DNA of 64,000 nt from a virus. Lineage: Duplodnaviria > Caudoviricetes. Made by a program: the position numbers and the translations under genes. The notes under the pieces were generated by a model. It was not told the DNA's origin. It worked only from the letters and a program-made list of their open reading frames with translations, and did not search any database. Positions 1 through 64,000 of the stretch are shown one piece after another. The stretch lies in the IMG/VR virus record IMGVR_UViG_3300025789_000018; one strand, given 5' to 3'. Position 1 is the first letter of the stretch; the number at the start of each line of letters is the position of its first letter.

Positions 1-574
1 TGAGACATAGCCAAAGTGCTGTCTTGTGACCGTATATATTTGGAAGCGAAAAGCCTTGAGTATAACCTCTATATGCTACTTCATTATTAAATGCAATCAA
101 AGCATCATAATACTTACTGATGTCACCGGCACAGTCTACGATTTCTTGGATGTCAAGCATCCCATCAAAAACTCTAGATGGATCAGAGTAAACATTACGA
201 ATAATGTGTGTATAAGACCTTGAATGGATTGTTTCACTAAATGCCCACGTTTGAATCCAAGTCTCAAGTTCTGGAAGTGAACAAATAGGAAGAAACGCCA
301 ATGAAGGAGCGCGGCCTTGTACAGAATCCAAGAGTATCTGACGTTTGAGATTACTCGTAAATATGTGCTTTTCATGTTCATTCAATCCCTTAAAATCTTT
401 ACCGTCTCGAGACAAATCTATTTCTGTTGGTTGCCAGAAAAAAGAATTTTGTTTTTCTGTTAATTTTTCAAAAATAGGATATTTCTGCCGATCGTATCGG
501 GCAGTATTAACTGTATTGCCGAAGAAACATGTTTCTTTAGTAGCATCATTATATACAGAATTAAATACTGACAT
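1..574 (-). CDS. nrdB: Ribonucleotide reductase class Ia beta subunit (5' part; runs off window edge)
   Basis: Not in the ORF track. Manual translation from ATG at 574 gives MSVFNSV...[33 protein letters not shown]...[17 protein letters not shown]...[14 protein letters not shown], typical NrdB with iron ligands D (LDS) and E-x-x-H (ETIH). Confidence 0.97.
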
Positions 575-1142
575 TAATATGTACCTTCATATGATTTTTG
601 ACATTAGCTTTTGTTATTTCTTTACCACAAACTTCGCATTGAACTCTTGGTCTGTTCTTTGCTGCTTCTGATATGTTTTTAGCATGGGATTCTGATTTAG
701 ATTTGAAGTACCCTGTTTTGTTTAATTTTGGTCTAGAAGCTCTTCTTTTTTGTTCTTCAGAGAATTTTTCTGGGTCATTTTCTCGTCGTTTACGTATAGA
801 ATTCCTCATCTTAATTTTAGATTCTTCTGTATGGAAACGTCCTGTATGGTCTATAGAATTCTGCTGAGAAAATTTTCTTTTTATCCACCCATATGATTTG
901 TTATTTCTATTTGCCATCATATTTGCAGCATATATTAGTTTATATTCGTTTGGATATATTTTTACTAGCAATAGATGCGCTATATAGTGTTCTTCTGGAA
1001 GAAGATATACTAAATTATCAGAATCGTCATTACCATCCATACACTTAGGAATGATATGGTGCTGTTCATAGTATTTTTGTTTATCTTTCGTTCTATCTAT
1101 GGATTTTTGGATTAATTTGTTATAGTGTGAGCGATAGTCCAT
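561..1142 (-). CDS. Free-standing HNH homing endonuclease (MobE-like) with NUMOD3 and C-terminal Zn-finger
   Basis: [35 protein letters not shown] motif; [15 protein letters not shown]3-like; CEVCG..H tail; overlaps nrdB start by 14 nt. Confidence 0.9.
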
Positions 1143-1161
1143 ACAAAAATCTCCTTTACTT

Positions 1162-1169
1162 TATTTATG
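1162..1169 (-). promoter_or_regulatory. Probable T4-type late promoter (CATAAATA) upstream of HNH gene
   Basis: One mismatch to TATAAATA, directly upstream of AAGGAG SD and ATG at 1142. Confidence 0.55.
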
Positions 1170-1185
1170 AGCCAGAAGAATCCTA

Positions 1186-1674
1186 TTATGGAATACGGAC
1201 ATTTATTTCTTTCTCCATTAGAAAACCATGCTTGTTATGGTCGTAATAGTGTTTTAATAATTTAAGATTGGCAAATCCTAACGATTCATATAGCTTTCTA
1301 GCAGCGATATTATCTTCGCGAACATGTAGCCTTGCATACTTATACTTCATTGTATTGATGAAGTCAAGCACGTTTTCAACAATAATGCGGCCATACCCTT
1401 TGCCGCGATGAGCTTCGGATATGGCCACACTTTGTATATACGTATATCTTCGTTTGCGAATTATCCAGCAGTAACCAATTACTATTTCTGGATTACTCTG
1501 AATAAAAATAGGAGACTTCACAGTTAAGATGAATATCTCATTATCATTAAGAGCCAATTTAATATCTTTTTTGCGAATGATTATGTTCGCATCAAAAGAA
1601 GTCTTTTCTATTGCATAAATTTCTTTAAGATGCTCTTTTGTAGCGAGCTTAAAGGATGGGTTATAGAGCGCCAC
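1186..1674 (-). CDS. GNAT N-acetyltransferase, RimI-like
   Basis: Motif A SVAISEAHRGKGYGR and motif B LHVREDNIAARKLYESLGF; GTG start. Confidence 0.88.
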   Translation of the reverse strand: MALYNPSFKLATKEHLKEIYAIEKTSFDANIIIRKKDIKLALNDNEIFILTVKSPIFIQSNPEIVIGYCWIIRKRRYTYIQSVAISEAHRGKGYGRIIVENVLDFINTMKYKYARLHVREDNIAARKLYESLGFANLKLLKHYYDHNKHGFLMEKEINVRIP

Positions 1675-1825
1675 TATCTTCGCTAATTACTTCTATAGAG
1701 TATTCAGGAACTTCATTTAGCTTCAGCAAACCCTTATATTCTACAACAAGAGAATTCTTGGGTGTATGGAAATCAATGAGTTCTGAATCATCTAGATGGG
1801 TAGGTGTAACGGTAACATATTCCAT
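1661..1825 (-). CDS. Small hypothetical protein (54 aa, MEYVTVTPTHLDDSELIDF...)
   Basis: Manual translation; strong AGGAG SD upstream; fills the gap between nrdA-b and the GNAT and overlaps the GNAT start. Confidence 0.7.
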   Translation of the reverse strand: MEYVTVTPTHLDDSELIDFHTPKNSLVVEYKGLLKLNEVPEYSIEVISEDSGAL

Positions 1826-1842
1826 TTTATATCTCCTAAAAT

Positions 1843-2853
1843 TTACAACTTACAAGAATCGCAATCAACCTCAGCTTCGTCAACCATACTTATGGGTAAT
1901 GGCTTATCTTCCATTTCTCCAGCACCATCATTAGTGTTGAAGTAGTATAAAGTCTTACCACCATATTTATAGTGCATAAGGATATGCCCAAGGATTTCAG
2001 ACATGGGAATTTTATTATCAGGATAATGTGTTGGATTATATGATGTGTTGACCGATATGGCCTGATCAATAAACTTCTGCAACACAGCCATGATCTTCAG
2101 ATAGCCTTCGGGTGATTTCTGGTCCCATAGCAATTCGTATTTATTCTTTAGTGTACGGATACCAGGTACGACCTGCTTTAGTACACCATCCTTAGACTGC
2201 TTAATTGATACAAGCGCGCGAGGTGGTTCAATACCATTTGTTGAATTACTTATCTGAGCTGATGTCTCTGCTGGCATGAGTGCCATTAGAGTAGAGTTAC
2301 GAATACCAACCGTAGCTGCACGAAGAGCAAGACTGTCCCAATCCATCTTATAGTTTGGTTGAACTAGTTCATCGACTTCCTTCTTGTATGTATCAATAGG
2401 CATGATTCCACCTGAGTAAAGCGTATCAGTATGCTTAGGACATGGATCTACTTCTTCTGCCAAGTCGACCGAGGCTTTGATAAGATAATAACTCCATGCT
2501 TCAGCATACTCATGCACAAGATCGAGATCTGGATCAGAGTAACTGCTATCATTACGAGCCAGCCAATAAGCAAAATTAATGATGCCGATGCCAAGAGGAC
2601 GACGGTTGCGAGTACCAATAGCAGCGGCTCTAACAGGATAGTCTTGATAATCCAGTAGGGCATCCAGAGCGCGTACAGCAATGGTGCATGGCTTTTCGAA
2701 GTCAGCTGGCTTTCTAATCTTTCCCCAATTGATCGCACTTAACGTACACAACGATATTTCTGATTTACAATCAGATTCGAAAACTTCTGTAACATAAACA
2801 TGTTCCTTATCTTTAGTGTCGATACTGTCGACAATTTCATATTTAAAATCCAT
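1843..2853 (-). CDS. nrdA: Ribonucleotide reductase class Ia alpha subunit, C-terminal fragment (NrdA-b)
   Basis: EISLCTLSAIN (E. coli C462 equivalent), RRPLGIGIINFAY, PAETSAQISNSTNGIEP, TLYYFNT (Y730/Y731), C-terminal CDSCKL; own SD (AAGGA). Confidence 0.95.
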   Translation of the reverse strand: MDFKYEIVDSIDTKDKEHVYVTEVFESDCKSEISLCTLSAINWGKIRKPADFEKPCTIAVRALDALLDYQDYPVRAAAIGTRNRRPLGIGIINFAYWLARNDSSYSDPDLDLVHEYAEAWSYYLIKASVDLAEEVDPCPKHTDTLYSGGIMPIDTYKKEVDELVQPNYKMDWDSLALRAATVGIRNSTLMALMPAETSAQISNSTNGIEPPRALVSIKQSKDGVLKQVVPGIRTLKNKYELLWDQKSPEGYLKIMAVLQKFIDQAISVNTSYNPTHYPDNKIPMSEILGHILMHYKYGGKTLYYFNTNDGAGEMEDKPLPISMVDEAEVDCDSCKL

Positions 2854-3448
2854 TTTGTTTCCTTAAATGCTTTGCTAGATTCCCCAGATCCCATTCACGG
2901 CGGCAGCACACACAACAGGCTTTCTTTCCTTGTAAGTGTTTCGTGCCATTGGGCTGTTTTTTAAGATTATACTTACCGCGTTTCTTTCCTAATTTTGCTA
3001 ACCGCATCTTTTCTTTAGTTTCATCTGACGCCTTGACAACACCGACTAAACCTTTATTCCAGGCTTTTTGACCCATATGACCTAAAGAATTGTTGATTCT
3101 ATGTTCCGTCGATTGCGGACCTATCTTTCTACCTTTAGTTTTTATACTCATGGCGGCATAATCTCTAAAAGCAGACGTATCTCCACCACTTCCATTTTCT
3201 TCAATAAAATTAGCCCAGTTAGGAGAATTAACCACATCCCATAATTTGGAATAGTATAACCCTTGTTCTTTTATTTCTAATATATCATCAGATTGAAATA
3301 GAATCTCTGTCTCAATATCTTTACCATATTTGTTCAGTTCTCTTTTCCATCTCTTCCCTGAACCCAGGTATTCGAACGGATTTTGTTCTGTCTTACCAAG
3401 ATATTTAAGTCCAGTAACTTTATGCGTTTTAACATATAGTGTAATCAT
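2843..3448 (-). CDS. Free-standing GIY-YIG homing endonuclease (Seg-like) with NUMOD3 repeats, inserted in nrdA
   Basis: LYVKTHKVTGLKYLGK...YLGSG N-terminal GIY-YIG module; SDETKEKMRLAKLGK and KAWNKG NUMOD3-like motifs; C-terminal Cys/His finger. Confidence 0.88.
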   Translation of the reverse strand: MITLYVKTHKVTGLKYLGKTEQNPFEYLGSGKRWKRELNKYGKDIETEILFQSDDILEIKEQGLYYSKLWDVVNSPNWANFIEENGSGGDTSAFRDYAAMSIKTKGRKIGPQSTEHRINNSLGHMGQKAWNKGLVGVVKASDETKEKMRLAKLGKKRGKYNLKKQPNGTKHLQGKKACCVCCRREWDLGNLAKHLRKQNGF

Positions 3449-3476
3449 AGTAGTGTTCTCCTCACTACTATTTATA
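3447..3476 (-). promoter_or_regulatory. Late promoter TATAAATA (3469-3476) overlapping a 9-bp hairpin that sequesters the RBS and start codon of the endonuclease
   Basis: Minus strand: ATAGTAGTG-AGGAGAA-CACTACTAT-G. The SD lies in the loop and the AU of AUG lies in the stem. Confidence 0.85.
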
Positions 3477-3478
3477 CT

Positions 3479-4933
3479 TTATCTGCTTTTAATTGGGGTG
3501 TTTAGATTATTTTTCTTCCATTCAAGATATTTTTGATACTCTTCTTTAGTCATTTTCATTGTTTTGACTACTGGGGCACCATCATTAATATCCTTTAAAG
3601 GTGTGGTGGGAAGTGTAATTTCCGCGCAGAGATTGCTCATCTTGATCAATGCCTTCTTTTTGTCAAATGAACCATGATCATTGGCATGGTCAACATTCAT
3701 CAGATAGATTCGTCCTGTATCTTTTCGCTCCTGAGCGAAGGCGCTGAATAGATCAATTGCAGGGATGCTTTTCTTTCTGATCTTTCCATTTCGTTCATAC
3801 TTCTCGTAAAGAGTACGGAACTTCTCAACATCAGAAAAGAATGCCTGGTAGAGATCCGGGCAGTCATGAGGTGAAAAGAGGGTGATATTACCTCCAGAAA
3901 GAAGTCTTTCATACATTACCTTATTAAACTGCACGCCATAATCAAGATGACGAACTCGGTTATCTTCAGTACCCTTATTGTTCTTAAGTACCAGAAGATC
4001 TTCTACTTCTAGATGCCAAATGGGATAATAGAGAGTAGCTGCCCCACCCCGAACCCCACCTTGGCTGCAGGATTTAACAGATGATTGCCAAAGACGATAA
4101 TAAGGAACAACGCCAGTAGTAATAACAGAACCATTACGAACAGGGCTATTAACGGCACGAAGACTGCCGCCGCCAATACCAATACCAGCTTTGTTAGCAA
4201 CGTATCTACCGATAGCCGTAGCACTAGCAAAAATCGAGTTAAGCGAGTCATCCGATTCGATGAGAACGCAGGAAGAGAATTGGCGGTCTGGAGTACGGAC
4301 ACCAGCCATAATAGGAGTAGGAAGGCTAATGTCGAATAGAGATAATGCATCATAAAGTTCCTTTACCCACTTAGTGCGGTCTGTTTTATAGTTCTGAAAA
4401 AGAGTCATGGCAATCAACATGAACGCCATCTGAGGCGTTTCATAAAACTGGCCAGTTTCTCTCGATTTTACTAGATACTTTCCACGAAACTGCTCCATTG
4501 CAGCATAGGTAAGAAGATTGTCTCGAGTATGATCAATGTATTTTCCAAGGTCAATCCATTCTTCATGACTATATGCAGTGTTTAGCTGCGGATCATAATA
4601 TCCAGCGCGCATAACAGCATCATAATGCATTAGTAGTGAATTTGGCTCATACTGACCATAAACTTGCTTACGAAGATTATAGTTGATTAGGCGACCAGCA
4701 ACGTATTGGTAATTAGGAGCGTCTTCATCAATAAGATCAGCAGCAGCCTTAATAAGAGTTTCCTGAATATCAGAAGTCTTAATTCCATTATAAAACTGAA
4801 TATGCGTCTTAATTTCAAGATCTGAAACAGAAACACCAGCCAAACCTTCACACGCAAATTCAGCTACTTTATGGAACTTATTAAGATCTAGCGTCTCTTT
4901 AGTTCCATCGCGCTTAATCACAAAAATCGTCAT
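3479..4933 (-). CDS. nrdA: Ribonucleotide reductase class Ia alpha subunit, N-terminal fragment (NrdA-a)
   Basis: ATP-cone (VIKRDG), FSSCVLI (C225 equivalent), GGVRGGA, SNLCAEITLP (N437/C439/E441 equivalents); start taken at ATG 4933 (MTIFVIKRDG); ends in a ~30-aa non-RNR tail. Confidence 0.95.
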   Translation of the reverse strand: MTIFVIKRDGTKETLDLNKFHKVAEFACEGLAGVSVSDLEIKTHIQFYNGIKTSDIQETLIKAAADLIDEDAPNYQYVAGRLINYNLRKQVYGQYEPNSLLMHYDAVMRAGYYDPQLNTAYSHEEWIDLGKYIDHTRDNLLTYAAMEQFRGKYLVKSRETGQFYETPQMAFMLIAMTLFQNYKTDRTKWVKELYDALSLFDISLPTPIMAGVRTPDRQFSSCVLIESDDSLNSIFASATAIGRYVANKAGIGIGGGSLRAVNSPVRNGSVITTGVVPYYRLWQSSVKSCSQGGVRGGAATLYYPIWHLEVEDLLVLKNNKGTEDNRVRHLDYGVQFNKVMYERLLSGGNITLFSPHDCPDLYQAFFSDVEKFRTLYEKYERNGKIRKKSIPAIDLFSAFAQERKDTGRIYLMNVDHANDHGSFDKKKALIKMSNLCAEITLPTTPLKDINDGAPVVKTMKMTKEEYQKYLEWKKNNLNTPIKSR

Positions 4934-5096
4934 CAGTAACCCTTCTGTATAATTTATCAACTTTTTGTTCTAGCTTATTTATTCTAGCTAGAAGGTGCGG
5001 AACACAACTATGAACCTGATACTCACCATCTTTGATCTCTTGGTTGCAGAGAGAACAACTTATTTTACTCTCTGTATAAATGAAGTCACGAATCAT
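4914..5096 (-). CDS. Small hypothetical protein with CxxC...HxC and coiled coil
   Basis: 60-aa ORF overlapping thyX stop and nrdA start; CSLCNQ...HSC. Confidence 0.6.
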   Translation of the reverse strand: MIRDFIYTESKISCSLCNQEIKDGEYQVHSCVPHLLARINKLEQKVDKLYRRVTDDDFCD

Positions 5097-5772
5097 TCTT
5101 CAATGCCTCAATAATAGCAGGGAAGCGTTCACCAATGATTTCCCAGCACTGTTCTGCTACGATACGATGTTCCTTCTGTGTTGCTTTGTCCATGCGAATC
5201 TGACAGTAGTGAACCCAAGAGCGAAGCGAACCAGACATAATAAGCACAGATTCCATCATACCCTCCGGCAGTACTCCTCTTGCAACTTCCTTAGCAACAC
5301 CATTTTCGATTGCCCATTTATAGGATTTCAATGCTGCCCTTTTGACAATATCTTGCGCATCGTCCCATAATGCTTCCAGATAAATATCATCTACATCAAC
5401 ACTATTCTGACGGTTCTTTGGATCCTGCAAACGCGCTTCACGAGTAACGAACTTCAAGTCCTTAGTGGGATCAGCATAACGCTGGCTATACTCTTGAAAC
5501 GAGAACGAACGATGACGAAGAATCTGTCGGGCAATGTCGCGTGTGGTCTTAATCTCCATTGAGATATGGACCATTTCAAGGGGTGACCAATGCTGATTTG
5601 TGATCAGATACTTGAGCAGCTTTGGTGCAGTCTGTGTGTTGTTCTGGTTTGATGGATTCGATACACGGGCACACCATGCCACTAGTTCGGATGCATCTGT
5701 ACAACCAGTATACTCATAATCAGGCTGAGTAATGCCTACAAGATTAACACTGCTCATAATCATCACTTTCAT
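5086..5772 (-). CDS. thyX: Flavin-dependent thymidylate synthase
   Basis: ARVS, HWSPLEM, RQILRHRSFSFQEYSQRYA ThyX signature, AREVL-like AKEVARGVLP, TQKEHR. True start may be a few codons downstream. Confidence 0.96.
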   Translation of the reverse strand: MKVMIMSSVNLVGITQPDYEYTGCTDASELVAWCARVSNPSNQNNTQTAPKLLKYLITNQHWSPLEMVHISMEIKTTRDIARQILRHRSFSFQEYSQRYADPTKDLKFVTREARLQDPKNRQNSVDVDDIYLEALWDDAQDIVKRAALKSYKWAIENGVAKEVARGVLPEGMMESVLIMSGSLRSWVHYCQIRMDKATQKEHRIVAEQCWEIIGERFPAIIEALKNDS

Positions 5773-6073
5773 AAAAATCAGAAACTGGAGGATTTACACT
5801 AATATAACTCACATCACCAATATCTACAGTTGTGCTAGAGTTACCCAATGCAGTAAAGGTAAAGGTGTGTTCACGATCATTTCTGTAGTCTTTATATTTC
5901 TTCAAGGCTACAGAGAAATCTTCATATGTAGTTCGAGCACTTGCTTCATCTTCAAAAAGAAACTTATTTGGTCCTGTCATATACTTGATATGCATTAGAA
6001 GTGACCAGTGCTTATGTTCTTTCAGAATAGATTTTAAATGTAGTGCATCATATTCATCTTTAGTCATGTTCAT
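5744..6073 (-). CDS. Hypothetical protein
   Basis: 109-aa ORF tightly coupled to neighbours. Confidence 0.7.
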   Translation of the reverse strand: MNMTKDEYDALHLKSILKEHKHWSLLMHIKYMTGPNKFLFEDEASARTTYEDFSVALKKYKDYRNDREHTFTFTALGNSSTTVDIGDVSYISVNPPVSDFYESDDYEQC

Positions 6074-6434
6074 TTAACTCCTTAATCATAGCAATTGCGT
6101 TTTCATATAGTTCTACATCTTCTTTTAGGTGACGGACTTCCCATTCCTCTTCTTTAGTCATCGGGATTGCACCCCAAGAGCCATCATCCTGAAGTCCAGT
6201 ACGGCGCTCAAGACACATTATTGTATCTTTCTTGAGCATTACATGACCGTCAATACGAGAAACTAAGTTATTGACAGGGTCTTTCAACCACTCATGTAAT
6301 CTGTTGAGTTCACCTGCAATTTCTTCCGCAGTTGGCTTTTTATCTGTCAAGCCAAGTTCATAGGCCGTGGTCACACCTATACGAGAGATATTATTATCTT
6401 CACGGTACTGCTTCAACTTTTCAATTTCACTCAT
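6060..6434 (-). CDS. Hypothetical protein
   Basis: 124-aa ORF tightly coupled to neighbours. Confidence 0.7.
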   Translation of the reverse strand: MSEIEKLKQYREDNNISRIGVTTAYELGLTDKKPTAEEIAGELNRLHEWLKDPVNNLVSRIDGHVMLKKDTIMCLERRTGLQDDGSWGAIPMTKEEEWEVRHLKEDVELYENAIAMIKELNEHD

Positions 6435-6819
6435 AAAAAGAATCCAATGTTGATAATGTAAGTTGCAGATGATATGGCTTCTTTTGTCGGATCATCTCAT
6501 CAATCATATTTCGAGTACCGTTAGACTTACCATCCCAGATAATGACTGCCGCATCTGCATATTCTGCCATCGCTTTATTTCTAGCAGCGCCGGCTCTCTT
6601 TCCGTATTTATTCCAATCTGCAGGCATTGATGTTACAGGAATACTTCTAGTTGTAGCCCATTGTTCACCAAGTTGATCTACACCAATTGCCGTACCGCTT
6701 ACAAGTTCAGTTATAAAGAAACCGCATGAATTGATAGCCTTTAGAACAAGTTCATAGTCATCAAAGATTGATTTGGCTTCAGGATCTTTATATCTGTTAC
6801 CTGCAACAATAACTTTCAT
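6427..6819 (-). CDS. SLOG-superfamily protein (YspA/DUF2493-like)
   Basis: MKVIVAGNR...LVSGTAIGVDQLGEQWA...ADWNKYGKRAGAARNKAMAEYADAAVIIWDGKSNGTRNMI. Start reassigned to ATG 6819. Confidence 0.85.
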   Translation of the reverse strand: MKVIVAGNRYKDPEAKSIFDDYELVLKAINSCGFFITELVSGTAIGVDQLGEQWATTRSIPVTSMPADWNKYGKRAGAARNKAMAEYADAAVIIWDGKSNGTRNMIDEMIRQKKPYHLQLTLSTLDSFYE

Positions 6820-6820
6820 A

Positions 6821-7345
6821 TCAATCTGCCTTTGCTGGTGTAAAGTCTGTATCAAGTGGTTCGATGTGTGTCTTGGTAAAGACAATAGGAACCGAAGGTA
6901 GTTCTTCTGGTACAGCAGTATTACCATAGTCATAACTGACTGTAATATGTGGATTAAAGTCTGGATAGTCGTGAGTAGCACCAAATTGTGCTCTAATAGA
7001 ATTATGATGTTCTACAAGCTCTGGACAATCAATCAAAGCAACCAGACAGTTCTTGAAGATTTCCCACTTGGATATTGTACCGGTCAGTGGCAGATCAAGC
7101 TTATAGTCCTTAACATCAGGAACACCCTTACGACTATAAATGATTGTGGTGTGATACTGCTTGGGATCAGTTGCATTGGGAATATTATGTGTGGCAACCC
7201 AAGCAGCTAGATCTTTCTGAGTTTTAGTAGATACATTAGCACACATGTAAGTGCCACCAGCATGATTCTTCACTTTTAACTTCTCCAAGAAAAGCATACG
7301 TTTACGAAATGTCATCATATAATGTGTTTTATTCTTTATTTCCAC
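6821..7345 (-). CDS. acb1: Anti-CBASS nuclease Acb1 (T4 gp57B-like 2H phosphoesterase)
   Basis: Two HxT motifs in Acb1 context: YHTTIIYSR and ATHDYPDFNPHITVSY; GTYM at N-terminus. Real start is probably one of the ATGs near 7315. Confidence 0.85.
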   Translation of the reverse strand: MEIKNKTHYMMTFRKRMLFLEKLKVKNHAGGTYMCANVSTKTQKDLAAWVATHNIPNATDPKQYHTTIIYSRKGVPDVKDYKLDLPLTGTISKWEIFKNCLVALIDCPELVEHHNSIRAQFGATHDYPDFNPHITVSYDYGNTAVPEELPSVPIVFTKTHIEPLDTDFTPAKAD

Positions 7346-7407
7346 ACATCACTCATAAAGTTCACATTCAAAGTCTGTCTTGCACATGAAACCAGTCATT
7401 TTTTCAC

Positions 7408-8430
7408 TCATACTTTTCTCCATTCAGCCAGCTTCATTCGAGCCATCAATCCATTATATGTATTCGCATTAATAATGGCCTGGAGATCCTCGTTCTCATA
7501 TCCGGCAAGGATCATATCGTTGATATCTTTCTCGTGAACATTGCTGGGCCATATGCATACATTATACCCTTTTTCAATGTTCTTGTCAAGCAATTTTACA
7601 ATCTCTTTATTACGCGGCTCATTGTCCAGCACAATAGTAAAATCAGGAAAGCTAGGCAATGAAACATCAGAACCGGCCATAGCTACACTATTGCTTATGA
7701 ACATAGAGTCAATCGGTCCTTCGAAAACGAAAACCTTTTTGCTTTTGTTGACAGTATCTAACCCATAGATTTTGGTCTTGTCTTTACGCAACATGATACT
7801 AATATATCGAACAGCATCATTCTTCTTCAAAGACCTACCTTGATACCCAAAGAAATTCTTATCTTCATCAAAGAACGGAATAACCAGTCGTGGCTCATCC
7901 CCCTGCTCTAGATTAAACTTATTAGGAATCATGGTGTTCGTCCATGCTTTAAACTTAGGAGCATAGAACATCTTTGAATGGTAGTAATTGGGAATCTTCC
8001 TACTAACCACATACTGCTTGACAGGATGATCCCACTTCAGCTGAGAAATCTTCTTCAGCTTAGAAAGCGGCTCACCCTTACGCAAATGATCAGGAAAAGA
8101 AAATTCTAGATTTTCAGTCTTTTTCTCAACCTTCTTGACTTCACCATCATTAAGGAAACGTTCTTTGACGTATTCATTATGAAGATCAGGATTGACTGTC
8201 TTAAGAAAGAATGGGAAAGTCATTCCCGCACCACAGTTGTGGCAGCGAAATCGCAGCTTGTCTTTGTTTTGGTAGATGTAGCCACGAGCCTTTGATGCAT
8301 TCTTTGTCGAGTCGCCACAGATTGGGCAACGACAATTGGCCAAGTAAGGCTCGTTCGCCTTTACCTTGAACCTTTTAAGACTTGATGAGAGTAGGTTGGC
8401 GTACTTGACGTCCATCCATGTATGATACAT
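7408..8430 (-). CDS. gp61: DNA primase (T4 gp61-like)
   Basis: Zn ribbon CRCPICGDS...CHNCG, GYQGRSL, TOPRIM VFEGPIDSMF, DNEPRNKEI, KDINDM. Confidence 0.96.
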   Translation of the reverse strand: MYHTWMDVKYANLLSSSLKRFKVKANEPYLANCRCPICGDSTKNASKARGYIYQNKDKLRFRCHNCGAGMTFPFFLKTVNPDLHNEYVKERFLNDGEVKKVEKKTENLEFSFPDHLRKGEPLSKLKKISQLKWDHPVKQYVVSRKIPNYYHSKMFYAPKFKAWTNTMIPNKFNLEQGDEPRLVIPFFDEDKNFFGYQGRSLKKNDAVRYISIMLRKDKTKIYGLDTVNKSKKVFVFEGPIDSMFISNSVAMAGSDVSLPSFPDFTIVLDNEPRNKEIVKLLDKNIEKGYNVCIWPSNVHEKDINDMILAGYENEDLQAIINANTYNGLMARMKLAEWRKV

Positions 8431-8462
8431 AAGCGTTATCCATTATCAAAACCACATTAGTG

Positions 8463-8490
8463 ATTATACCACAACAAGCAAAAATAGCAA
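8463..8490 (-). promoter_or_regulatory. Sigma70-type promoter upstream of primase
   Basis: TTGCTA-N16-TATAAT with TG extended -10 element. Confidence 0.65.
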
Positions 8491-8499
8491 GTTCTTTTT

Positions 8500-8826
8500 T
8501 TAATGAATAAGTCGCATTCCAAAAGTTATAGCAGTCATGATGATAACACTAATAACAGCAGAGATCCCGCTCAATTTCCACTTCCAGCTTTCAAGATCAG
8601 CGATTCTTTCTATGATCTCATCAAACATTTCTTTATTATATTCTTTAGTTTCCATGTTAGAAGTTTCAATGTGTTCAATTTTAACTTCATGAACAGCAAT
8701 CATTTTCTCTAAAGACACACTAACATCAGTAAGTTTTTCAATAGATGTGTCAATTCTATCGCAAAGATTAGCAATCTGATCAATATCTCTTTCTATTAGA
8801 GAAATTTTAGTATCTAATCCAGTCAT
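8500..8826 (-). CDS. Coiled-coil protein with C-terminal transmembrane helix (holin-like candidate)
   Basis: Heptad-rich N-terminus, WKWKLSGISAVISVIIMTAITFG TM segment; directly follows the spanin pair. Confidence 0.5.
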   Translation of the reverse strand: MTGLDTKISLIERDIDQIANLCDRIDTSIEKLTDVSVSLEKMIAVHEVKIEHIETSNMETKEYNKEMFDEIIERIADLESWKWKLSGISAVISVIIMTAITFGMRLIH

Positions 8827-9083
8827 TATTTTGCCTTACAGAATTTATTGATGTGATTGATTAGTGCGTTTTTATCTAGAATAACAGAATTTAGTCTCTG
8901 GTCATCAGTCAGCCAATATTGTAAAATTTGCTGTTCTGTTAGAGTAGTTTCTTTTATTGGTGGAACAGGCTGCTCCAATACCATAATAGAACTAGGAGGA
9001 TTACAAGAAACCGTAACGATAGGTGCGGGTGTAGCAACACATCCAGCAAGCAATAAAGAAAATACAATACTCAGTTTTTTCAT
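8826..9083 (-). CDS. Outer-membrane spanin (o-spanin, lipoprotein)
   Basis: MKK signal peptide plus LAGC lipobox, Pro-rich linker, C-terminal helix; overlaps the i-spanin stop. Confidence 0.8.
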   Translation of the reverse strand: MKKLSIVFSLLLAGCVATPAPIVTVSCNPPSSIMVLEQPVPPIKETTLTEQQILQYWLTDDQRLNSVILDKNALINHINKFCKAK

Positions 9084-9424
9084 TTCTTAGTTCCACTTCT
9101 AGCAATATTTATCTGAGAAATGACATCCTCATGAATATCGCAGTTGGCATTTACAGGAACTTTTTTGATGATTGTGTGCACAACATCATTTGTTACGACT
9201 TGTATTTTATTCTTTTGGTCTTTAAGCTGAGCAATTTGTACTTCATCATCATCGTATTGTTTCTTCAAATTATCATATTTTATCTTTTCAGCATTATATT
9301 CAGACTTATTGATACTTGCTGAGCATTGTTTCTCTGCTGCGTAGAATCCAGCAAAGAATATTGCTACTAAGAAAAGGATAAAGACGAGGAATTTAATTAA
9401 TTGCCCTAGAGCATCACTGATCAT
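9080..9424 (-). CDS. Inner-membrane spanin (i-spanin)
   Basis: N-terminal TM helix, coiled coil, C-terminal Cys (NANCDI); adjacent to lipoprotein gene. Confidence 0.78.
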   Translation of the reverse strand: MISDALGQLIKFLVFILFLVAIFFAGFYAAEKQCSASINKSEYNAEKIKYDNLKKQYDDDEVQIAQLKDQKNKIQVVTNDVVHTIIKKVPVNANCDIHEDVISQINIARSGTKK

Positions 9425-9798
9425 TTTAACATACCTCTAAAACTTTTAAGAAGAGCTGCTTGACTTTCAGCACCCTTTTTCTGTTTACGCTTTTGCATAT
9501 CACTAAACACAGGAACAATCTTTTGCGGATTATCGCCACCACCAGCTACATTACCTGCAGAATTAGCAGGAGCAGCAGCTGCAGCACCATCTTCAGCGAC
9601 GATGGGTTTAGACTTCTTTGTGAGATTATCAGGAGGTCTTTTAAACTTTTTCTTTGGTGAAGCTACATCATAATCTTTTGGTGCGCTAGGGTAGCCTCCA
9701 GGAGCAGTAGGACCATCAGCAGCGCCGTTGCCGCCGTATCCACCATAGTCGCCTGTATTATAGTCATATGCTTCTAAGAAGTCTTTATAACTTTTCAT
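9421..9798 (-). CDS. Low-complexity protein with capsid-targeting-like leader (probable internal head protein)
   Basis: Starts MKSYKDFLE-A, resembling T4 IP leader MKTYQEFIAE; Gly/Pro/Ala-rich. Confidence 0.55.
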   Translation of the reverse strand: MKSYKDFLEAYDYNTGDYGGYGGNGAADGPTAPGGYPSAPKDYDVASPKKKFKRPPDNLTKKSKPIVAEDGAAAAAPANSAGNVAGGGDNPQKIVPVFSDMQKRKQKKGAESQAALLKSFRGMLK

Positions 9799-10007
9799 GG
9801 TAACATGTCCAATAGTTGTTTTGTTTTAGAGTCTATTGCGCGAACTCTATTGTTTTTAAATTTCTTCTTAGCATCTTGCATATGACGAAGAATGTATAGC
9901 GGCTGATTAATGGAAACTGTAATAGTTTTCCAAGTTCCAGCTATATCCTGAAACTGAATTTCAGCATTTCCTGCTGCCTCAATCATGAATTGTTTTAGAG
10001 TCTTCAT
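9795..10007 (-). CDS. Small protein with capsid-targeting-like leader
   Basis: Starts MKTLKQFMIE-A. Confidence 0.55.
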   Translation of the reverse strand: MKTLKQFMIEAAGNAEIQFQDIAGTWKTITVSINQPLYILRHMQDAKKKFKNNRVRAIDSKTKQLLDMLP

Positions 10008-10399
10008 TAAATGGCCCCCAGGATTAGTTTAATATATTGATCAGATTCTATGTCTTTACTATAAAATGTTTCATTCTTCACACCAATGTTTCTTATCGCT
10101 TCCGGCATAATACCAAGTAATTCAAGAAATGGCTTTAATTGTTCATGTCTATTTTTAATTTTAAGAAACAACATCCGAGCAGTCGGTTCTGCTCCAAACA
10201 AATTATACAGTACAATAATATGGTTCAAAATAAGACGCTCTTTAATTTCGCCTGTTTCAACATACTGATTAAGTAATCTTTTTATATAATTAAACTTCTT
10301 CAAGTCATCATAAAATTCTATTGTGTCATAACACGCATGATTATCATAATGTTTTGCAGCATAAAGAAGAATATTAGACTCGTCAAGTTTTTCAATCAT
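10007..10399 (-). CDS. Conserved T4-like phage hypothetical protein
   Basis: NILLYAAKHYDN...EFYDDLKKFNYIKRLL...ERLILNHIIVLYNLFG, recognised from memory as a family common in T4-like phages. Confidence 0.75.
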   Translation of the reverse strand: MIEKLDESNILLYAAKHYDNHACYDTIEFYDDLKKFNYIKRLLNQYVETGEIKERLILNHIIVLYNLFGAEPTARMLFLKIKNRHEQLKPFLELLGIMPEAIRNIGVKNETFYSKDIESDQYIKLILGAI

Positions 10400-10418
10400 T
10401 TAAGTAATCAATCATAAA

Positions 10419-10817
10419 TTAAGATGCAGTATATCCTTGAGCATTCACATAGACATTACCAGGAACAGAGGTCACAAGCTGAAAGTTCAGCGCATTACCC
10501 AACGAACTGCGTAGAGGAGTAGGCAATTCATACAGAACACCAGTCATTGCTTGTGTTCCCAAACGTCCACGAAAAATTACGGTAGAAGCACCGTCTGTGA
10601 TAGTGAATTCAGTAACATCACCAGTAACATCTTTATCAATAAGAAGAGCGGTAAGGTAGTTTTTTTGGTTTGTAGTTCCTGCAACCAAAACAATAGGAGA
10701 TGTGCTGTTGTTAATACCGCCGCTGGCTGCAGCATATGTCCAATCTAGAGCGCCAGTAGAATAAGGCTTAACAACTTCAACACCATCTGGTGTTGTTACG
10801 CCGGGGAAATATGCCAT
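10419..10817 (-). CDS. Putative virion structural protein (beta-rich)
   Basis: Thr/Gly/Val-rich 132 aa, strong SD, in a block with other structural-type genes. Confidence 0.55.
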   Translation of the reverse strand: MAYFPGVTTPDGVEVVKPYSTGALDWTYAAASGGINNSTSPIVLVAGTTNQKNYLTALLIDKDVTGDVTEFTITDGASTVIFRGRLGTQAMTGVLYELPTPLRSSLGNALNFQLVTSVPGNVYVNAQGYTAS

Positions 10818-10833
10818 TAAAACAGTTCCTTAA

Positions 10834-11253
10834 TTAAAGAATAAACCAACTAGAAGCATTTGAAACAAGTCCAACAGCGGAATACAATGTACTGATTACC
10901 AACGACGAGTTACCGTCGATTTTGTCAGAACCTGTTGTATTGATTGTTACAGTTTGGCCAATATTCTTAACCTGAATAGGAAGATATGGCATACTGCTTG
11001 ATGCTGGTAATGTTATTGTCGAATTTGCTGCGAGAATGATAAAATCGGTATTAGTAACACTATAAGATGTGCTATTAATATTCTTTACTGATACTACTCT
11101 GGGGATAGTCGAAGTATAAGTTGCAATGGTAATTGCATTCACGCCATTAGTTACAGGAGTAGTGTATAACCCTTGGCTTACAGGGAGAACATCGGAATTG
11201 CTCAACCCTGTAGCCGGAGTTAACCCAGATATTTTTACTGGACTGGTAGTCAT
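10834..11253 (-). CDS. Putative virion structural/fibre-associated protein
   Basis: KISGLTPATGLSNSDVLPVSQG N-terminal motif; C-terminal IDGNSSLVISTLYSAVGLVSNASSWFIL beta module. Confidence 0.6.
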   Translation of the reverse strand: MTTSPVKISGLTPATGLSNSDVLPVSQGLYTTPVTNGVNAITIATYTSTIPRVVSVKNINSTSYSVTNTDFIILAANSTITLPASSSMPYLPIQVKNIGQTVTINTTGSDKIDGNSSLVISTLYSAVGLVSNASSWFIL

Positions 11254-11267
11254 ATTCTAATTACCCC

Positions 11268-12206
11268 TTATGAGTTAGGGAATACAGCGTTATCAGCAGG
11301 ATTTTCAGACTTGATATGCATTGCAACTAGAGATTCATACTGAACACGACCAGCACGACCACCAGCAGTTGCGCTAAAGGTAGCACCAGTTCCAGTAATT
11401 GTACCACCAGTAGCATTAGTAGCCACAATATTTGCTGTTGCGTTAACAGCAAGGAAGCCGTAACCATTAGCAGTAATGTTTAGTGCAAGAGAACCACCAG
11501 TTGAGTTTGTTGTGATAGTTACCGAAGCATTACCACCAGCAGCAGGAGAAGCAATTGTTAGCTTATCTGTGTTGCTGTATCCAGTTGCTGTTCCAGTATA
11601 ACCTACAGCAATGATACCACCAGTACCATTTCTTCTTTCGATCCAACCACCAGTAATAGCTTTTCTGACTGAAGAGTTAGCGCGCTGAGCACGAACTTCA
11701 GTAGCATCAACAGCAAAAACACCAACAGCAACTAGGTTCTGGAAAGCATTAACAGTTGTGTTACCATAAAGAATATCACCACGAACTGATGATGCAAAGT
11801 TTACAGAAAACCCAGTTACAGAAGAGTTACCAGCAGCAGTACCACCAGTCGCGTTAGCGATAGAGAAATTGGCTGTCGCAGCATTAGCTGAGAAAGATCC
11901 TCTCGAAACTGCACCAACCTGCTGAATATATCCAGTAGCATTGGTTACCATTGTGTATGTTGCGTTTGCGTAAGTAACTGCAGGAGCAGCTGCTACTACA
12001 GTGATAATATCTGCGTTGTTATATCCAGAACCAGTCGAGAATGAGTTTACAGTAAACACTGTTCCATTCGACGTTGCTGGATTTGATGGTGAAAATAAAC
12101 CACCAGTGTGTGTATATACGTTAGCGTAATTGATAAAAGATGCATCAATTACACCCTTTGATTTAGGTGCATTATTTGCTTGATCTAGACTACCCCAAGA
12201 TGACAT
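11268..12206 (-). CDS. Virion structural protein (conserved termini, Ala/Thr/Asn-rich insert)
   Basis: MSSWG N-terminus, GW..R..G.GG and GGRAGRVQYESLVAM C-terminus typical of a T4-like virion protein family; late promoter CATAAATA at 12233-12240. Confidence 0.65.
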   Translation of the reverse strand: MSSWGSLDQANNAPKSKGVIDASFINYANVYTHTGGLFSPSNPATSNGTVFTVNSFSTGSGYNNADIITVVAAAPAVTYANATYTMVTNATGYIQQVGAVSRGSFSANAATANFSIANATGGTAAGNSSVTGFSVNFASSVRGDILYGNTTVNAFQNLVAVGVFAVDATEVRAQRANSSVRKAITGGWIERRNGTGGIIAVGYTGTATGYSNTDKLTIASPAAGGNASVTITTNSTGGSLALNITANGYGFLAVNATANIVATNATGGTITGTGATFSATAGGRAGRVQYESLVAMHIKSENPADNAVFPNS

Positions 12207-12242
12207 TTTAGTTTCTCCTTAATTTCTTTTTCTATTTATGTT

Positions 12243-12446
12243 TTATTTCGGCGAAAGCATATTTACATAATCTGGGTTTTCAGTCAGAGAAATAGTCACC
12301 GCAGGAGTAGTTAGATTCACTTCAATTTTATCTTCATTACGAATAGTTTTAACTGGTTCGCCGTGTTTGGTTAGCTTTATTTCTGTGCCGTTGATTGAGT
12401 CCAGTTTCACTCCAGCAACGATATATTCTTGATCCTTAGTCAACAT
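12243..12446 (-). CDS. Small hypothetical protein
   Basis: Start reassigned to ATG 12446 (MLTKDQEYIV), overlapping the upstream stop. Confidence 0.6.
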   Translation of the reverse strand: MLTKDQEYIVAGVKLDSINGTEIKLTKHGEPVKTIRNEDKIEVNLTTPAVTISLTENPDYVNMLSPK

Positions 12447-14139
12447 CTTTGTATCTTGATTCCTCAGCTTCCTTGCGGATATTTGACTTAGCTGCCATAA
12501 CCTGCGCAATTTTGGCTTCTAGAGTCAAGTCTCTTTTTGAGTTAGGATTGAAAGGCGAAAGAACATCTGACTGTGTTTCTTCAGTAGCATTTACTTTAGC
12601 TTTACCTGTGATTGTTTTATCTTTATACATCTTCAAACCTTTGACTCTTTTTTTAACAATAGCTTCTGCTTTATCTCGATCATCAACTGTTTTTGCTTTA
12701 AACACACCATGTTGAGCGCGAACACCCGAATCTGCTGCTTTAGGGAAATACTTTTTAACCAGCATTTCTTTTGAGACTTCAGAAACGTATTCTACACCTT
12801 CAGACATAGATACCAGTTTGCCATTCTTGACATGATAATCTCTTACTGTGCGGTCAGCATGCTCAGTAGCTTCATGTCTACCTTCTTTTCCTTCACCATG
12901 GTATGATACTGGACCTTCGCCAAGGTGTTTGCCCATGTGATAGTGGTGGACTTGATATTCCTGCCAGTCTGGATCGTAGCGAACTTCAGCGTGGTGTCCG
13001 TCTGTACCTTCATGTCTTGAAATTAGACGAGTACCTTTTGTTGGACTATCTCCACGAGGACCCTCGACGATAAACTTGTCTAGGTAAGAAACAGTAGATG
13101 CTACATCTTCCGAGATACCCATTAGTTTACCTGCAGCCTTTGCTGTCTTGTGATATGACCCATCTTCAAAATTATGAATTGTGGTTCCGTCGCGGAAGTG
13201 GTGAAGAGCGTCGCTCTTGCCGTGGATCATTGTTGGCCATGCACCAAGCATAGCAGCAACACCACCCTTTACATGGAGAACGTCGCCATCTTTAATCTTA
13301 CCGCTTGTCTGAGTATGGTCATATACTTCGCCGTGATCCATATGACGAAGGTCATGAACTTTTGGTTCTCTTGCTTGTCTTTCGGTTTTACTCTTTTCAT
13401 CTTGACGACGCATAGTTTCTTTGTCTACTGCATCCATTGTTTTACGAAACATCTTTTGGCGAGCAGCTGGCATTTCAGGCTTTACTGTACCTGGTTTATC
13501 ATCAACATGTTTTAGATGCTTCTTCCAAGTTCCATGAACCCATGCTTTTTTCATTTCGTGAGAAATTTCATTAAGGGGAGCGAACTTGTCTAGATATTTA
13601 ACAGTTTCTGTAATTGCCGAAATTTCTTCATTAACTGACTTTGTTTCTGTTGCTTCCGAAACATCACCATCTGACGTTGCAAGATAGTTATAGATGGTGT
13701 CAACATAGTCCTGAGCAAGAGTCAGCTTTGACTCCACCCAATCAGGAAGTTCTTGATCTGTAGGAATTAGACCCATTAGGTTCTGAGCATTCATCACGAT
13801 GCTCTTTAGCTGATGCATAGCCATTTCGCCATGCTTGTATTCTGAATCTTTGGCTTCAGTTTTTAACGACCCTTTAAATGGTGGCAGTTTTGAACTGCGT
13901 GGCTTAACTTCAATTTCTGCTGGAGTTGGCTTAGACATAGTTACCTTATATGTTCTGCCCGTAGAATCCGTATGAGTTGATGTTTTAGCGCCTTCCATTT
14001 TCTTAGCCATAATTTGCTTATAGAGTTGGTCTCCACCTTCCATGATGGCAGAAACATCTACTCCAGCATACTTTTCAGCGAAATCTTCACTGCTTAGGGT
14101 ATCAATATCATTAAGGATTTCAGCTTTAGTAAATGCCAT
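12436..14139 (-). CDS. Large charged, His-rich modular protein; probable internal head/prohead-processed protein
   Basis: GEMAMHQL...LPDWVESKLTLAQDYVDTIYNYL domain; repeated TV(K/S)YLDKF..E and (L/V)xE(I/V)S motifs; late promoter at 14172-14179. Confidence 0.6.
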   Translation of the reverse strand: MAFTKAEILNDIDTLSSEDFAEKYAGVDVSAIMEGGDQLYKQIMAKKMEGAKTSTHTDSTGRTYKVTMSKPTPAEIEVKPRSSKLPPFKGSLKTEAKDSEYKHGEMAMHQLKSIVMNAQNLMGLIPTDQELPDWVESKLTLAQDYVDTIYNYLATSDGDVSEATETKSVNEEISAITETVKYLDKFAPLNEISHEMKKAWVHGTWKKHLKHVDDKPGTVKPEMPAARQKMFRKTMDAVDKETMRRQDEKSKTERQAREPKVHDLRHMDHGEVYDHTQTSGKIKDGDVLHVKGGVAAMLGAWPTMIHGKSDALHHFRDGTTIHNFEDGSYHKTAKAAGKLMGISEDVASTVSYLDKFIVEGPRGDSPTKGTRLISRHEGTDGHHAEVRYDPDWQEYQVHHYHMGKHLGEGPVSYHGEGKEGRHEATEHADRTVRDYHVKNGKLVSMSEGVEYVSEVSKEMLVKKYFPKAADSGVRAQHGVFKAKTVDDRDKAEAIVKKRVKGLKMYKDKTITGKAKVNATEETQSDVLSPFNPNSKRDLTLEAKIAQVMAAKSNIRKEAEESRYKDVD

Positions 14140-14171
14140 GTTCGTTCTCCGAGTGTGTAGGTATTTTGTTA

Positions 14172-14179
14172 TATTTATA
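14172..14179 (-). promoter_or_regulatory. T4-type late promoter TATAAATA
   Basis: Exact consensus ~35 nt upstream of ATG 14139. Confidence 0.8.
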
Positions 14180-14190
14180 AAAAAAGGATG

Positions 14191-14646
14191 TTATCTATTC
14201 TTAATTGTGGCTTTAAACATCCATTGATGCTTATTATGGATGTCAATTCTGTCTTGCAAGAAATTTGCCACACCAACCTCACCTACTTGTTCGGCTAACT
14301 TCTGCGATACTTTTAATCTAGAAATGACCTTATCGTTGTCTTCAGCCAGCTGTTTGATCATATCAAGACCAGTTTCTGGGAATCCAGTTTCGTCTTTTAT
14401 AACAGTAAGTTCAGAATATCTACTGAATGATCCTGGAGCGTATTCTCCAATAGCTCTAATGTGCTCAGCAATAGCATCAACTGCTTCCCATAGCTCATTA
14501 TAGATATCATCCAGAAACTTATGATACTCGTAGAAGTTTTCGCCTTCGACATTCCAATGATAGTTGTGTGTCTTAAGATACAAGGCAAATGTATCTGCTA
14601 AATTCATTCTTAAGTCATCGCCTAATTGTGACATTATTTTCTCCAT
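14191..14646 (-). CDS. dps: Dps-family ferritin-like protein
   Basis: LYLKTHNYHWNVEG..FYEYHKFLDDIYNE...DAIAEHIRAIG: Dps ferroxidase signature (H, HW, H, D, E). Confidence 0.93.
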   Translation of the reverse strand: MEKIMSQLGDDLRMNLADTFALYLKTHNYHWNVEGENFYEYHKFLDDIYNELWEAVDAIAEHIRAIGEYAPGSFSRYSELTVIKDETGFPETGLDMIKQLAEDNDKVISRLKVSQKLAEQVGEVGVANFLQDRIDIHNKHQWMFKATIKNR

Positions 14647-15821
14647 TTTCCACGAATAGCTCTTCCTGTTGTATTCACAGCACGACCTGATGTTGTAACT
14701 AAACGTCTACCAGCAGGAGATGTTGATCCAGTATTTGGATTTGGTGGAGTAGGAGCAGCAGCAGGCGGTCTTTTTGGTTTAGTTGGTGTTGGTGGTGTGG
14801 GTGTTGGGTTCGCTGTTGGTGGCGTTCCCATAACAGGTTTAGCTGGTTTTGTCTTTACTGTTGGTGATGTTGGTTTGGGTGGCTGTTCTGTAGTTGCTGG
14901 TGCTGCAGATTTAGCTGCAAGTTTCTTTCTAGCAACCTCAGCCTTCGCAGCAACATCAGGATGAATAGTAACAGGCGATCCTGCAGTTTGTGTTCTTTTT
15001 GAAGCAGGTCTTTCTGGAGTTACTAGCTTTCTTGCTGCGATAGATTTTTCAATTTCTTTAGCCGTGTCTACTTTAATCTTACCGCGCTCAGCATGTGCTG
15101 CTGTTCTGGCTGCATTAGTAGCCACAACTTGATTTAATTGTGCTTCTCTTTTCGTTTGGTCTTGCTTATGTCTAGCTCTTTGCAGTCTTGATCTTGACAA
15201 AGCAGCTCTGGCAGCAGTCTTTAACCTTAGAGCAGCAGCTGCTTCTCGTTCAGCTTGTCTTGCTTCACGTTTTTTCGCATCAACGCTCAATGATGTTTGT
15301 GTAGACGTTTCGCGTTCTTTCATTCTTTCTGCGCGTTTTTGTGCCTCAGCATCACTTCTCATTTTAATATTCGCTGCTTTTCTAGCTTCTCTATCAGCAA
15401 TTGCAGAAGAACTGATATCAGTTTTTGCTTTATGCTGTCCTAATTTAACATCAGAAAGAGCTTTGTTTAATTCTAATTTAGATTTTTGTTTGCCGTGGAA
15501 AGAAGTATCTCTTTCTGCATTGGCGCTGCTTCTTAATTTGGCAGCAGCTTCTCTATCTGCAGCACTTATCCCAACTTTACTTTGGTGATGCTGAAGTTTG
15601 ATATCATGAATATCTTTAGTATGCTGAAGGCGCGCATTAAGTCTTTCTTTATATGCCTTTTCTTTATCAGTAGGTTTCTTGCGGAAAGGAGAAGCCAGTA
15701 CTGATCCAAGTTTTTTAGCACCTTTAACTACGGATCCAGCGAATCGGCCATTTGTTTTTGATGCATTAACAAAACTAATGGCTTCTAATAGACGCTGGCC
15801 TTTATTTTTATCTTCAATCAT
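14634..15821 (-). CDS. Highly basic Lys/Arg/Ala-rich protein with Pro/Thr-rich tail
   Basis: 395-aa ORF; composition seen directly; potential gp21 site LLE-A near the N-terminus. Confidence 0.6.
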   Translation of the reverse strand: MIEDKNKGQRLLEAISFVNASKTNGRFAGSVVKGAKKLGSVLASPFRKKPTDKEKAYKERLNARLQHTKDIHDIKLQHHQSKVGISAADREAAAKLRSSANAERDTSFHGKQKSKLELNKALSDVKLGQHKAKTDISSSAIADREARKAANIKMRSDAEAQKRAERMKERETSTQTSLSVDAKKREARQAEREAAAALRLKTAARAALSRSRLQRARHKQDQTKREAQLNQVVATNAARTAAHAERGKIKVDTAKEIEKSIAARKLVTPERPASKRTQTAGSPVTIHPDVAAKAEVARKKLAAKSAAPATTEQPPKPTSPTVKTKPAKPVMGTPPTANPTPTPPTPTKPKRPPAAAPTPPNPNTGSTSPAGRRLVTTSGRAVNTTGRAIRGKWRK

Positions 15822-17047
15822 TTCTTGACATATCCCTTGATTCTATTCATTGGTTTTCTAGGTTTAACTGGATCGTTATTCATACCAGCTTCATCACCAA
15901 CAGATAGCTTTCCACCAGGGCCAGCATTACCAGCGAAAGGAACACCACCTCCCATAAAACTTTCTTGACTATACATTCCTTTGCCTGATACAAAATACTT
16001 ACCAGTAGCAGGATCTAATCCAACAACACCGCCATAATATTTGGCCCATTTTCTTGCTGTTTCTAGATTAGAAAATAGTCTACCTTTATTTGGTTTATCG
16101 CTACCAGAATCTTCTTTAACTAGACCATCTTTGGGGCATTTCTTTTTACCATGCTTGGGGCAAGATACACCAGCAGGAGTATGCATGCATGGAGTTGTGT
16201 CTGGAAATTTATCTTGATACTCGCTACCGTATTGGTTCTCGCTACCAGCGGAACCATCAAGATCAGTGAATCCCTCTTTTACTGCCTTACACTTATCACA
16301 ACCGCAAGGCTTTTTTGGCTTTCTTTGTCCACCAAGAGTTTCTGAATTATTCGCAGAAATCCCGCCCATGCCTTCAGCCTGAGCGGGTTCATTCATTTCT
16401 TCGCCGTACATGATACTCTCAACTGCACGAACTAATCTTGCTTGACGGCGACGAGGCATTTGGTCGCCTGCTGGAGTTAAATCTGGTCTATCAGCAACCA
16501 TCTTGTCTGCGCCTAGAAGATGCATTGCCTCATTTTCTTTTGGTCTTGTGAAAGGAACAACAGGTCTGTCTGGAGTTCTTAATTGTTTCTTTCTACGCTC
16601 TTCTCCAGGTTCTTTTGTTGTTGACTTAATTGGTGATTGTCCTGGAGTATCTTTGGCATAAGCATTGACTAGATCAACAGTACCCATTCCACGTTTAATA
16701 GAAGCATCAGTAGCTTCATTAGTATTTCTTGTGGTTGTCTTTACTGGATCAACTCCTGGGGTTGTTCCTTCTTTAGATCTTTTTTCAGAATCAAGAACAT
16801 TTTTTGGAGAGTGTCCACTTAATGCAGTTTTAGTTCTTGCCTGTAGACTAGTATTTTTTTCTGGTCTTTTCTTAGGAAGTTCTGGAGTTTGTGATAGTCT
16901 ATCTTCACCTAAAGGATCGTACGATTCAGTTCTTCTATTATCAATAGTAGGATTAATGATGATGGGTTCTTTCTTTTCTCCGGTCATGGTAAGTCCGCCC
17001 TTACCACTCTGAAGAATCATTAATACCTTGTCTAGAAGTTTACCCAT
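15818..17047 (-). CDS. Low-complexity charged protein with small Cys/His clusters (probable internal head protein)
   Basis: 409 aa; CGCDKCK and CMHTPAGVSCPKHGKKKCP; VxE-type sites (AVE, VKE). Confidence 0.55.
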   Translation of the reverse strand: MGKLLDKVLMILQSGKGGLTMTGEKKEPIIINPTIDNRRTESYDPLGEDRLSQTPELPKKRPEKNTSLQARTKTALSGHSPKNVLDSEKRSKEGTTPGVDPVKTTTRNTNEATDASIKRGMGTVDLVNAYAKDTPGQSPIKSTTKEPGEERRKKQLRTPDRPVVPFTRPKENEAMHLLGADKMVADRPDLTPAGDQMPRRRQARLVRAVESIMYGEEMNEPAQAEGMGGISANNSETLGGQRKPKKPCGCDKCKAVKEGFTDLDGSAGSENQYGSEYQDKFPDTTPCMHTPAGVSCPKHGKKKCPKDGLVKEDSGSDKPNKGRLFSNLETARKWAKYYGGVVGLDPATGKYFVSGKGMYSQESFMGGGVPFAGNAGPGGKLSVGDEAGMNNDPVKPRKPMNRIKGYVKK

Positions 17048-17056
17048 CTCTTATCC

Positions 17057-17674
17057 TTATATTCTTTTTATTGTTATAGTAGTTTTGCCTGTTTCAGAAT
17101 TATGGTGAACATGATGTGCAGTAAATTTAACTTTGGGATATTCTTTTTTCAAACTTAAGAAACTATCTAGATTAGCTTCATCGTCATCATATAAATGCAC
17201 ACTTGTAAGTCCTCTTTCTTTAATTTGGTCTGAAACAATCTTCTTCTTAGCCTCTGGTGTAGGCATATCCAAATTGCCTGCTCTCCGTACATGTATCTTA
17301 TTTATATCTATTCCATATTTCTTAAAATGATCAGCAAAAGTTTGCTTATCGTCTAAGTCAGGACGAGCGGTCAAGAACTGAGCATCACCACCAGTATGTT
17401 GTAGTAGCTTGACCTTCGCTATGATCTTGCGAATTGGTCTAGATTCTGCAAACTTCTTTGCGCTACTAAATTCACTAAAGTCTAAATGATGCCCTGGCTC
17501 TTTCTTATATGTTGTGTATTCATACGGAGTCAAAGATTTAATATGATTTCCATTTGCATCATATACTTGAACTCTTACAGCATTAGGTCCATATGATGGG
17601 TCAAAGGTTGTGCCATCTATGTCAAAATAATGCGCAGCAGCATGCTCGCTAAAGAAATCAGTGAAGATTTTCAT
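17057..17674 (-). CDS. HAD-superfamily phosphatase (RNA-repair/PNKP-phosphatase-like) with capsid-targeting-like leader
   Basis: Motif I FDIDGT, motif II LTAR, motif III K (AKKK), motif IV YDDD; leader MKIFTDFFSE. Confidence 0.78.
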   Translation of the reverse strand: MKIFTDFFSEHAAAHYFDIDGTTFDPSYGPNAVRVQVYDANGNHIKSLTPYEYTTYKKEPGHHLDFSEFSSAKKFAESRPIRKIIAKVKLLQHTGGDAQFLTARPDLDDKQTFADHFKKYGIDINKIHVRRAGNLDMPTPEAKKKIVSDQIKERGLTSVHLYDDDEANLDSFLSLKKEYPKVKFTAHHVHHNSETGKTTITIKRI

Positions 17675-17688
17675 TATAACCTCAATTA

Positions 17689-18240
17689 TTAGTCAACACT
17701 ATTTAGGTTAAACCAGTCTGGGACGGGTCGATTCTTCCAAGAATGCATGGATTTCTTACCTTTTATGTAGTAATTTCGGTAATTTACAACAGGATCATCG
17801 CTAATGATATATTCTTGATCCATACAAGAAGGCATGGGAGTCATAGGCCATTCTTTAATATTTTCAGGAATAGCTTCTAGGTGATATGCCAGTTTTTCGA
17901 TAGTTGCATGAATCTTGCCGTATCGATAAGTATATTCTTCACCAAGAGCAACAAAGTGCTCATACAACCAAATATAGTTGCGCACAGATTCTCGGCACCA
18001 AACCGCACTAGGATGGTTTACGTGAGTTGCTGAGTATAGATGCTCTTCCCTTGCATCATATAGCTTCCATCGTTTTGCTTTACGACCTGTTTTAGATTGG
18101 CCTTCATATTCTACACCATCCACAACACGATGAGCAGTAGAAAGAAGCTGTGCAGATTCCAGAATCATCTTAACAACATGGCGGTCTACCATGTTTTGCG
18201 CTGCAACAACAGGGTCAGTATCAATATAAAAAATATTCAC
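17689..18240 (-). CDS. Pyrimidine-dimer DNA glycosylase-family protein
   Basis: MNIFYIDTDP..AAQNMVDRHVVKMILESAQLLSTAH...THVNHPSAVW...YRYGKIH...YRNYY. Confidence 0.78.
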   Translation of the reverse strand: MNIFYIDTDPVVAAQNMVDRHVVKMILESAQLLSTAHRVVDGVEYEGQSKTGRKAKRWKLYDAREEHLYSATHVNHPSAVWCRESVRNYIWLYEHFVALGEEYTYRYGKIHATIEKLAYHLEAIPENIKEWPMTPMPSCMDQEYIISDDPVVNYRNYYIKGKKSMHSWKNRPVPDWFNLNSVD

Positions 18241-18268
18241 AGGATACTCCTAACATAATTAGAAGCCC

Positions 18269-18297
18269 ATTATAAACTAACTGTCAATAAAAGTCAA
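18269..18297 (-). promoter_or_regulatory. Sigma70-type promoter
   Basis: TTGACT-N17-TATAAT upstream of the glycosylase gene. Confidence 0.8.
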
Positions 18298-18841
18298 CTA
18301 TCTCGTCAGCTATACCGTATTTGACAGCTTCTTTAGCTGACAACCAACGATCTTCAGGAGGAAGAAGATATTCACGAACTTCTTTTTCTGTCAGTCCTGT
18401 ACACTTTTTATAATGTTCAAGAATTCTAACACTGACCAAATTAAATTCTTTCATCTTAGCAAACAGCTCATGCTCTTTATCCCAAGCAAATCCTGTATAC
18501 TGGTGGCTAAGAATTGATGTGTTTCTTGTAATAAATCTTTTACCCTTGGCACCAGCCATAAACGTAAGCAAACCACAACTAGCAATTAGCCCAAGACCAT
18601 ATGTATGAATAGGAACCCTAGAACCTTTGATAGTATCAATCAAAGCAAATGCACTAGGAACCTCACCGCCTGGAGAATTAATTAGTAGCTTAATTTCCTT
18701 TGGTCTTTTTGGAGCTAGATTGCGCTCAAGAATAAACTTAATTAGTTCTCCAGTAGAAGACGAGGTAAAGTCGCTATTGAACAAATAATAATTATGCCGT
18801 TCTAATGATGGAATTTCGTTGTTCTTGGTTTCTATATTCAT
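18284..18841 (-). CDS. clpP: ClpP-family serine protease
   Basis: INSPGG, GLIASCG (catalytic S), LSHQ (H), EDRWLSAKEAVKYGIADEI. Confidence 0.92.
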   Translation of the reverse strand: MNIETKNNEIPSLERHNYYLFNSDFTSSSTGELIKFILERNLAPKRPKEIKLLINSPGGEVPSAFALIDTIKGSRVPIHTYGLGLIASCGLLTFMAGAKGKRFITRNTSILSHQYTGFAWDKEHELFAKMKEFNLVSVRILEHYKKCTGLTEKEVREYLLPPEDRWLSAKEAVKYGIADEIVDFY

Positions 18842-18999
18842 GGATTCTCTTTCTCAATCAATTTTTCAACGACCCAGCCGCGCTGCGGATCGAAGTATGT
18901 GTTACAATGTTGTAGATTATTTTGATCAATTGCCACAAACATATCTTCTTTATTTTTAAAGCAATAAACTTCACGAGCAGCGTTTTCGGGATATACCAT
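18838..18999 (-). CDS. Small hypothetical protein (53 aa, MVYPENAAREVYCF...)
   Basis: Manual translation; AGGA SD; ATGA overlap with clpP. Confidence 0.65.
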   Translation of the reverse strand: MVYPENAAREVYCFKNKEDMFVAIDQNNLQHCNTYFDPQRGWVVEKLIEKENP

Positions 19000-19010
19000 A
19001 ATACTTTCCT

Positions 19011-19463
19011 TTATTGGATGGTTTCAACATTTCTAACGGCATGATCTGCAGCTTTACTTGCGCACCATGCGTCAGGCTTTAGCACGGGATCAAACCCGAA
19101 CATTCCTCTAACGTACCCCAATGCTTCTTTTACAGCAATTGAAGATTTGTGTTTTGGATTTGGATTAATATCTAAATGTATAGAAAGCGGGCGGTCACCC
19201 ATAACCTCAATTAGTTCTGAGGCAAGTTCGGTTACATAACTGACTTCAGTCATTAACCTCATTTTTAGATTTCCATAATCTGGAATTGTTCTAACATCAT
19301 GAAATAATTTACATCCATGTTTACTGTCCACATGAAGAACGATAACAGTGCAATATCTGGCGTACCAGACGTCTTTCTTTTTGAACCTAATAGAATCACA
19401 ACCAATATAGACTGATGATTCTTTAGAAGAATTTAATATTGCAATTTTGGCTTCTTCGATCAT
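19011..19463 (-). CDS. RNase H-like protein, YkuK family
   Basis: VYIGCDS...RLMTEVS...IHLDIN...KPDAWCASKAADH. Confidence 0.8.
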   Translation of the reverse strand: MIEEAKIAILNSSKESSVYIGCDSIRFKKKDVWYARYCTVIVLHVDSKHGCKLFHDVRTIPDYGNLKMRLMTEVSYVTELASELIEVMGDRPLSIHLDINPNPKHKSSIAVKEALGYVRGMFGFDPVLKPDAWCASKAADHAVRNVETIQ

Positions 19464-19475
19464 AATATATAGCTT

Positions 19476-19946
19476 TCATTCTATTTTAAAGTTTTTGTAC
19501 TCTGTATATTGTTTTTTGAACAAAGTGAACAATTTCTTTTCATTAGAAAATGCCTCAATTTCCCAAGGCATGTTTAGATATTCATTGTGGTTTTTATCAT
19601 CAGCAATATACGTTTTCTTTTTCCATTTGTAAGAAAGACCTTTACCATCCTTTAGTTCAGAAAGAGCATACTGTTTAAGGTGTATGATTTCATGAGCCAA
19701 AGTAACCAAGGCAGAAGCAACATTTCCATCTTTCAACAATTCTATCTCAAATACTCTTGGCTTATAGTTATAGTCATCTAGATACGTGCAATAACCTAAA
19801 GCGTCAAGCCCAGACTTTATACGAATGTCTAATTTAATATTCTTCGAAAGTCTTTCTGAGATATACTGACGAACATAAAACTCAGCCGCCGCCTTTAATA
19901 CTTTACGGAGTTCGTAGTTTCTTGTTCCAGTAACTGAAATGTTCAT
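19476..19946 (-). CDS. Zincin-like metallopeptidase
   Basis: TLAHEIIHLKQY (HExxH) and PWEIEA third-ligand motif. Confidence 0.78.
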   Translation of the reverse strand: MNISVTGTRNYELRKVLKAAAEFYVRQYISERLSKNIKLDIRIKSGLDALGYCTYLDDYNYKPRVFEIELLKDGNVASALVTLAHEIIHLKQYALSELKDGKGLSYKWKKKTYIADDKNHNEYLNMPWEIEAFSNEKKLFTLFKKQYTEYKNFKIE

Positions 19947-20137
19947 TGCTCAAACAATTTTTTATATGATAAGTCTAAAAAGAAATTTGGAGTGTATCCA
20001 GCAAATCCGCAATTTTTGTGCAGTTTTGCTATTACTGATATTGCTTCTTTTCTACTATCAGAAGAGAAAATAACACGATCAGTTTTTGTTTCTACAACTG
20101 TAGTTTTACCTTTATTCGTATTTAGTGTGTAATTCAT
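19943..20137 (-). CDS. Small conserved hypothetical protein
   Basis: 64 aa, GFAGYTPNFF motif, overlaps helicase stop. Confidence 0.65.
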   Translation of the reverse strand: MNYTLNTNKGKTTVVETKTDRVIFSSDSRKEAISVIAKLHKNCGFAGYTPNFFLDLSYKKLFEQ

Positions 20138-21561
20138 TTAAGTTTTAACCCAGCAAAATCCCTCTTAGCAACACCTCGGCTCATGAATTTATCTTCAGTT
20201 CCGAATGAGCTGTTGTCCATTACTGGAGTGTCATTCTTCTTACCCTTGTATTTAGGTTCTGACATAACTTGATCTTGTGCATGAGACTCAACATCATAAA
20301 GTTTCATCTTTGCTCGTTCAATCCCAATAACAAACCGCTTATCTTTATTAACGTCATTATATCGATTCTTAAGCTGGATAACCATCATCTGACCAATAGC
20401 TTCCATGTCTTCATTAGAAACCAGGGCAAACATCATATCTGCAGTCGCAGGAAGTCCGAAAGATTCACTTGTGTTCTCAAGACCAGGATCACTATTAGAG
20501 TAACCATCACGATTGGTTTGTGTTGCTGTGAAGATAGGAACATTATATTCTACAGCGAGTCCACGAATTTCTTCAGCGATGGCTTTAATGTAAGAATACG
20601 TGTTGATACTAGACCCCAACTTCAAACGCATCGACATACAGATATTGATATAGTCGATGTAAATGACATCAGGAAGAAAGTTCTTCTTGATCTTCAGCTC
20701 ATTGATAAGGTGGCGGAAATGCCCAGCACCTGCAGCTGAAGTTGGATACTCCTTAACAATAAGACGACCATTAGTCTTTTTCTTTAGATTTTCTATCTTC
20801 TTCAGATAAGATTCTTTAGGAAGCTCATGAAGTTCATCCATAGTCAAGTTAAGGCGATTAGCGTCAATACGTTCGGCGATACGTTCTTCAGCCATTTCCA
20901 TGGTAATATACAGAACATTCTTACCCAACGAAAGATGGCCAGCCGCGCAATGAGTCATGAACAAAGTTTTACCAACGCCAGTACCAGCCAGAATAACATT
21001 CAAAGACTTCTTGGGAATACCTCCGCGAGTAATCTTATTGAACATCTCAAGGTCAAATTCTAGCTTAGATTCTGCCTTATGATAGAACTCATAACGATCT
21101 TCAGCATTCTCAAGAAAATCGTGACCGATGCTAGTATCAAATGACACACTCAATGCATCGGTCAGGATTTGTGGGATAGCACCCTTGTCTTTCTTGTCTT
21201 TGTTGCCACCATCAATAATAGTAATTGATTCACGGATCGCATTGAAAATGGCGCGATCTTGACAATACTTCTCAGTCTGATCAACCAACCACTGCTGGTC
21301 AACCTTCGGATCATCTTGTATTTTATCAATAGTTTCAATTACTTCTTTATATTGATCTTCATTTACACTGAGCTTATCGACCTCAAGCATAAGTGTGACC
21401 TTGTTGGGCACACTGTTGTAAGCATCAATAAAATTCTTGACCACATTGAATAGAATCTTATTCGAAGGTGTAACAAAATACTCCTCTTTCAAGAAAGGCA
21501 AAACCTTACGGCAAAATTCATCATTAGTAACAATATGGTTAAGAATTGTTTCTTCAATCAT
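20134..21561 (-). CDS. gp41: Replicative DNA helicase (T4 gp41-like)
   Basis: Walker A AGTGVGKT, YITMEMAEE, VKEYPT, IDYINI, TATQTNR, ESFGLPATAD, QLKNRY. Confidence 0.97.
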   Translation of the reverse strand: MIEETILNHIVTNDEFCRKVLPFLKEEYFVTPSNKILFNVVKNFIDAYNSVPNKVTLMLEVDKLSVNEDQYKEVIETIDKIQDDPKVDQQWLVDQTEKYCQDRAIFNAIRESITIIDGGNKDKKDKGAIPQILTDALSVSFDTSIGHDFLENAEDRYEFYHKAESKLEFDLEMFNKITRGGIPKKSLNVILAGTGVGKTLFMTHCAAGHLSLGKNVLYITMEMAEERIAERIDANRLNLTMDELHELPKESYLKKIENLKKKTNGRLIVKEYPTSAAGAGHFRHLINELKIKKNFLPDVIYIDYINICMSMRLKLGSSINTYSYIKAIAEEIRGLAVEYNVPIFTATQTNRDGYSNSDPGLENTSESFGLPATADMMFALVSNEDMEAIGQMMVIQLKNRYNDVNKDKRFVIGIERAKMKLYDVESHAQDQVMSEPKYKGKKNDTPVMDNSSFGTEDKFMSRGVAKRDFAGLKLK

Positions 21562-22619
21562 TCAACTTCTCCGTAAACGTCTTTCATATCTTCATTAGAA
21601 ATCATATCATCATGAGAAAGCATATAGTTATCTTCAATATACTTACGGAACGACTTTGATCTAAGAACAGGAAGCCAGAAATCCTTGTTATCTGTCTCTG
21701 CGCGACGATAATTCTTTTCAGAAACTTCCCCAGTTTCTAGATCAACTCGCTGATACCAACCGTTCTTTGGCTTAACCACATGACCGGATTCTAGAGCAAC
21801 ATCAAGCAGACCAGACCAAGTGCTAATTCCACCTTCAAACCGAACTTCGATAGGAATCTTTGACTTCTCACGAACGTAACGCGACTTTTCTACATTAATG
21901 ATAAAGTTGTAGCCAGTAATGTCAGTTCCATCCTTTTCCTGCTGACGACCAATAATGAAGATATTGTCAGCCGAATAGTAGATGCCAGTACCACCAGAAA
22001 CAACAGCCTTGGAATACATTTCCTGAGTCTGGTAGGTATGATTAACCACAACCATCGGAATATCCTTGATAGTCAGATGCGGTGTAATGATACGGAACAG
22101 AGACTTGAGCTGCTTAGCACGAGTCATATCTGCAACAGACTTACCTTCAAGAGCGTCTTCAACTTCTTTCTTAGAAGCAAGGTTGCCTACCGAGTCAACA
22201 AAGATAATGACCTTGTCGCCACGCTGAATTTCCTTCATCTGAGACGTAGCATCAAACTTTAGCTGTTCAATATCAGTAATGGGACTATGAATAACTCGAG
22301 TCATATCAATACCCATCGATTCAAAATATTTCTTACCAGCACCAAATTCCGAGTCATAAAACAGACAGATTGCTTCAGGATACTTGTCTAAGTATGCCTT
22401 AACTTCAAGCAAGCAAAAGAACGATTTGAAGTGCTTCGAAGGGCCGCACCAAAGAGTAAGTCCAGGAGTGATGCCACCATCAAGACTGCCAGACAAAGCG
22501 ACATTAATCATAGGAACAGTGGTTTGTACCATATCTTTCTTATTAAAGAATTTCGATTCAGAAAGAATGTCAGCTTCTTTAATTGTAGTGTTTTTCTTTA
22601 GTCTATCTAGAATGCTCAT
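21558..22619 (-). CDS. uvsX: RecA-like recombinase
   Basis: GPSKHFKS, FYDSEFG, DSVGNLASKKE, ADMTRAKQLKSLFR, VVSGGTG. Confidence 0.97.
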   Translation of the reverse strand: MSILDRLKKNTTIKEADILSESKFFNKKDMVQTTVPMINVALSGSLDGGITPGLTLWCGPSKHFKSFFCLLEVKAYLDKYPEAICLFYDSEFGAGKKYFESMGIDMTRVIHSPITDIEQLKFDATSQMKEIQRGDKVIIFVDSVGNLASKKEVEDALEGKSVADMTRAKQLKSLFRIITPHLTIKDIPMVVVNHTYQTQEMYSKAVVSGGTGIYYSADNIFIIGRQQEKDGTDITGYNFIINVEKSRYVREKSKIPIEVRFEGGISTWSGLLDVALESGHVVKPKNGWYQRVDLETGEVSEKNYRRAETDNKDFWLPVLRSKSFRKYIEDNYMLSHDDMISNEDMKDVYGEVE

Positions 22620-22631
22620 AAAACCTCCGTA

Positions 22632-25130
22632 TTAATCATTGAAAAAATCTTCTAGAGTGTTAACGTATTCAGTTTTCCACCCAATTGCATTGCTAATTAT
22701 TCGCAACGGGTCGAGAAAGGCTTTGTTAAATTGAGTTTCGTAGTCGATGTATTTGTCCAAGTCCAATGACTTTGGCAAATTATTAACCACAGATATTACG
22801 TTTTCTTTTAGAGTATTGGGCGTAGTCATGTAACAGAACTTAATCTTTTCACCTTCCTGAACGCCTGGAAATTTACTATCCAATCCCTTTTCTTTAAGGA
22901 AATGATTATAAACTAGAGCGCCTCTGACATGAATCGGAGTCGATAGTCTATAGATGGTGGATGGACTGGAAAACTTAGCAAGATTATTGCAGCCCCGAGG
23001 AAAGGCAATTTCTTCAAAGGGCAAAGTTTCAAACTCATCTTTGAATTGTTCAATAAATTCGACCAGCTGATCCTCTGTTCCTTCCATCATAATCCTCAGA
23101 GCTTGCTTAATCTTTTCTCTGCAAGAAGAAGGAGTTGATGATTTAACAGCTTCAATACCCATCATCTTTAGCTTAGGTGCAGGATACCGGATTCCTTCAC
23201 TATCCCACACGTTAAGAATATACCGCTTCTTGGCAGTCCAGATGCCCTTGTCTGCAATAGCTTCACGCTTCATAGAAAGAAACGAGTTATATGCTTTAGT
23301 ATACACAGCAAAAGCATCAAGAGTTTTTGCGATATAAGGCTCTAGCTTTTCCTTACAAATTTTATCAACAATGTTGATCTTTTGCTCAAGAGTTTTGCCA
23401 TCAGCAATTTTATCGACAAGTTTCCCCAGTTTAACGTAGTTGGAATCGGTATCTACAGCAATAACATAATCTTCATCTTTAGTGCCAAGTATCTTATTCA
23501 GATACAGGTTCATATTTGTTTCTACATATCTAATGGCAAGCTGGCCAGATAGGGTAATTGCTTCAGCAAAAGCCAAACTATACCACCGACAATAAGCATT
23601 TCCAATAGCGCCATAAAGAGAGTTGAGCTGAATTTTACGAGCCATCTGCATGTTGTTGTATCTAGCGATAGCATTCTTGAGTTCCTTTGTGGGATTCTTT
23701 TGGTATTCTCTTTCAGCCTCAAACATCTTATTCTTATATGCCTTACGGTCTTTCATCATCTTTTCGACAATCTCAGGGAAAATTCCCTTTTTAGATTTGT
23801 CCCAGAAAGAACCGTTGGCTGCAAGAGTATAGTTTTTCTCAGTCAGTTCCTTATCATATTTAGCCAAAGCATTGTTATAAAGTTGGTCATCAACACTCCA
23901 AAACCCATCAATTTTTCCAACATAGGTTTCCGGCGATAGATTATACTGAACAATCAGAGAAGGGTACAGCGAGGTAACGTCAAACGACACAACCCATTCA
24001 TGCATACCTACCTGCGGATCTTTAACGAAAGCGCCAGCATATTGATCACCTTTGCTGGTAATCTTATTCTGAGGAATGACCAGCTTTTTGTCCATCATGT
24101 AGTTATGAATAATAACGTCCCAAAGACGCACAGAAGTGAATACGTCTTCAAGGTTGATCTTAGCGTCATAAGCAATAGTAAACGCTTGATCCATAAGATT
24201 CAAACGCTCATCCAACTTATCAACAAGAATAACGTCATGAATGTTATATTCAATAAACTTCTGATAGTCATTCAAGAAGAAGTCATGCATGTTATCATAT
24301 TCAGAATAGTCTAGCTTATTCTCACCAATCTCAACGTAGGCGATGTGATCCAGCCGATACGATTCCTGCTGCGTATAGGTAAATTTCTTATACAGCTGCT
24401 GATAATCCATGATAACAATACCCATAGGATTATAGGTTTGCTGCTCCTTACCAAAGATTTCAACCTTAGATTCCAAAAGAATCTTCCAAGGCGAAAGACG
24501 TTTAGCGAAGTCGTGACCAAGAACATTCGTGATACGGTTTACCAGATATGGAATATCGAAAAACTCAATGTTCCATCCAGTAATGACATCGATGTCAAAT
24601 TCTTCCCAACAATCAAGGAATTTGAGAAGCAGCTCTTCTTCATCACGACAGTTATAATAAACTGCGCCTGTATCCTTTACATCAAATTCTCCGCATCCAA
24701 AGACACGGATTTTGTTACCCTTCTTCAAGGTAATAGCTGTAACTTCTCGGTCAGCTGCACGAATATCAGGGAACCCACCATCGGAATTAACTTCGATGTC
24801 AACAGTTGCAACGTTCATACGCTCTTTGTCGTATCGAACTTCACCAGGATATTCATCATTAATGAACGCATAGACAAACTTATCAATACCATAAATGGGA
24901 AAGTTCGACAAGTCGTCATACTTCTTTAGAAACTCTTTGCCTTCCTGAAGGTTTTCGAAATCATATTTGGCTACAGGATTTCCATCTAGAGTATGATACT
25001 CCGACTCTTCTTTGCATGGAACAAACAAATATGGCTTATACTGTACCTTATGGTGTTCGCGCTTTGCACCATTCCAACCTCTAACAAAGATGTAATTTCC
25101 GCGCTGTATAGCGGACGTGTAAAATCGCAT
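22632..25130 (-). CDS. gp43: Family B DNA polymerase (T4 gp43-like)
   Basis: Exo DIE and GWNIEFFD; Pol SFDVTSLYPS, KIQLNSLYG, AVDTDS; C-terminal clamp peptide TLEDFFND. Confidence 0.98.
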   Translation of the reverse strand: MRFYTSAIQRGNYIFVRGWNGAKREHHKVQYKPYLFVPCKEESEYHTLDGNPVAKYDFENLQEGKEFLKKYDDLSNFPIYGIDKFVYAFINDEYPGEVRYDKERMNVATVDIEVNSDGGFPDIRAADREVTAITLKKGNKIRVFGCGEFDVKDTGAVYYNCRDEEELLLKFLDCWEEFDIDVITGWNIEFFDIPYLVNRITNVLGHDFAKRLSPWKILLESKVEIFGKEQQTYNPMGIVIMDYQQLYKKFTYTQQESYRLDHIAYVEIGENKLDYSEYDNMHDFFLNDYQKFIEYNIHDVILVDKLDERLNLMDQAFTIAYDAKINLEDVFTSVRLWDVIIHNYMMDKKLVIPQNKITSKGDQYAGAFVKDPQVGMHEWVVSFDVTSLYPSLIVQYNLSPETYVGKIDGFWSVDDQLYNNALAKYDKELTEKNYTLAANGSFWDKSKKGIFPEIVEKMMKDRKAYKNKMFEAEREYQKNPTKELKNAIARYNNMQMARKIQLNSLYGAIGNAYCRWYSLAFAEAITLSGQLAIRYVETNMNLYLNKILGTKDEDYVIAVDTDSNYVKLGKLVDKIADGKTLEQKINIVDKICKEKLEPYIAKTLDAFAVYTKAYNSFLSMKREAIADKGIWTAKKRYILNVWDSEGIRYPAPKLKMMGIEAVKSSTPSSCREKIKQALRIMMEGTEDQLVEFIEQFKDEFETLPFEEIAFPRGCNNLAKFSSPSTIYRLSTPIHVRGALVYNHFLKEKGLDSKFPGVQEGEKIKFCYMTTPNTLKENVISVVNNLPKSLDLDKYIDYETQFNKAFLDPLRIISNAIGWKTEYVNTLEDFFND

Positions 25131-25132
25131 TC

Positions 25133-25182
25133 AGAACTCCTTCAGTTCTTACAAGTATACCTAATTTTTCAGGTGAAGTCAA
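25133..25182 (-). promoter_or_regulatory. gp43 promoter plus RBS-overlapping hairpin (candidate translational operator)
   Basis: TTGACT(25177-82)-N17-TATACT(25154-59); AGAACT-GAAGG-AGTTCT hairpin at 25133-25149 containing the SD. Confidence 0.7.
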
Positions 25183-25787
25183 GCCAAAACTAGTTTAGCT
25201 TTGTTGTAATATTTCGTTCTAGACGCTAGAGCAAGTTTTGCTGCATTAACGTGTGCTGTAATTTGTTCAATATTATCAGCATCAGCATACTGATTTATTG
25301 CTCTATAGTTCCAATACCATCCAGCAGAACGAGCAGCGCCTTCTTTTGTTTGTAGATAATCTTGAACATTATCAAGAGGCATTTTAATATACGCTGCAAA
25401 TAGAGAATGTAAATCTTTTCCAGTTAGCTGAATAAGACCCATACCTCTATACTTCCATCCATCGCCTGTTGGCTCTCCGCCATTCCCTAATCTATTAGCA
25501 TATGCCAAATTAGCTATCTTTTCTGGCTTGTGCTCGTATGTAGCAGCATTGTATTTGTTAAACACATGAGGAAATGTTGCTATCAAGCCTGGAGCAGAGT
25601 AGTTTAAGTTTTCTATAACACGTGTCAAAAGGCTGGACTCGACTCCAATTTGGGAGAGGAATCCAGCCTTACGATTTACGGTATTGATGTTGAATTCAGC
25701 AAATGTCTTTTCTAACGGCTCAAGATAAGAAGGAAATACTGAGCTTTTTACTTCATAGATTTCTTCTAGATGTTGTGCTGTTATCAT
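25179..25787 (-). CDS. Glycoside hydrolase family 19 (chitinase-like) endolysin
   Basis: AGFLSQIGVES, ENLNYS, YANRLGNG, GDGWKYRGMGLIQLTGK, SAGWYW. Confidence 0.9.
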   Translation of the reverse strand: MITAQHLEEIYEVKSSVFPSYLEPLEKTFAEFNINTVNRKAGFLSQIGVESSLLTRVIENLNYSAPGLIATFPHVFNKYNAATYEHKPEKIANLAYANRLGNGGEPTGDGWKYRGMGLIQLTGKDLHSLFAAYIKMPLDNVQDYLQTKEGAARSAGWYWNYRAINQYADADNIEQITAHVNAAKLALASRTKYYNKAKLVLA

Positions 25788-25963
25788 CTCAATTTAGTCC
25801 ATTTGCTTTTAAGAGTTAGTTTTGTTATTAGCCTTTTGTAGAGACTAACATTATTCATAAATTCAATCTTAAGATCACCATCCCCAAAAACCTCCCAAAC
25901 CCATTTGGGTTCACGAGGAACTGGGACGTAGCCTAAGCGTTCATCCCATTTTAATTGTTCCAT
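25784..25963 (-). CDS. Small hypothetical protein (59 aa, MEQLKWDERLGYVP...)
   Basis: Manual translation; abuts regA stop and has an ATGA overlap with the endolysin. Confidence 0.65.
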   Translation of the reverse strand: MEQLKWDERLGYVPVPREPKWVWEVFGDGDLKIEFMNNVSLYKRLITKLTLKSKWTKLR

Positions 25964-26359
25964 TTATTTCTTTCCGATCGAATACTTTGGAATTAACTTC
26001 CAATCACCTTTCTCTTTATATGATACAATTTTGATCTGACTCATAGGAGCAATTGGCTCCTCAGTCATGGTCTTGTCTACAATCTCTACAAGACCCCATT
26101 CGGCCAGTAGGTTTGCGATTGTATTTCTGCGTGCAATATCGCCTTCCGAAAAGTCAGTGGGCTTTCCGTCAAGAACAAACATCTGCTTAAAGTGCACAAT
26201 ATAGTATTTGCCTTTTTTGTGCAAAATGTGACAAGACTGATAGAGTATCTTTTCTTTGCGTGAAGCTACACCAATTCTTGTTAAAGTCTCTTTGACTTTT
26301 AAGAAATCGTCTGGTTTTTGCAGGGTAACTTCAACCATTGTTTCTAGTATGTCACTCAT
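25964..26359 (-). CDS. regA: Translational repressor RegA
   Basis: DDFLKVKETLTRIGVASRKEKILYQSCHILHKKGKYYIVHFK...RRNTIANLLAEWGL. Confidence 0.97.
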   Translation of the reverse strand: MSDILETMVEVTLQKPDDFLKVKETLTRIGVASRKEKILYQSCHILHKKGKYYIVHFKQMFVLDGKPTDFSEGDIARRNTIANLLAEWGLVEIVDKTMTEEPIAPMSQIKIVSYKEKGDWKLIPKYSIGKK

Positions 26360-26363
26360 ATCG

Positions 26364-26753
26364 TCACCTTTGTTCTTGTTTTGCTTTCAATAGTGCTATT
26401 TGCTGTTCAGTCAGAATAGATAGAGCAGCTTCAGCCTTCGGTTTAGTATAACCGTAAGTAAGCATAACAATATCTAAATTACTCAAACCCTTTTCTTTCT
26501 TATACCATTGGGTTTTCGCTCTTTTCCGACTTCTCACACTATTTATAAGATAGTCAAACTGGAGACGATTATCGAGTTTATGATACAGATTCATGACATT
26601 TGCATCATGTACTGTATCAATATAGTGCGATAATGCTTTATTTACAATATATGGATTGTAATCCTTTTCTGCTTGTTCCGGAGATTCACTATTCTTTATG
26701 ATATTCTTTTTACCTGAAGAAATATCAAACACATAATCAAAAGGATTACTCAT
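26364..26753 (-). CDS. gp62: Clamp loader small subunit (T4 gp62-like)
   Basis: YNPYIVNKALS...QFDYLINSVRSRKR...EAALSILTEQQ; position between gp44 and regA. Confidence 0.92.
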   Translation of the reverse strand: MSNPFDYVFDISSGKKNIIKNSESPEQAEKDYNPYIVNKALSHYIDTVHDANVMNLYHKLDNRLQFDYLINSVRSRKRAKTQWYKKEKGLSNLDIVMLTYGYTKPKAEAALSILTEQQIALLKAKQEQR

Positions 26754-27688
26754 TTGAACGAACACTGCAGCATAACATCAGTCAGAAAAGCGACTGTGTT
26801 AATTTCAGGATTAGCAACAAAGGCATGCTTGAACTGATAGTCAGCAGCAACAAGAATGAAGTTAGCTACTGAATCAGTTTCAAGATAGTCCGAACAAGTG
26901 TCATAAAGCATACGAAGCAAGGAAGCAAAGTCCAGATCAGAGTTCTGAGCAACCCAGCGCCGCATCTTATTGAAGTCCTTTTCTTTCAAATAACTAACGA
27001 TAGTTTTGAAAGACTCAGTATTAAAGTTGGAAAGAATACCTGTGTCAATCTTACCAGTAGCCGAATACTTCTGCAGTTCGTTAATGATCTTACGAAAGTC
27101 AGGAAAGTGCAGGCTTACAAGTTCAGCAACTGCAGCTTTATCGTATTCAATTTCTTCTTTGTTTAGAACATCAAGAATACGCTTGAAGAAATCAATACAA
27201 ATCTGTTCCTTATCTTTCTTTTGAATCTTAAATTCAACAGTCGAACAACGCGAACGCAATGGCTCAATCAGCTTATTCTTATAATTACAGGTGAGGATGA
27301 ACCCACAATTTGACGAAAATTCTTCAATGAAGTTACGAAGTGCAGGCTGAACAGAGTCAGCAGTCAAATAGTCAGCTTCGTCTAGGATAACGTACTTACG
27401 GCGACCTGTGAAAGAAACAGTCGAAGCAAAGTCACGAATATAAGTTCTCAGAGTGTCAATACGACGACCTTCATCCGAGCCATTGATTACAATATAATCA
27501 GCATCAAGTTCTTTGAGCATAGCCTTGGCTACAGTCGTTTTACCTGTTCCTGGAGGACCAGAAAGCAACAGATTAGGGATTTCGCCCTTTTCTACAAACT
27601 GCTTGAAGGTATTTTTGAGACTAGTGGGAAGAATACAATCATCAATTTTTACAGGGCGGTACTTTTCCGTCCAGAGAAACTCGTCCAT
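26750..27688 (-). CDS. gp44: Clamp loader large subunit (T4 gp44-like AAA+)
   Basis: LWTEKYRP, GPPGTGKTT, DEAD, LRSRC, HFPDFR; start at ATG 27688 behind GGAG. Confidence 0.97.
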   Translation of the reverse strand: MDEFLWTEKYRPVKIDDCILPTSLKNTFKQFVEKGEIPNLLLSGPPGTGKTTVAKAMLKELDADYIVINGSDEGRRIDTLRTYIRDFASTVSFTGRRKYVILDEADYLTADSVQPALRNFIEEFSSNCGFILTCNYKNKLIEPLRSRCSTVEFKIQKKDKEQICIDFFKRILDVLNKEEIEYDKAAVAELVSLHFPDFRKIINELQKYSATGKIDTGILSNFNTESFKTIVSYLKEKDFNKMRRWVAQNSDLDFASLLRMLYDTCSDYLETDSVANFILVAADYQFKHAFVANPEINTVAFLTDVMLQCSFK

Positions 27689-27700
27689 AATAATCTCCAT

Positions 27701-27752
27701 AATAAAATAAAAAGCAGAAGCGTCAACGGTGGTGCAGGCACCTACGCTTCTG
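27701..27752 (-). terminator. Probable intrinsic terminator or attenuator between gp45 and gp44
   Basis: 9-bp stem CAGAAGCGT/ACGCTTCTG with inner hairpin, followed by CTTTTTATTTT on the minus strand. Confidence 0.5.
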
Positions 27753-27778
27753 AGTCTTCCTGCACTACATCAGATAGA

Positions 27779-28435
27779 TTAAGCCTTGCGAATTTCCGTC
27801 GCAATCCAATACTGACGAGCATCATTATCAAAAAATGCCAGTCCCTTAGAAGAAACCGTAACGGCATAGTCAAGAGGCTGAACCTTCAGATTGTCAGCCT
27901 TAAACACAACACGAAACTCAGAGTCAGTTTCCCCAAGATCGATCTTAAAGGTATCGCTGCCGCCCCGCTTGGCCACATCTTCTGCGCTAACAGTAACTCG
28001 ACCATCTTCTCCCATGATTACAATTTCAGGAACCTGAAGAATAGAAGCAGCACGATGAATCTTAGTAATTGCTTCAGACGAGAGACGGAAGGCAGAATCC
28101 TGCGAAGGAAGCACAAGATCTTTCTTAGGAGGAACTACAATAGTGTCCTCTGCAGCATAGAAAATTGTAGTAACGTTCTTGTTCTTGTCCTTAATGATAA
28201 CTCGATCATTCTTGAAATCGCAATCAGGCTCATCCATGATGCTAAGTGCACCAAGGAATTTCGAAAGATTGGCAAGAGCCAGATTGTTGGGGAAATTATC
28301 CTCAACACTAGTCTTGGCTACGATAGTCTTTGACGTCGAAACAGTCTTGATAACATTACCCGCCTGAATAGCAATAGACGGGTTAATGCTAGAAAACTCC
28401 TTAAGAACACTTACAGTTGCATCACTTAGTTTCAT
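27779..28435 (-). CDS. gp45: Sliding clamp (T4 gp45-like)
   Basis: MKLSDATVSVLKEFSSINPSI...LSKFLGAL...; synteny 45-44-62-regA. Confidence 0.95.
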   Translation of the reverse strand: MKLSDATVSVLKEFSSINPSIAIQAGNVIKTVSTSKTIVAKTSVEDNFPNNLALANLSKFLGALSIMDEPDCDFKNDRVIIKDKNKNVTTIFYAAEDTIVVPPKKDLVLPSQDSAFRLSSEAITKIHRAASILQVPEIVIMGEDGRVTVSAEDVAKRGGSDTFKIDLGETDSEFRVVFKADNLKVQPLDYAVTVSSKGLAFFDNDARQYWIATEIRKA

Positions 28436-28462
28436 ATTTCACTCCTTCATTATTAAAGTATT

Positions 28463-28492
28463 ATTATATAACATATTGACTGCGAAGTCAAT
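28463..28492 (-). promoter_or_regulatory. Sigma70-type promoter of gp45 operon with palindromic -35 region
   Basis: TTGACT(28486-91)-N17-TATAAT(28463-68); perfect 7-bp inverted repeat ATTGACT-gcga-AGTCAAT at 28475-28492. Confidence 0.8.
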
Positions 28493-29454
28493 TACTTTTT
28501 GCTTCCCAGCTTGGTGGGATCAACAGTAGCGGCTGCGCCTACCTGAGCAAGATCGTTTAACGAACCAGCAAAGATATACGAACCAACGTGCTGCAGAGCA
28601 ATCCAAGGAGCAAGCCAAACCTTCAGACCAGCTTCACGAGCCCACTGACAGAACATATAATCTTCTGACAGATAACGGTTCGAGTATTCATGACCAAAAG
28701 CCGAATGCTTGGTGTCAGCAATAAAGTCCATAACTTCCTGTGGAGTAGCCTTTGGATTCTTCTTGAAGAACTCAGCAATTTCCTTGTTGATTCGAGCAGT
28801 CTTGTTGTCGATAAGAGCATCAAACATGCACATAATCTCACGCGAACCGTCGAATGCAGCAGTACGAACGTGGTCTGGTCTGTACATAAGTTCAGCGTAA
28901 GTAGCCGACATCTTATCCAGCGCCGAACGCTTGATCATCATAAAGCCAGTACCAGCTTCAAGAACTTCTGCAGGCTCAGAGATACGGATTTCATTAGCAC
29001 CATTAGCAGGATTAAACACATAGTCACCGACGAACTTTTCAAGAACGTTAGGGTCTTCATCTGCAATACCCTTGTCTACTGCAGTCTTGATCTTTTCCCA
29101 AGCAATGCACTTCTTAGGATAAGGGGCGCAAAGAATGTCATATGGTGAATCATCACCCTGAAGAGCAAGCATAGCAAATACATCCTGAGCATTGAAACCA
29201 ATGTCAGAGTCAATGAATAGCATGTGAGTGCAGTCCGAACGAAGAAATTCGTCTACGCAATAGTTACGAGCGCGAGTAATCAGCGACTCGTTGAAAAGAT
29301 AATAGAATCGTACTTCGATTCCATAGTGAACAGCCATCGCCGATAGGTCATTCGATGAACGAGCAAACATACCTGCGCACATACCACCATACATGGGGGT
29401 AGCAACAAATAGCTTACGCTTACGCATTTCTTCAATAGGAACATTAATATCCAT
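28492..29454 (-). CDS. GT-A fold glycosyltransferase-like protein
   Basis: LFVATPMYGG, ESLITRARN, HMLFIDSDIGF (DxD), GTGFMMIKR, SEDYMFC, HVGSY. Confidence 0.8.
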   Translation of the reverse strand: MDINVPIEEMRKRKLFVATPMYGGMCAGMFARSSNDLSAMAVHYGIEVRFYYLFNESLITRARNYCVDEFLRSDCTHMLFIDSDIGFNAQDVFAMLALQGDDSPYDILCAPYPKKCIAWEKIKTAVDKGIADEDPNVLEKFVGDYVFNPANGANEIRISEPAEVLEAGTGFMMIKRSALDKMSATYAELMYRPDHVRTAAFDGSREIMCMFDALIDNKTARINKEIAEFFKKNPKATPQEVMDFIADTKHSAFGHEYSNRYLSEDYMFCQWAREAGLKVWLAPWIALQHVGSYIFAGSLNDLAQVGAAATVDPTKLGSKK

Positions 29455-29457
29455 AAT

Positions 29458-30093
29458 TTACTTTACCTTTACGTCGAGAGACATATTCATTGCAGCGCCG
29501 ACGGTAGCATATGCAATAGTGTTTGATGAGAGATCAGCAGTCATAGTTGCTGTTGCCCACTTGTTGTTAAAATCAACATTGCGCATCTTAGTCGAAGCAA
29601 GACCTGATGCACTGGTATAAGTTGTGACATCGAAGTTAGCGCCAAGGAAGATAACTTCCCAGTTCTTTTCCTGAAGAACCTTGACCTTATTCTTAATCTT
29701 AGCCTGAGTGTATTCCTGCGACTGGTTTTCTTCACCGTCAGTTAGAATGACAACAACAGTACGCTTTGCATTGCGTTCTAGAGCGCGATCCATTACATGA
29801 GCAGCAGCATCATAAAGAGGAGTGCCGCCAGAAGGTTGCAGAACATCATAACGAAGTGGTTCAAAGTAAGCAATACTTTGACTTTCCGTAATAGTTTCAA
29901 GTCTAGTTGTAGAACCCTGAAGAATATAGGCGGAATCAAATGCAACAATAGTTACTTCGCCTTCAATCTTTTCCTTCTGAAGTCCCTTGATGTAATCATT
30001 TAGTGAGGTGATAGCAGTAGTCCAGCGTTCACCATTCATAGAACCTGAGCGGTCCAGAGCAACAAACACGGCAAAATCATTTTTGCTTGTCAT
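29458..30093 (-). CDS. von Willebrand factor A (vWA) domain protein
   Basis: MIDAS LDRSGSM, GGTPLYDA, ILTDGEEN, IFLGAN. Confidence 0.9.
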   Translation of the reverse strand: MTSKNDFAVFVALDRSGSMNGERWTTAITSLNDYIKGLQKEKIEGEVTIVAFDSAYILQGSTTRLETITESQSIAYFEPLRYDVLQPSGGTPLYDAAAHVMDRALERNAKRTVVVILTDGEENQSQEYTQAKIKNKVKVLQEKNWEVIFLGANFDVTTYTSASGLASTKMRNVDFNNKWATATMTADLSSNTIAYATVGAAMNMSLDVKVK

Positions 30094-30094
30094 A

Positions 30095-30469
30095 TTATAC
30101 TTCCTTCTTGTTTTCTAGATCATGTACATGTAATGCGATGATGGCATAATGAATAACCTTCATCAAATCTTTGCGCCAATCTTCTACTCCACCTTTCTGG
30201 CCATAGCGACCAGAATACTTGTCGACGTTACCTAAGCAAAAGCCTAGACCCCGACCTCGGTCTATAGCGATTTCAGTTGATTGGATATTGCCTTGGGCAT
30301 AGTGTTCGCCATATGTCTTATCAATGTAAGTGGCGATTTCTTGAAGGTATTTACCTTCGTTGTACTTATAGTTGATTTTTGGGTAGTTTTGTGTGTGCAC
30401 AGTCTTTACATAGAATTTTGCACTTGGTTCAATTATAGTTTCTTGTATGTCTTGTATGCGTGGTGTCAT
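30095..30469 (-). CDS. DUF3310-like protein
   Basis: YIDKTYGEHY...GFCLGNVDKYSGRYGQKG...KDLMKVIHYA. Confidence 0.75.
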   Translation of the reverse strand: MTPRIQDIQETIIEPSAKFYVKTVHTQNYPKINYKYNEGKYLQEIATYIDKTYGEHYAQGNIQSTEIAIDRGRGLGFCLGNVDKYSGRYGQKGGVEDWRKDLMKVIHYAIIALHVHDLENKKEV

Positions 30470-30478
30470 ATTGTAACC

Positions 30479-31027
30479 TCAATTATTAGCATCATGTATA
30501 ACAGTATTTATATAACTCACAATGGTATTTTGCTCATCATACGTATTATTTTCTAGGTGTTCTATGATAAACAGCAGATTAAGATTACTCAAAATATTAG
30601 CAACCTTAGTTTCTCTACCTCGCAACCAGGTTTCATCTTGGTTGCTGCCTCGACTTTCATATCTCAATTCTCTTTCTTTCTTTTGAGTAGAAAGATAAAT
30701 TATAGAAAGATCGAAGTTATCGTTACAATGCTCTAAGAAAGAGTTGTTGAATAGCCTATCGCCTTCAAACAAAACAATAGAATTGTCAGGAATAGAAGAT
30801 AGAAATTTTATAGCTTCTGGCTGAACCGCCATACTCATTCTATCAGTTCCAGCAAACACCTGATCATCTTCATATTTACCTAGAACATATAGATTATCTT
30901 TCTGATGGTAAGGAACCAATTTGAAATCATCTTTGAACTCATCAATTTTATATTGATCAATTATCTTTCTCATAAGAGTAGATTTGCCAGCTCCAGGCTC
31001 TCCACCAATTGCAATAATCTTAACCAT
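30479..31027 (-). CDS. P-loop kinase (type associated with DNA-hypermodification clusters)
   Basis: Walker A GGEPGAGKST, FAGTDRMS, Walker B LFEGDRL, lid R..RGS.Q. Confidence 0.8.
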   Translation of the reverse strand: MVKIIAIGGEPGAGKSTLMRKIIDQYKIDEFKDDFKLVPYHQKDNLYVLGKYEDDQVFAGTDRMSMAVQPEAIKFLSSIPDNSIVLFEGDRLFNNSFLEHCNDNFDLSIIYLSTQKKERELRYESRGSNQDETWLRGRETKVANILSNLNLLFIIEHLENNTYDEQNTIVSYINTVIHDANN

Positions 31028-32024
31028 AGAACATCTCCAATCCTTGTTTTACTTCTCCTTCATCAGAGAACATCCAATTCAGCTTTTCTATTTTACCTGT
31101 ATTAAGAAAAGAAGTAAACTTATTTTTATCAATCTTATTAGTAAGCAGTCTGTTATCTAGGGACTCTTGGCGAGCTTGCCAAAGAACATTCCACTCAATA
31201 CCAGGCCAGTTATCTTCTTCTAGTTGAAATATTTCTTCAGCTTGCCTATCCAAATAATATCCCAAATACCTGCCATGTTTTTCTCTAAAGATTTTCTTAA
31301 AAGAACAAAGGCAAGTTTCCATAGTATAGTAGTTAGCTTCTGATGCTAGATGCGGAAATCTAGTTTTGATTTCAACAAGAATATCTTTTGCTTCTGCTTC
31401 TAAATATGAATATTCTTTTTGTGTCAACTTAGTATCAATCCAATCTGATCGATCAAGCGCCAGCAAAAAGCCATTACGGTGAGAACGACTGCCAGAATAG
31501 TCAGAAAGCATAAGGCTGGTTGGTTCAAGAATAAGACCTGCAGTGCTATGTAAAGACTGCATGTAAAACCAAGTAGTGTATCTTCCAAACTTATGAAACT
31601 CTTTGTTTACAACATTCCAAACATTGTCAAAATTCTGAGATTCATTATCCCCATAATAATTCTCTAGAACTTCTTTTTGAGAAGAGTTTCCTACAAACTT
31701 TTGATAGGACTCAAACATAGAAGGCAAATGCCCCTTGTTGTATTTGGTATCAGTTTGATAACGGAGTCTTTTATAATTTGCAGTGTTCCATTGACTGATT
31801 CTGTCTACAGTTGCAAGCTCGTAGTCGGGAAATTCATTCTTAAGGACCCACGAAGTAGGAAGATAATATGTGTTGGCATATAGCCAGCAAAGCCATACTC
31901 TCTCTTCGCTATTATGCTCATACCTGTTATTAAGATAATTCATCATCCAAATGGCAGGATCGCAATCTTTATACTCTAAAGACCACGCATACCATCGGAT
32001 AAATCTTTCTTTATTATCAAGCAT
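31020..32024 (-). CDS. Amino acid:DNA transferase-like protein (aGPT-Pplase2/AADT, HhH-glycosylase-like fold)
   Basis: KFGRYTTWFYMQ hairpin motif, GSRSHRNG, METCLCSFKK, GRYLGYY; coupled to the P-loop kinase. Confidence 0.72.
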   Translation of the reverse strand: MLDNKERFIRWYAWSLEYKDCDPAIWMMNYLNNRYEHNSEERVWLCWLYANTYYLPTSWVLKNEFPDYELATVDRISQWNTANYKRLRYQTDTKYNKGHLPSMFESYQKFVGNSSQKEVLENYYGDNESQNFDNVWNVVNKEFHKFGRYTTWFYMQSLHSTAGLILEPTSLMLSDYSGSRSHRNGFLLALDRSDWIDTKLTQKEYSYLEAEAKDILVEIKTRFPHLASEANYYTMETCLCSFKKIFREKHGRYLGYYLDRQAEEIFQLEEDNWPGIEWNVLWQARQESLDNRLLTNKIDKNKFTSFLNTGKIEKLNWMFSDEGEVKQGLEMFYG

Positions 32025-32571
32025 TCATGTAGTCTGCAAAAAGGTCATTTTTGATTGCTTCCTGCGCATAGATAATCAGATTTTTGCGTTCTTCATTGGA
32101 GAGCTTATCAACCAAAATAGTAGCATTGACATATTCTCCATCCTTACCGCCCGACGCTTCTTTCCACTTGAACTTGTACCCAAAATGCTTTTGCATTTCG
32201 TTATGAAATAGATTTTCCATGAAAGTGGTATTTTCCTCGCTGCAATAAAGAACACGAACAAAACAACTATCGGGATTTAGATTTTGGCGAATATAAGTGC
32301 CTGCGCCATGAGAATTTGAGTTAGTTTTTGAATTTGCAGTCTGGCGAATCTTATATGTTCTATCATGAATATTAGAACTCTTGCCAATATATCCAATATG
32401 AGGGCTTACAAGATCATCGCCGATAAGCTCAATATCTTCACCATCAGCCACCTGATAAATCCCAGTAGAACCGTACTGAGAATCTAGACTGCGCTGAACG
32501 TTGTTGGAAGAAGGCAATTCAGAAATTTTTCTCCACTCAGAAATATGCGTAATTTTACTCTTATCAATCAT
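32017..32571 (-). CDS. GIY-YIG-like nuclease
   Basis: GIYQV...GYIGKS...DR...HG...FMENLF; no NUMOD3 tail. Confidence 0.6.
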   Translation of the reverse strand: MIDKSKITHISEWRKISELPSSNNVQRSLDSQYGSTGIYQVADGEDIELIGDDLVSPHIGYIGKSSNIHDRTYKIRQTANSKTNSNSHGAGTYIRQNLNPDSCFVRVLYCSEENTTFMENLFHNEMQKHFGYKFKWKEASGGKDGEYVNATILVDKLSNEERKNLIIYAQEAIKNDLFADYMNA

Positions 32572-32607
32572 TTAATAATTCTCCATAATGTAGGTAGTAG
32601 TAACAGC

Positions 32608-32636
32608 AGCTTATATCATTTTTCACTGCAAGTCAA
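32608..32636 (-). promoter_or_regulatory. Possible internal sigma70 promoter upstream of GIY-YIG/AADT/kinase genes
   Basis: TTGACT(32631-36)-N17-TAAGCT(32608-13). Confidence 0.5.
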
Positions 32637-33135
32637 TAGCTGATACAACGCCGCCCTTTCTTCCACTATTTACTGCAGAAGAGATGACATCATCATAATC
32701 ATAGATACCATCAGTGTATCGGTCTCCCCCTATTTTAAAAATACTTAAAGAAGAGCCAGACTTCTGTTTTCCCCAAAACTTGAATCCACACTTTTTGTAG
32801 AATGGAACAGCATCAGGTTCAGCAGAAACTCTAAAATATACAGCATCCATTTTCATAGCTTTCAGTAAAGCGTAATCAGTTAGCACTCTACCCACACCCT
32901 TTCCTCTGTGAGAATGGAATGTGTGAAGTAATTGAAGATTTGCCACCTTTGGATCACGTTTGCTGACTGTAACAATTATTGCTCCAAGCAACTCGTCGCC
33001 ATCCCATGCTCCGGTGCAATGTGCCCACTGATCTTGCATGTTGGCTTTAGCTAAGAATGTCTTAGCAAACGAATCTTCTTTTTTGTTAGTGATGGCTGCG
33101 GTAAATTGTTCTTTGCTACAATTAAGTAACTTCAT
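32623..33135 (-). CDS. GNAT acetyltransferase
   Basis: LQLLHTFHSHRGKGVGRVL motif A, AVPFYKKCGF motif B; start reassigned to ATG 33135 (MKLLNC), overlapping the amidoligase stop. Confidence 0.85.
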   Translation of the reverse strand: MKLLNCSKEQFTAAITNKKEDSFAKTFLAKANMQDQWAHCTGAWDGDELLGAIIVTVSKRDPKVANLQLLHTFHSHRGKGVGRVLTDYALLKAMKMDAVYFRVSAEPDAVPFYKKCGFKFWGKQKSGSSLSIFKIGGDRYTDGIYDYDDVISSAVNSGRKGGVVSAIDLQ

Positions 33136-33994
33136 GGAACTCGCGCTTTTTTTCTCCACGCTCTTTATCATATTTGGTATCAACCCATCCTGAATATTCA
33201 TTAGCGTTCCAAATAAATGGAGGAAACTTCAGTTCATATTTATCAAGAATATCTTCCACACTATCACCACCATTCAGAGCAGCATCAATGAAAGCCTCAG
33301 CAAATATGAACTGAGATTCAAGTTCTTCTCTTTTAGTAGTTGATCGGAAACAGCGGAACTCAATAGTTCCTGTGTGCTTCATGCAATATGTGTTGATTGC
33401 ATATCGGAAAGGCCGACCCATAGAAATACCATCTTTACCTGCAGCATGCAATTTGATAAAATGGTTAAAGTCTGTGGCCATGTTAATGATGTTGTCACAC
33501 ATATATTCAGGCATAACACGACCGCCATCATATTTTAGATATGTTTTGGCATTCTTGAATCCCTTCATATCTACACGATCTTCAAACTGATAACAAGCAG
33601 CAATGGTAGCTTCTTGATTCTTCTTGATATAAGAAACCAGTCTCTTTAGTGCATCAAGATCATCTTTAAGGCCAGGAACAAATACATGAAGATGGCCATG
33701 ATTAACACAAGAAGATGATGGAGTATTACCGTGATCTTCAAATATCTTTTTAATTTCTAGAATACGATCAACCTGTTCTTGCCAAGTTTTAGTAGGCTTG
33801 GTGTTTATTTCTCCACCCATAGGAGGTTCTAGACCTAGCGGATCACACGCAATATACTTGTAATCGCCGTGGATATTCACAATATCAGTTTCAGCGTATT
33901 CCCACTTTCCTAAGTTTTCTGGAATACTAATAGAGCGATCAATATCACCCCATTCAATTTCATATCCCCAAGTATAGTCTTTAGTGTTATACAT
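33122..33994 (-). CDS. Amidoligase (COOH-NH2 ligase, glutamine-synthetase-like fold)
   Basis: WGYEIEW, GGEINTKP, NHGHLHV, RYAIN, GTIEFRCF; start at ATG 33994. Confidence 0.82.
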   Translation of the reverse strand: MYNTKDYTWGYEIEWGDIDRSISIPENLGKWEYAETDIVNIHGDYKYIACDPLGLEPPMGGEINTKPTKTWQEQVDRILEIKKIFEDHGNTPSSSCVNHGHLHVFVPGLKDDLDALKRLVSYIKKNQEATIAACYQFEDRVDMKGFKNAKTYLKYDGGRVMPEYMCDNIINMATDFNHFIKLHAAGKDGISMGRPFRYAINTYCMKHTGTIEFRCFRSTTKREELESQFIFAEAFIDAALNGGDSVEDILDKYELKFPPFIWNANEYSGWVDTKYDKERGEKKREFHEVT

Positions 33995-34679
33995 GTTGTA
34001 AATCTTTCTTTCGTACAATATCAACTTCGTGTCGTTCTATCAAAAAACTAACATCGTTCATAAAGTATGTAACATAAGGTTTTGCTTCAGCAATTCCAGA
34101 AACTCCGGCACGATGTAAAATGTCTTTAGTCGATGCAAAAACAACACTCTTAGGCTTATATGAATAATACAAAGGACGCTTACCGTTTCTAAAAAAAGAT
34201 ACTTGTTTATTATACAAAGACAATACAGCACCAGAAATAGAAGCATCTTCCCAAATAAAAGGACTTTTACCTTCAGCCAAACTTTTTAGTAAGAGTTCAG
34301 AATCATTTTTAGTATTACACTTATATCCATAAAGCTCTTCCCATCGCTCAGGAAGTTCTTGAGATATGACACCATTATGGACTAACGAAATCTGAGAAGT
34401 TTCTAGAGGCTGATTATACAACAAGTCAGAAGTGGAATATCTGCAATGTCCAACAAAGCATATATTTCCATCTTCATTTACTAGTTGCTCAAACTCATAA
34501 GTTTCAGCAAATTCATCAGCAGGAAGAGCAGTTCGCTCTGTCCAAATTTGTCCATCTTTGATATATGAAAGACCTGTAGCGTGTTTACCTCTGATCCGAG
34601 ATTCAATAAAAATATTTCTGATAGTAGTAAAATCGGCTTCAGTTGGATCAGAAATATAAGCGCCGATAATACCACACAT
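33987..34679 (-). CDS. Class II (Ntn) glutamine amidotransferase, stand-alone
   Basis: N-terminal MCGIIG, RGKHATG, GHCRYST, NQP, VHNGVI, NDSE, RNGKRPL. Confidence 0.9.
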   Translation of the reverse strand: MCGIIGAYISDPTEADFTTIRNIFIESRIRGKHATGLSYIKDGQIWTERTALPADEFAETYEFEQLVNEDGNICFVGHCRYSTSDLLYNQPLETSQISLVHNGVISQELPERWEELYGYKCNTKNDSELLLKSLAEGKSPFIWEDASISGAVLSLYNKQVSFFRNGKRPLYYSYKPKSVVFASTKDILHRAGVSGIAEAKPYVTYFMNDVSFLIERHEVDIVRKKDLQHV

Positions 34680-36016
34680 TAAAAGAAACTTTCTAGAGAA
34701 CCTGCTGTACTCTTGTCATAAGGATCAGTCATACCGTGCGCAGCAAGGTAGTCAAACCATTCTTGCTCGTCCCACATACCAGGACTCACACCATTCCAAA
34801 GTTTACGCTGAAGGGGATGGTCTTTATTAAGTCTGCGGGAATCAACAAACTTCTTACGAAGCTGTTCATATTCCCAACTTCCAGGTTCAAGCATATCTTC
34901 ACGGAAGTATGCAACAATAGTCATACGATCAGGATTCTCGCCCCGAATTTCTGCATTACCATGGATAGCAGTATGGTTTGCCACAAGGAGAAGATCACCA
35001 GGCTCTAGTTTTACTGCTGCACGATATTCAGGGAGGATAAGTTCCGCGCCTTCCCAACCAGCACCAAGACCGGATAGGTTCGAGAATCCTGACGCAAGAT
35101 CGCCCGCATCGAGGTGCGCGGCGGTGCGGAAATTGTGATTCACTGTAAGAGTAGTGAATACAGTATCAGAAATCAAAAAGTTAGGATCAAGTTTATCTGC
35201 AGCTGCTCTTTGGTTGCCCCAACGCTGCGGAAGAAGTTGGCTGAAACAATGATTCAGCTTCTTCAAATACGGAAAGCTCTTTTCGAAATCCTGCGGATTC
35301 TTTTCAGTAAAAGCAGTTGCTCGCTTATAAGGAATTCTAGGATACCGAGAATAATATCCAGCAACGCCAGACATAACAGTTTGTGCGTAGTTAGTTTCCG
35401 AAATATAATTGTCAAGAATATACTTGGCTTCCGCTCGGCGAGTGTCTTCATGTTTATTGCTTAGACCCTCAACCCAACGATCAAACCATCCAAAATAAGG
35501 ATCATGATCTTTACAGACTTCACTGCGCAACCACACGCAACCACGAGTCTGATCAGGCTCTTTCTTTTGATGTTTAATCTTGATAGATTCTAGACTTTCA
35601 TCATCAAACACAGAAACGTTAGTTCTGGTGAGATATTCAAGAACATCAATCTGATAATTAGAAACCCACTCACGACCACCTCGACCAGAAGCAGAAAGCA
35701 TTTCACCGCGAGGGCCAGCAGCCATACCGCGATTCTGCGATTCAGAGGCAGCACCAATCAGACCTTCATAACAAAGGTAAAGTTCTTCTTGAGTAAAAAC
35801 GTTCTTACGAAATTTCAGGATAATATTATCTTCAGTCATGCTTCCATCAAGAGAAGGACCATAAACGTCAGTATCTTCTGTCAATAAGACATCATAATGG
35901 CTCTCATCAACAAAGCTGCCGATAAGATGATCGCTAGGAATCTTTTGATCAATATAAATTGTTTTTACTGACAAAGAAGTGCAAGGACGGTCGCAGTCTT
36001 TCACGCAGTCTTTCAT
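34679..36016 (-). CDS. TET/JBP-family 2OG-Fe(II) dioxygenase (5-methylpyrimidine oxygenase)
   Basis: SGVAGYYSRYPRIPYKRATAF, TVFTTLTVNHNFRTAAHLDAGD (HxD), AIHGN (distal H), RMTIVAYFRE (2OG-binding R); start at ATG 36016 behind GGAG. Confidence 0.88.
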   Translation of the reverse strand: MKDCVKDCDRPCTSLSVKTIYIDQKIPSDHLIGSFVDESHYDVLLTEDTDVYGPSLDGSMTEDNIILKFRKNVFTQEELYLCYEGLIGAASESQNRGMAAGPRGEMLSASGRGGREWVSNYQIDVLEYLTRTNVSVFDDESLESIKIKHQKKEPDQTRGCVWLRSEVCKDHDPYFGWFDRWVEGLSNKHEDTRRAEAKYILDNYISETNYAQTVMSGVAGYYSRYPRIPYKRATAFTEKNPQDFEKSFPYLKKLNHCFSQLLPQRWGNQRAAADKLDPNFLISDTVFTTLTVNHNFRTAAHLDAGDLASGFSNLSGLGAGWEGAELILPEYRAAVKLEPGDLLLVANHTAIHGNAEIRGENPDRMTIVAYFREDMLEPGSWEYEQLRKKFVDSRRLNKDHPLQRKLWNGVSPGMWDEQEWFDYLAAHGMTDPYDKSTAGSLESFF

Positions 36017-36041
36017 AATAATCTCCAAATAACGAGCAACA

Positions 36042-36070
36042 AGTATACTATAAAGTTACAAACTTGTCAA
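36042..36070 (-). promoter_or_regulatory. Strong sigma70-type promoter heading the DNA-modification operon
   Basis: TTGACA(36065-70)-N17-TATACT(36042-47). Confidence 0.8.
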
Positions 36071-36569
36071 CTGCTTTTCGCATACGCTGCAGTTTTTTCC
36101 AATCTTTCTTGGCCCGTTCTTTATCTAACGACTCTGCACGGTCAAGATGGCATTTACCAATAAGATGATCGTATTCATGAAGGAATACTCTTGCCGTCAT
36201 ACCATCAAATGTGTGTGTTTTGATATATCCATCAGGAAAAGCAAATCGCACTTTGATCATTCTAGGACGCTTGATCTTAACAATCAACTTAGGATATGAT
36301 AGACAGCTTTCTTCCATTTTAATTGTCTCAGAAGAAACCTCAACAATCTTAGGATTAAACGCCACAATAGGAGTTTCTCCAATCATTGCAAAAATCTGAT
36401 AAGGATAACCAACCTGTGGAGCAGCAAGACCAAGACCACGATGTTCTTTCATCTTTTTGATCAGCTCAATGGAAAATTCCATGGGGTCAAAAGGAGGATT
36501 ATCAAAGTTAAACCTTTGAGCCGGAGTCTTTAAAATAGGATCATTATGAGAAACAAGCTCAAGATTCAT
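36048..36569 (-). CDS. def: Peptide deformylase
   Basis: GLGLAAPQVG, EESCLS, LHEYDHL. Confidence 0.93.
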   Translation of the reverse strand: MNLELVSHNDPILKTPAQRFNFDNPPFDPMEFSIELIKKMKEHRGLGLAAPQVGYPYQIFAMIGETPIVAFNPKIVEVSSETIKMEESCLSYPKLIVKIKRPRMIKVRFAFPDGYIKTHTFDGMTARVFLHEYDHLIGKCHLDRAESLDKERAKKDWKKLQRMRKAVDKFVTL

Positions 36570-36946
36570 TACTTAACTCCCAAAACTTTTCTAAGATTAG
36601 GACGTTCGTAATTTGGACCCTTTTTAATCTTGCCATCTTCACGATAAACAGGCTTTCCATCTTCGCCCAGTTTGGTCATATTACTCCGATGCACTTCAGC
36701 ATAACACTTATCAAGATCAATACCAAAAGCAAGACCTGCTCCGTAAGTGACGTACAAAATATCAGTGAGAGCATCGGCAACCTCAACGATGTCTTTATCT
36801 TTGATAGCATCTTTTAGCTCCTCTAGTTCTTCACGAATTAATTCGTAACGAAGTTCTACAACATCATTGCTAGGAAACTTTGGCTTGGTTGCAATCTTTT
36901 GGCCAAACTTTTCCATGAACTCTTTACCTTTTTCAAAATTAGTCAT
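36569..36946 (-). CDS. MazG-like nucleotide pyrophosphohydrolase (DR2231/dUTPase-like)
   Basis: LIREELEEL...EVADALTDILYV.YG...EVHRSNMTK...REDGKIKKGPNY. Confidence 0.88.
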   Translation of the reverse strand: MTNFEKGKEFMEKFGQKIATKPKFPSNDVVELRYELIREELEELKDAIKDKDIVEVADALTDILYVTYGAGLAFGIDLDKCYAEVHRSNMTKLGEDGKPVYREDGKIKKGPNYERPNLRKVLGVK

Positions 36947-37148
36947 TTTTAATCTCCGTAGCCCAATTGACTGTTACCCAGTCTTCAATACAGTTTTCTT
37001 CTGTAATTAATTCATGGCCTTCGCCATACTTTTTAACCATTCGTTCTTTCCAATACGGCCAGTATTCAAATAAAATCTCAGCTTCATCATAAACAAATTC
37101 TACAGGATTACCGTCTTCATTCGGCTCAACATAAGAATATTTTGTCAT
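36939..37148 (-). CDS. Small hypothetical protein
   Basis: 69 aa, overlaps both neighbours. Confidence 0.7.
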   Translation of the reverse strand: MTKYSYVEPNEDGNPVEFVYDEAEILFEYWPYWKERMVKKYGEGHELITEENCIEDWVTVNWATEIKND

Positions 37149-38863
37149 ACTGACATCCTCGAAAAATTCTTGACCTTATCGAACTTAAGAATTCGGCCAA
37201 ATTTATCACTAATGTTTTCAGTCTTATGCGAAATAATAAAGATATTGGAGTCGCCCAGAAGAGTCTTAAGAATCTTCATGAACTCTTCCGAACCCGTTGC
37301 ATCAAGCGCCCCATCGAAGATTTCGTCCATGACCAATAGATTTGTGCTATTGCTATTTCTGAGCTTAGAGATTGTACGCCAACATAGCATAAGAGCAAGA
37401 TCAATGCGGCATTTTTCGCCTTCGCTAAAGGACTCGTAGGAGAAGTCGTCTCTATGTCTTGACCTAATTTTTTCATTGAAGTTTTCATCCAGTTCGAATT
37501 GGACAAAGAAGTCCATTGCGGTCAAGTATTTATTAATCAATTTATTCATGATAGGAACGTATTGCTTAATAATTTTTGCTTTGATACCACTATCCTTTAG
37601 TAGTACAGAAGCTAGATCGAGAGTTGACTTTTGTTTTATAAGGGTTTCAGTTTCTGCTGTGTATTCAACCAATTGGTTTTGAAGTTCTACGAGTTTAGCA
37701 GTTTCTTCTTTAATGGTATCATCATCTCCCTGAACCTTGGTCACTTCAGATTCTTCAAGCTGAATTTGCTTTTGGATAAAATCAACTTGATTATTGTTTG
37801 TATTAATAGTCGACCAAAGATCAATTATTTTATCACGAACTTCTTTGATATCAGCCAACCTCAGAGAAACCGCATTGTATTCCTCTTCGAGTTTAGTTAA
37901 AGCATCACACAGTTCGTGTTCTTTTCTTTCGCGATCGGAAACGCTATCCGCTTTGAACGTGTCATCAATACTTTGCTTACAAGTAGGACAGCTATCATTC
38001 TCTCGGAAAAACGCGATTTCCTTTTGCAACTTAGATTGGCGAGTTTCCATTTGCTTTTCTAGTTGAAGCAATGAAGTCTGTTTCTTAGAAAGAGCCGCCT
38101 CATCATTTACCGAAAGCTCAAGTTCTTCGACTTGTGTATTCAGCAAACGATTTTGCTCAACCAGATCAGAAATAGAGTCTCTCATATTCTGAATGAGAGT
38201 TTTCTTGCCTTCAATTATTTTATCACTACTTTGCTTAAGACTCAAGATATGCTTATTTTGCATATCAATCTTTTCCTGAGCTAAGGTAGCTTTATACTTC
38301 ACATCAATGATATTGCCTTTATTTTCAGATAGTTTATCTTTCAGCAAAGAATACATCGTCGAGAAAATCTGAATGTCTAGAAGATTTTCATTAAATTCAC
38401 GACGAGCGTGTGCAGGCATTTGCATGAACGGAACATAAGTCGAAGAACCCAAAGTAACAATTTGAGTGAACGACTTATGATTCATCCGCAGAATATGTTT
38501 CTCAAGATATTCCTGATAGTCTCTAGTTGCAGCATCCTGATTTACCAAGGTGCCGTTTTGAATGATTTCAAAAATATTAGGTCGCATACCACGACGAACT
38601 AGATACTCATTAGAATTAATACTGAATTCAATCTCACAAAGAAGATTCTTGGCATTGATGCTGTTAATAAGCTGAGGCTTATTAATTTTACGGAACGGTT
38701 TTCCATAAAGAGCAAAAGAGATAGCGTCGATGAATGTGCTTTTACCTGACCCGTTATGACCGACAATCAAAGTCATAGGGTGCGTATCGATATCAATTTC
38801 TGTAAATGTATTTCCGGTGGAGAGTAAATTCATCCACCGAACTTTTTTAAATGTAATTGCCAT
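37145..38863 (-). CDS. gp46: Recombination endonuclease subunit, Rad50/SbcC-like (T4 gp46)
   Basis: GHNGSGKST, CPTC zinc hook, FSEGEK signature, MDEIFD, ISH. Confidence 0.97.
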   Translation of the reverse strand: MAITFKKVRWMNLLSTGNTFTEIDIDTHPMTLIVGHNGSGKSTFIDAISFALYGKPFRKINKPQLINSINAKNLLCEIEFSINSNEYLVRRGMRPNIFEIIQNGTLVNQDAATRDYQEYLEKHILRMNHKSFTQIVTLGSSTYVPFMQMPAHARREFNENLLDIQIFSTMYSLLKDKLSENKGNIIDVKYKATLAQEKIDMQNKHILSLKQSSDKIIEGKKTLIQNMRDSISDLVEQNRLLNTQVEELELSVNDEAALSKKQTSLLQLEKQMETRQSKLQKEIAFFRENDSCPTCKQSIDDTFKADSVSDRERKEHELCDALTKLEEEYNAVSLRLADIKEVRDKIIDLWSTINTNNNQVDFIQKQIQLEESEVTKVQGDDDTIKEETAKLVELQNQLVEYTAETETLIKQKSTLDLASVLLKDSGIKAKIIKQYVPIMNKLINKYLTAMDFFVQFELDENFNEKIRSRHRDDFSYESFSEGEKCRIDLALMLCWRTISKLRNSNSTNLLVMDEIFDGALDATGSEEFMKILKTLLGDSNIFIISHKTENISDKFGRILKFDKVKNFSRMSV

Positions 38864-38870
38864 GCTATTC

Positions 38871-39932
38871 CTATTCTAACGAAAGAGCCTCGCTGTAAAG
38901 ATCCGTCAACAAAAGGCTTAACGAGTTCTTATCAATATCAGCATCAATGTTGGTAACATATTTCTTCAAAAAAGACATAGTGTCTTCAGCGCCATCAACG
39001 ACATCGCTTTCATCTTCTAGAGCAAGATTAATATCACTTTCAACAACTTCTATGTTCAAAGGATCAGACGCTTCTAGTTTATCAAGAAACAAGTCAAACC
39101 AATAATGGTTGGTCTTTTCTTTAACAATAACCTTCACATACGTATTGCGATAGGCTTCCGCATCAAAATCTAGTATACTCGAAGAAGAGTGTCCAGCGTC
39201 ATCGTAGTACACCTTATGGAACATAATATATGGGTTTGGCACAAAAGTCAAGTCCCGAGTTTCGGTATCGAAAATATGAAAGCCTTTTTGGTCGCCGTAG
39301 TCAGACCAGTCCATTTCATAGGGGCATCCCAGATAGTGGATATTGCCACGAGAAGATCTATGATGCAGGTGTCCAGAAGCCACCAATTCAAACTTATTAA
39401 AGACATAAGACTCTAATCCGTGAGAGACATAAACCCCTCTGTGCATCTCAAACCCAACAATCTCAAGATGACCAAACATCATTTGAGCGCGAGTTTCGTC
39501 AATAAGTTTCATAGCATCTTCTTGATTGTCTTGGCAGATCCAAGGCATCAAAACAATATCAAGGCCACCGATATTAACGACTTGCGGACTTTGAATAATA
39601 TGAAAGTTCTTATATCGACTGAACACAAGCTCAGGTGTGTTAACAGAAATAGTATTTTTGAAATACGCCGTGTGATTACCAACGATATAATAGTAATTAA
39701 TATTGCGCGATTCTAGTTGATCAAACCACATTTCTTTCGAGCGCGATAGCGTAAAAAAGTTGACGAACTTCCTACGCTCAAACGTATCACCCAAATCAAT
39801 AACAGTGTCTATCTTATTCTCATCAATATATGGAAATACTACGTTTTCATAAAACTTCTCGTAGTAATCCAGAAAAGCAACATTATCATTACGAATACCG
39901 AAGTGTTGGTCAGTAATCAACAATACTTTCAT
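38871..39932 (-). CDS. gp47: Recombination endonuclease subunit, Mre11/SbcD-like (T4 gp47)
   Basis: TDQHFG, DLGDTF, GNH, GHLE, SGHLH. Confidence 0.97.
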   Translation of the reverse strand: MKVLLITDQHFGIRNDNVAFLDYYEKFYENVVFPYIDENKIDTVIDLGDTFERRKFVNFFTLSRSKEMWFDQLESRNINYYYIVGNHTAYFKNTISVNTPELVFSRYKNFHIIQSPQVVNIGGLDIVLMPWICQDNQEDAMKLIDETRAQMMFGHLEIVGFEMHRGVYVSHGLESYVFNKFELVASGHLHHRSSRGNIHYLGCPYEMDWSDYGDQKGFHIFDTETRDLTFVPNPYIMFHKVYYDDAGHSSSSILDFDAEAYRNTYVKVIVKEKTNHYWFDLFLDKLEASDPLNIEVVESDINLALEDESDVVDGAEDTMSFLKKYVTNIDADIDKNSLSLLLTDLYSEALSLE

Positions 39933-39945
39933 AATATAGTCCCAA

Positions 39946-40146
39946 TCAATATTTGATTCTGCGCTTCATTTGTTTTAGTTCTAACTCTTTGTCAAAACTA
40001 TCAACATTTCGCTTGCAGAAATCAGCGATGTTTTCAAGCGAAGTTCTATAATTAAATCTAATGTGTTCCGGCGCGCTTTTGTCGTTCAGCTTACTGATCA
40101 TATCAGCAACTGGCGCTGGAATAATAATATCTTTAGCCATCTTCAT
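39946..40146 (-). CDS. Small hypothetical protein
   Basis: 66 aa between gp55 and gp47. Confidence 0.7.
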   Translation of the reverse strand: MKMAKDIIIPAPVADMISKLNDKSAPEHIRFNYRTSLENIADFCKRNVDSFDKELELKQMKRRIKY

Positions 40147-40741
40147 TATCCTCTACAAATACATCTAACCCTTTTTTCTTTGGGGTTTTTTTGTTTTTGA
40201 GCTTTGTTTCATAATCAGAAACAAATTTGCCCATTCGTTCAGTATGATCTACTGTATGAGAAGATGACCCTTTTATAGCAGTTTTGCTTGTTTCACTATT
40301 AACAAACTCGGTCAGTTCATCCATGATATCCATATTCTCGAATATCTTGTATTTGACGTAAGTCTGTCTGTGCTCTTTAGCGATCCTATGCAAAAAGGCA
40401 TTATATATGATCATAGTGAAATAGGCAAATGGATTATTGCTTTTGTCAGGGTTAAAATTGTGCATGTATGCGATGCAATTTTCTATCCCGTCTCCAATCA
40501 TCTCCTCTTTATATGTATATGATATAAAGTTATGTTTGTATGATAATTTTGTGGCAATCTTTAAAATACAATCGCCAACATATTCTGGGATTCTGGGAAG
40601 CGGCTTATTGTTTTCTTTTGCATCACGATACTCATTGATATAATGAATCATATATCCGTAGAGCTTCTTGTTATCTACGTAATGCGGCTGACTTTTCTTT
40701 AGTGCTTTTTTTGACACCTTAATCACTTTTTCACTTGACAT
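40133..40741 (-). CDS. gp55: Late-transcription sigma factor (T4 gp55-like)
   Basis: HYVDNKKL, PRIPEYVGDCILKIA, NFISYTYKEEMIGDGIENC, NPFAYFT; C-terminal GLDVFVE. Confidence 0.96.
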   Translation of the reverse strand: MSSEKVIKVSKKALKKSQPHYVDNKKLYGYMIHYINEYRDAKENNKPLPRIPEYVGDCILKIATKLSYKHNFISYTYKEEMIGDGIENCIAYMHNFNPDKSNNPFAYFTMIIYNAFLHRIAKEHRQTYVKYKIFENMDIMDELTEFVNSETSKTAIKGSSSHTVDHTERMGKFVSDYETKLKNKKTPKKKGLDVFVEDNEDG

Positions 40742-40762
40742 ATTTCAAAACTCCGGTATAAT
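40735..40762 (+). promoter_or_regulatory. Consensus sigma70 promoter on the antisense strand at the gp55 start
   Basis: TTGACA(40735-40)-N16-TATAAT(40757-62); activity not demonstrated. Confidence 0.4.
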
Positions 40763-40777
40763 CACGAATGTGCCTTA

Positions 40778-41134
40778 TTAATGGATACTGCTATTACTCG
40801 TCCTAAGCATATTCTTAAACACATCCAAAGCATCATCTCTATCTGATGCCTTTTTCTTTTTCTTTCGACGTTGTTCTCTAAATTCCTCAAAGTTAGTAAC
40901 AACATCTTTGATAGGATCAACTAAAAACAGAATATCCGTCTTACGGATTTCAATAGGATCATCTGTCGTTGCACAATATCTAACAAAATACAACACAAAG
41001 TCCGATCCGTCCCAATAGGATTTGGAAGCTAACGAGTCGTGTAAAGTATATGTTTCTTTAGTTGAATCTTTTTCAAGATCAATATCTGCTATGATCTCAT
41101 CACCGTTGATTAGTTTTACTACTTTTAATGTCAT
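40778..41134 (-). CDS. Conserved hypothetical protein (Sm-like N-terminus)
   Basis: KVVKLINGDEIIA start; usual position between uvsW and gp55 in T4-like phages. Confidence 0.7.
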   Translation of the reverse strand: MTLKVVKLINGDEIIADIDLEKDSTKETYTLHDSLASKSYWDGSDFVLYFVRYCATTDDPIEIRKTDILFLVDPIKDVVTNFEEFREQRRKKKKKASDRDDALDVFKNMLRTSNSSIH

Positions 41135-42573
41135 TCTATACCAACCTTATATGTTTTAAAGTCGAATCCTTCAGTTGCGTAGATTTTAATTCTTTCTCTG
41201 TAGTGATTTGCTGTATGGTTAGTATGTGACTTGTAGCTAAGATCATCAGCAATATCAAATAGAGTAGCAATTGATTTGGTAGAAGATTTGCGCAATGCTC
41301 TACCTATAGACTGAAGAATACGTACAATAGATTTACTTGGAGAAGCAAATATCAAATTGTGTAAATTCTTGATATTAGTTCCTGTGGACATTGTGCCATA
41401 AGAAGCGACTATTATGGCGTTGCTTTCTTTTTCGACTATGTGTCGAATTTCTTCTCTTTCCTCACCATCCACACCACCGTGAACAAAGAAAACTGGTCGA
41501 TCCCCTGCATTATCTTTTATTAGATTGTAAAGAACTTCACCATGTTTCTCTACATACTGATAAAGGATCAGAGTGTTTCCTTGTAGAGAAAGAGCAAGAT
41601 TCTTAATGAATTTGTTTCTAGATTCTTTGCGAACAATAAAGTCCATTTCTTCTTGATATGATGCTTTCTTTACTTCTTTACATACCTCTTCTGGATAGGT
41701 AAGAACGATAGCCTTTATCAGAAGATTAGAAACGTGTTTCTTTTCCATTAACTCAGTAGTGGAGATGACTTTCTTAACTCTACCAAATAGTCCTTCAAGC
41801 ACTAGCTTATTTGTTAGTGTTCCATCCAGTGTGCCTGTGAGACCGTAGCGGTATTTACATTTGGTCAGTTTAGTCATAATAGAAACAAGAGAAGTGGCTT
41901 TGAATAAGTGGGCTTCGTCTCCGAATACAGCACCGAACTGATCAAACCATTCCTTTGGTTGTTTTGCTATAGACTGCCAAGTAGTTACTGTAATATCGCA
42001 GTTAGTTTTCTTATCTACACCGCCTGTAATTTTATACACTTTACTCGTGTATCCATAATCAGCAAAGTCTCCAGCTAGCTGATGTACAAGCGAAATAGAT
42101 GGAACGATGATAAGAGTTTTTTCATTGAGGAAACGGGCAAGAAGATATATGATTAAAGATTTTCCTGAAGCTGTTGGAGAAATCAATAATGCTCTTCTAT
42201 TCCGGACTCCATAAACAAAAGCATCAATTTGGTGATCGTATGGTACATGAGGCAACTCTAGTTCTTTGATAAACTGTTTTGCTTCAGCTACTGAAAAATT
42301 ATCCGCTGCATTGTTATATTCGTATTCAACTTCATAGCCTCTATCACTAGCGAATTTCTCAACTAAAGGTGTCAGACCTGCATAAAGTTGTTTTGTTAAT
42401 ACATTGTATAGGCGGATTTTGCCATCCCAGATTTTAGCTTTTACCTTTGGATGGAACTGTGCGTTTGGTATCGTGAAAGTAAAATAATCAGAAAGCTCGT
42501 AAGAAGTCGATGCCTCAGCATGAATCTTTACGTAAACTTCATCCACTTTCTTGATTATTAATTTTTCCGTCAT
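41131..42573 (-). CDS. uvsW: SF2 DNA helicase UvsW
   Basis: SPTASGKS, GDEAH, GLTGT, STGTNI, QSIGRALR. Confidence 0.97.
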   Translation of the reverse strand: MTEKLIIKKVDEVYVKIHAEASTSYELSDYFTFTIPNAQFHPKVKAKIWDGKIRLYNVLTKQLYAGLTPLVEKFASDRGYEVEYEYNNAADNFSVAEAKQFIKELELPHVPYDHQIDAFVYGVRNRRALLISPTASGKSLIIYLLARFLNEKTLIIVPSISLVHQLAGDFADYGYTSKVYKITGGVDKKTNCDITVTTWQSIAKQPKEWFDQFGAVFGDEAHLFKATSLVSIMTKLTKCKYRYGLTGTLDGTLTNKLVLEGLFGRVKKVISTTELMEKKHVSNLLIKAIVLTYPEEVCKEVKKASYQEEMDFIVRKESRNKFIKNLALSLQGNTLILYQYVEKHGEVLYNLIKDNAGDRPVFFVHGGVDGEEREEIRHIVEKESNAIIVASYGTMSTGTNIKNLHNLIFASPSKSIVRILQSIGRALRKSSTKSIATLFDIADDLSYKSHTNHTANHYRERIKIYATEGFDFKTYKVGIE

Positions 42574-43004
42574 GCGCCTACTTTAAATTGTTCCCATTTA
42601 ATGGCCGAGCTAATCTCATACCCTCTACTATTTAGACTTTTAATAATGGCTTCTAACAAATCCATCTTTTCTTGTTGATAGGATATTTTGAGATTGAGTT
42701 CTGACATTTCTTTGTCGCCTTCGATGTACATATCGATATCGCCACGAATAATTCGTTTTGGATTAGGCGACCATCCACGCTCAATCATGGTTTCTTCATC
42801 AAGAGAACCAGAGTAATATTCAAACTTCAACACTTTTAGTTGTTTCTTTTTCTCAACAAGTTGCCTATATACCATTCGCTCTGATGAGAATATCTTAAAA
42901 TATTTGTTGTGGAGCGATGGAATTTTAATTGCCTCTAGACCCAATTCAGTTCTATCAATTTTAGTGTCTTCACTCCACATGGCGTAAATATCATCAATTT
43001 TCAT
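42570..43004 (-). CDS. uvsY: Recombination mediator UvsY
   Basis: WSEDTKID...IPSLHNKY...EYYSG...AIKWEQF; synteny. Confidence 0.92.
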   Translation of the reverse strand: MKIDDIYAMWSEDTKIDRTELGLEAIKIPSLHNKYFKIFSSERMVYRQLVEKKKQLKVLKFEYYSGSLDEETMIERGWSPNPKRIIRGDIDMYIEGDKEMSELNLKISYQQEKMDLLEAIIKSLNSRGYEISSAIKWEQFKVGA

Positions 43005-43068
43005 ATTGACCTCGTTCTCTTCTACAGAAGATTATCCATACTATACTATTCGCGAAAAGTCAAGTAAA

Positions 43069-43605
43069 TTATTGATTGCCAGAAATATATTGTCTTGTAA
43101 ATTCTCTGTATTTGAATACGACTGTACCAGTAAGATAACTGATTTCAGTATCTGTTGTGTTGAATTCATTGATTGTTAATGATGATGGTATTAGGTCTCT
43201 AAAGGTTATGATTACATTAGGTTGCATTGCGCTATTCAATACTGTAAGCACAGCATTGGTTATGATTGCTTGTTTCGATCCAGGCGCATTAGACGCTAGT
43301 GTTTGATAACCCGAAAAGCTATCAAGAAGACCAACATCAGTAATCCAGTCATATATTTCAAAGTATGATAGCATATCTTCGTCAATTTTAAATGTAACGG
43401 ATAAGTCACTAAATGTAACGTGATCGCCTGGAGTAGTAATTTTTCCAAATGGCGTTTGGTATGCACTAGTAGAATTTAACTCCAAAGAGGGAATTTGAAC
43501 TGTTTGCACAAAATAACTAAATGTTGGCAACTGAGGAATATCAAATTTAAATCCAGTTGGAGATAAGAAATTCTTATTAATTACCTGCGTAGTGATAGCG
43601 TTCAT
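43069..43605 (-). CDS. gp3: Tail tube terminator / tail completion protein (T4 gp3-like)
   Basis: NFLSPTGFKF...FKIDEDM.SYFEIYDWI...F.DL.P.SL; synteny; late promoter at 43636-43643. Confidence 0.9.
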   Translation of the reverse strand: MNAITTQVINKNFLSPTGFKFDIPQLPTFSYFVQTVQIPSLELNSTSAYQTPFGKITTPGDHVTFSDLSVTFKIDEDMLSYFEIYDWITDVGLLDSFSGYQTLASNAPGSKQAIITNAVLTVLNSAMQPNVIITFRDLIPSSLTINEFNTTDTEISYLTGTVVFKYREFTRQYISGNQ

Positions 43606-43635
43606 TGTCGATCCAAAGTTTGTTGCTCATAGTCA

Positions 43636-43643
43636 TATTTATA
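43636..43643 (-). promoter_or_regulatory. Late promoter TATAAATA for gp3
   Basis: Exact consensus immediately after the gp23 terminator. Confidence 0.8.
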
Positions 43644-43644
43644 T

Positions 43645-43674
43645 AAAAAAAGGGGGGCAGTTTCCTGCCCCCCT
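43645..43674 (-). terminator. Rho-independent terminator after gp23
   Basis: Perfect 10-bp stem AGGGGGGCAG-GAAA-CTGCCCCCCT followed by a T-run. Confidence 0.92.
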
Positions 43675-43702
43675 CTTAAGTTTAAACAACTTACTCTTAT
43701 TA

Positions 43703-45109
43703 TTATAGGAGGTTGTTGATTAGGATACGACGGTAGAATACGTTGCTGTTCTGGATTAGTGCACCCTGCTGGCTCTGGGTCGCGCCCTGAGCAAATGGGT
43801 TAGCAACAACACCATAACGTGTCTTGAAGCCGATCTTAGGCTGGAAGGTATCCTGACCAACCGCACGAACCATCTGTAGTGGAACGTATGGGCAGTAGAA
43901 TAGACCAGCGTCGAACGCTGACGAACCCTTATAACCGACTAGGGCATAGTTACCAGCAGCATATGGATCGATATAGACGCGAGTACGTCCATTTAGAACA
44001 CCAGCGAAGGTATTGCCTGTATCGTCAACCTGTAGGTTGTTCGAGTTTAGAGCAGGAGTATAGTCAAGAACGCCAGCCATCTGAAGAGCCGAAGCTACGT
44101 CTGACGAGCAGATCATGAAGTTACCCTTACCACGACGTGTATCTTTGGCGATACGGTTAGAGTCGCGCTCGATCTGGAACATCAGACCCTTGAACTTCTC
44201 AACTGACCAACGACCGTTTGAGTCGATGTCAAGGTCGAAAGTACCAGCAGTTGTTGTTTCAGCAGCACCCTGAACACCAGTTAGAACAACAGTACGGATG
44301 ATTTCACGGTTGATGTCAGCCATGATTTCAGCCTGTAGAATTGTTGCCAACTCAGTTTCAGCGTCAAGACCGTGAATTGCTTTTAGGTCCTGTGCTAGTT
44401 CGATTGTGTACTCAGCTTTTAGAGCACGTGACTTAGCAGTAACCGAGATACGGTCGATGGTGATTGCCATCTGACCAAAATCGTTACCACCAGTTGTCGA
44501 ACCGAGCTGTTCAGCAACCGAAGTAGCCATACCCGATGCGAAGTTGTACTGCTGAGCGTTACCCGAAACAACGTTGTTACCTGTAGCGACAACACCAGGA
44601 GTGTAGTTACCACCGAAGTCAAGAGAAGCGTTACCTAGACCAGAGTTACCACCGATCGAGTTAGCAACCTGAATGGTTGAAGCACCAGTGTTAGCTTCGT
44701 AGTAGAACGCTGTGTTTGCACCAGTTGGGTCGTTTGTCGAACCGAAGGTGTTGTTCGAACCAGTATTCGAAGCATACTGTGGACGTAGAGCAAAGATAAG
44801 TCCTGTTGGACCTGTCATTGGCTGAACACCGCAGAAGTCGTAAGCAACGAGGTTAGGCATTGCGCGACGGATTAGAGAAATTAGAACGGGGTCGTAGTTC
44901 AGTGAGTTGCCAGTTGTGTTAACTGGAGCAACGTCTGAAGTTTCCAACAGAGAAGTAGGCGCGAACGCTGCTTCTTGTTGCATTGCGATTTCTGTGTTTT
45001 CTAGAAGCTGAGCAGTAACAGCACGACGGTGTGAGTCTTTGAACTCTGGCGAACCTTCGTGATCTAGAACAGGTGCCCACTTCTTTTGGATTGCTTCATT
45101 AATGAACAT
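43703..45109 (-). CDS. gp23: Major capsid protein (T4 gp23-like)
   Basis: YDPVLISLIRRAMPNL, GVQPMTGPTGLIFA, VTAKSRALKAEYTIELAQDLKAIHGLDAE, FQPKIGFKTRYG. Confidence 0.99.
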   Translation of the reverse strand: MFINEAIQKKWAPVLDHEGSPEFKDSHRRAVTAQLLENTEIAMQQEAAFAPTSLLETSDVAPVNTTGNSLNYDPVLISLIRRAMPNLVAYDFCGVQPMTGPTGLIFALRPQYASNTGSNNTFGSTNDPTGANTAFYYEANTGASTIQVANSIGGNSGLGNASLDFGGNYTPGVVATGNNVVSGNAQQYNFASGMATSVAEQLGSTTGGNDFGQMAITIDRISVTAKSRALKAEYTIELAQDLKAIHGLDAETELATILQAEIMADINREIIRTVVLTGVQGAAETTTAGTFDLDIDSNGRWSVEKFKGLMFQIERDSNRIAKDTRRGKGNFMICSSDVASALQMAGVLDYTPALNSNNLQVDDTGNTFAGVLNGRTRVYIDPYAAGNYALVGYKGSSAFDAGLFYCPYVPLQMVRAVGQDTFQPKIGFKTRYGVVANPFAQGATQSQQGALIQNSNVFYRRILINNLL

Positions 45110-45145
45110 TAGTTTCTCCTTGTGATTCCTAATTGGATTATATCT

Positions 45146-45153
45146 TATTTATA
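45146..45153 (-). promoter_or_regulatory. Late promoter TATAAATA for gp23
   Basis: Exact consensus. Confidence 0.85.
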
Positions 45154-45159
45154 TTTTTA

Positions 45160-46278
45160 TTACTTTGTCGATAGTCTAGAGAGATTTTCTACATAGCGAC
45201 CCATAGTGCCAGTGGGCTTAACAACAGTACCACTTGTATCTTCATCAAATTCTTCATTTAGATACTCAACAGCAGATGTTGTTTGTTTTCTGTCAGCAGG
45301 GAAATAAGTTTCCTTGATAACAGTTAGTTTCTTCGTGAACTCTTCAACCGAACCATACTCAATACCTTCAGAAAGAACCTTTAGCTTTTCAGCTTGTGTC
45401 ATAGCCAAACCTTCAGTCATTTCAGCAAATACTTTAGAAACTTCAGCTTCCTTCATGGCAGCTGATAGATCGATGTTTTCTTCAATCGATTCGTTTAGTT
45501 GTGCTTCTAGTTCTTCAACTCGTGCGACTAGTTCTTCGATTACATCAACCTTTTCTTCAGGGATTTCGATGTAATGCTCAACAAATAGGTTCTTAAGTCC
45601 GCCGATGAATTCTTCAGCAACTTCATTGCGCAGTGAAGATTCAATAGCTAGTTCATTTTCGTCCATCCACTGTTCTACAGCGTAGGTTAGATACTTGTCT
45701 ACAGATTCGACAACTTCTTGACGAATTGTTTCAATAGCTTCTTCTAGTTTGATTTCGTTTTCTTCTTCGATACGAGCTAGTTCAGTAACGATTCTTGCGT
45801 TAACTGCTGCTTCAAAAACGATCGATGCTTTTTCTTTTAGTTCTTCTGATAATTCATCACCGTCGAATAGATCAGCGATATCTTCTTTGGCTAGTTTAAG
45901 ACCATTTGTGTGATGATCAATAGCGGCGTGATCTGATGTTGGAGAAATATATGATTGAGCTAGAGTTTCGCCTTTGACATTTTTGTCAGCATTACGACCT
46001 TTGTGTGCCTTTTCTGGACTTAGACCGGCATCATCAGCCATACCTTTGAAAATGTCACCGATCTTTTCTTTTGGTAGACCTGATAGCTGTTGTACAACAG
46101 CGTTAATAGCTTCAATTTTGGTAGCAAAAGTTGGGATTGCTTTTTCACCTTCACTCTTGTCAGCTGAACGAGCTTTATGTCCATCCTTTGTGATAGGATC
46201 TGGAGCTTCGCTCTGACCGTCGGATGCTTTGAATTCATCCAGTTGCTCAGCACTTTCGTTGATAATCTTTCTAGCCAT
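45160..46278 (-). CDS. gp22: Prohead core scaffolding protein (T4 gp22-like)
   Basis: LSEELKEKASIVFEAAV, VDKYLTYAVEQWMDEN, GLKNLFVEHYIEIP; late promoter at 46312-46319. Confidence 0.93.
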   Translation of the reverse strand: MARKIINESAEQLDEFKASDGQSEAPDPITKDGHKARSADKSEGEKAIPTFATKIEAINAVVQQLSGLPKEKIGDIFKGMADDAGLSPEKAHKGRNADKNVKGETLAQSYISPTSDHAAIDHHTNGLKLAKEDIADLFDGDELSEELKEKASIVFEAAVNARIVTELARIEEENEIKLEEAIETIRQEVVESVDKYLTYAVEQWMDENELAIESSLRNEVAEEFIGGLKNLFVEHYIEIPEEKVDVIEELVARVEELEAQLNESIEENIDLSAAMKEAEVSKVFAEMTEGLAMTQAEKLKVLSEGIEYGSVEEFTKKLTVIKETYFPADRKQTTSAVEYLNEEFDEDTSGTVVKPTGTMGRYVENLSRLSTK

Positions 46279-46311
46279 AATTTGATTTCTCCCTGAGAGC
46301 TAATTTATTAG

Positions 46312-46319
46312 TATTTATA
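46312..46319 (-). promoter_or_regulatory. Late promoter TATAAATA for gp22
   Basis: Exact consensus. Confidence 0.85.
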
Positions 46320-46324
46320 TATTC

Positions 46325-46993
46325 TTATCTTTTGACCAATGAATTTACGAAATTCTCGAACATTCTGACCTTATTTTCTTGAATTTGTCTTGTGGACATT
46401 TTCTTAATTTCTGTTTTAACAGCTTCAACCTGTCTCCAAGAACCTTCAGCAATATCATACCACCATTCAGTACCTTCCATAATGCCCTTAACAAAAGCAT
46501 CAGGAGCTGATGGATCAGCAACAATATCAGCAGCAGTAGCAAGCATAAAGTCATTTTGAACTTCCATAATGCCATCTTTGTTTTGTTTTAGCGAACCCAT
46601 GCCTCTTGACGAAACACCAAGGTTAGCACCAGCATCAATAAGGTTTCTGGCAATGTTTCCCATAGGGGTCTCAAGAACTTGCGCTCTACCGATATAGTTA
46701 GGTCCATCTTTACGCAGTTCTTTGATCATGTGCGATACGCGATCTAGATTAATTGTAGGACCCGATGGGTGATTAAGTTCACCATAGGCTCTGTTTGATT
46801 CAATTAGAGATTTTGTGTAACGTGCAACTTCTCTATCCATTACTTCTTCTGGATACATTCTTCCGTTGCGATTTTTAATTGATGACTGAAGAAATACACC
46901 TTCAATGAAGTAATTCTTCTTACCGTTTTCGGTAGTCTCTTTAAGAGTTCTTACGTCTTCAATTTTTTCGCAAATTAGTAAAGCGCCGCTCAT
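46325..46993 (-). CDS. gp21: Prohead protease (T4 gp21-like)
   Basis: KNRNGRMYP, GELNHP, GVSSRGMG, DIVADPSAPDA. Confidence 0.97.
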   Translation of the reverse strand: MSGALLICEKIEDVRTLKETTENGKKNYFIEGVFLQSSIKNRNGRMYPEEVMDREVARYTKSLIESNRAYGELNHPSGPTINLDRVSHMIKELRKDGPNYIGRAQVLETPMGNIARNLIDAGANLGVSSRGMGSLKQNKDGIMEVQNDFMLATAADIVADPSAPDAFVKGIMEGTEWWYDIAEGSWRQVEAVKTEIKKMSTRQIQENKVRMFENFVNSLVKR

Positions 46994-48588
46994 TACTTGG
47001 TTCCTTTGCTTCTCTTATTGATCAGATGCTTTTTGAAATCAGTACGAATAGCATCTAGCGCGTCACTATCGTTTGTTGTTGTTATGCCGCCTTCATCGGG
47101 AGATAACTTCTCGCCTTTGACTGGCTTCTTGTTGTTGAACTTAATATCTTTGAGTTCAGGAGAAACGTAATCAGCAGATTCAGTAGCAGGAACTTTAGCT
47201 TTGCTGTGTTTTGCTAATTTTGAAAAAGCAAGTTTTCTTCCTTTTCCATGACCTGTTTTTCCTACAGGACCTGATACAAATTCATTTTCTGGTTCTGTTT
47301 TATCTAAAAACGAAGTAGCAGTTTTTTTAGAAATTTCATCAAGCTGATCCACATCTTCTTTGATATTATATGGCTTTGACAGCATATTATTATATCTATG
47401 CATTCTTTCTCTGTGATGAGTTAGACGTTCTGCGTGATGATCAATATGCGAGTTAATTTCATCTTCAGCTCCGCGCATCCAATTGTGATCATCAGTTGGT
47501 ATTCCTAGATTCCCTGATTTGAGATCATGATGAGCATCTTCCCAATTCTGGAGTTCATCTTTATGATGTTTATATCTTTCGCGATGATGCTTAACTAGGT
47601 CTCTAGTTCCACTTTCCGAATTTTTAAAAATTGATGATTTCGGTTGTGCTTTTGGTGGACCATCACGCAGACGAGCTTGCGCGGCTCTAAGAGCGGGAGT
47701 AACTTCTCTAGCTTCTCCGAGCGCACGTGTTAGTCTAGTATAAGATTCACTCTTCATGCTACCTTGAGCTGAAGAATAAGCATTTGGCTTCATTTCAGTA
47801 TTGTCATCAGTCGATTTCTTTTCGTTTGATGTATCCTGAGATGATGTTGCAGCTGTTTCATAAATGTCATTGATATAAGTTAAAGCATACTCAATTTTTT
47901 GAGCATCTTCTTGGCTAATGTCTTTATTGTCTGACATCATTTCGTATAGCTGGGCTGATGTTAGAGCAAGAGCTTCTAGCTGTTTTCTATATTCAGGAAC
48001 TTCAGTACCTTCGCCTGTATCGGGTTCAGAATCTGTTTCGTTCTTGAATTCACGAGAATTTGATGTTGGATTGCCGTCGCCTTGACCTGGAGAATCTGAA
48101 GTAGCAGGAGCAGCCGACATTGGGTCACCCATTTCTGCCATATACTCTTCGTTCTTCTTGCCGTAATATGCACCTAGTGCCATTCTAATGCGTGTTTTTT
48201 TGTCTTTACCTGCAAAACGAGGATCTTTAGATTTAACAAAATCATCAATTACAGGACCAGCGCCTCTTGACATATCTAGCTTTTCTAGAATATCGTCAAA
48301 TGATTCGTATACGTATTCATCTTCTTCAGCCGAGCTATCGATATCTGCCTTTACAGTATCGTCTTTCTTAGCTTTCTTGCCTATCTCAAACTGTTCGCTG
48401 CCGCCTTTAACGCCTGGGGGAGCATTCTTTTGGTCATTTTTGAGATTGTCAATAATCTTAACAACGTGTTTCTTAAAGAAACGAACTTCATCCCCAGCAG
48501 TTGGCTTAGGCTGATAGTATTTCGGGTTAGGTACAGTTCCCTTAGATAAGCGAACCTGTGTTTGACTTAGGTCTTGATTTTCAGCCAT
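46993..48588 (-). CDS. Large prohead-core/internal protein in the gp68 position
   Basis: Between gp67 and gp21; start reassigned to ATG 48588 (MAENQD); DDFVKSKDPRFAGKDKKTRIRMALGAYY motif, His-rich helix, LDEISKK motif. Confidence 0.65.
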   Translation of the reverse strand: MAENQDLSQTQVRLSKGTVPNPKYYQPKPTAGDEVRFFKKHVVKIIDNLKNDQKNAPPGVKGGSEQFEIGKKAKKDDTVKADIDSSAEEDEYVYESFDDILEKLDMSRGAGPVIDDFVKSKDPRFAGKDKKTRIRMALGAYYGKKNEEYMAEMGDPMSAAPATSDSPGQGDGNPTSNSREFKNETDSEPDTGEGTEVPEYRKQLEALALTSAQLYEMMSDNKDISQEDAQKIEYALTYINDIYETAATSSQDTSNEKKSTDDNTEMKPNAYSSAQGSMKSESYTRLTRALGEAREVTPALRAAQARLRDGPPKAQPKSSIFKNSESGTRDLVKHHRERYKHHKDELQNWEDAHHDLKSGNLGIPTDDHNWMRGAEDEINSHIDHHAERLTHHRERMHRYNNMLSKPYNIKEDVDQLDEISKKTATSFLDKTEPENEFVSGPVGKTGHGKGRKLAFSKLAKHSKAKVPATESADYVSPELKDIKFNNKKPVKGEKLSPDEGGITTTNDSDALDAIRTDFKKHLINKRSKGTK

Positions 48589-48589
48589 C

Positions 48590-48799
48590 TTATTCCTCTG
48601 TATCCTCTCCGTCATCCTCGTAGTCATCACTTTGTGGTGTAGCATCGAGGAATCTTTGTGCGATTAAAACTTTTTGGACTTCTAATTCTTGTGCCGCTTT
48701 CTGCATCATTACGTCATGTACAGCAGCTCCGAGATTTACTTTATCTCCCGCCACAATCATATTAACTACGTCATCAATGGTGTAAGTATCTTCTGGCAT
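48590..48799 (-). CDS. gp67: Prohead core protein (T4 gp67-like)
   Basis: Small acidic protein directly after portal; start at ATG 48799 behind GGAG. Confidence 0.75.
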   Translation of the reverse strand: MPEDTYTIDDVVNMIVAGDKVNLGAAVHDVMMQKAAQELEVQKVLIAQRFLDATPQSDDYEDDGEDTEE

Positions 48800-48826
48800 A
48801 ATATTCTCCAATAATCTATTTATTAT

Positions 48827-50443
48827 TTATGCTTCTTTAGGAACTTTTGGTGCTTTTGGTGCCTTTTCGGGAGTAGGAGCATTACCTGACTCGCTCGAAT
48901 CCGCCGCTAATTTTGCATCAGCATTATCAGTTCCTTCTACGCCTTGATCCATTTGCAGAGCAGTTAATCCAGGTGTATTGTTTTGGATTTCAAATTCGAT
49001 TTCAGTATCCATCTGTTCAATATCCGAGTCCGTCATTCTTAGAACGTTCTTACGCACCCACTCAACAGAGTAATACTTACCGACATATGGGTCGATCTGC
49101 TGTAGGGTGGTTAGACGCTCACGAAGAATTTCACTGTCTTTAAGTTCAGCAAAATAGTTATCACGGCGGAAGTCAAAGTGAATAGAATCTTTAATTGAAT
49201 CCCAGTCTTCAGTTGTAAGAATACCAGTCAAGATAAGCTGCTTTTCTAGAGCTTTCATGAATAGTTCTGAGAATTTCAAACGAAGGCGATATACAAACTT
49301 CTGAAACTTTAATTCATCACGAGTAATTTCTGACGAACGACCCATATTGAATCCTGATTCTGATTCAAGTCTAGAAACAGGAACGTTGAGTGATCTGTAT
49401 AGTTTCTTTTCGAAATAATGAACGTCAGCAAGTTCACCTAGATTTTGGCCCGATGGCAAAGTTGTAATTTCAGTACCACGACCTTCGCTACGACGAGGTA
49501 GCCAGTAGTCTTCGAGCATGGTCATGAATTTACGATCGTCTCTCATGTCACCAGTCGTGGCATCATAGACTAGACGATTTTTATGGCGGGTCATCATATC
49601 TCTAACATGCTGCTCTGCCTTAATCTTTGGCAGGTTACCAACGTCAATATAGAAAATGCGACGTTCTGGTGCGCGTGAGATACGATAGATTACAGTAGCG
49701 TCTTCAAGAACGCGCAGCTGGTTTAATGGCTTGATTGCTTTATGTAGGTGTCCGAGAACAATTTTATTGTCCTTATCTACAATACCTGAGGTAACATGAA
49801 TGATTGAATCTTTAGAAATCTGAAGACCCTGGTTATCCATGTTAGAAGCCGAAGATCCTTTGAATCCTCTTTCGTTAAACATATAGAACTCTGATTCTAT
49901 GATGTTAACATACATTCCATTCTTTTTGATTCTCTTAACAGGACGAACCTTACGAATCTTTCTTGGATCAACATAACGCAATTCTTGAATACCAGAACGA
50001 GGGTTTGCTGTATCAATCATGATATGATAATACATTCTGCCATCAATATACCAACGACGGAAAATATCATATCCGTGAGTGTTGATTTGAAGCATTCTAG
50101 AAATTTCGTCCCACTGACCTTTGATAGCATCTTTGATAGTGTCTTCTAGTGGAACGTCATCGAGGTTTAGCTCAACGATTTTGTCATTATCTTCTTTTAC
50201 AATAGCTTCGTTTACGATATCGTCAATAGCCAATTCGCATTCTGGTTGAATTGACATTTCACGATATTTTGCTACGATTTCTGCTTCAGTCTTGGCGGAA
50301 CCTTCAAGATCTAAATATGTCCCGAAAGTTCCGCCCGCTGAAACAACTAATGCGCCATCGTCTGTTTCTTTTGAAACAAAAGATTGTATCGACGATGTAT
50401 CTTCTACGGCTCTTTTAATTTCAAAGCCAAACAGTTGTGCCAT
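48827..50443 (-). CDS. gp20: Portal protein (T4 gp20-like)
   Basis: FRRWYIDGR, HKAIKPLNQLRVLEDA.VIYRISRAPERRIFYIDVGNLP, EDYWLPRR. Confidence 0.98.
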   Translation of the reverse strand: MAQLFGFEIKRAVEDTSSIQSFVSKETDDGALVVSAGGTFGTYLDLEGSAKTEAEIVAKYREMSIQPECELAIDDIVNEAIVKEDNDKIVELNLDDVPLEDTIKDAIKGQWDEISRMLQINTHGYDIFRRWYIDGRMYYHIMIDTANPRSGIQELRYVDPRKIRKVRPVKRIKKNGMYVNIIESEFYMFNERGFKGSSASNMDNQGLQISKDSIIHVTSGIVDKDNKIVLGHLHKAIKPLNQLRVLEDATVIYRISRAPERRIFYIDVGNLPKIKAEQHVRDMMTRHKNRLVYDATTGDMRDDRKFMTMLEDYWLPRRSEGRGTEITTLPSGQNLGELADVHYFEKKLYRSLNVPVSRLESESGFNMGRSSEITRDELKFQKFVYRLRLKFSELFMKALEKQLILTGILTTEDWDSIKDSIHFDFRRDNYFAELKDSEILRERLTTLQQIDPYVGKYYSVEWVRKNVLRMTDSDIEQMDTEIEFEIQNNTPGLTALQMDQGVEGTDNADAKLAADSSESGNAPTPEKAPKAPKVPKEA

Positions 50444-50481
50444 GTTACCTCACAATTTAATTAATCATTATATTATATATG

Positions 50482-51033
50482 TTACGCTCCGCCAGCGTTT
50501 CCAGTAGTTCCGTTAGTTACTTCCCACCAGTCGTAGTTGAAGTTAACAGTGAATTCTTCAATCTGGTCAGTTGCGCTCCAGTCAAGACCAATTGACGCAA
50601 CGTTTTCAGGGTAAATACCATGGAAAGTGTATTGTCTTAGAGTCTTACCTGTCTTGCTGAACTGAGTAACAATAGCGTTTGACTTGTACAGAATAGGAGC
50701 AGAGCTGCTAAAGGTTCTTAAGTTTCCTTGTAGCGAGTTGATCTTATTTGTCCATTGTTCAAGAGCATTACGGATCAGGAAGTCTTCATCATTGATGATT
50801 GTTACTGCCCAAGGGTCAAAAGTGCGATCGCCCGCAAGTTTGATCATTCTTCCGAAATAAGGAACTTGGATAGTTCCTAGATTTGAAGAAGGAAGAGATG
50901 CTGCTTTGCAAAGGAATGGAACCTTTACGTCAGCAATAGAGTTTGCTGGGTTGCTGAACTGCACTTGGAATAGTGACTGTCTTGCACCACCAAATTCTAA
51001 TTGAGCTTTAAATTGTTCAATACTGAATGCCAT
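50482..51033 (-). CDS. gp19: Tail tube protein (T4 gp19-like)
   Basis: GGARQSLF, CKAASLP, PYFGRMIKLAGDRTFDPW, IEEFTVNF.YDWW. Confidence 0.96.
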   Translation of the reverse strand: MAFSIEQFKAQLEFGGARQSLFQVQFSNPANSIADVKVPFLCKAASLPSSNLGTIQVPYFGRMIKLAGDRTFDPWAVTIINDEDFLIRNALEQWTNKINSLQGNLRTFSSSAPILYKSNAIVTQFSKTGKTLRQYTFHGIYPENVASIGLDWSATDQIEEFTVNFNYDWWEVTNGTTGNAGGA

Positions 51034-51060
51034 CGTAGTATTCTCCTATCTTGCTATTTA

Positions 51061-53457
51061 TTAGAATTGGCCAACAATCGTCGAGAAGTCAACACCAGTT
51101 CTAACAGCAACGAAATTCAGCTGAATGAAGTTAATTGCTCTTGCAGGTTTGATGTAGATATCGCCAACGAACTGCTGATTATTGATAATCTGTGCAGTGT
51201 TATTGGTTGTATCACATACAATACGATAGTCTGTAATGCCTCTTCTTCCCTGAATATCTCTCAGATATGGATCAATCAGATTGATAAACTGAGTTCTTGT
51301 GAAGTCATCATTGAACTCGAATAGAGTATATTGAGCAGCCTTTTTAATTGCTTTCTCAAGAACAATGAATAGACGGCGAACGTTAATTCTATCGAATGCA
51401 CTTGGTTTAGTCGAAAGAGTTTTATCGCCGAACAGAACTGTACCTTGTCCTGGGAATGTAACAACTGGGTTAACAGCGTTTTGATATAGAAGATCACGAT
51501 CAGCTTTCTTAGGATTATAAGCAAGTTTGATTGTGTTCAGGATCTGTCCACGATTGTAGCCAGCTGGCGACCACCATGGATCGTTGGTATTATCTGTTCT
51601 TGCGCATAGACCAGCAACGTCACCGTTAAGTGGGATATAGCGATATACGTCGTTGTATTTGTCATATTGATACTTGTAACCTGTATCCATAACTGCATAT
51701 GTCGAAGAACGATTATACACGTTATTTCTGAAGTTTACAATATTTGCAGCTTCGAGGCCGACTTGGTTTACAACGTCTGACTTACGTGGAGAGATGAACG
51801 CCACGCAATCTCCGCGAGCCTGTGTGATGTTATCTGTAATATATCCTGGGATATATGCAGACGCATCAGTTCTTCCGCCAAGAACCAGAGAAATATCAAT
51901 ACTTTCTGGTGATCTGAAAAGATCGTATCCAGCAGCAATAGCTGCAGTTGCTACAGTTGTTTCGTCAGCACCATCTGAACCATAAGCGAACTGAATAGTT
52001 GTTGGTGATGCGCTAGTGACACTCGCAACAGTTCTTGTGTTTGCCGAAGCAGCTGTTGAAGCAACATCGTCGATGTTGTAAACATATACAGAGTTATCGT
52101 TGATTACCGATCTGTAATATAGAGTAGCTCCATCCGTTGTTTTGGCATCAGTGTTTCTTGACAGATTTTGGAAAGTCTCAAGAACTGTTCCTGGAATGCC
52201 TGTGAAGTATCCATAAGCATCTTGAACAACAACATGAACTTCGTCCTGTACCGATGCAGTACCGAAAGCAGCACCATATGTTGACTGGTAGATAGAAGTA
52301 CCAGGAGCGCCATTTACGTTATTGAAGAACTGCCAATAACGAGTAGCATTAGGATTTGAACCAGCGTTGTTTGCTGATGTATCGATAATGGTATTTGTCG
52401 ATAGGTTATAGTTTGTTGCAAGGTTCAGAGTAATAGCAGCAATTGAAGCGTTTACCGTTGTGTTACCAAGACTGATTGTGTTGGTTGTCTTTCCAGTAAC
52501 TTGGACGTATTGAGTACCAATTGTAGTATTACCTAGAGCAATAATGTCGCCGATTGCGATCGAGCTGTTTGCAGTGCTTTGTGCAGTTGCATTTGATACA
52601 GTCCAAGCAACAGTACTATTACCAACAGTAGCCGAACCTGTTCCAGTAAAGGTTGGTGCTACGTTTGATGTGAAGTACAGTGTTAGAGTATTGCTTCCGA
52701 TAGAAGCAAAGCCAGACATAATTGCGTTTGCTGTTACAGTTGAGTTTGCGATATTCGAAGAATATTGCTGAGAACCAGCGCAAACAGAAACAAGCAGCGA
52801 GCTACCAAGAGCGCCTGGATACTTAGCGATAAATGGCACTTTGTTGGTATCGTTAGAAAGTGGATAAGTTTTATTCTGAACAGCAGCATCATACGCTGCT
52901 CTGTTGTTAAGAATATATGAACCTAGTGGGTTCGAGATAGCAGCTGTGTTCGCAATAGCAGTGAATGGAGCAGTTGCGTTAGCAAAAAGGAAACTTACTG
53001 CTGATGCGTTAGCAGTGATATTTTGTGTTAGAGTAACAACAGAAGTAGTGGAGTTAGACGATACTGTTGAAACCTGAGTATTCGCAGGAACAATAGACGA
53101 ATATACGATATCGCCAACGTTAATAGCAGTTGTAAGCGGCAATGTAATGCTATTTGCTGCGCTATTGCTTGTTGCTGTTACTGCAGCTGATGTGCCGTTG
53201 CTTGCAGCGCGGCCAACATATAGAGCGTTGCCGTATGCAAGGAAGTTTGCGGCTGTGAAGAATGTTTCTGGGTTTAGGTTTGATGGTTTACCAAAAGTAT
53301 TAACTAATTGCGACTCTGTTCCAATTAGAACTGGAGATAGAACCGGACCCCAACGAAATAGACCCGCGATAGCTCCTGTTGTAGTAGCTACTGCAGGAAC
53401 AACGGTAGTTAGGTCAATTTCGCTTACTGTTACACCTGGGCTTATGCTGAATGCCAT
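51061..53457 (-). CDS. gp18: Tail sheath protein (T4 gp18-like) with large Ala/Thr/Asn/Ser-rich insertion
   Basis: SPGVTVSEIDLT, PLNGDVAGLCARTD, WWSPAG, FDRINVRRLF, FEFND; 798 aa. Confidence 0.97.
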   Translation of the reverse strand: MAFSISPGVTVSEIDLTTVVPAVATTTGAIAGLFRWGPVLSPVLIGTESQLVNTFGKPSNLNPETFFTAANFLAYGNALYVGRAASNGTSAAVTATSNSAANSITLPLTTAINVGDIVYSSIVPANTQVSTVSSNSTTSVVTLTQNITANASAVSFLFANATAPFTAIANTAAISNPLGSYILNNRAAYDAAVQNKTYPLSNDTNKVPFIAKYPGALGSSLLVSVCAGSQQYSSNIANSTVTANAIMSGFASIGSNTLTLYFTSNVAPTFTGTGSATVGNSTVAWTVSNATAQSTANSSIAIGDIIALGNTTIGTQYVQVTGKTTNTISLGNTTVNASIAAITLNLATNYNLSTNTIIDTSANNAGSNPNATRYWQFFNNVNGAPGTSIYQSTYGAAFGTASVQDEVHVVVQDAYGYFTGIPGTVLETFQNLSRNTDAKTTDGATLYYRSVINDNSVYVYNIDDVASTAASANTRTVASVTSASPTTIQFAYGSDGADETTVATAAIAAGYDLFRSPESIDISLVLGGRTDASAYIPGYITDNITQARGDCVAFISPRKSDVVNQVGLEAANIVNFRNNVYNRSSTYAVMDTGYKYQYDKYNDVYRYIPLNGDVAGLCARTDNTNDPWWSPAGYNRGQILNTIKLAYNPKKADRDLLYQNAVNPVVTFPGQGTVLFGDKTLSTKPSAFDRINVRRLFIVLEKAIKKAAQYTLFEFNDDFTRTQFINLIDPYLRDIQGRRGITDYRIVCDTTNNTAQIINNQQFVGDIYIKPARAINFIQLNFVAVRTGVDFSTIVGQF

Positions 53458-53488
53458 TTTTGTCTCCTATTGAGGTCTTATTTTGTTA

Positions 53489-53496
53489 TATTTATA
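53489..53496 (-). promoter_or_regulatory. Late promoter TATAAATA for gp18
   Basis: Exact consensus. Confidence 0.85.
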
Positions 53497-53507
53497 AAAT
53501 TCAGGAA

Positions 53508-55175
53508 TTAGAAAAGGCTGATCCAGTCTGCATAGTTCCTATCTTCAACAGTATACACCACTTCCTCATCAGGACTACCATCATCAAAAACACCAAAAGG
53601 CAGAAGATCTTCCATAATTTCTTCTTCTGTTCTATCTCTTAATTTCGTAATTGTATTTATGTCTGAATACTCTTTGAAGAAATTCTGGTCAGTAAACCAA
53701 GAAAACAATACCAAACACATAACTAAGTCGTCATGCGCTCCAGGTTCTGCTTCATAAGAGTTTCCTTTTTTAGAAAACGTAGATAATTCTCTAATTGTAT
53801 CAAAATCGTTCACAATAAATTGATTTTGTTCTACTAATAATTTCAGCATAGAACATCCAACAGACTTAACTGTTTTTGTTGTTCTAATGCCTCTTTCTGC
53901 GCCACGACCGTAACCTAATGTTACTTTTTTCCCGCCCGCTCTACCGTCATGAGCTGTGTACAAAATATTATCGTATCCATATTCATACAACACGTTATCT
54001 GCAACTTGTCCACCAATATCGTTTATTTCAACAAGCAAAGCTGCATTGTTGTATACTTTACAGATATTGTATAAAGTCTTAGAATATTCAATAGGAGTTA
54101 TCATATTGTTTCTGTATGTACATACTTGCTGATACGGCAGAGACGTTACATCAACAATTTGGAAAGCTGAATAGTCTAGACCTTTACCTCTTGACGTATC
54201 TGCAACAACAGCGTAAATATGATTTTCTTCAGGCTGTTTGTATTGATTCAACCCATCCTTTGACATCAACGGATATTGCGGAACAAGCTCTTTTAATTTC
54301 CATCCCGAAATAAGCGTACCAGAACTTCCCAAGAACTGAACATTATATTCTTGGTCAAACTTTTCCTGATCACCACCCATACCTGCAAGGGTTGATCTTC
54401 TCCACTCTTCATCTCTTCCAGGAACTCTAGACCAATGAACTTCAATAGCGTTGTAATCATTTTTGCCGTTTTGCGCTTCTGCCCAAAGTTTGTAAAAGTG
54501 ATTGAGACCATTAGGCGTAGAAACTAGAACGATCTTAGTTGTTTTACCTGATGAAATAGTAGGGAAAACTGATGTGAAGAATTCTTCCCAGTTTTCAATG
54601 AACGCAGCTTCGTCGATGAATAGAAGGTTGATTGCGTAACCACGAATCGCTGAGGCTGACGTAGCAGATGCGATAACACGAGAATTATTTTCTAATTGGA
54701 AAGATCTTTTGTTCCATTCAATAACACCCTGTTGTAGCCATTTTGGTAGATGCTCATACGCTAACTGAACTTTGCCAAGAATTTCCTGAGCAGTTTCAGC
54801 TTTGTTGGCGAGAATAGCCACGTTCTTTTCAGGGTGGAACAATATGTACCAAAGAATAAATCCGCAGGTTGTTGTTGACTTGCCGACCTGACGAGCAGTT
54901 GTGATGATAGTATGGCGATTGTCTGCCATACTTTCGACCATTTCTTTCTGGAAATCATACATCTTGAACGGCACTAGACCTTCATCGACATTGATGATTT
55001 TCATGTATGTTTCAATAAAGTAGGTTACATCTTGAGAACACTTGATGTATTCTTTAACTAATTCTGGAGTCCACTCAACAGAAACATTAGTTCTTTTTAG
55101 GTTTGAATTTCCTTGATACCCTGTATAACCATGAATTACTGCATTAACAGAATTGCTCGAAGAATTTGCTGTCAT
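53508..55175 (-). CDS. gp17: Terminase large subunit (T4 gp17-like)
   Basis: RQVGKST, LFIDEAAF, VSTPNG, ADTSRG.G.DYSAF, HDDLVM. Confidence 0.98.
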   Translation of the reverse strand: MTANSSSNSVNAVIHGYTGYQGNSNLKRTNVSVEWTPELVKEYIKCSQDVTYFIETYMKIINVDEGLVPFKMYDFQKEMVESMADNRHTIITTARQVGKSTTTCGFILWYILFHPEKNVAILANKAETAQEILGKVQLAYEHLPKWLQQGVIEWNKRSFQLENNSRVIASATSASAIRGYAINLLFIDEAAFIENWEEFFTSVFPTISSGKTTKIVLVSTPNGLNHFYKLWAEAQNGKNDYNAIEVHWSRVPGRDEEWRRSTLAGMGGDQEKFDQEYNVQFLGSSGTLISGWKLKELVPQYPLMSKDGLNQYKQPEENHIYAVVADTSRGKGLDYSAFQIVDVTSLPYQQVCTYRNNMITPIEYSKTLYNICKVYNNAALLVEINDIGGQVADNVLYEYGYDNILYTAHDGRAGGKKVTLGYGRGAERGIRTTKTVKSVGCSMLKLLVEQNQFIVNDFDTIRELSTFSKKGNSYEAEPGAHDDLVMCLVLFSWFTDQNFFKEYSDINTITKLRDRTEEEIMEDLLPFGVFDDGSPDEEVVYTVEDRNYADWISLF

Positions 55176-55588
55176 TATTCACCTATCTCGCCTTTCAATA
55201 ATTTCTGTAACGCCGCAGTACTTCCGACAAACAGATTGTTATTTACCGTTCCTGGATTGTTTGGTGATGCAGCTGGTGCTTGCTTTTCAATTTCTTTAAT
55301 TTGCTTACTTAATGCAAGAAGCTCTTTGTTTGCGCTCACTAATTCTTTCATCATAGTAGCCACTACCTCATACGCGCGAGGATGTTGTGTCTGCGTAGCA
55401 AAATCAATCATATCGCCCAGAGCCTCAGCACCATCTTCAATGATGCTTCTAAGATTTTCTCTTGCATAATTAAAATCATCAACCGCTGCATTTCCTGTTG
55501 CTTCAGGAGTTTCTACGATTTCTTTTTCAATTTTCGCAGGAAGCGGTGATACATTTAGAATTTTGCTTATGTTTTCAGTGTTTGCCAT
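55175..55588 (-). CDS. gp16: Terminase small subunit (T4 gp16-like)
   Basis: DDFNYARENL...HPRAYEVVA...NNNLFVGST. Confidence 0.93.
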   Translation of the reverse strand: MANTENISKILNVSPLPAKIEKEIVETPEATGNAAVDDFNYARENLRSIIEDGAEALGDMIDFATQTQHPRAYEVVATMMKELVSANKELLALSKQIKEIEKQAPAASPNNPGTVNNNLFVGSTAALQKLLKGEIGE

Positions 55589-56397
55589 TATAAGTTTTCC
55601 GTAAAGTCATAAATGAATCCATAATTTGAATTAGCTTGTATTAGATTTCTTGCAATCGATAGTGATGCATTGGTTGTTGGAGTACCGTTAGCAAGTTGTC
55701 CTGGAGTTATTGTAGAAGTGAATACAGGAGTTGTGTTAGAAGTTACAATTGTATCATCATAAAGATTAGTAATAGCCTGTGTGATGACACCACCCTTACT
55801 CGTTGGACCGTATAGATAACCTTTAAGAGTAAATTCTAAAGTCCATACAATCGCTCTTCTATTTTCAAACCCGTTTTCATAATTATCTTCCATGCTAACA
55901 GATTTAATAACAACAGGAATATCCATTGAGATATTCATTTCAGGGATTATGTTTATAGTTGCTGTCCACTCTGGTTTAAAGAATGGCAAAATTTGTTCAA
56001 TTATCTGTGTTCCATCATCAGCATTTCTGGTCATTACTGACATAGTAATATCAAAATCGTAAGGCACAGGATTAAACTGTGTCAAAAATGTTGATGCATC
56101 TCCAGAAAGATTTTTATTTCTTGAGATTGATGTTAGTTTTCTCTCTTCAGCATATCTAAAACTTTTAATTTCAAACGAAATTCTAGGAAGAATAGTATCA
56201 ATTTGTCTCAACAGATCAGGATTCTGTTCTATGCGTGTGAGATATCTTTCTCTAGGTCCATAGGCAATAGGAACATTTATTTCATTAAGAAGATTTCCTG
56301 AGGAATCAAATCTCTGAACAGTGATGTCATTAAACAGCGTACCAAATAGGACGATGTATTTTCTTATTGTGCCAAAATAGTACGTATATCCAAACAT
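55588..56397 (-). CDS. gp15: Tail sheath stabiliser/completion protein (T4 gp15-like)
   Basis: FGTLFNDI, VPIAYGPRE, LPRISFE, EQILPFF.P. Confidence 0.95.
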   Translation of the reverse strand: MFGYTYYFGTIRKYIVLFGTLFNDITVQRFDSSGNLLNEINVPIAYGPRERYLTRIEQNPDLLRQIDTILPRISFEIKSFRYAEERKLTSISRNKNLSGDASTFLTQFNPVPYDFDITMSVMTRNADDGTQIIEQILPFFKPEWTATINIIPEMNISMDIPVVIKSVSMEDNYENGFENRRAIVWTLEFTLKGYLYGPTSKGGVITQAITNLYDDTIVTSNTTPVFTSTITPGQLANGTPTTNASLSIARNLIQANSNYGFIYDFTENL

Positions 56398-57131
56398 TAG
56401 AAAGTTCCTCCTTCACTAAACGGATCTTTAATCGAGAAATCAATAAAGCCGCTTGCTGTGTTTTGGAAGAATTCATTCTCTTGTCCAAACAATGGATTGT
56501 CTGGTTGATTTGATCCGAAGTTTTCTGTTACAAATGGTTCAGATGCTTCAGAAGTAATGCCGGTATTTGATTCGGTATCTATTGATCCACCAGTTGCCTT
56601 TTGTGAATAATTGTTTGAGACTTGGTCAATGACATCGACACCAGTATCGAAAGTTTCGCTGCTGTAGTTGAATTTCTCGCAACGCAATTCATAGTGCTGT
56701 AGAGCACCAGTTTGATAGAAAGTTGACTCGTGTTCTACAAACTTGATTTCAAAAATCCCTGTTGTGAATGGGAAATACAACAGATCACCTTCGCGCGGAC
56801 GAGCGAAATTATACTGTCTTCCAACTTCTTCATCAAATCTACGACGAGCAACACACATAGTAAGTGTATCACCAACCATTAGCCCAAATTTAGACATCAG
56901 ATCACCATCACCACCGAATCCAGCATAATCTTTAAGATACATTTCAATCTGTATTGCATTGTCAAACTTAGAAGAAGAATCTTCACCAAACAACTCATCC
57001 AAGTTTACATGAGTTCTTGGCATATAATATACGTCAATACCATGCATCTTAATCATCTCTGTAGCGAGATCATTAAGGAGGTTTTGTTCTCCGTTGAATC
57101 CGTAAAGGTTAAAGAATGGATTAGTTGGCAT
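56397..57131 (-). CDS. gp14: Neck protein (T4 gp14-like)
   Basis: EQNLLNDL..E.IKMHG.DVYY.PR, SKFGL, PREGDLLYFP, FEIKFVEHE. Confidence 0.95.
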   Translation of the reverse strand: MPTNPFFNLYGFNGEQNLLNDLATEMIKMHGIDVYYMPRTHVNLDELFGEDSSSKFDNAIQIEMYLKDYAGFGGDGDLMSKFGLMVGDTLTMCVARRRFDEEVGRQYNFARPREGDLLYFPFTTGIFEIKFVEHESTFYQTGALQHYELRCEKFNYSSETFDTGVDVIDQVSNNYSQKATGGSIDTESNTGITSEASEPFVTENFGSNQPDNPLFGQENEFFQNTASGFIDFSIKDPFSEGGTF

Positions 57132-57711
57132 CAGCAGGTTTTTTCATTTTAATGTGGCCCAAATAATATTTCTTATGCCATTCTGCAGATTGTTCTGGTG
57201 TTAATCTGACTTCTGCTGATGCATATGGGTGTGTTGCATTTCTTTTGTTTGACATAAAGTCGCTTTTTTGTTGGTCAAATCTTTTTTTATTTTTCAGATT
57301 TTGTCTTGGAGTCAACCCAACAGTTTTATTTTCATTTCCTGCAAAATTAGTATCTTCTAACGCCTTTCGTACAAGATGTTTAGGCACTTTCATCACATGA
57401 ATATCTCTTTTTTCATCTGGAAGACGGCTTACTTTTTTCCTTTTTCCTGCCTTTGCTTGGCCTTCTTCTGTATAAGCATAAGCCTTTGCTGTATTTGGGT
57501 CAAACGCATGTGAAACCATTCCTGTTGTTGGATCTGGACGAACAATGCCATGTTTTTTTATACTATCTCTATGCTCTTCAGATGCTCCATGATACAAATA
57601 CATATGATCTCCATCGTCATCATCATGTATAGAGTGTAAAGACCCTTTTCTATAATGAGCTTTATATTGTTTCGTTTCTTCTTCACTAAGGAATTGTTTA
57701 AATGATCTCAT
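57121..57711 (-). CDS. Putative ADP-ribosyltransferase-fold protein (H-Y-E clade) with capsid-targeting-like leader
   Basis: LYHGAS...SIKKHGI, FDPNTAKAYA, IHVMKV, SAEVRL; leader MRSFKQFLSEE (ATG 57711). Confidence 0.6.
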   Translation of the reverse strand: MRSFKQFLSEEETKQYKAHYRKGSLHSIHDDDDGDHMYLYHGASEEHRDSIKKHGIVRPDPTTGMVSHAFDPNTAKAYAYTEEGQAKAGKRKKVSRLPDEKRDIHVMKVPKHLVRKALEDTNFAGNENKTVGLTPRQNLKNKKRFDQQKSDFMSNKRNATHPYASAEVRLTPEQSAEWHKKYYLGHIKMKKPADAN

Positions 57712-57715
57712 AGAA

Positions 57716-58456
57716 TTACCCAATCATATCTGCCAGCGGCAGGCTGTAATCGTTAATCATTTCGTGCTCTAATGCATCAATTTCTTTAGTGGCTTCATCA
57801 TAGATCTTTTCAGCATTAAACTTCATTCCGCCAGGAAGAGCAACATCACGATATTTAATTAGATTTTCACCCCACTGCTTTTTGATAAGAGCAGTAGCAT
57901 AACGACAAAGCCAACGGTCGCCCCACGCCTTTGAGTATACATTAGGATCAATTACTTGATACGCTTCAATTATCATATACTCGCCCACATTAATTGCTGT
58001 CCAGTCCATATCAACATACAAAATACTACTATGGCGGTTATATCGTAAAGGCTGTTGTCCGACCAACATTTGTTCTAGGAATTGAATGTTTTGCATGGCC
58101 AGATAATATGGGACCATAGTTGTTGCAGTAAGGTCATACAAATCGTTTAATGCGATCTGATAACGAATATTGAACAAATTGTTTGTTGACAAATTTTGCC
58201 CAATAGGATAGATGTTAACAACACCGATGATATTATCTGGCATTGTGATGTATCTATTGACTTTATCTTGAGCAGTGACCTGATATTTGTAATATGTTTT
58301 ATCAGTACCATCATAATGATAGTCCCAAAAGTATTTTAGAGCATCATCAACGCGATCATCAACTTGATCGTCATCTACGTTGATTTCTATAACTGGTTTA
58401 CCAAGTCTACGTAGACAATATTCTACAAACGATGGTCTATCTGTTGGTACTGCCAT
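57716..58456 (-). CDS. gp13: Neck protein (T4 gp13-like)
   Basis: YCLRRLGKPVIEINVDDDQVDDR, ALIKKQWGENL.KY..V.LPGG. Confidence 0.96.
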   Translation of the reverse strand: MAVPTDRPSFVEYCLRRLGKPVIEINVDDDQVDDRVDDALKYFWDYHYDGTDKTYYKYQVTAQDKVNRYITMPDNIIGVVNIYPIGQNLSTNNLFNIRYQIALNDLYDLTATTMVPYYLAMQNIQFLEQMLVGQQPLRYNRHSSILYVDMDWTAINVGEYMIIEAYQVIDPNVYSKAWGDRWLCRYATALIKKQWGENLIKYRDVALPGGMKFNAEKIYDEATKEIDALEHEMINDYSLPLADMIG

Positions 58457-58475
58457 ACTCGTATGTCCTTTTTTA

Positions 58476-58483
58476 TATTTATA
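58476..58483 (-). promoter_or_regulatory. Late promoter TATAAATA for gp13
   Basis: Exact consensus. Confidence 0.85.
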
Positions 58484-58487
58484 CTAC

Positions 58488-59165
58488 TTATGCGTATGTA
58501 ATAATAACTTGTCCGTTTGCCCCAGAACCCTGATAGTTTGTTCCTGTTGCTCCTATACCAACAATAATACTTAAACTAGTTCCTGGAGTAACTGTATTCG
58601 TGATTGTTTTGGTATATCCACCTCCACCTCCACCGCCACCTGCGCTGCCAACAGGAGTACCGTGTGGCTCGTTATATCTTGATCCGCCACCACCGCCTGC
58701 TCCTGGGACTGTTCCGGGTAACCCAGAAGCAAACCCCAATCCAGCATATGCCCCAGCTCCTCCTGTTCCTCCAGCAACTGAACCTGTTATACCGTTTCCG
58801 CCGGATCCACCAACAGCACCAGCACCATCACCATTACCGCCTGCATTACCTGTTGTATTTAATGTTGTTCCTCCAGAAGAAGTTCCTCCATTTCCTCCAG
58901 GAACAGGAGAATTTGTAGATCCTATAGAACCGCCGCTTCCTCCACCAGAAGTCATTGCAGATAAACCGCTTCCTGTTACAGAAGAATATCCGCCTGAAGT
59001 TCCGGAATTTATCGGATCTCCTCCTGATCCCCCAGCACCCCAAACTTCAATTGTCAGAGTTGTGTATCCAAACGGAACAGTAAATGATGAGTTTGATGTA
59101 AATACCTGCGACCCTGCTTTAAAAGGAACAGCTCCAGACAAAACAACCATTTGAATACCACTCAT
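58488..59165 (-). CDS. Glycine-rich tail adhesin/fibre-tip protein
   Basis: Start reassigned to ATG 59165 (MSGIQMVVL); F.VP.G.T.L.IEVWGAGGSGG...GGGGGGGY...GA.G.V.I polyglycine-II-type architecture. Confidence 0.75.
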   Translation of the reverse strand: MSGIQMVVLSGAVPFKAGSQVFTSNSSFTVPFGYTTLTIEVWGAGGSGGDPINSGTSGGYSSVTGSGLSAMTSGGGSGGSIGSTNSPVPGGNGGTSSGGTTLNTTGNAGGNGDGAGAVGGSGGNGITGSVAGGTGGAGAYAGLGFASGLPGTVPGAGGGGGSRYNEPHGTPVGSAGGGGGGGGYTKTITNTVTPGTSLSIIVGIGATGTNYQGSGANGQVIITYA

Positions 59166-59166
59166 A

Positions 59167-60090
59167 TTATGATATCCCAGAACCACCAACAAACCATCTA
59201 TCCGCAGCAACACGTATACATGTAGCAACAGCGCCAGGAGATAATGTTCTATTTCCTGTTGTTGTTGTTCCTGATAACTGAAGAGAAACACCAGTTCCTC
59301 CTGCTATTGTTATTATTCCTGTGTTTCCATTAATTATCGTAATAGCAGCTCCATTTGAATATGCTGCATTTAAGTTATTTGCAACAGTATATGTTAAAGA
59401 AGCTGAGTTTGATGCATTAAAAATATGACCACCTGCATCTGTTAATACAGTTGTATAATTGCTATTTTGAATATTCTGTGGAATATCGCGATAACCAATA
59501 GAAAATGCACCAGCTCCGTAATTTATTGTACTTCCTGTTCCTGTGAAATTTAAGTTTCCTGCAATTGTGTAATTTGCTGTTGTGTTTACGTAAGATGATG
59601 CTGGGGCTGTACCAAGATATGTTGCATTATTTGCTGCGGCAGCTGTTCCTGATGTGCTATTTACATACCCATAAGATGCTAGTGTTGTTGCGTTAATCAC
59701 TGCAGAAGCAGGTGTTGTTCCAAGATAAGACGCCGAATTCGCTGATATTGTTGCAATGTAAGAAGGATTAACAGTTATTGTACCGGAACTGTTTGTTAAT
59801 CCTGTGCTAAACGTATAATTGGTTGGGCCTGTTATAGCTCCCCAATAAGGAGATCCTGTAGATCCATTGGAATACAGTACATATCCTTGTGAACCGTTAC
59901 TTCCATTAGCAACCAATGTTGATCCAAGAGTAAAGCTTCCAGTTATATTTGCCGCTCCATTAATTTTGAACGCGACACCACTATCTACTGAATTTGTGTT
60001 TATTCCTACTTGGCCTGATCCACCAGCAGCAAAAATTAGGTTTGTATTAACAATAAGTCCGTTGCGTACTTTAAAATCGACATCTGTCAT
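59167..60090 (-). CDS. Tail fibre-type protein
   Basis: DFKVRNGL N-terminal motif, ANxAxYLG repeats, C-terminal YRDIPQN...WFVGGSGIS beta module. Confidence 0.75.
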   Translation of the reverse strand: MTDVDFKVRNGLIVNTNLIFAAGGSGQVGINTNSVDSGVAFKINGAANITGSFTLGSTLVANGSNGSQGYVLYSNGSTGSPYWGAITGPTNYTFSTGLTNSSGTITVNPSYIATISANSASYLGTTPASAVINATTLASYGYVNSTSGTAAAANNATYLGTAPASSYVNTTANYTIAGNLNFTGTGSTINYGAGAFSIGYRDIPQNIQNSNYTTVLTDAGGHIFNASNSASLTYTVANNLNAAYSNGAAITIINGNTGIITIAGGTGVSLQLSGTTTTGNRTLSPGAVATCIRVAADRWFVGGSGIS

Positions 60091-60167
60091 TTCGGTTCCC
60101 TTTCCCCGATTATGTTACTTTTGTTATATTATATAGCTACAATCACTAAAAACACTCATCATAATTT

Positions 60168-62471
60168 TTATATTCCTATTGCTGTCCAATATACTGTTGT
60201 ATTTGCACTATTACTTGTGAGTATAGTATATCCTGTTTTAGAAAGTGTAGTAACTGCAGGAACATATGTCGCGCCCGTTGTGCTGGCAACAGCAGTAAAA
60301 CTAAAAGCATTTACTGTATATGGAGTATAAAATGTTTGTGCAGATGTAGTTGAATTTACTAACAACGATCCCCACTTCATAACAATACCATTTGTTAATT
60401 GTGTTGATCCATTAGCTCCTACTGAAGCATTAGAAGAAGGTATTGTTGTACCAACAGAATTTACGTATAACACACCTGGAGATATATTTGAATATATTGA
60501 TGTGTTTCCTATTTGTATAGTATTTGTTGTTAGCGAAGAACCATTAGAAGTAGAAGATATTGTTCCAATTTGAATATTGCTACTTGATGCTATTGTTCCT
60601 GAAAACAACGAATTGCCTGCTGAATAAAAGCTATCCACACCAACAGCATATTTGTTGGTTACTTTTACAGTAGAACCATTAGCAGGATTGGCAAAATATG
60701 TTCCAAATAAGTTAGTTATTGTTATGTTAGAATTCAAAGCTGAGTATGTAGGAGTTTCAAAATTATTCATGTATGTAGAAGAAATAACGGCATTACTTGC
60801 AGTTGTGGTATCTGTATACGTAGCGTTTGCAATGACAATTCCAGCTCCATACGTACCCCATGCTGGCAATGAAGTGTTGGCATTCGTTGGAATAATTGTA
60901 CTTAGTTGGATAGAGCTAGTGCGGTTGGTTGTAGGTAGAGTACCACTTGTTGCACCAGTTGTTTGACGGAAACTATACACTCCTGAATACGCGTAAGCTG
61001 AAACAGAAATGTATTTGTTTTGACCACCAGAAGTAGTACTGAACCAAACCTGATACGAGGAAAGAGCTTGAGGATAAGAAACACTCCAGTAAATATCAAT
61101 AGAGGTACCTGCTCCAGTATTGAAAGATACTTCTTGGCTAGGTAATGTTGGATTACCGAATGAATCGATGCCCACAACTTTAAAATAATAAGTTGTGTTG
61201 TTTGCAAGACTTCCGGGAAGTGTTCCAGCTTTAGGAACAACCACACCGATAGTGATTGGTTGACATATAGGTGACACTATGCTTGGTATAGTATCTAAAA
61301 CAACAGTTTGAATTGATGTATTAGAATCCGAGGATCCTGTGGTATTCCACAGATTGAAATTACCATCATTGTCTATATAAACGACACCACCACCACCGAG
61401 TGTTATTGGCAGGTAGTATGTGTCGGAAGTTGTGGCGTAAGGATTACCAGCAAAGGTGGATGTCTGAATCCCGTTGCTTCCTGAACTGCCAGCAGCAAAA
61501 GCTACATTAGAATAAATGTTAACAACGGAAGCATTAACAACACCACCGTATACTGGCAAATAAGCAGCAATATTAGCATTTAAACCTGCTTTAGTCTGAT
61601 AAGCATCAGAAGTTAATCCACCAAAATATGTAGCATTATTAGCTGTATAAGCGAAACTAGAGTTTGTTGCATACACTGCCGAATTTACATTAAGATTCGC
61701 TTCAGTTTTACCACCAAGATAGGCAGCACTATTTGCTGAACCTGTGATACTAGCAGAAGCAGTAATGTAACCTGCTGGGTTAGATGCCAGATAATAGTTA
61801 GCTAGTGAGCTATTGGCAGCAAAGTATGAACTCTGGAACCCATTTAAGTAAGTAGCACTATTTGCGGAACCAGTGATGCTGGAAGAAGCAGTAATATAAC
61901 CTGCTGGATTTGATGCTAGATAGTAATTGGCTAGTGAACTGTTAGCTGCAAAGTATGAACTTGTAAACCCACCTAGATATGTAGCACTATTTGCGGTATA
62001 TGAGAATGTGGAATTTGTTGAATAAATTGCTGCATTTACATTGAGATTCGCTTCAGTTTTACCACCTAGATATGTAGCACTATTTGCGGAACCAGTAATG
62101 TTTGCTGATGCAGTAATATAACCTGCTGGATTTGATGCTAGATAGTAATTGGCTAGTGAACTGTTAGCTGCAAAGTATGAACTTGTAAACCCATTTAAGT
62201 AAGTAGCACTATTAGCAATGCCTGTATATGCAGTAGTTTGCACGGTATTATCAGGAAAAATTATAACGCCACTGTTAGCAAAGCACCATTTATCTATACC
62301 AGATGTGATGTTAATACTACTGTTTGAAATAATATTGCTTGTGTTGATAGAATTTGCAGTTAATATGTTAAAATAGCTATTTGAACCAAGTTGTATTTGG
62401 TTGCCAGGAAAATTTTGCAAAGAAATAGTATTTGCTGCATTCTTCAATACTACATTTATTCCGCTCGACAT
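60168..62471 (-). CDS. Long tail fibre protein with internal repeat array
   Basis: ANSATYLGG-based repeats; C-terminal STQLTNGIVMKWG...VYWTAIGI fibre-tip domain. Confidence 0.82.
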   Translation of the reverse strand: MSSGINVVLKNAANTISLQNFPGNQIQLGSNSYFNILTANSINTSNIISNSSINITSGIDKWCFANSGVIIFPDNTVQTTAYTGIANSATYLNGFTSSYFAANSSLANYYLASNPAGYITASANITGSANSATYLGGKTEANLNVNAAIYSTNSTFSYTANSATYLGGFTSSYFAANSSLANYYLASNPAGYITASSSITGSANSATYLNGFQSSYFAANSSLANYYLASNPAGYITASASITGSANSAAYLGGKTEANLNVNSAVYATNSSFAYTANNATYFGGLTSDAYQTKAGLNANIAAYLPVYGGVVNASVVNIYSNVAFAAGSSGSNGIQTSTFAGNPYATTSDTYYLPITLGGGGVVYIDNDGNFNLWNTTGSSDSNTSIQTVVLDTIPSIVSPICQPITIGVVVPKAGTLPGSLANNTTYYFKVVGIDSFGNPTLPSQEVSFNTGAGTSIDIYWSVSYPQALSSYQVWFSTTSGGQNKYISVSAYAYSGVYSFRQTTGATSGTLPTTNRTSSIQLSTIIPTNANTSLPAWGTYGAGIVIANATYTDTTTASNAVISSTYMNNFETPTYSALNSNITITNLFGTYFANPANGSTVKVTNKYAVGVDSFYSAGNSLFSGTIASSSNIQIGTISSTSNGSSLTTNTIQIGNTSIYSNISPGVLYVNSVGTTIPSSNASVGANGSTQLTNGIVMKWGSLLVNSTTSAQTFYTPYTVNAFSFTAVASTTGATYVPAVTTLSKTGYTILTSNSANTTVYWTAIGI
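61644..62216 (-). repeat. Intragenic array of 129-nt (A) and 93-nt (B) units in order A-B-A-A-B
   Basis: A = ANSATYL.GF.SSYFAANSSLANYYLASNPAGYITAS..ITGS (43 aa); B = ANSA.YLGGKTEANLNVN.A.Y.TNS.F.YT (31 aa); total 573 nt. Confidence 0.92.
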
Positions 62472-62480
62472 TATGGTTCC

Positions 62481-62816
62481 TTAATATGTTGCTGTAGGAT
62501 TAACAGTAAGTATACCTTCTACCAATCGTGTCACAGAATTTGCTGTCATATTTTTTGCATCAATGTCATAAACATATCTACCAAAAGACATGTTTGCTGT
62601 TGTACCATAATCTAAAGAAATGGTAATTGTCCCATTTGTTGGTGTTGGGATACTAACAGAAAAGCTAACAGAAGAATTTGATGTATACCATTTTCTGATT
62701 TTGCCTTGAACAGTATAATTTGTTAAATCAATGGGATTTCCGCTACTATCTGTTAATGACAGATCAGTAGAAAACGTAGAACCTTGATCAACATATATGT
62801 TTGCTTTTGCTGCCAT
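62481..62816 (-). CDS. Small Ig-like virion protein (BppU-like)
   Basis: ANIYVDQGSTF...DLTNYT...GRYVYDI...RLVEGILTVNP. Confidence 0.75.
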   Translation of the reverse strand: MAAKANIYVDQGSTFSTDLSLTDSSGNPIDLTNYTVQGKIRKWYTSNSSVSFSVSIPTPTNGTITISLDYGTTANMSFGRYVYDIDAKNMTANSVTRLVEGILTVNPTATY

Positions 62817-62825
62817 GTTATCCTC

Positions 62826-63443
62826 TTATACCGATAGAATTGTTTTTTGGAAAACAGCATTAACACCACCGCCTGCAATAGTAGTGTTTACTAGAGGTGT
62901 CATGGTAATAACAGCATTTCCTGAAGAAATACTAGCAGTAAAGACTGCAATAGGACCGCTAGTATTTGTACAAACAGTACCATATTCTGTAAGAACAACT
63001 GCTGCGGTGTTTTGCGTAATAAGCAATTCAGAACATTGCGCGCCAGCTGATGGCATATTGACTTGAATTACGTATTTTGCTGATCTATATGATGAAAGTG
63101 AAAATGTATCAATTTGTTGAGCAGCATTGGATGTTGAGTTTAATCTTCCACCCAACATAGAAAATATGTTTATTGTGGCAGCGCTGTTTGTTACAGCAAT
63201 ACCGCCGTCTACTGTTAGTGTATTTGGTGTTGATACACTGCCGCCACGAAGATATCCGTTAGCGACAAGAACAGTAGAAGAAAACGTACCATTAACAAAT
63301 CCATTGCCTGTACTTACATTGCCTGTAGCAGTACCATCAACTGAAACCATATTGTTGTTTACGGCAAGAGCGACCTGATTTGTATTATACAACCAAGTAG
63401 CAAAAGTATCTGTAGCTAAATTTGTTTGATTACCATTTATCAT
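62826..63443 (-). CDS. Virion structural protein
   Basis: N-terminal DTFATWLYNTN motif resembling T4 fibre/baseplate attachment segments; YRSAKYVIQ C-terminal domain. Confidence 0.65.
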   Translation of the reverse strand: MINGNQTNLATDTFATWLYNTNQVALAVNNNMVSVDGTATGNVSTGNGFVNGTFSSTVLVANGYLRGGSVSTPNTLTVDGGIAVTNSAATINIFSMLGGRLNSTSNAAQQIDTFSLSSYRSAKYVIQVNMPSAGAQCSELLITQNTAAVVLTEYGTVCTNTSGPIAVFTASISSGNAVITMTPLVNTTIAGGGVNAVFQKTILSV

Positions 63444-63661
63444 TTAGTTATTGCCTTTAGAATTTGAGAAAGCATTTCTTTCATTTCAACAAAATCAGAT
63501 TGCAAATTAGAAATATCTTCTTTAATTTTATTTTGCTCAAGTATTCTATTACGTTCTGCTTTATACAAATCTAAAGCATTAGTATCTGTATTTAGTATAG
63601 CTCCTGTTGTCATATCTCTACATAATCCAGGATGGGAGTCTATTTTAACTAATTTATTCAT
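63440..63661 (-). CDS. Small coiled-coil conserved phage protein
   Basis: KIDSHPGLCRDMTTGAILNTD followed by coiled coil. Confidence 0.7.
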   Translation of the reverse strand: MNKLVKIDSHPGLCRDMTTGAILNTDTNALDLYKAERNRILEQNKIKEDISNLQSDFVEMKEMLSQILKAITK

Positions 63662-64000
63662 TATGCACTAACACCAATAGCCTGGAATGAATTCATTGTC
63701 GGATAGACCGAGCTTGCATTTGCTCCAAGAAGAACAATCTTAAATGCCATACTATCGATCGCATCGTACTGAGACATAGAGCTATTGTAATATCTAACCA
63801 CGTTTGAATTTTGAGGATTGATAAACGCAGTATGTGGGGTTGACAATCTATCAACTAGCATATTACTCTGTACAAGACTTGTGTTTGTAGTAGAAACGTC
63901 CAAAGTGATAGAGTTAGCAGAGTTGACAGTTAACACAGTACCAATGAAGTATGTGTTTGTGTTAGGGAATAGAGCAGGATAAATCTTAACCAAGTCGCCC
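63661..64000 (-). CDS. C-terminus of a large baseplate/structural protein (continues beyond window)
   Basis: Frame open to the window edge; ends YYNSS...MAFKIVLLG...YPTMNSFQAIGVSA. Confidence 0.7.
   Translation of the reverse strand, partial: GDLVKIYPALFPNTNTYFIGTVLTVNSANSITLDVSTTNTSLVQSNMLVDRLSTPHTAFINPQNSNVVRYYNSSMSQYDAIDSMAFKIVLLGANASSVYPTMNSFQAIGVSA

Follow-up and report, generated by a model that had tools for sequence, protein, structure and literature searches.

A predicted post-replicative thymine hypermodification cassette with clamp-tailed enzymes in an uncultured T4-like phage

The DNA of an uncultured T4-like freshwater phage carries a block of ten genes between gp46 and gp45, which raises the question of which base the encoded enzymes modify, by what route, and how they reach the DNA. 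We examined this locus within a stretch of 64,000 nucleotides (the window); all 20 runs holding the phage, kept as contigs, are freshwater metagenomes. A sequence-only reading had proposed that 5-hydroxymethyluracil (5hmU) is formed on DNA by a TET/JBP dioxygenase, phosphorylated, coupled to an amino acid and then amidated or acetylated. This logic is supported by the catalytic residues and TET fold of the dioxygenase, the adjacency of the amino acid:DNA transferase (AADT) and kinase genes, the N-terminal cysteine of the amidotransferase and published work on related enzymes (PMC13229309). We consider it likely that the block holds a post-replicative thymine hypermodification cassette, clamp-tailed enzymes included. 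The locus is listed here from the gp46 side to the gp45 side.

37145-38863: gp46, upstream of the cassette
36042-36070, minus strand: sigma70-type early promoter TTGACA-N17-TATACT, 11 of 12 consensus positions matched
34679-36016, minus strand: 5mYOX (TET/JBP 2OG-Fe(II) dioxygenase), 445 aa; Pfam Tet_JBP 2.7e-22
33987-34679, minus strand: stand-alone class II (Ntn) glutamine amidotransferase (GATase), 230 aa; GATase_6 3.3e-13, GATase_7
33122-33994, minus strand: Amidoligase_2-like protein (glutamine-synthetase-fold carboxylate-amine ligase), 290 aa; sub-threshold Pfam match, Atlas neighbours
32623-33135, minus strand: GNAT acetyltransferase, 170 aa; Acetyltransf_10 3.9e-13
32017-32571, minus strand: GIY-YIG-like endonuclease, 184 aa; motifs, weak T5orf172 match, fold matches
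31020-32024, minus strand: AADT (aGPT-Pplase2 family), 334 aa; Pfam ADDT 8.7e-20
30479-31027, minus strand: P-loop kinase (Ploopntkinase3), 182 aa, predicted 5hmU DNA kinase; Pfam 4.3e-12
30095-30469, minus strand: DUF3310 protein; Pfam DUF3310 1.3e-7
29458-30093, minus strand: vWA protein; Pfam VWA 1.7e-10
28492-29454, minus strand: GT-A-like protein, 320 aa; DxD within FIDSDIGF
28491-28463: second promoter, at the start of the gp45 unit, 11 of 12 consensus matches
27779-28435, minus strand: gp45 sliding clamp; gp45-slide_C 2.1e-13

All ten ORFs are co-oriented and overlap or abut, with junctions of 1-14 nt overlap or 1-9 nt gap, except for a 51-nt gap before the GIY-YIG gene. The early promoter shares sequence with the final codons of PDF. 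Coordinates, junctions and promoter thus agree with the earlier description of ten tightly coupled genes behind TTGACA-N17-TATACT, inserted between gp46 and gp45. Because a second 11/12 promoter opens the gp45 unit, the operon has clean boundaries; taken together, promoter-like sites show no enrichment here (29 found vs 24.8 expected). The upstream flank consists of gp46, gp47, then a 69-aa ORF, a MazG-like gene and PDF, and the downstream flank of gp45, gp44, gp62 and RegA.

Judged against the curated Pfam cut-offs, the family calls of the sequence-only reading stand for TET/JBP, class II GATase, GNAT, AADT, P-loop kinase, DUF3310 and vWA; the amidoligase falls below cut-off with indirect support, and GIY-YIG and GT-A are weak calls. 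The profile searches it had suggested accordingly recovered Tet_JBP, ADDT and GATase_6, with Amidoligase_2 under threshold. The Amidoligase_2 match of the window protein reaches 15.7 bits vs a cut-off of 22, and 12 of 12 homologues match the same family below threshold (best 3.5e-4). Among its Atlas neighbours, 96 of 100 are Amidoligase_2, with scores of 0.96-0.98. Homologue alignment and the gene call place its start at 33994, while gene calls allow an alternative upstream start for the GNAT at 33171 or 33201. The GATase begins MCGIIG and keeps the N-terminal Cys nucleophile, as do 9 of 10 homologues. The vWA protein has an apparently complete MIDAS site with DRSGS at its start. For the GT-A-like protein, we found sub-threshold Anp1 and GT21 matches and Atlas neighbours with Anp1 or Glycos_transf_2 (GT2).

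Comparison with 44 related loci (IMG/VR relatives) separates a core from its neighbours. The genes for 5mYOX, GATase, amidoligase, GNAT, AADT and kinase are syntenic in about 15-20 of the 44, nearly always between gp46 and gp45, with 5mYOX identities of 43-75%; by this synteny, these six genes are the cassette proper. DUF3310 occurs with or without the cassette, and the GT-A-like gene (61-79% identity across aligned relatives) is also found in 5mYOX-less Sinorhizobium phiM12-type and Ochrobactrum phages. Judged by this distribution, both are lineage backbone, and the vWA gene, present in 1 of 44 relatives, is a sporadic insertion. The three share the transcript of the cassette without being demonstrable parts of the pathway. 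The 'ten-gene operon' of the earlier reading therefore holds for transcription, but not for the pathway, in which the GIY-YIG gene, a locus-associated endonuclease, likewise does not count.

The catalytic set HxD...H...R of the 5mYOX is intact, and 18 homologues all retain H301, D303, H352 and R364. Its AF2 model adopts a TET fold, with Foldseek matches to CcTet, NgTET1 and TET2 at E about 1e-9. The protein has an N-terminal extension of ~205 aa and a C-terminal tail, SLESFF. A TTG at 36028 was rejected as its start, the ATG at 36016 having GGAG spacing. The nearest cultured catalytic core, HTVC112P gp18 (44% identity), adjoins a ParB-like gene, which groups the 5mYOX with the clade of ParB-associated T-dioxygenases. 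Phage members of this clade are post-replicative T-dioxygenases (T to 5hmU), and their genes are linked to those for GATase, kinase and AADT (PMC13229309).

The AADT and kinase genes are adjacent in the window, and the pairing recurs in relatives and in cluster B mycobacteriophages. The closest cultured-phage AADTs are the ViI-like serine:DNA transferases (ViI gp247 type; e.g. Cba120 orf248), at ~27-29% identity over ~81% of the length. As identity to any characterised enzyme is ~28% or less, the protein is too distant for the donor to be deduced. The kinase has the Walker A motif GGEPGAGKST; a tblastn comparison (E <= 1e-3) detected no similarity to the 5-HMUDKs characterised from ViI, M6, SP10 and PhiW-14. 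Its role as a 5hmU DNA kinase is predicted from the Pfam family and the adjacency.

How would these enzymes reach the DNA? Two further proteins of the phage provide reference clamp-binding tails.

22632-25130, minus strand: gp43 DNA polymerase, C-terminus TLEDFFND
40133-40741, minus strand: gp55 late sigma factor, phrog_234 2.1e-57, tail GLDVFVEDNEDG

The 5mYOX tail and the AADT tail (GLEMFYG) follow the pattern L-[D/E]-x-F-[F/Y], as in the phage's own gp43 and gp55. The motif L[DE]xF[FYMLV] occurs seven times in the 85 window proteins, and five of these occurrences, in gp43, gp55, 5mYOX, AADT and a SLOG protein, lie within the last nine residues, vs an expectation of 0.26 (P about 9e-6). All 18 5mYOX homologues keep the tail unchanged although its codons have turned over synonymously, and in six phages, the deviant Cr30 pair included, it varies together with the gp43 tail; it is absent from the 5mYOXs of two checked phages outside the T4-like group. 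A clamp-type tail was also seen on 13 of 19 AADT homologues, on all 3 TAGTs and on a number of GNATs. In T4, the C-termini of gp43, gp55 and gp33 bind gp45 through interchangeable hydrophobic-acidic epitopes (PMC2988020). The window tails resemble these ligands in being extreme C-terminal, hydrophobic-acidic and near-identical to those of the phage's own gp43 and gp55; they differ in that their binding is predicted only. The complex prediction with gp45 scored 0.44 vs 0.05 for the best control, the fold of the partner fragment being uncertain; a score this high is seen for 51 of 78 solved complexes and for 2 of 108 mismatches, and scores at or under 0.60 are weak. Contact agreement between runs was at least 45% and partner pLDDT at least 47. 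The prediction lends weak support to gp45 as the proposed docking platform. Since both enzymes share their tail with the phage DNA polymerase, riding on the sliding clamp is suggested, and 5mYOX and AADT are probably recruited to new DNA through gp45. No DNA-modifying enzyme is known to be a gp45 ligand, and none was found in the papers searched; the putative clamp-type tails on cassette enzymes (5mYOX and AADT here, TAGT and some GNATs in relatives) are new.

A pathway can be proposed on this basis, starting from one more gene of the window.

5086-5772, minus strand: ThyX, Thy1 3.5e-43

ThyX makes ordinary dTMP, so thymine enters DNA unmodified. Normal dTTP from ThyX would be used for DNA synthesis, thymine in DNA would be converted to 5hmU by the 445-aa 5mYOX, and the hydroxymethyl group would be phosphorylated by the P-loop kinase; we infer these three steps from the protein families and from published work on related enzymes. 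For the later ones, we infer that the AADT may put an amino acid or amine in place of the phosphate. The amidoligase could then activate a free carboxylate of the appended group with ATP, glutamine-derived ammonia for its amidation would come from the stand-alone GATase, and the GNAT would acylate a free amine. The gp45 clamp would bring 5mYOX and AADT to newly made DNA, and it may stand in for ParB, the partner on which related 5mYOXs depend when the DNA is double-stranded.

The choice of thymine follows from what is missing. Neither the window nor a complete relative yielded a ThyA-family hydroxymethylase, a C5-methylase or a ParB, which makes thymine the likely substrate. The window has no ThyA-family ORF, and no C5-methylase among ORFs of at least 150 aa in the Pfam scan up to ~43 kb, the structural-gene region at 43.7-64 kb lying outside it; this agrees with the earlier remark that ThyX is present and a dUMP hydroxymethylase and C5 methyltransferase are not. 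The relative G001, complete at 147.9 kb with direct terminal repeats and carrying the same module, has no PF00303, PF00145 or PF02195 match, so that a hydroxymethylase elsewhere in the genome, which would have supplied the precursor, was not found there. It is very improbable that the dioxygenase instead oxidises 5-methylcytosine and the cassette hypermodifies cytosine, as in C5-MT/TET phage clusters. Clade A and B phage TETs do oxidise 5mC, P-loop kinases occur in some such contigs (PMC8256090), and in vitro 5mC oxidation is also possible for 5mYOX97 and 176; however, the C5-methylase is also absent from four relatives, one of them a complete genome, the nearest cultured core belongs to a ParB-associated, T-type pair, and AADT and kinase enzymology to date is entirely on 5hmU. 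Thymine oxidation itself faces one adverse observation: some ParB-less clade C1 5mYOXs showed no activity in E. coli on either T or 5mC (PMC13229309), and the window 5mYOX is also ParB-less. How densely thymine would be modified is a further matter. Characterised phage T-dioxygenases prefer YTY and NTR and convert only part of T in E. coli, and their authors themselves raised the idea of sparse, sequence-specific, epigenetic-like regulatory marks in place of bulk anti-restriction modification. We regard such marks as unlikely here, since enzymes held on the replication clamp would tend to act across the whole genome, and three sister phages (L004, L008, L036) place TAGT directly after a homologous 5mYOX at the corresponding locus, a swapping of bulky-adduct cassettes typical of arms-race loci.

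The order of the tailoring steps allows another arrangement with the first three steps unchanged, in which GATase, amidoligase and GNAT build an unusual free nucleophile (such as an amino-acid amide, gamma-glutamyl amine or N-acyl diamine) and the AADT installs it in one step. GATase and amidoligase lack the clamp-type tail of the DNA-acting enzymes, the GATases have a different conserved tail ending DLQ, and the window GNAT ends IDLQ; moreover, the PhiW-14 AADT takes a pre-made amine, putrescine, and the literature assigns no role to the amidoligase and GATase of such clusters (PMC8989533). We nevertheless hold this arrangement to be rather doubtful, because GNATs of several relatives bear clamp-type tails (GLEDFF, GLEGFL, GLTSFFN) and PaMx11 gp48, the sole characterised GNAT of this pathway type, acts on a DNA-borne amine. 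Tailoring on DNA remains our preferred order. The GIY-YIG protein, whose T5orf172 match is weak (E 0.0086) and whose fold matches are weak but all GIY-YIG, is most likely a mobile endonuclease tied to a swap-prone locus and not a core pathway enzyme: its gene is in none of the 44 IMG/VR relatives, about 20 with the full module included, its closest homologue (83%) stands alone at the corresponding locus of a 5mYOX-less relative, and other homing endonucleases are present in the window. On the other hand, it might be a working member, either a DenA-like cutter of unmodified (host or competitor) DNA or a 5mYOX accessory replacing ParB. In another gene arrangement, homologues with 59-60% identity immediately precede 445-aa 5mYOX genes and are more conserved than the accompanying 5mYOX (54%); the GIY/YIG/R/E catalytic motifs are kept across 14 homologues. 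ParB/Srx-like genes lie inside the cassette in about seven related loci, and the ParB-like protein at the GNAT/AADT junction of other relatives has an N-terminal GIY-YIG-like or HNH-like domain. Membership is nonetheless the less probable of the two.

The kind of pathway is already published (PMC8989533, PMC13229309), as the sequence-only reading had said of related TET/JBP neighbourhoods, and its statement that the enzyme set has no biochemically defined product still holds as far as we found. The metavirome contigs of Lee et al. (NAR 2021/22, PMC8989533) combine TET_JBP, 5-HMUDK and aGPT-Pplase2 without a dUMP hydroxymethylase, with equal logic and gene families and with co-associated amidoligase and glutamine amidotransferase genes; that study gives neither product nor enzyme data for the TET_JBP gene set. 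The reactions carried out by 5-HMUDK, AADT and acetyltransferase have been established for phages M6, ViI and PaMx11 (PMC8989533). Pseudomonas phage PaMx11 gp46-gp49 (glycine:DNA transferase, FAD lyase, acetyltransferase and 5hmdU DNA kinase, yielding 5-AcNmdU) likewise apply kinase, AADT and GNAT in sequence to a 5hmU-derived base, but its 5hmdU comes from the nucleotide pool, an FAD lyase is present, GATase and amidoligase are not, and its AADT has no similarity to that of the window detectable by tblastn (E <= 1e-3). ViI differs in using pre-replicative 5hmdU and a PLP decarboxylase. The base J pathway (JBP1/2 plus glucosyltransferase) and phage TAGT (PF20691) share priming by thymine oxidation on DNA, whereas the window has the amino-acid branch and its GT-A-like gene belongs to a separate, backbone family. 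Closest is the ParB-dependent subclass of phage 5mYOX clade C1 (O'Toole et al., PNAS 2026, PMC13229309), with the same TET/JBP core, no neighbouring C5-methylase, and linkage to GATase, P-loop kinase and AADT genes. In contrast to it, neither the window nor the complete relative with the equal module has a ParB-like ORF, and the window 5mYOX, whose activity is predicted, has 445 aa vs about 280-300 aa for characterised enzymes, together with the N-terminal extension and the polymerase-type clamp-binding tail. The T4-like 5mYOX subclade of this phage, without ParB in the window, is new.

The window carries a set of T4-like genes (gp47, gp46, gp45, gp44/62, RegA, gp43, UvsX, a gp41-like helicase, gp55, primase, UvsW, UvsY and gp23). 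In the gp46-gp45 interval, where every gene lies on the minus strand, we find a 69-aa ORF, a MazG/PRA-PH-like gene, a peptide deformylase gene, a promoter and a run of ten genes.

37145-38863, minus strand: gp46
36070-36042, minus strand: near-consensus promoter TTGACA-N17-TATACT
27779-28435, minus strand: gp45, the sliding clamp

From the promoter onwards, the ten genes encode a TET/JBP dioxygenase (5mYOX), a GATase, an amidoligase-like protein, a GNAT, a GIY-YIG-like protein, an amino acid:DNA transferase (AADT), a P-loop kinase, a DUF3310 protein, a vWA protein and a GT-A-like protein. Neighboring genes share 1-14 nt or leave no more than 9 nt between them, with a 51-nt gap as the single exception, and a second near-consensus promoter directly after the run starts gp45. 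ORF coordinates, junctions and promoter agree with the sequence-only reading, which had placed ten coupled genes behind TTGACA-N17-TATACT between gp46 and gp45. The names it gave to these genes were tested by Pfam HMM search: seven of the ten score above curated cut-offs (Tet_JBP, GATase_6/7, GNAT, ADDT, Ploopntkinase3, DUF3310 and VWA), while amidoligase, GIY-YIG and GT-A are assigned on weaker evidence. Megablast against the phage collection gave no nucleotide match to the window.

All ten window proteins and the flanking genes were mapped onto 44 IMG/VR loci encoding 5mYOX homologues (43-75% identity), nearly all of which are located in the gp46-gp45 interval. The order 5mYOX-GATase-amidoligase-GNAT-AADT-kinase recurs in about 15-20 of the 44, and from this conserved order we read these six genes as the cassette proper. 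The sister phages L004, L008 and L036 keep 5mYOX and have the rest replaced by a TET-associated glycosyltransferase (TAGT, PF20691), with or without a nucleotidyltransferase. Cr30 and the loci L009, L044 and L047 also keep 5mYOX, with only a distant AADT and a kinase beside it. The DUF3310 gene and the GT-A-like gene accompany any variant of the cassette and are also present in phages without 5mYOX (Sinorhizobium phiM12, phiN3 and phiM7, and one Ochrobactrum phage); both belong to the lineage backbone. The locus of one near relative reads gp46-PDF-GIY-YIG-DUF3310-GT-like-gp45.

In the GT-A-like protein, a DSD lies inside a block (FIDSDIGF) that is invariant in the alignment of homologues. Its Anp1 and GT21 matches are sub-threshold (E about 0.02), its Atlas neighbors bearing Anp1 or GT2 stand at 0.97, and sequence search of the PDB with the protein or its profile returned nothing useful. 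The vWA gene is found in just one other locus among the 44 relatives. vWA proteins usually have MoxR/CbbQ-type AAA+ ATPases as partners. We notice that some relatives (L029, 14546-17889; L025, 17028-20599) carry after the cassette a 704-772-aa protein and such an ATPase (AAA_5, 4.2e-19), whereas the window has only the 211-aa vWA gene.

The Tet_JBP domain of 5mYOX scores 79.2 bits against a Pfam cut-off of 34.9. Its catalytic set, composed of the HxD...H iron triad (H301, D303 and H352) and the 2OG-binding arginine R364, is invariant in 18 homologues. The AF2 model (pLDDT 75) displays a TET-type double-stranded beta-helix, with CcTet, NgTET1 and TET2 as the top Foldseek matches (E 1e-9 to 1e-5). 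The N-terminal 205 aa have Atlas neighbors at 0.79 only, all bearing Tet_JBP. A separate domain or a fused ParB in this segment is unsupported, since no Pfam family matches it and the Foldseek alignment to TETs, at high rmsd, spans most of the protein.

The sequence-only reading had pointed to ThyX in the window without a dUMP hydroxymethylase or a C5 methyltransferase, and this held in our searches. ThyX is present; a six-frame search of the window detected no ThyA-family protein, and no C5-methylase occurs among the window ORFs scanned with Pfam (at least 150 aa, up to about 43 kb). Four relatives likewise gave no PF00145 match. One of them, G001, carries the same six-gene module on a contig of 147.9 kb that has direct terminal repeats and is estimated to be complete; G001 has no match to PF00303, PF00145 or PF02195. 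Meanwhile, a six-frame search with profiles of the relatives' ParB-like proteins found no ParB-like ORF in the window; about seven related loci do have ParB/Srx-like genes. The closest cultured catalytic core is gp18 of the Pelagibacter podophage HTVC112P (44% identity), immediately preceded by a ParB-like gene, a pairing that is the signature of ParB-dependent T-dioxygenases (PMC13229309). Given the catalytic set and TET fold, ThyX, the negative searches for ThyA and C5-methylase here and in G001, and the ParB-paired core of HTVC112P, thymine is by far the most likely predicted substrate of 5mYOX. The classical pre-replicative supply of 5hmdU was not found, with ThyX instead of a ThyA-family protein, and we infer that 5mYOX replaces the dUMP hydroxymethylase.

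Phage 5mYOXs oxidize T to 5hmU after replication, and the ParB-associated 5mYOX clade is ‘consistently linked’ with GATases, P-loop kinases and AADTs (PMC13229309). A P-loop kinase adds a phosphate to 5hmU in DNA, aGPT-Pplase2-family AADTs swap this phosphate for glycine, serine or putrescine, and in PaMx11 a GNAT acetylates the unmasked amine (PMC8989533). In the window phage, T in DNA would be oxidized to 5hmU, 5hmU would be converted into 5-phosphoryloxymethyl-U, and an aminoacyl or aminoalkyl adduct would then be formed. For the tailoring, the amidoligase and the stand-alone Ntn GATase (MCG start) would act as an ATP-dependent amidation pair, and the GNAT as an N-acyltransferase.

The AADT (aGPT-Pplase2, PF18724) scores 71.9 bits (cut-off 26.2) and shares no more than about 28% identity with the ViI-type serine transferases. 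The kinase gene, which overlaps that of the AADT by 8 nt, encodes a Ploopntkinase3 protein (46.4 bits, cut-off 27) with no tblastn similarity (E <= 1e-3) to the characterized 5hmU DNA kinases (5-HMUDKs) of ViI, M6, SP10 and PhiW-14. The GATase (GATase_6/7, 50.2 bits, cut-off 27) begins with MCGIIG, placing the nucleophilic Cys right after the initiator Met. The amidoligase-like protein scores 15.7 bits with Amidoligase_2 (PF12224; cut-off 22); all 12 homologues match this family weakly (best 3.5e-4), 96 of 100 Atlas neighbors carry it, and the PDB searched by sequence with the protein or its profile yielded nothing useful. We also notice a conserved [E/K/I]DLQ at or near the C-terminus of the window GATase (33987-34679) and of all ten GATase homologues checked; the window GNAT (32623-33135) ends with IDLQ. 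This motif differs from the clamp-type tail and may serve to dock a different partner.

The clamp-type tail is a hydrophobic-acidic epitope at the extreme C-terminus. 5mYOX ends with SLESFF and the AADT with GLEMFYG, matching the phage's own DNA polymerase gp43 (TLEDFFND) and late sigma factor gp55 (GLDVFVEDNEDG), as expected of gp45 clamp ligands. Among 85 window proteins, L[DE]xF[FYMLV] occurs seven times, and five of these occurrences fall within the last nine residues (gp43, gp55, 5mYOX, the AADT and a SLOG-family protein), against 0.26 expected (P about 9e-6). In 18 5mYOX homologues L441, F444 and F445 do not change, whereas their codons turn over synonymously. One could regard the C-terminal L-E-x-F-F as a by-product of the Shine-Dalgarno sequence of the overlapping downstream gene, but synonymous changes are seen at the Leu, Glu and Phe codons among the 18 homologues and the window's codons contain no GGAG, so that a ribosome-binding-site artefact is excluded. 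The tail is also carried by 13 of 19 AADT homologues, three of three TAGTs and several GNATs. In six phages the tail tracks that of gp43, including Cr30, where both deviate to an -LF ending. It was not found on the 5mYOXs of HTVC112P and S-CBWM1, two phages outside the T4-like group. Altogether, the sequence evidence for clamp-type tails is good.

When the gp45 trimer was modelled together with 5mYOX residues 376-445, the predicted complex scored 0.44, compared with 0.05 for the best control; 51 of 78 solved complexes attain the mark applied, as do 2 of 108 mismatches, and scores up to 0.60 are weak. Contact agreement between runs was at least 45%, and the partner pLDDT was at least 47. The model thus gives weak support to the putative binding of gp45 by the 5mYOX tail. 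The SLOG-family protein (6427-6984, minus strand; YAcAr, 6.2e-10), which ends with TLDSFYE, is possibly a further DNA-acting enzyme that gp45 recruits.

We tentatively propose, with somewhat less than even confidence, that T4-like phages organize post-replicative DNA hypermodification on gp45. Each enzyme would bear a polymerase-type gp45-binding tail, and therefore the tailed 5mYOX, AADT, TAGTs and some GNATs would use loaded clamps one after another close behind the fork, as a ‘toolbelt’ for base modification. The clamp would functionally replace ParB, the clamp-like activator required by other phage T-dioxygenases on dsDNA, and the product would be an uncatalogued amidated, acylated amino-acid adduct of thymine. 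Two points make the substitution attractive: ParB, too, is a DNA-sliding clamp, and none is encoded in the window; gp45 could supply a ParB-like service to 5mYOX. The coupling of DNMT1 to PCNA in eukaryotes offers a parallel. Some ParB-less clade C1 5mYOXs are inactive in E. coli (PMC13229309), and a need for gp45 rather than ParB may explain the inactivity of these enzymes alone in that host. If true, the tails would explain how a ‘post-replicative’ modifier reaches all newly made DNA; the idea is cheaply testable.

The GIY-YIG-like gene, located between the GNAT and AADT genes, is in none of the 44 related loci. Fourteen homologues conserve the GIY, YIG and catalytic Arg and Glu motifs of its product, among which the spacer is unusually long. 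T5orf172 matches below its cut-off (E 0.0086), and the AF2 model (pLDDT 71) has only weak fold matches (E >= 3e-3), every one a GIY-YIG domain. In about seven relatives the GNAT/AADT junction holds 435-495-aa proteins whose N-terminus is GIY-YIG-like or HNH-like and which also contain a ParB/Srx-like domain. For the GIY-YIG type, a profile of five sequences (A4) matches the ParB-type N-domain of Noc (E 0.0056) and holds a DGNHT..A motif; for the two HNH-type proteins, the ParB/Srx-like call comes from a DGNTRT-type motif seen by eye. The window gene was considered as a remnant of the GIY-YIG-ParB fusion genes, and no similarity was detected.

We read the GNAT/AADT junction as a place where nuclease-type genes insert. 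A homologue of the window GIY-YIG protein with 83% identity stands alone at the gp46-gp45 locus of a cassette-less relative. In another phage lineage, homologues with 59-60% identity are the immediate upstream neighbors of 445-aa 5mYOX genes. The latter arrangement could be read as a GIY-YIG protein working in the system, either DenA-like or as an accessory to 5mYOX, which we consider the less likely reading. The window gene is probably a mobile endonuclease tied to a swap-prone locus. In that other lineage (L055-L059), the GIY-YIG-like gene is followed by the 445-aa 5mYOX (tail TLGDLF), a 269-aa protein (tail SLADLF) and a DruA-like protein, with CsgF/CsgG-like genes in three of the five loci; this gene order is an undescribed 5mYOX neighborhood.

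The gp46-gp45 interval is a swap site at which amino-acid, glycosyl and empty alleles are exchanged among sister phages. With nuclease and nuclease-ParB fusion genes at its junctions, it is a natural system for studying the movement of modification cassettes.

This kind of pathway is already known. The metavirome contigs of Lee et al. (PMC8989533) share with the window a TET_JBP gene in place of the dUMP hydroxymethylase, beside kinase and AADT genes, and the role of their amidoligase and amidotransferase genes is given as unknown; T-dioxygenase activity was established by O'Toole et al. (PMC13229309). Like the clade C1 T-dioxygenases (O'Toole et al., 2026), the window enzyme occurs with no C5-methylase found in the scanned window ORFs and four relatives. 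In contrast to the ParB-dependent subclass of that clade, the window lacks a cognate ParB-like activator gene, and G001 likewise lacks PF02195. The AADT and adjacent P-loop kinase are shared with classical 5-HMUDK and AADT thymidine hypermodification, from which the window differs in having no dUMP hydroxymethylase. The pathway type being published, what the cassette contributes is a well-resolved example from a freshwater T4-like phage that recurs. What distinguishes the window locus is a ParB-less, long-form 5mYOX in a T4-like phage, the tails, and a clear cassette polymorphism at one locus. If confirmed, the cassette matters for the chemically undefined product of the 5mYOX/kinase/AADT/GATase/amidoligase/GNAT set, in which the amidoligase and GATase steps are named open in the literature.

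The identical 5mYOX is found in 24 contigs from several freshwater metagenomes, in the same gene order. A sequencing-run search returned 20 freshwater metagenome runs, 18 of which cover at least half of the stretch; all are assembled contigs, and neither RNA nor raw or long reads are among them.

Elsewhere in the window, four large ORFs at 11268-17047 on the minus strand (312, 567, 395 and 409 aa) have no Pfam (E <= 1e-3) or PHROG (E <= 1e-5) match; they adjoin ferritin-like (14191-14646) and ClpP-like (18284-18841) genes. The ORF at 58600-59154 is the sole sizeable plus-strand ORF of the structural region. The large subunit of a class I ribonucleotide reductase (RNR) is split in two (1843-4960, minus strand), and homing-endonuclease families are matched both between its parts and nearby.

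3479-4960, minus strand: RNR large subunit, N-part (ATP-cone, all-alpha domain, first half of the barrel)
2843-3448, minus strand: homing-endonuclease-like ORF of 201 aa between the RNR parts (phrog_314, 1.3e-9)
1843-2853, minus strand: RNR large subunit, C-part (second half of the barrel)
561-1142, minus strand: homing-endonuclease-family ORF (phrog_655, 3.8e-49)

The arrangement resembles the nrdA of Aeromonas phage Aeh1, which is reportedly also in pieces, and the two homing-endonuclease matches indicate a genome rich in such elements.

Follow-up and report, generated by a model that had tools for sequence, protein, structure and literature searches.

The 64,000-nucleotide stretch of viral DNA analyzed here (hereafter, the window) is part of the genome of a T4-like myophage and contains, between gp45 and gp46, a gene cluster probably devoted to post-replicative thymidine hypermodification. 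Two enzymes encoded in this cluster, a TET/JBP-type dioxygenase and an amino acid:DNA transferase, end in short peptides of the same form as the C-termini of the phage DNA polymerase gp43 and the late sigma factor gp55, and comparative sequence analysis makes it quite likely that these tails are docking peptides for the gp45 sliding clamp. The enzymes would then probably modify DNA that has just been copied, working from the clamp. The relevant features are the following.

6427..6819, minus strand: SLOG/YAcAr protein, probably 130 aa starting from M56 of a 185-aa ORF (PF10686, 6.2e-10)
6430-6450, minus strand: SLOG tail T-L-D-S-F-Y-E, the protein ending in ...LSTLDSFYE
22632..25130, minus strand: gp43 family-B DNA polymerase, 832 aa (phrog_262, PF00136, PF03104; DNA_pol_B)
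22635-22658, minus strand: gp43 tail T-L-E-D-F-F-N-D, the protein ending in ...NTLEDFFND
26364-26765, minus strand: clamp loader gp62 (phrog_225, 8.7e-33)
26750-27700, minus strand: clamp loader gp44 (phrog_168, 8.1e-123)
27779..28435, minus strand: gp45 sliding clamp, 218 aa, the proposed docking partner (phrog_223, 1.8e-60)
30479..31027, minus strand: P-loop nucleotide kinase 3, candidate 5-hmdU DNA kinase, 182 aa (PF18751, 4.3e-12)
31020..32024, minus strand: amino acid:DNA transferase (ADDT/AADT, formerly aGPT-Pplase), 334 aa (PF18724, 8.7e-20; phrog_3271, 1.5e-54)
31023..31043, minus strand: transferase tail G328-L-E-M-F-Y-G334, candidate gp45-docking peptide, the protein ending in ...VKQGLEMFYG
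32623..33201, minus strand: GNAT acetyltransferase, 192 aa (PF13673, 3.9e-13)
33122..34024, minus strand: conserved 300-aa cluster protein (homologs with 51-75% identity in 18 loci)
33987..34679, minus strand: class II glutamine amidotransferase (GATase), 230 aa (PF13522, 3.3e-13)
34679..36028, minus strand: TET/JBP-type 5-methylpyrimidine dioxygenase (5mYOX), 449 aa (PF12851, 2.7e-22; phrog_24024, 9.8e-142)
34682..34699, minus strand: TET tail S444-L-E-S-F-F449, candidate gp45-docking peptide, the protein ending in ...KSTAGSLESFF
40133..40741, minus strand: gp55 late sigma factor, 202 aa (phrog_234, 2.1e-57)
40136-40171, minus strand: gp55 tail G-L-D-V-F-V, after which comes the acidic EDNEDG; C-terminus GLDVFVEDNEDG, the protein ending in ...KKGLDVFVEDNEDG

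The clamp gene is separated from the modification genes by 2 kb, and its product is similar to the clamps of known structure from T4 (1czd, 3.2e-19) and RB69 (1b77/1b8h, 4.1e-19). The dioxygenase passes the curated cut-off of PF12851 (79.2 bits against 34.9), retains the 2OG/Fe(II) triad, with H305-x-D307...H356 and R368 invariant in the TET alignment, and is probably a thymine dioxygenase; T rather than 5mC is the expected substrate because the gene has kinase, transferase and GATase neighbors (PMC13229309), ThyX is encoded in the window, and no C5-methyltransferase was found among the annotated ORFs of the window. The transferase, which likewise passes its curated cut-off (PF18724, 71.9 bits against 26.2), adjoins the gene for the 5-hmdU-type DNA kinase, the start of which overlaps the transferase stop by 8 nt. 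Judging from their families, the dioxygenase would convert T in DNA to 5hmU, the P-loop kinase would phosphorylate the 5hmU, and the transferase would swap the phosphate for an amino acid, with the GNAT, the GATase and the 300-aa protein tailoring or supplying the adduct. The 300-aa protein has no Pfam or PHROG match, and no ParB relative was found in the window phage.

Re-reading of the C-termini of the dioxygenase, the transferase, gp43 and gp55 reproduced exactly those given in the preliminary description of this DNA, and its statement that T4 gp43 and gp55 bind the clamp through their tails is correct: T4 gp43 ends in KASLDFLFG and gp55 in SPSLDFLYEAND, and both C-termini are clamp-binding epitopes (PMC2988020). 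A search of the 84 minus-strand ORFs (20,540 aa) for the motif [STG]L[DE]xF[FYV] finds five instances, each within the last 14 residues. Two of the five carriers are gp43 and gp55, homologs of the established T4 clamp binders, and the fifth, overlooked previously, is the SLOG/YAcAr protein. The two enzymes have the forms SLESFF (TET, where the motif ends at the last residue) and GLEMFY (transferase, where one residue follows), compared with TLEDFF in gp43 and GLDVFV in gp55. Given that the looser L[DE]xF[FYV] has a single internal occurrence, 0.04 would be expected at C-termini (Poisson P ~1e-9, a value that is indicative only because the motif was defined after the data had been seen). The kinase lacks the tail in the window phage and in 19 homologs, and the 300-aa protein, the GATase and the GNAT of the window also lack it. 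The GATase has a separate conserved DLQ motif at its end (17 of 19 homologs end in DLQ plus 0-3 residues), and the GNAT ends in AIDLQ.

The earlier proposal that the two modification enzymes are tethered to the clamp is supported by the conservation of the tails, their absence from phages without gp45 and gp43, their co-variation with the polymerase tail, and the existence of other tailed enzymes. Among TET homologs from 41 viral contigs (41-75% identity), every full-length protein ends in [STGND]L[ED]xFF plus 0-1 residue, and 17 transferase homologs end in L[ED]xF[MLYF] plus 0-2 residues. Conservation in homologs had been named at the outset as a check of the proposal, and it was found: L445, F448 and F449 of TET are invariant in 23 aligned homologs, following a variable linker of 8-12 residues, and the same holds for L329 and F332 of the transferase in 14; the linkers ahead of both tails differ in length and sequence. 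Altogether, 85 of the 791 complete ORFs in the relatives carry the tail, against ~1 expected, and the carriers are only TET, ADDT, a TAGT glycosyltransferase (PF20691), a GT1-like protein, GNAT (several homologs of which end in GLEDFF, GLEGFL or TLESFF), gp43 and gp55, together with one unassigned 434-aa ORF (L036). The SLOG tail is present in close homologs (L070-L075 and L097) and absent from distant ones.

All tail-bearing phages encode gp45. The tail is missing from 35 ParB-associated short TETs encoded on 426 kb of contigs without gp45 or gp43, and from the transferases on the same contigs. Homologs from S-CBWM1 and mycobacteriophage Bane2, in which no gp43 or gp45 match was found, and from the small phages HTVC112P and P12024L also lack it.

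Where the polymerase tail changes, the tails of the modification enzymes change with it. The polymerase and TET of DLP_6 end in ATLDSFFA and ATLGDFFV, respectively, and the polymerase and ADDT of Cygsa01 in SVMDFFS and DLMGFFQ. Cba120 has an altogether different common form, NL[LM]x[LM][LM] (polymerase VNLLSMMGKKG, ADDT VNLMTLLKR, HMUD2 kinase VSLLGLLSKG), found on exactly 4 of 219 ORFs, namely these three and a 70-aa phrog_4789 protein. In Vibrio phage D493, the common form is K[KR]LW (polymerase KARKLW, ADDT KTRKLW, kinase KTKKLW), and the 5 carriers among 215 ORFs also include an HMUDK_hel protein and a 99-aa phrog_4789 protein. The match is loose in Cr30, where TET ends in GATLF and the polymerase in DLSSLFD. 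A permutation test on 10 phages yielded P = 9e-4, and for 5 lineages the true pairing ranked 1 of 120. The kinase is thus tailed in Cba120 and D493 and tailless in the window phage; as a counterpoint to the clamp reading, this enzyme, too, acts on DNA.

In T4 and RB69, the gp43 and gp55 tails fit into a hydrophobic pocket or subunit interface of the gp45 trimer and, because of this correspondence, docking is the most likely mechanism for the window tails. The tails would dock the dioxygenase and the transferase onto gp45 rings placed on replicating phage DNA by the gp44/62 loader, and the docked enzymes would slide with, or concentrate on, the newly synthesized duplex; modification would therefore be coupled to replication in time and place. 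The physical binding that we infer here may also confine modification to new phage DNA as opposed to host DNA, and the benefit could lie in efficiency or in marking phage versus host DNA.

Prediction of the complex between three gp45 subunits and residues 390-449 of TET, also suggested in the preliminary description, gave a weak pass. The scores were 0.55, 0.49 and 0.31 (median 0.49), compared with 0.04 for the best of three controls, with at least 69% contact agreement between runs and a partner pLDDT of at least 40, and the score fell to 0.00 when gp45 was replaced by an unrelated protein. Of 80 solved complexes, 58 attained the mark used, as did 2 of 110 mismatched pairs, but at scores of 0.60 or below it was attained by only 7 of the 80 solved complexes and by both passing mismatches; furthermore, the pass may come from model memory because a similar complex, the RB69 clamp with the polymerase peptide, has been solved (1B8H). 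This weakness leaves some room for the unlikely alternative that the tails dock to a shared partner other than gp45, such as the phage SSB, a host protein or some other part of the replisome or the packaging machinery, in which case the polymerase tail of the marine phages would have a different or additional partner compared with T4. Indeed, the data reveal a shared, lineage-specific docking code but are silent on the receptor, and the D493 tail, with basic residues followed by LW, is unlike the T4 epitope. Nevertheless, gp45 is the only known ligand common to the gp43 and gp55 tails (PMC2988020), the tails follow the presence of gp45 across phages, the L-x-x-F-F core resembles PCNA-type clamp peptides, and the predicted interaction disappears with the unrelated protein.

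Much less probable is that the tail marks replication and modification proteins for degradation or turnover and so times their levels, for instance via the ClpP-like protease of the phage (18284-18841). Hydrophobic C-terminal tags are classic degrons and the window phage does encode this ClpP-family protein, but its gene matches head-maturation protease families, and the tails of the T4 homologs are binding epitopes needed for function, not degrons. Moreover, the tails differ completely between lineages and still match the polymerase, a pattern more readily explained by a co-evolving receptor than by a generic protease.

We consider it similarly improbable that the tail is an integral part of the enzymes, such as a lid, an oligomerization element or an auto-inhibitory peptide, or that its conservation is a by-product of overlapping downstream translational signals. 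A C-terminal extension is required for the activity of ParB-dependent 5mYOXs (PMC13229309), and conservation at the nucleotide level could be partly translational at the transferase tail because the G-L-E codons also contain the Shine-Dalgarno sequence and the start codon of the kinase gene. However, the same tail is found on seven unrelated folds (TET, ADDT, TAGT, GT1, GNAT, polymerase and sigma factor) with different downstream genes, and homologs outside gp45-encoding phages manage without it. In the AF2 models, neither tail packs against the fold, each extending from it as a low-confidence coil with a single helical turn at its end: in TET (mean pLDDT 78.6), residues 431-444 are coil and 445-448 a short helix, with a pLDDT of 58 for the last block, and in the transferase (mean pLDDT 83.7, pTM 0.86), residues 310-334 are coil with pLDDT <50. 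Finally, although a short motif defined post hoc invites the suspicion of chance resemblance, this is effectively refuted by the excess of C-terminal occurrences in the window and its relatives and by the independent recurrence of the pattern, with other tail sequences, in Cba120 and D493.

The window tails share with the epitopes of gp43, gp55 and gp33 of T4 and RB69 (1B8H; PMC2988020) the hydrophobic and acidic composition, the position at the extreme C-terminus and the divergent flexible linker; as in T4, gp45 and gp44/62 are encoded in the same genome. Interchangeability of the epitopes between proteins is a feature of the T4 system, for which the co-variation with the polymerase tail offers indirect support in the case of the window tails. 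The T4 consensus is S-L-D-F-L-[FY], compared with L-[DE]-x-F-[FY], with a PIP-like LxxFF core, in the window. A further difference is that the window carriers of these candidate docking peptides include DNA base-modifying enzymes and not just polymerase and transcription factors. Binding of DNMT1 to PCNA (mentioned in PMC11371216) puts a DNA-modifying enzyme on a trimeric clamp via a short LxxFF-type peptide and couples it to replication, as proposed for the window enzymes, but there the modification is methylation for epigenetic maintenance, whereas that of the window phage presumably serves anti-restriction. In eukaryotes, the PIP box (Q-x-x-[LIM]-x-x-[FY]-[FY]) lies internally or at the N-terminus, with a conserved Q three positions ahead of the aliphatic residue; the window tails resemble it but are not PIP boxes by definition because no conserved Q is found in the TET and transferase alignments.

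The idea of a T4-family modification enzyme working from the clamp during replication is embodied in the interaction between T4 alpha-glucosyltransferase and gp45, claimed in an earlier work that is cited as ref. 20 of bioRxiv 10.64898/2025.12.06.692756; that 2025 preprint itself reports that gp45 was not pulled down, in vitro or in vivo, with C-terminally His-tagged T4 alpha- or beta-glucosyltransferase. In contrast to the window enzymes, with their conserved, co-varying motif, neither T4 glucosyltransferase sequence has a polymerase-type C-terminal tail; this and the pull-down result indicate that tethering to the clamp is not universal among the modification enzymes of the T4 family. The clients of the bacterial beta clamp (QL[SD]LF; Pol II-V, MutS, ligase, Hda) follow the same toolbelt logic, with unrelated enzymes sharing a short docking peptide, but this clamp is dimeric and the consensus differs. 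To our knowledge, the classical beta-clamp clients include no base-hypermodification enzyme. In our literature search, no account of clamp-binding tails on DNA-modifying enzymes of phages was found; the nearest precedents are DNMT1-PCNA and the disputed alpha-glucosyltransferase-gp45 interaction.

The ParB-dependent phage T-dioxygenases (5mYOX176 class; PMC13229309) are also linked to GATase, P-loop kinase and amino acid:DNA transferase genes. These enzymes, which unlike the window TET have no polymerase-type tail, need a DNA-associated accessory to act on dsDNA, a ParB-like protein encoded next door (PMC13229309); in the window phage, the candidate for this role is gp45.

We tentatively suggest, as a possibility that is well short of established, that gp45 is more than a tether and acts as the required DNA-loading activator of the ParB-less phage T-dioxygenases, and that whole hypermodification pathways come together on it, with the clamp serving as a post-replicative toolbelt, in three or more lineages. 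A requirement for gp45 would explain why some ParB-less clade C1 5mYOXs are inactive when expressed alone in E. coli (PMC13229309). If this suggestion is correct, the toolbelt would comprise the dioxygenase, 5-hmdU kinases, amino acid:DNA transferases, glycosyltransferases and acetyltransferases, and would operate in T4-like phages from marine and soil sources, in Ackermannviridae and in a group of Vibrio phages, with a co-evolved tail code specific to each. CTP-dependent DNA clamps occur within the ParB family, and ParB-like proteins and gp45 would then represent two convergent solutions to one problem.

Every real gene in the window is on the minus strand. The genes are arranged as in marine or soil T4-like myophages, with a modification cluster between gp46 and gp45:

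40133-40741, minus strand: gp55, the late sigma factor, first in the listed order, then gp47 and gp46
Minus strand, after gp47 and gp46 and before the modification cluster: MazG and peptide deformylase
34679-36028, minus strand: TET/JBP dioxygenase (5mYOX; PF12851, 2.7e-22), first in the cluster
33987-34679, minus strand: class II glutamine amidotransferase (GATase), cluster
33122-34024, minus strand: conserved 300-aa protein without a family match, cluster
32623-33201, minus strand: GNAT, cluster
32017-32571, minus strand: 184-aa ORF with a weak T5orf172 (GIY-YIG-like) match, between GNAT and transferase
31020-32024, minus strand: amino acid:DNA transferase (PF18724, 8.7e-20)
30479-31027, minus strand: P-loop kinase 3 (PF18751), last in the cluster
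Minus strand, between the modification cluster and gp45: vWA protein and phrog_1574 protein
27779-28435, minus strand: gp45, the sliding clamp, then gp44, gp62 and regA
Minus strand, between regA and gp43: endolysin-like gene
22632-25130, minus strand: gp43, the DNA polymerase, then UvsX and gp41

No near-identical match to the cluster DNA was detected among 50,697 phage records. Because PMC13229309 states that a C5-methyltransferase is missing from most phage 5mYOX pathways, and the window encodes a ThyX thymidylate synthase (5086-5772), we infer that the cluster is a post-replicative thymidine hypermodification pathway beginning with T -> 5hmU; ThyX fits a scheme in which ordinary T is incorporated first and oxidized after replication. 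The peptide deformylase and MazG genes (36048-36946), like ThyX, are close to replication genes, and a ClpP-like protease gene (18284-18841), distinct from the T4-type prohead protease (46325-46993), is located among them. None of the 44 related loci (viral contigs retrieved with the window TET protein as query) contains an equivalent of the 184-aa ORF, so a mobile or homing-endonuclease-type insertion is its probable origin. The large subunit of ribonucleotide reductase (1843-4960) is encoded in two ORFs and looks like a gene in pieces made by mobile insertion:

3479-4960, minus strand: part 1, with ATP-cone, all-alpha domain and barrel positions 1-222
2843-3448: 201-aa ORF without any family match, between the two parts
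1843-2853, minus strand: part 2, with barrel positions 213-523

Within residues 1-225, outside the Pfam domain, the TET protein has about 200 aa of conserved N-terminal sequence, which includes an invariant N-R-G-x-A-A-G and is missing from the short ParB-type TETs; isolate genomes label this gene 'SNF2 DNA repair protein', a label that looks wrong. A tblastn search with the HTVC112P ParB as query gave no hit to a ParB-type activator, either in the window or across the 44 TET loci, and a ParB-dependent model for the window TET was therefore rejected.

The preliminary description proposed that the TET, transferase, gp43 and gp55 proteins all end in clamp-binding-like peptides, and the four C-termini were read again from the sequence exactly as given there. 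The most likely explanation, which we regard as having good odds, is that these tails dock the TET and the transferase on gp45 rings that have been loaded onto phage DNA as it replicates. The pattern [STG]L[DE]xF[FYV] occurs five times in the 20,540 aa of the window, each time inside the final 14 residues of the protein, and the looser L[DE]xF[FYV] has one internal occurrence, which translates into 0.04 expected at C-termini; in T4, gp43 ends SLDFLFG and gp55 ends SLDFLYEAND. A SLOG/YAcAr protein (6427-6984; tail TLDSFYE) is the fifth carrier. Its listed ORF (185 aa) probably starts too far upstream, and the true gene would span about 6427-6819 with a likely start at M56 (6819). The SLOG tail is kept in close homologues and missing from the distant ones checked, so this case is weaker than those of the TET and the transferase. 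Among the small ORFs of the window, PHROGs recognised no homologue of gp33, an expected tail carrier. The window kinase has no tail; its gene overlaps the transferase stop, which makes a complex of the two proteins conceivable. The G-L-E codons of the transferase tail double as the Shine-Dalgarno sequence and start codon of the kinase gene, and the tail could accordingly be conserved through translational overlap, an explanation that we rank low.

The tails are kept in homologues of both enzymes from related phages, a check that the preliminary description had named. All full-length TET homologues, down to 41% identity, end [STGND]L[ED]xFF with no more than one further residue, with L445, F448 and F449 invariant and the preceding 8-12 residues differing in length and sequence, and 17 transferase homologues end L[ED]xF[MLYF], with L329 and F332 invariant. 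Among T4-like isolates, the TETs of DLP_6 and C48C1 end TLGDFFV and SLEEFFV, respectively. Across the related loci, the tail is found in 85 of the 791 complete ORFs versus about one expected, and chance resemblance accordingly ranks low; the carriers are only TET, transferase, the TET-associated glycosyltransferase (PF20691), a GT1-like protein, GNAT, gp43 and gp55, plus one unassigned 434-aa ORF (locus L036), and never the kinase, GATase or 300-aa protein. The tail is gained and lost inside the GNAT family: homologues in the related loci L022, L030, L040 and L021 end GLEDFF, GLEGFL or TLESFF, whereas the window GNAT does not. A second conserved C-terminal motif is present in 17 of the 19 GATase homologues (loci L007-L040 and window 33987-34679), which end DLQ plus 0-3 residues, an ending shared with no other six-frame ORF of the 44 loci; the C-terminus of the window GNAT (32623-33201) is AIDLQ. 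Possibly, DLQ serves as a docking peptide, with another pathway member as its partner.

TET and transferase homologues from phages without a T4-type clamp are missing the tail. None of the 35 complete ParB-associated short TETs from HTVC112P-like contigs carries it, nor do the transferases on these contigs, in which no gp45 or gp43 was found in 426 kb; ParB is present in 29/36 of the ParB-type TET loci. The TETs of S-CBWM1, HTVC112P and P12024L and the transferase of mycobacteriophage Bane2 are also tailless, and neither S-CBWM1 nor Bane2 shows a gp43 or gp45 match. That the conserved tail is a degron is an explanation that we likewise rank low.

The strongest evidence for the tails as docking peptides is co-variation: the tail of a modification enzyme tracks that of the polymerase in the same phage, including cases in which the polymerase tail is unrelated to the T4 form.

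C-termini of polymerases and modification enzymes in three phages, all three with gp45 homologues
Cygsa01: polymerase SVMDFFS; transferase DLMGFFQ
Cba120 (Ackermannviridae): polymerase VNLLSMMGKKG; transferase VNLMTLLKR; kinase (HMUD2) VSLLGLLSKG
Vibrio phage D493: polymerase KARKLW; transferase KTRKLW; kinase (HMUD2) KTKKLW

A permutation test on ten phages gave P = 9e-4, and in a comparison of five lineages the true pairing came out best of 120. In genome-wide scans, the Cba120 tail is found on exactly 4 of 219 ORFs (polymerase, kinase, transferase and a 70-aa phrog_4789 protein) and the K[KR]LW ending on 5 of 215 D493 ORFs (polymerase, kinase, transferase, HMUDK_hel protein and a 99-aa phrog_4789 protein). 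Thus, one client set is seen with three unrelated tail codes, which points to a common receptor co-evolving with the tails. The phrog_4789 proteins (Cba120, L160:10731-10943, KVNLLSLMSK; D493, L171:1591-1890, KTKRLW) are possible gp33-like transcription cofactors that depend on the clamp, or may be clamp clients of another kind.

In AF2 models, the TET and transferase tails lie outside the folded domains as low-confidence coil with a one-turn helix at the end, a picture that resembles a short linear docking motif; that the tail is a structural element is an explanation ranked low. The gp45 multimer prediction suggested in the preliminary description, run with three gp45 copies (alignment A1) and TET residues 390-449 (alignment A2), scored 0.55, 0.49 and 0.31 (median 0.49) against 0.04 for the best of three controls, with contact agreement between runs of at least 69% and partner pLDDT of at least 40. 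The mark was reached by 58/80 solved complexes and 2/110 mismatched pairs and, at 0.60 or under, by only 7 of the 80 and both passing mismatches; the verdict is 'weak support'. Given that a like complex has already been solved (1B8H; the window gp45 matches 1b77/1b8h at 4e-19), the pass may reflect the model's memory, and we take it as minor predicted support for docking.

Docking on gp45 would raise the local concentration and processivity of the enzymes, time modification with replication and favor phage over host DNA; in relatives, glycosyltransferases and GNAT, and in other lineages 5-hmdU kinases, would dock likewise. The principle is already known for T4 gp43, gp55 and gp33, for PCNA PIP-box clients including DNMT1 and for beta-clamp clients. 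The novelty lies in the clients, which are DNA hypermodification enzymes with several unrelated folds, and in tail codes specific to each lineage; within open-access coverage, we found no description of such tails on these enzymes. Unlike the window TET and transferase, the T4 glucosyltransferases, checked as precedents, have no tail (alpha-GT and beta-GT alike), and a 2025 preprint, which worked with C-terminally tagged enzymes, did not reproduce the interaction reported earlier between alpha-GT and gp45.

Post-replicative hypermodification requires that thousands of phage bases be found and converted within minutes, and its rationale is called 'a mystery' in PMC13229309, where a ParB activator is invoked for one subclass and some ParB-less 5mYOXs showed no activity on their own. 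Dependence on gp45 could explain the latter, a proposal open to experiment. The tails also suggest that heterologous assays of such enzymes may fail without gp45 and its loader. Comparing an enzyme's last 8 residues with those of the polymerase is a simple sequence rule by which DNA-acting modification enzymes can be flagged in uncultured genomes from T4-like phages, Ackermannviridae and relatives. A clamp-docking tail would provide a concrete mechanism for targeting and timing, the enzymes being carried by rings left on newly replicated DNA. If so, they may vie with gp43 and gp55 for shared clamp sites, and modification, replication and late transcription would thereby be coupled.

Follow-up and report, generated by a model that had tools for sequence, protein, structure and literature searches.

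A predicted two-module pathway for thymine hypermodification in an uncultured T4-like phage

A gene cassette carried by an uncultured bacterial virus most likely acts on the thymine of the virus's own DNA. Its best model, in which we have moderate confidence, is a post-replicative thymine hypermodification pathway of six enzymes arranged in two modules. A sequence-only reading of this DNA had singled out three overlapping genes, named as a glutaminase, an amide ligase and a GNAT acetyltransferase, that would together produce an amidated and acetylated base adduct. Families, fold and catalytic residues confirm those enzyme names, and the adjoining dioxygenase, AADT (amino acid:DNA transferase) and kinase genes place the trio within a DNA base hypermodification cassette, as claimed. 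The trio is nevertheless not one functional unit but two half-modules. An amide bond and an acetyl cap are likely, while both routes proposed to them, (a) and (b), are disfavored below. The span covered by that reading left out the AADT and the kinase, without which the pathway cannot be understood.

The pathway would begin with hydroxylation of T in DNA by the dioxygenase to give 5-hmU, which the kinase would convert to 5-phosphomethyl-dU. The AADT Cys would then take up the exocyclic methylene, and the docked glutaminase would hydrolyze glutamine and pass NH3 to the AADT to yield 5-aminomethyl-dU, skipping the glycine-plus-FAD-oxidase detour of phage PaMx11. The ATP-dependent ligase would join a carboxylate, by default the gamma-carboxyl of glutamate, to the base amine as an amide, and the GNAT would acetylate the newly added side chain at its alpha-amine, unless an N-acetylated donor is made first. 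The predicted nucleosides have masses of 257.10, 386.14 and 428.15 Da. What the analysis itself shows is the genes with their folds and catalytic residues, their co-occurrence and their fusions. The first two steps and the AADT chemistry are known from relatives; amination, ligation and acetylation as drawn here are the steps that we infer.

Table 1. Genes of the cassette and its minus-strand run, with window coordinates
Feature	Coordinates	Strand	Support
TET/JBP-family dioxygenase, 444 aa	34679..36013	(-)	PF12851 E 2.7e-22
Class II (Ntn) glutaminase (GATase), stand-alone, 230 aa	33987..34679	(-)	PF13522 (GATase_6) E 3.3e-13
GS/GCL-fold carboxylate-amine ligase, 290 aa	33122..33994	(-)	fold + catalytic residues
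GNAT acetyltransferase, 170 aa	32623..33135	(-)	PF13673 (Acetyltransf_10) E 3e-13
GIY-YIG-like ORF, 184 aa	32017..32571	(-)	T5orf172 E 0.009
AADT (aGPT-Pplase2), 334 aa	31020..32024	(-)	PF18724 E 8.7e-20
P-loop kinase, 5-hmU DNA kinase-like, 182 aa	30479..31027	(-)	PF18751 E 4.3e-12

The window, meaning the whole 64,000-nucleotide stretch analyzed, is a portion of a T4-like phage genome with genes for capsid, portal, clamp and polymerase. Within it the cassette forms a minus-strand run flanked by peptide deformylase and clamp genes (Table 1). The overlaps noted earlier are real: a TAATG at 34681-34677 lets the glutaminase ATG and the dioxygenase stop share one base, the overlap of the ligase gene with the glutaminase end is 8 nt, and that of the GNAT gene with the ligase end is 14 nt. 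An upstream ATG at 33201 was rejected as the GNAT start in favor of 33135, because homologues align from residue 1. The order glutaminase-ligase-GNAT is not due to chance; the GNAT lies behind the ligase in 80/80 of the closest IMG/VR loci, and the GATase lies ahead of it in all 78 closest loci with room for it.

Among uncultured T4-like phages the cassette is found very often: six exact patterns for the ligase returned 235 IMG/VR matches, and 632 protein clusters were counted. Of the INPHARED cultured phages none has the full cassette and just two, phage Simon and Vibrio phage 2.275.O, have matches to the ligase, and phages DLP_6, Cr30 and C48C1, which carry relatives of the dioxygenase, have no GATase, ligase or GNAT nearby; family scans of cultured phage records are too coarse for fine reading, having missed an annotated Ntn gene. 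We do not count the 184-aa GIY-YIG-like ORF among the pathway enzymes; it probably stands outside the chemistry and is unconserved: tblastn found no homologue in 80 related loci. It sits in the slot between GNAT and AADT, which in 26 of 57 dioxygenase loci of relatives (e.g. L136:9474-10796) holds a protein of ~435 aa with weak DndB/GmrSD/ParB-like leads. This slot protein has no match in the window, and the source contig extends past the window.

The dioxygenase most likely converts T to 5-hmU in DNA. Its residues H300, D302, H351 and R363 are near-invariant, and the window contains no C5-methyltransferase motif. O'Toole et al. linked clade C1 dioxygenases to GATase, kinase and AADT and found that they turn T mainly into 5-hmU; the characterized dioxygenase with GATase/AADT linkage makes chiefly 5-hmU and less than 3% each of 5fU and 5caU (PMC13229309). 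Lee et al. described amidoligase and glutaminotransferase domains of unassigned function near 5-hmU kinases and AADTs, with TET/JBP genes in place of dUMP hydroxymethylase (PMC8989533). A ThyX thymidylate synthase is encoded elsewhere in the window (5086-5772; PF02511, E 3.5e-43), so the phage makes dTMP, which is consistent with post-replicative oxidation of T. In four loci (L090, L289, L310 and L404) the GATase-AADT-ligase set lacks a dioxygenase and is accompanied by a dUMP hydroxymethylase-like gene.

The glutaminase starts Met-Cys, which puts C2 at the nucleophile position. It bears the class II marks of an N-terminal Cys, an N102-G103 oxyanion pair, glutamine-binding R80, T83 and D126, and an R30-G31 loop, and all of these residues (C2, R30, G31, R80, T83, N102, G103 and D126) are invariant across 67 homologues. 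Its best solved relatives are PurF (profile E 1e-10) and GlmS, and a Pfam search gave no GATase_4 (EgtC/Dug3) match. The closest cultured GATases belong to LUZ24/RIO-1-type phages, at 24-29% identity. We propose that the enzyme serves as the ammonia-donor subunit of the AADT.

Because all six cassette genes occur together almost without exception in the 80 closest loci, those loci are uninformative about partnership, and distant ligases were therefore collected. The comparison comprised 82 ligase loci, deduplicated at 90% and with at least 3.5 kb per side. Among these, the GATase is paired with a single AADT subfamily at all 61 loci that have it, and the FAD oxidase pairs with the glycine-type AADT in 13 of 16 and with no other AADT type, counts that are phylogenetically dependent, since GATase loci are mostly T4-like and FAD loci mostly M6-like. 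GATase and FAD oxidase never share a locus, yet each occurs with either GNAT or LMW phosphatase, giving all four combinations. The amine module changes eight times on the ligase tree.

A search anchored on the AADT, limited like every scan to the best 80 loci, found GATase and AADT without ligase in 21 loci, 16 of them distinct at 90%, where absence means no ligase within the fetched flanks. Some of these cassettes also lack the GNAT, the minimal form being dioxygenase-glutaminase-AADT-kinase. Outside T4-like contexts, the GATase-AADT pair is found alongside a thymidylate-synthase-like gene in L090, L289, L310, L386 and L404. Fusions join GATase to AADT in five cases (P0274-P0277 and L393), to the ligase in two and to the GNAT in one; a scan of the GATase-ligase fusion clade returned no loci. 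The L393 fusion (7140-8760), from an Acidobacteriota MAG, is in frame, and its AADT part is frameshifted after residue 483.

Structure prediction points the same way. A complex model of AADT and GATase reached an ipSAE of 0.89 against 0.54 for the best control, on a scale whose mark 58 of 80 solved pairs reach and 2 of 110 mismatched pairs do; contacts agreed to at least 93% between runs, with partner pLDDT at least 89. The modeled interface brings the GATase active-site loops 28-33 and 81-84 against AADT motifs 33-40, 63-70 and 274-280. These motifs are kept in every aligned GATase-linked AADT and lost in L388, L389 and L396, which are GATase-free and nested in the GATase-linked clade (support 91). 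As a prediction, the model supports binding between the two proteins; among solved structures, none was found with a class II glutaminase bound to an AADT-like partner. Very probably, then, the glutaminase partners the AADT.

What the pair would make can be read from the AADT active site. In the PaMx11 5-AcNmdU pathway, gp49 is the kinase, gp46 the glycine:DNA transferase, gp47 the FAD oxidase and gp48 the GNAT (PMC8989533, PMC11472151). The window AADT retains the catalytic Cys and metal ligands: C240, E236 and T237 align with C247, E243 and T244 of gp46, and D22 is kept too. The glycine-binding W146/K150 of gp46 are replaced by Y149/F153, and the two enzymes fall in different clades. The window cassette contains no FAD oxidase gene; in related loci the kinase gene follows the AADT. 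Most simply, the nucleophile would be ammonia derived from glutamine and the product 5-aminomethyl-dU, the same end point that a glycine transferase and FAD oxidase reach together. We consider this product likely. Our literature search found no report of an ammonia-using AADT, and the word "ammonia" is absent from the main text of Lee 2021.

The ligase belongs to the GS/GCL fold. In a VIA comparison of its model (pLDDT 97.6), the top 19 matches are all of the GS/GCL family, led by 1tt4 (Z 10.3, rmsd 4.8 over 219 residues), and the first row of unrelated function comes at Z 5.3; the Foldseek top 50 are GS family throughout. Across 127 homologues E12, E14, E62, R197, E212 and R214 are invariant and H101 nearly so, and we take this ExE, E, H, R, ExR set to be the metal/ATP residues of GS. 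Against Amidoligase_2 (PF12224) the ligase scores 15.9 bits (E 0.013), below the gathering cut-off of 22 bits, which several homologues exceed, with scores of up to 42.6 bits. PDB sequence searches with the ligase gave no match, and its family comprises 234 clusters at E 1e-10.

The amine substrate of the ligase is most likely the modified base and the carboxylate a free co-substrate, an order that reverses route (a). We draw this from GATase-free loci, adjoining amine modules and fusions. Phage Simon (L005, PQ683277), cultured and unannotated, has no GATase or GNAT with its ligase anywhere in the genome, and carries a glycine-type AADT, FAD oxidase, LMW phosphatase and kinase. An amine-making module adjoins the ligase in 79 of 82 loci: GATase and AADT in 61, FAD oxidase and AADT in 13, a PLP/radical SAM pair in 3 and QueF in 2. 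The others, L232, L276 and L288, have no amine-making gene nearby. Fusion partners among ligase homologues are 5-hmU kinases, GNAT, LMW phosphatase and a TET-associated glycosyltransferase. We hold with good confidence that the ligase acylates a base-borne amine.

The identity of the acyl group is a more even question. The best structural matches of the ligase activate the gamma-carboxyl of glutamate, which for that reason is the default donor, and by this family default the group has roughly an even chance of being gamma-glutamyl. Relatives of the ligase in Vibrio phage 2.275.O (MG592671; L004:6887-8961) and in L230 (7234-9361) directly adjoin QueF (PF14489, E 2e-19 and 7e-30) within 7-deazaguanine clusters, neighborhoods that predict an acylated preQ1 base; in L004 an Ntn gene is also present, adjoining QueC. 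The deazaguanine paper makes no mention of a ligase (10.1101/2023.04.13.536721). L102, L303, L306 and P0149 carry either two copies of the ligase or two ligases fused together, which suggests longer amide chains.

The GNAT scores 50 bits against PF13673 (cut-off 23.6), matches GNATs in the PDB, has an atlas score of 0.99 and a pI of 9.2. In a tree its clade is confined to ligase-bearing loci and lies apart from the GNATs of ligase-free cassettes (20-28% identity) and from PaMx11 gp48 (~21% identity, separate clade; profile E 1.4e-8). The GNATs of ligase-free cassettes may plausibly make 5-AcNmdU as in PaMx11. Across the 82 ligase loci, GNAT (43) and LMW phosphatase (34) never occur together, and 14 ligase positions switch with the choice between them, from acidic or aromatic beside a GNAT to Arg/His-rich beside a phosphatase. 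This switching fits tailoring of the ligated group, here by acetylation of an alpha-amine. An unrelated second GNAT gene (window 1186-1674; PF00583, E 3.7e-15) adjoins ribonucleotide reductase genes.

The second ligase subfamily (L229-L308, L404) has an LMW phosphatase in place of the GNAT, often with a glycosyltransferase nearby; LMW phosphatase calls in L252, L278, L285 and L303 are uncertain, the ORFs being short. Its ligases carry Arg, Arg, Ser, His and Arg at pocket positions 152, 153, 156, 157 and 203. These features fit ligation of a phosphorylated acid that is then dephosphorylated and glycosylated.

Several other readings compete with this model. In route (a) of the sequence-only reading, the AADT would add an amino acid, a glutaminase-fed ligase would amidate its carboxyl and the GNAT would acetylate its amine. 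In nearly every close locus the GATase, ligase and GNAT genes do follow one another in this order with overlaps, two GATase-ligase fusions exist, the GS fold does amidate carboxylates, and the characterized AADTs all use amino acids or amines (PMC8989533). We nonetheless find the route quite unlikely. The glutaminase tracks with, fuses to and in models docks on the AADT, more often fused to it than to the ligase, and stays with it in the 16 distinct ligase-free cassettes. The ligase in turn dispenses with the glutaminase where an FAD oxidase, a PLP/radical-SAM pair or QueF is present, as in the Simon genome and the 13 FAD loci, and the FAD oxidase removes the very carboxyl that was to be amidated. 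A different division of labor would keep the glutaminase with the AADT as a hydrolase: the amine that the AADT installs would already carry a gamma-glutamyl group, perhaps put on by the ligase while the amine was still a small molecule, and the Ntn enzyme would deprotect it. EgtA/EgtC-type pairs are a precedent for gamma-glutamyl protection and removal, class II folds accept gamma-glutamyl amides of any kind, and the idea accounts both for the GATase-AADT link and for a GS/GCL-fold enzyme nearby. Yet ligase-free cassettes have no source of the protected amine, the ligase also occurs without GATase, and the best relatives are PurF and GlmS, with no GATase_4 match. The acidic ligase (pI 5.4) might suggest a soluble substrate, but the AADT and TET proteins are just as acidic, and pI fails to separate DNA-acting from soluble enzymes. 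We regard this reading as unlikely.

There is a slim chance that the products are parallel, with the GNAT capping 5-aminomethyl-dU to 5-AcNmdU and the ligase acylating other sites, so that no acetylated amide forms. GATase-GNAT-AADT sets in ligase-free cassettes and the weak relationship of gp48 to the window GNAT would suit this; the restriction of the window GNAT clade to ligase loci, the replacement of GNAT by LMW phosphatase when the ligase subfamily changes, and the 14 positions that switch in step with that swap argue against it. That the trio targets a protein, the cell wall or a small molecule, like the GATase-amidoligase operons of LUZ24/RIO-1-type phages, is very improbable: those phages hold the closest cultured GATases, but ligase fusions to 5-hmU DNA kinases and to TET-associated glycosyltransferases exist, and base-modification genes lie beside the ligase at 79 of the 82 loci. 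Iterative oxidation to a 5-carboxy-pyrimidine followed by amidation (271.08 Da), route (b), is scarcely credible. Phage T-dioxygenases can oxidize iteratively, and 5mYOX97 accumulates 5caU on one substrate, yet the GATase/AADT-linked dioxygenase yields less than 3% 5fU or 5caU (PMC13229309). The route would leave the kinase and AADT, which need 5-hmU, without a role, and L090, L289, L310 and L404 hold GATase, AADT and ligase with no dioxygenase.

The chances are about balanced that the glutaminase-AADT pair is a glutamine-dependent ammonia:DNA transferase, a class II amidotransferase with its synthase half working on a DNA base, and that the ligase is a general base-amine acylator, reused on 5-aminomethyl-dU, 5-aminoethyl-dU and preQ1 to give an undescribed family of amide-linked bases. 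Here the product would be N-acetyl-gamma-glutamyl-aminomethyl-dU, the ligase subfamily setting whether the last step is acetylation or dephosphorylation. If true, this would add an amidotransferase of a new kind, one that works on DNA; a short way to put a primary-amine handle on thymine, with possible use in DNA labeling; and a ligase family that joins thymine and 7-deazaguanine modification. The cassette as a gene set is already published, and we found no published assignment of roles for the glutaminase, ligase and GNAT. Such neighborhoods were reportedly first listed by Iyer et al. in 2013, which may anticipate part of the model.

The closest known system, the PaMx11 pathway, shares the kinase, an AADT with catalytic Cys/Glu, a GNAT and, we propose, the 5-aminomethyl-dU intermediate. 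It differs in that its 5-hmU comes from dUMP hydroxymethylase, whereas the window uses a dioxygenase, lacks the FAD oxidase and adds an amide ligase; the window AADT has no glycine pocket of the Trp146/Lys150 kind (also the M6 gp51 type) and, as proposed, has a glutaminase partner instead. The PLP plus radical SAM module beside some ligases resembles M6. Gene content and order match both the clade C1 (ParB-dependent) T-dioxygenase cassettes, which likewise lack a C5-methyltransferase (PMC13229309), and the metavirome clusters with amidoligase and glutaminotransferase domains (PMC8989533, Fig. 2); neither study assigns a function to GATase, ligase or this GNAT. As a difference from clade C1 cassettes, no ParB-slot protein was found in the window, which is shorter than its source contig.

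More distant parallels concern the chemistry. tRNA MnmEG uses ammonium or glycine, so that MnmEG/MnmC likewise offers two routes to 5-aminomethyl-uridine, from ammonium or from glycine plus an FAD oxidase (PMC3936742); it differs in acting on RNA, with an unrelated first enzyme, a folate methylene and no glutaminase subunit. The window glutaminase has the Ntn fold and all glutamine-binding and catalytic residues of PurF, GlmS and AsnB, and PurF uses ammonia to displace a phosphate leaving group, as proposed here; the proposed synthase partner, unlike those of class II amidotransferases, is a helical DNA-modifying AADT. The ligase shares its fold and metal/ATP residues with YbdK, GshA, GS, GmaS and PafA. 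It differs from GS/GCL ligases in identity (9-14%), in forming its own family and in its proposed amine substrate, a modified DNA base.

Other features of the window lie outside the pathway proper. Similar L-E-x-F-F/aromatic C-terminal tails end the dioxygenase (34679-34700), the AADT (31020-31045) and the DNA polymerase (22632-22660); they are conserved in homologues, and their sequence resembles sliding-clamp binding peptides. An anti-CBASS Acb1 homologue is encoded at 6821-7345 (PF23474, E 1.3e-32). A glycosyltransferase-like gene, phrog_1574, lies at 28492-29454; in related phages it often follows the kinase, and it is also found in phages without the cassette.
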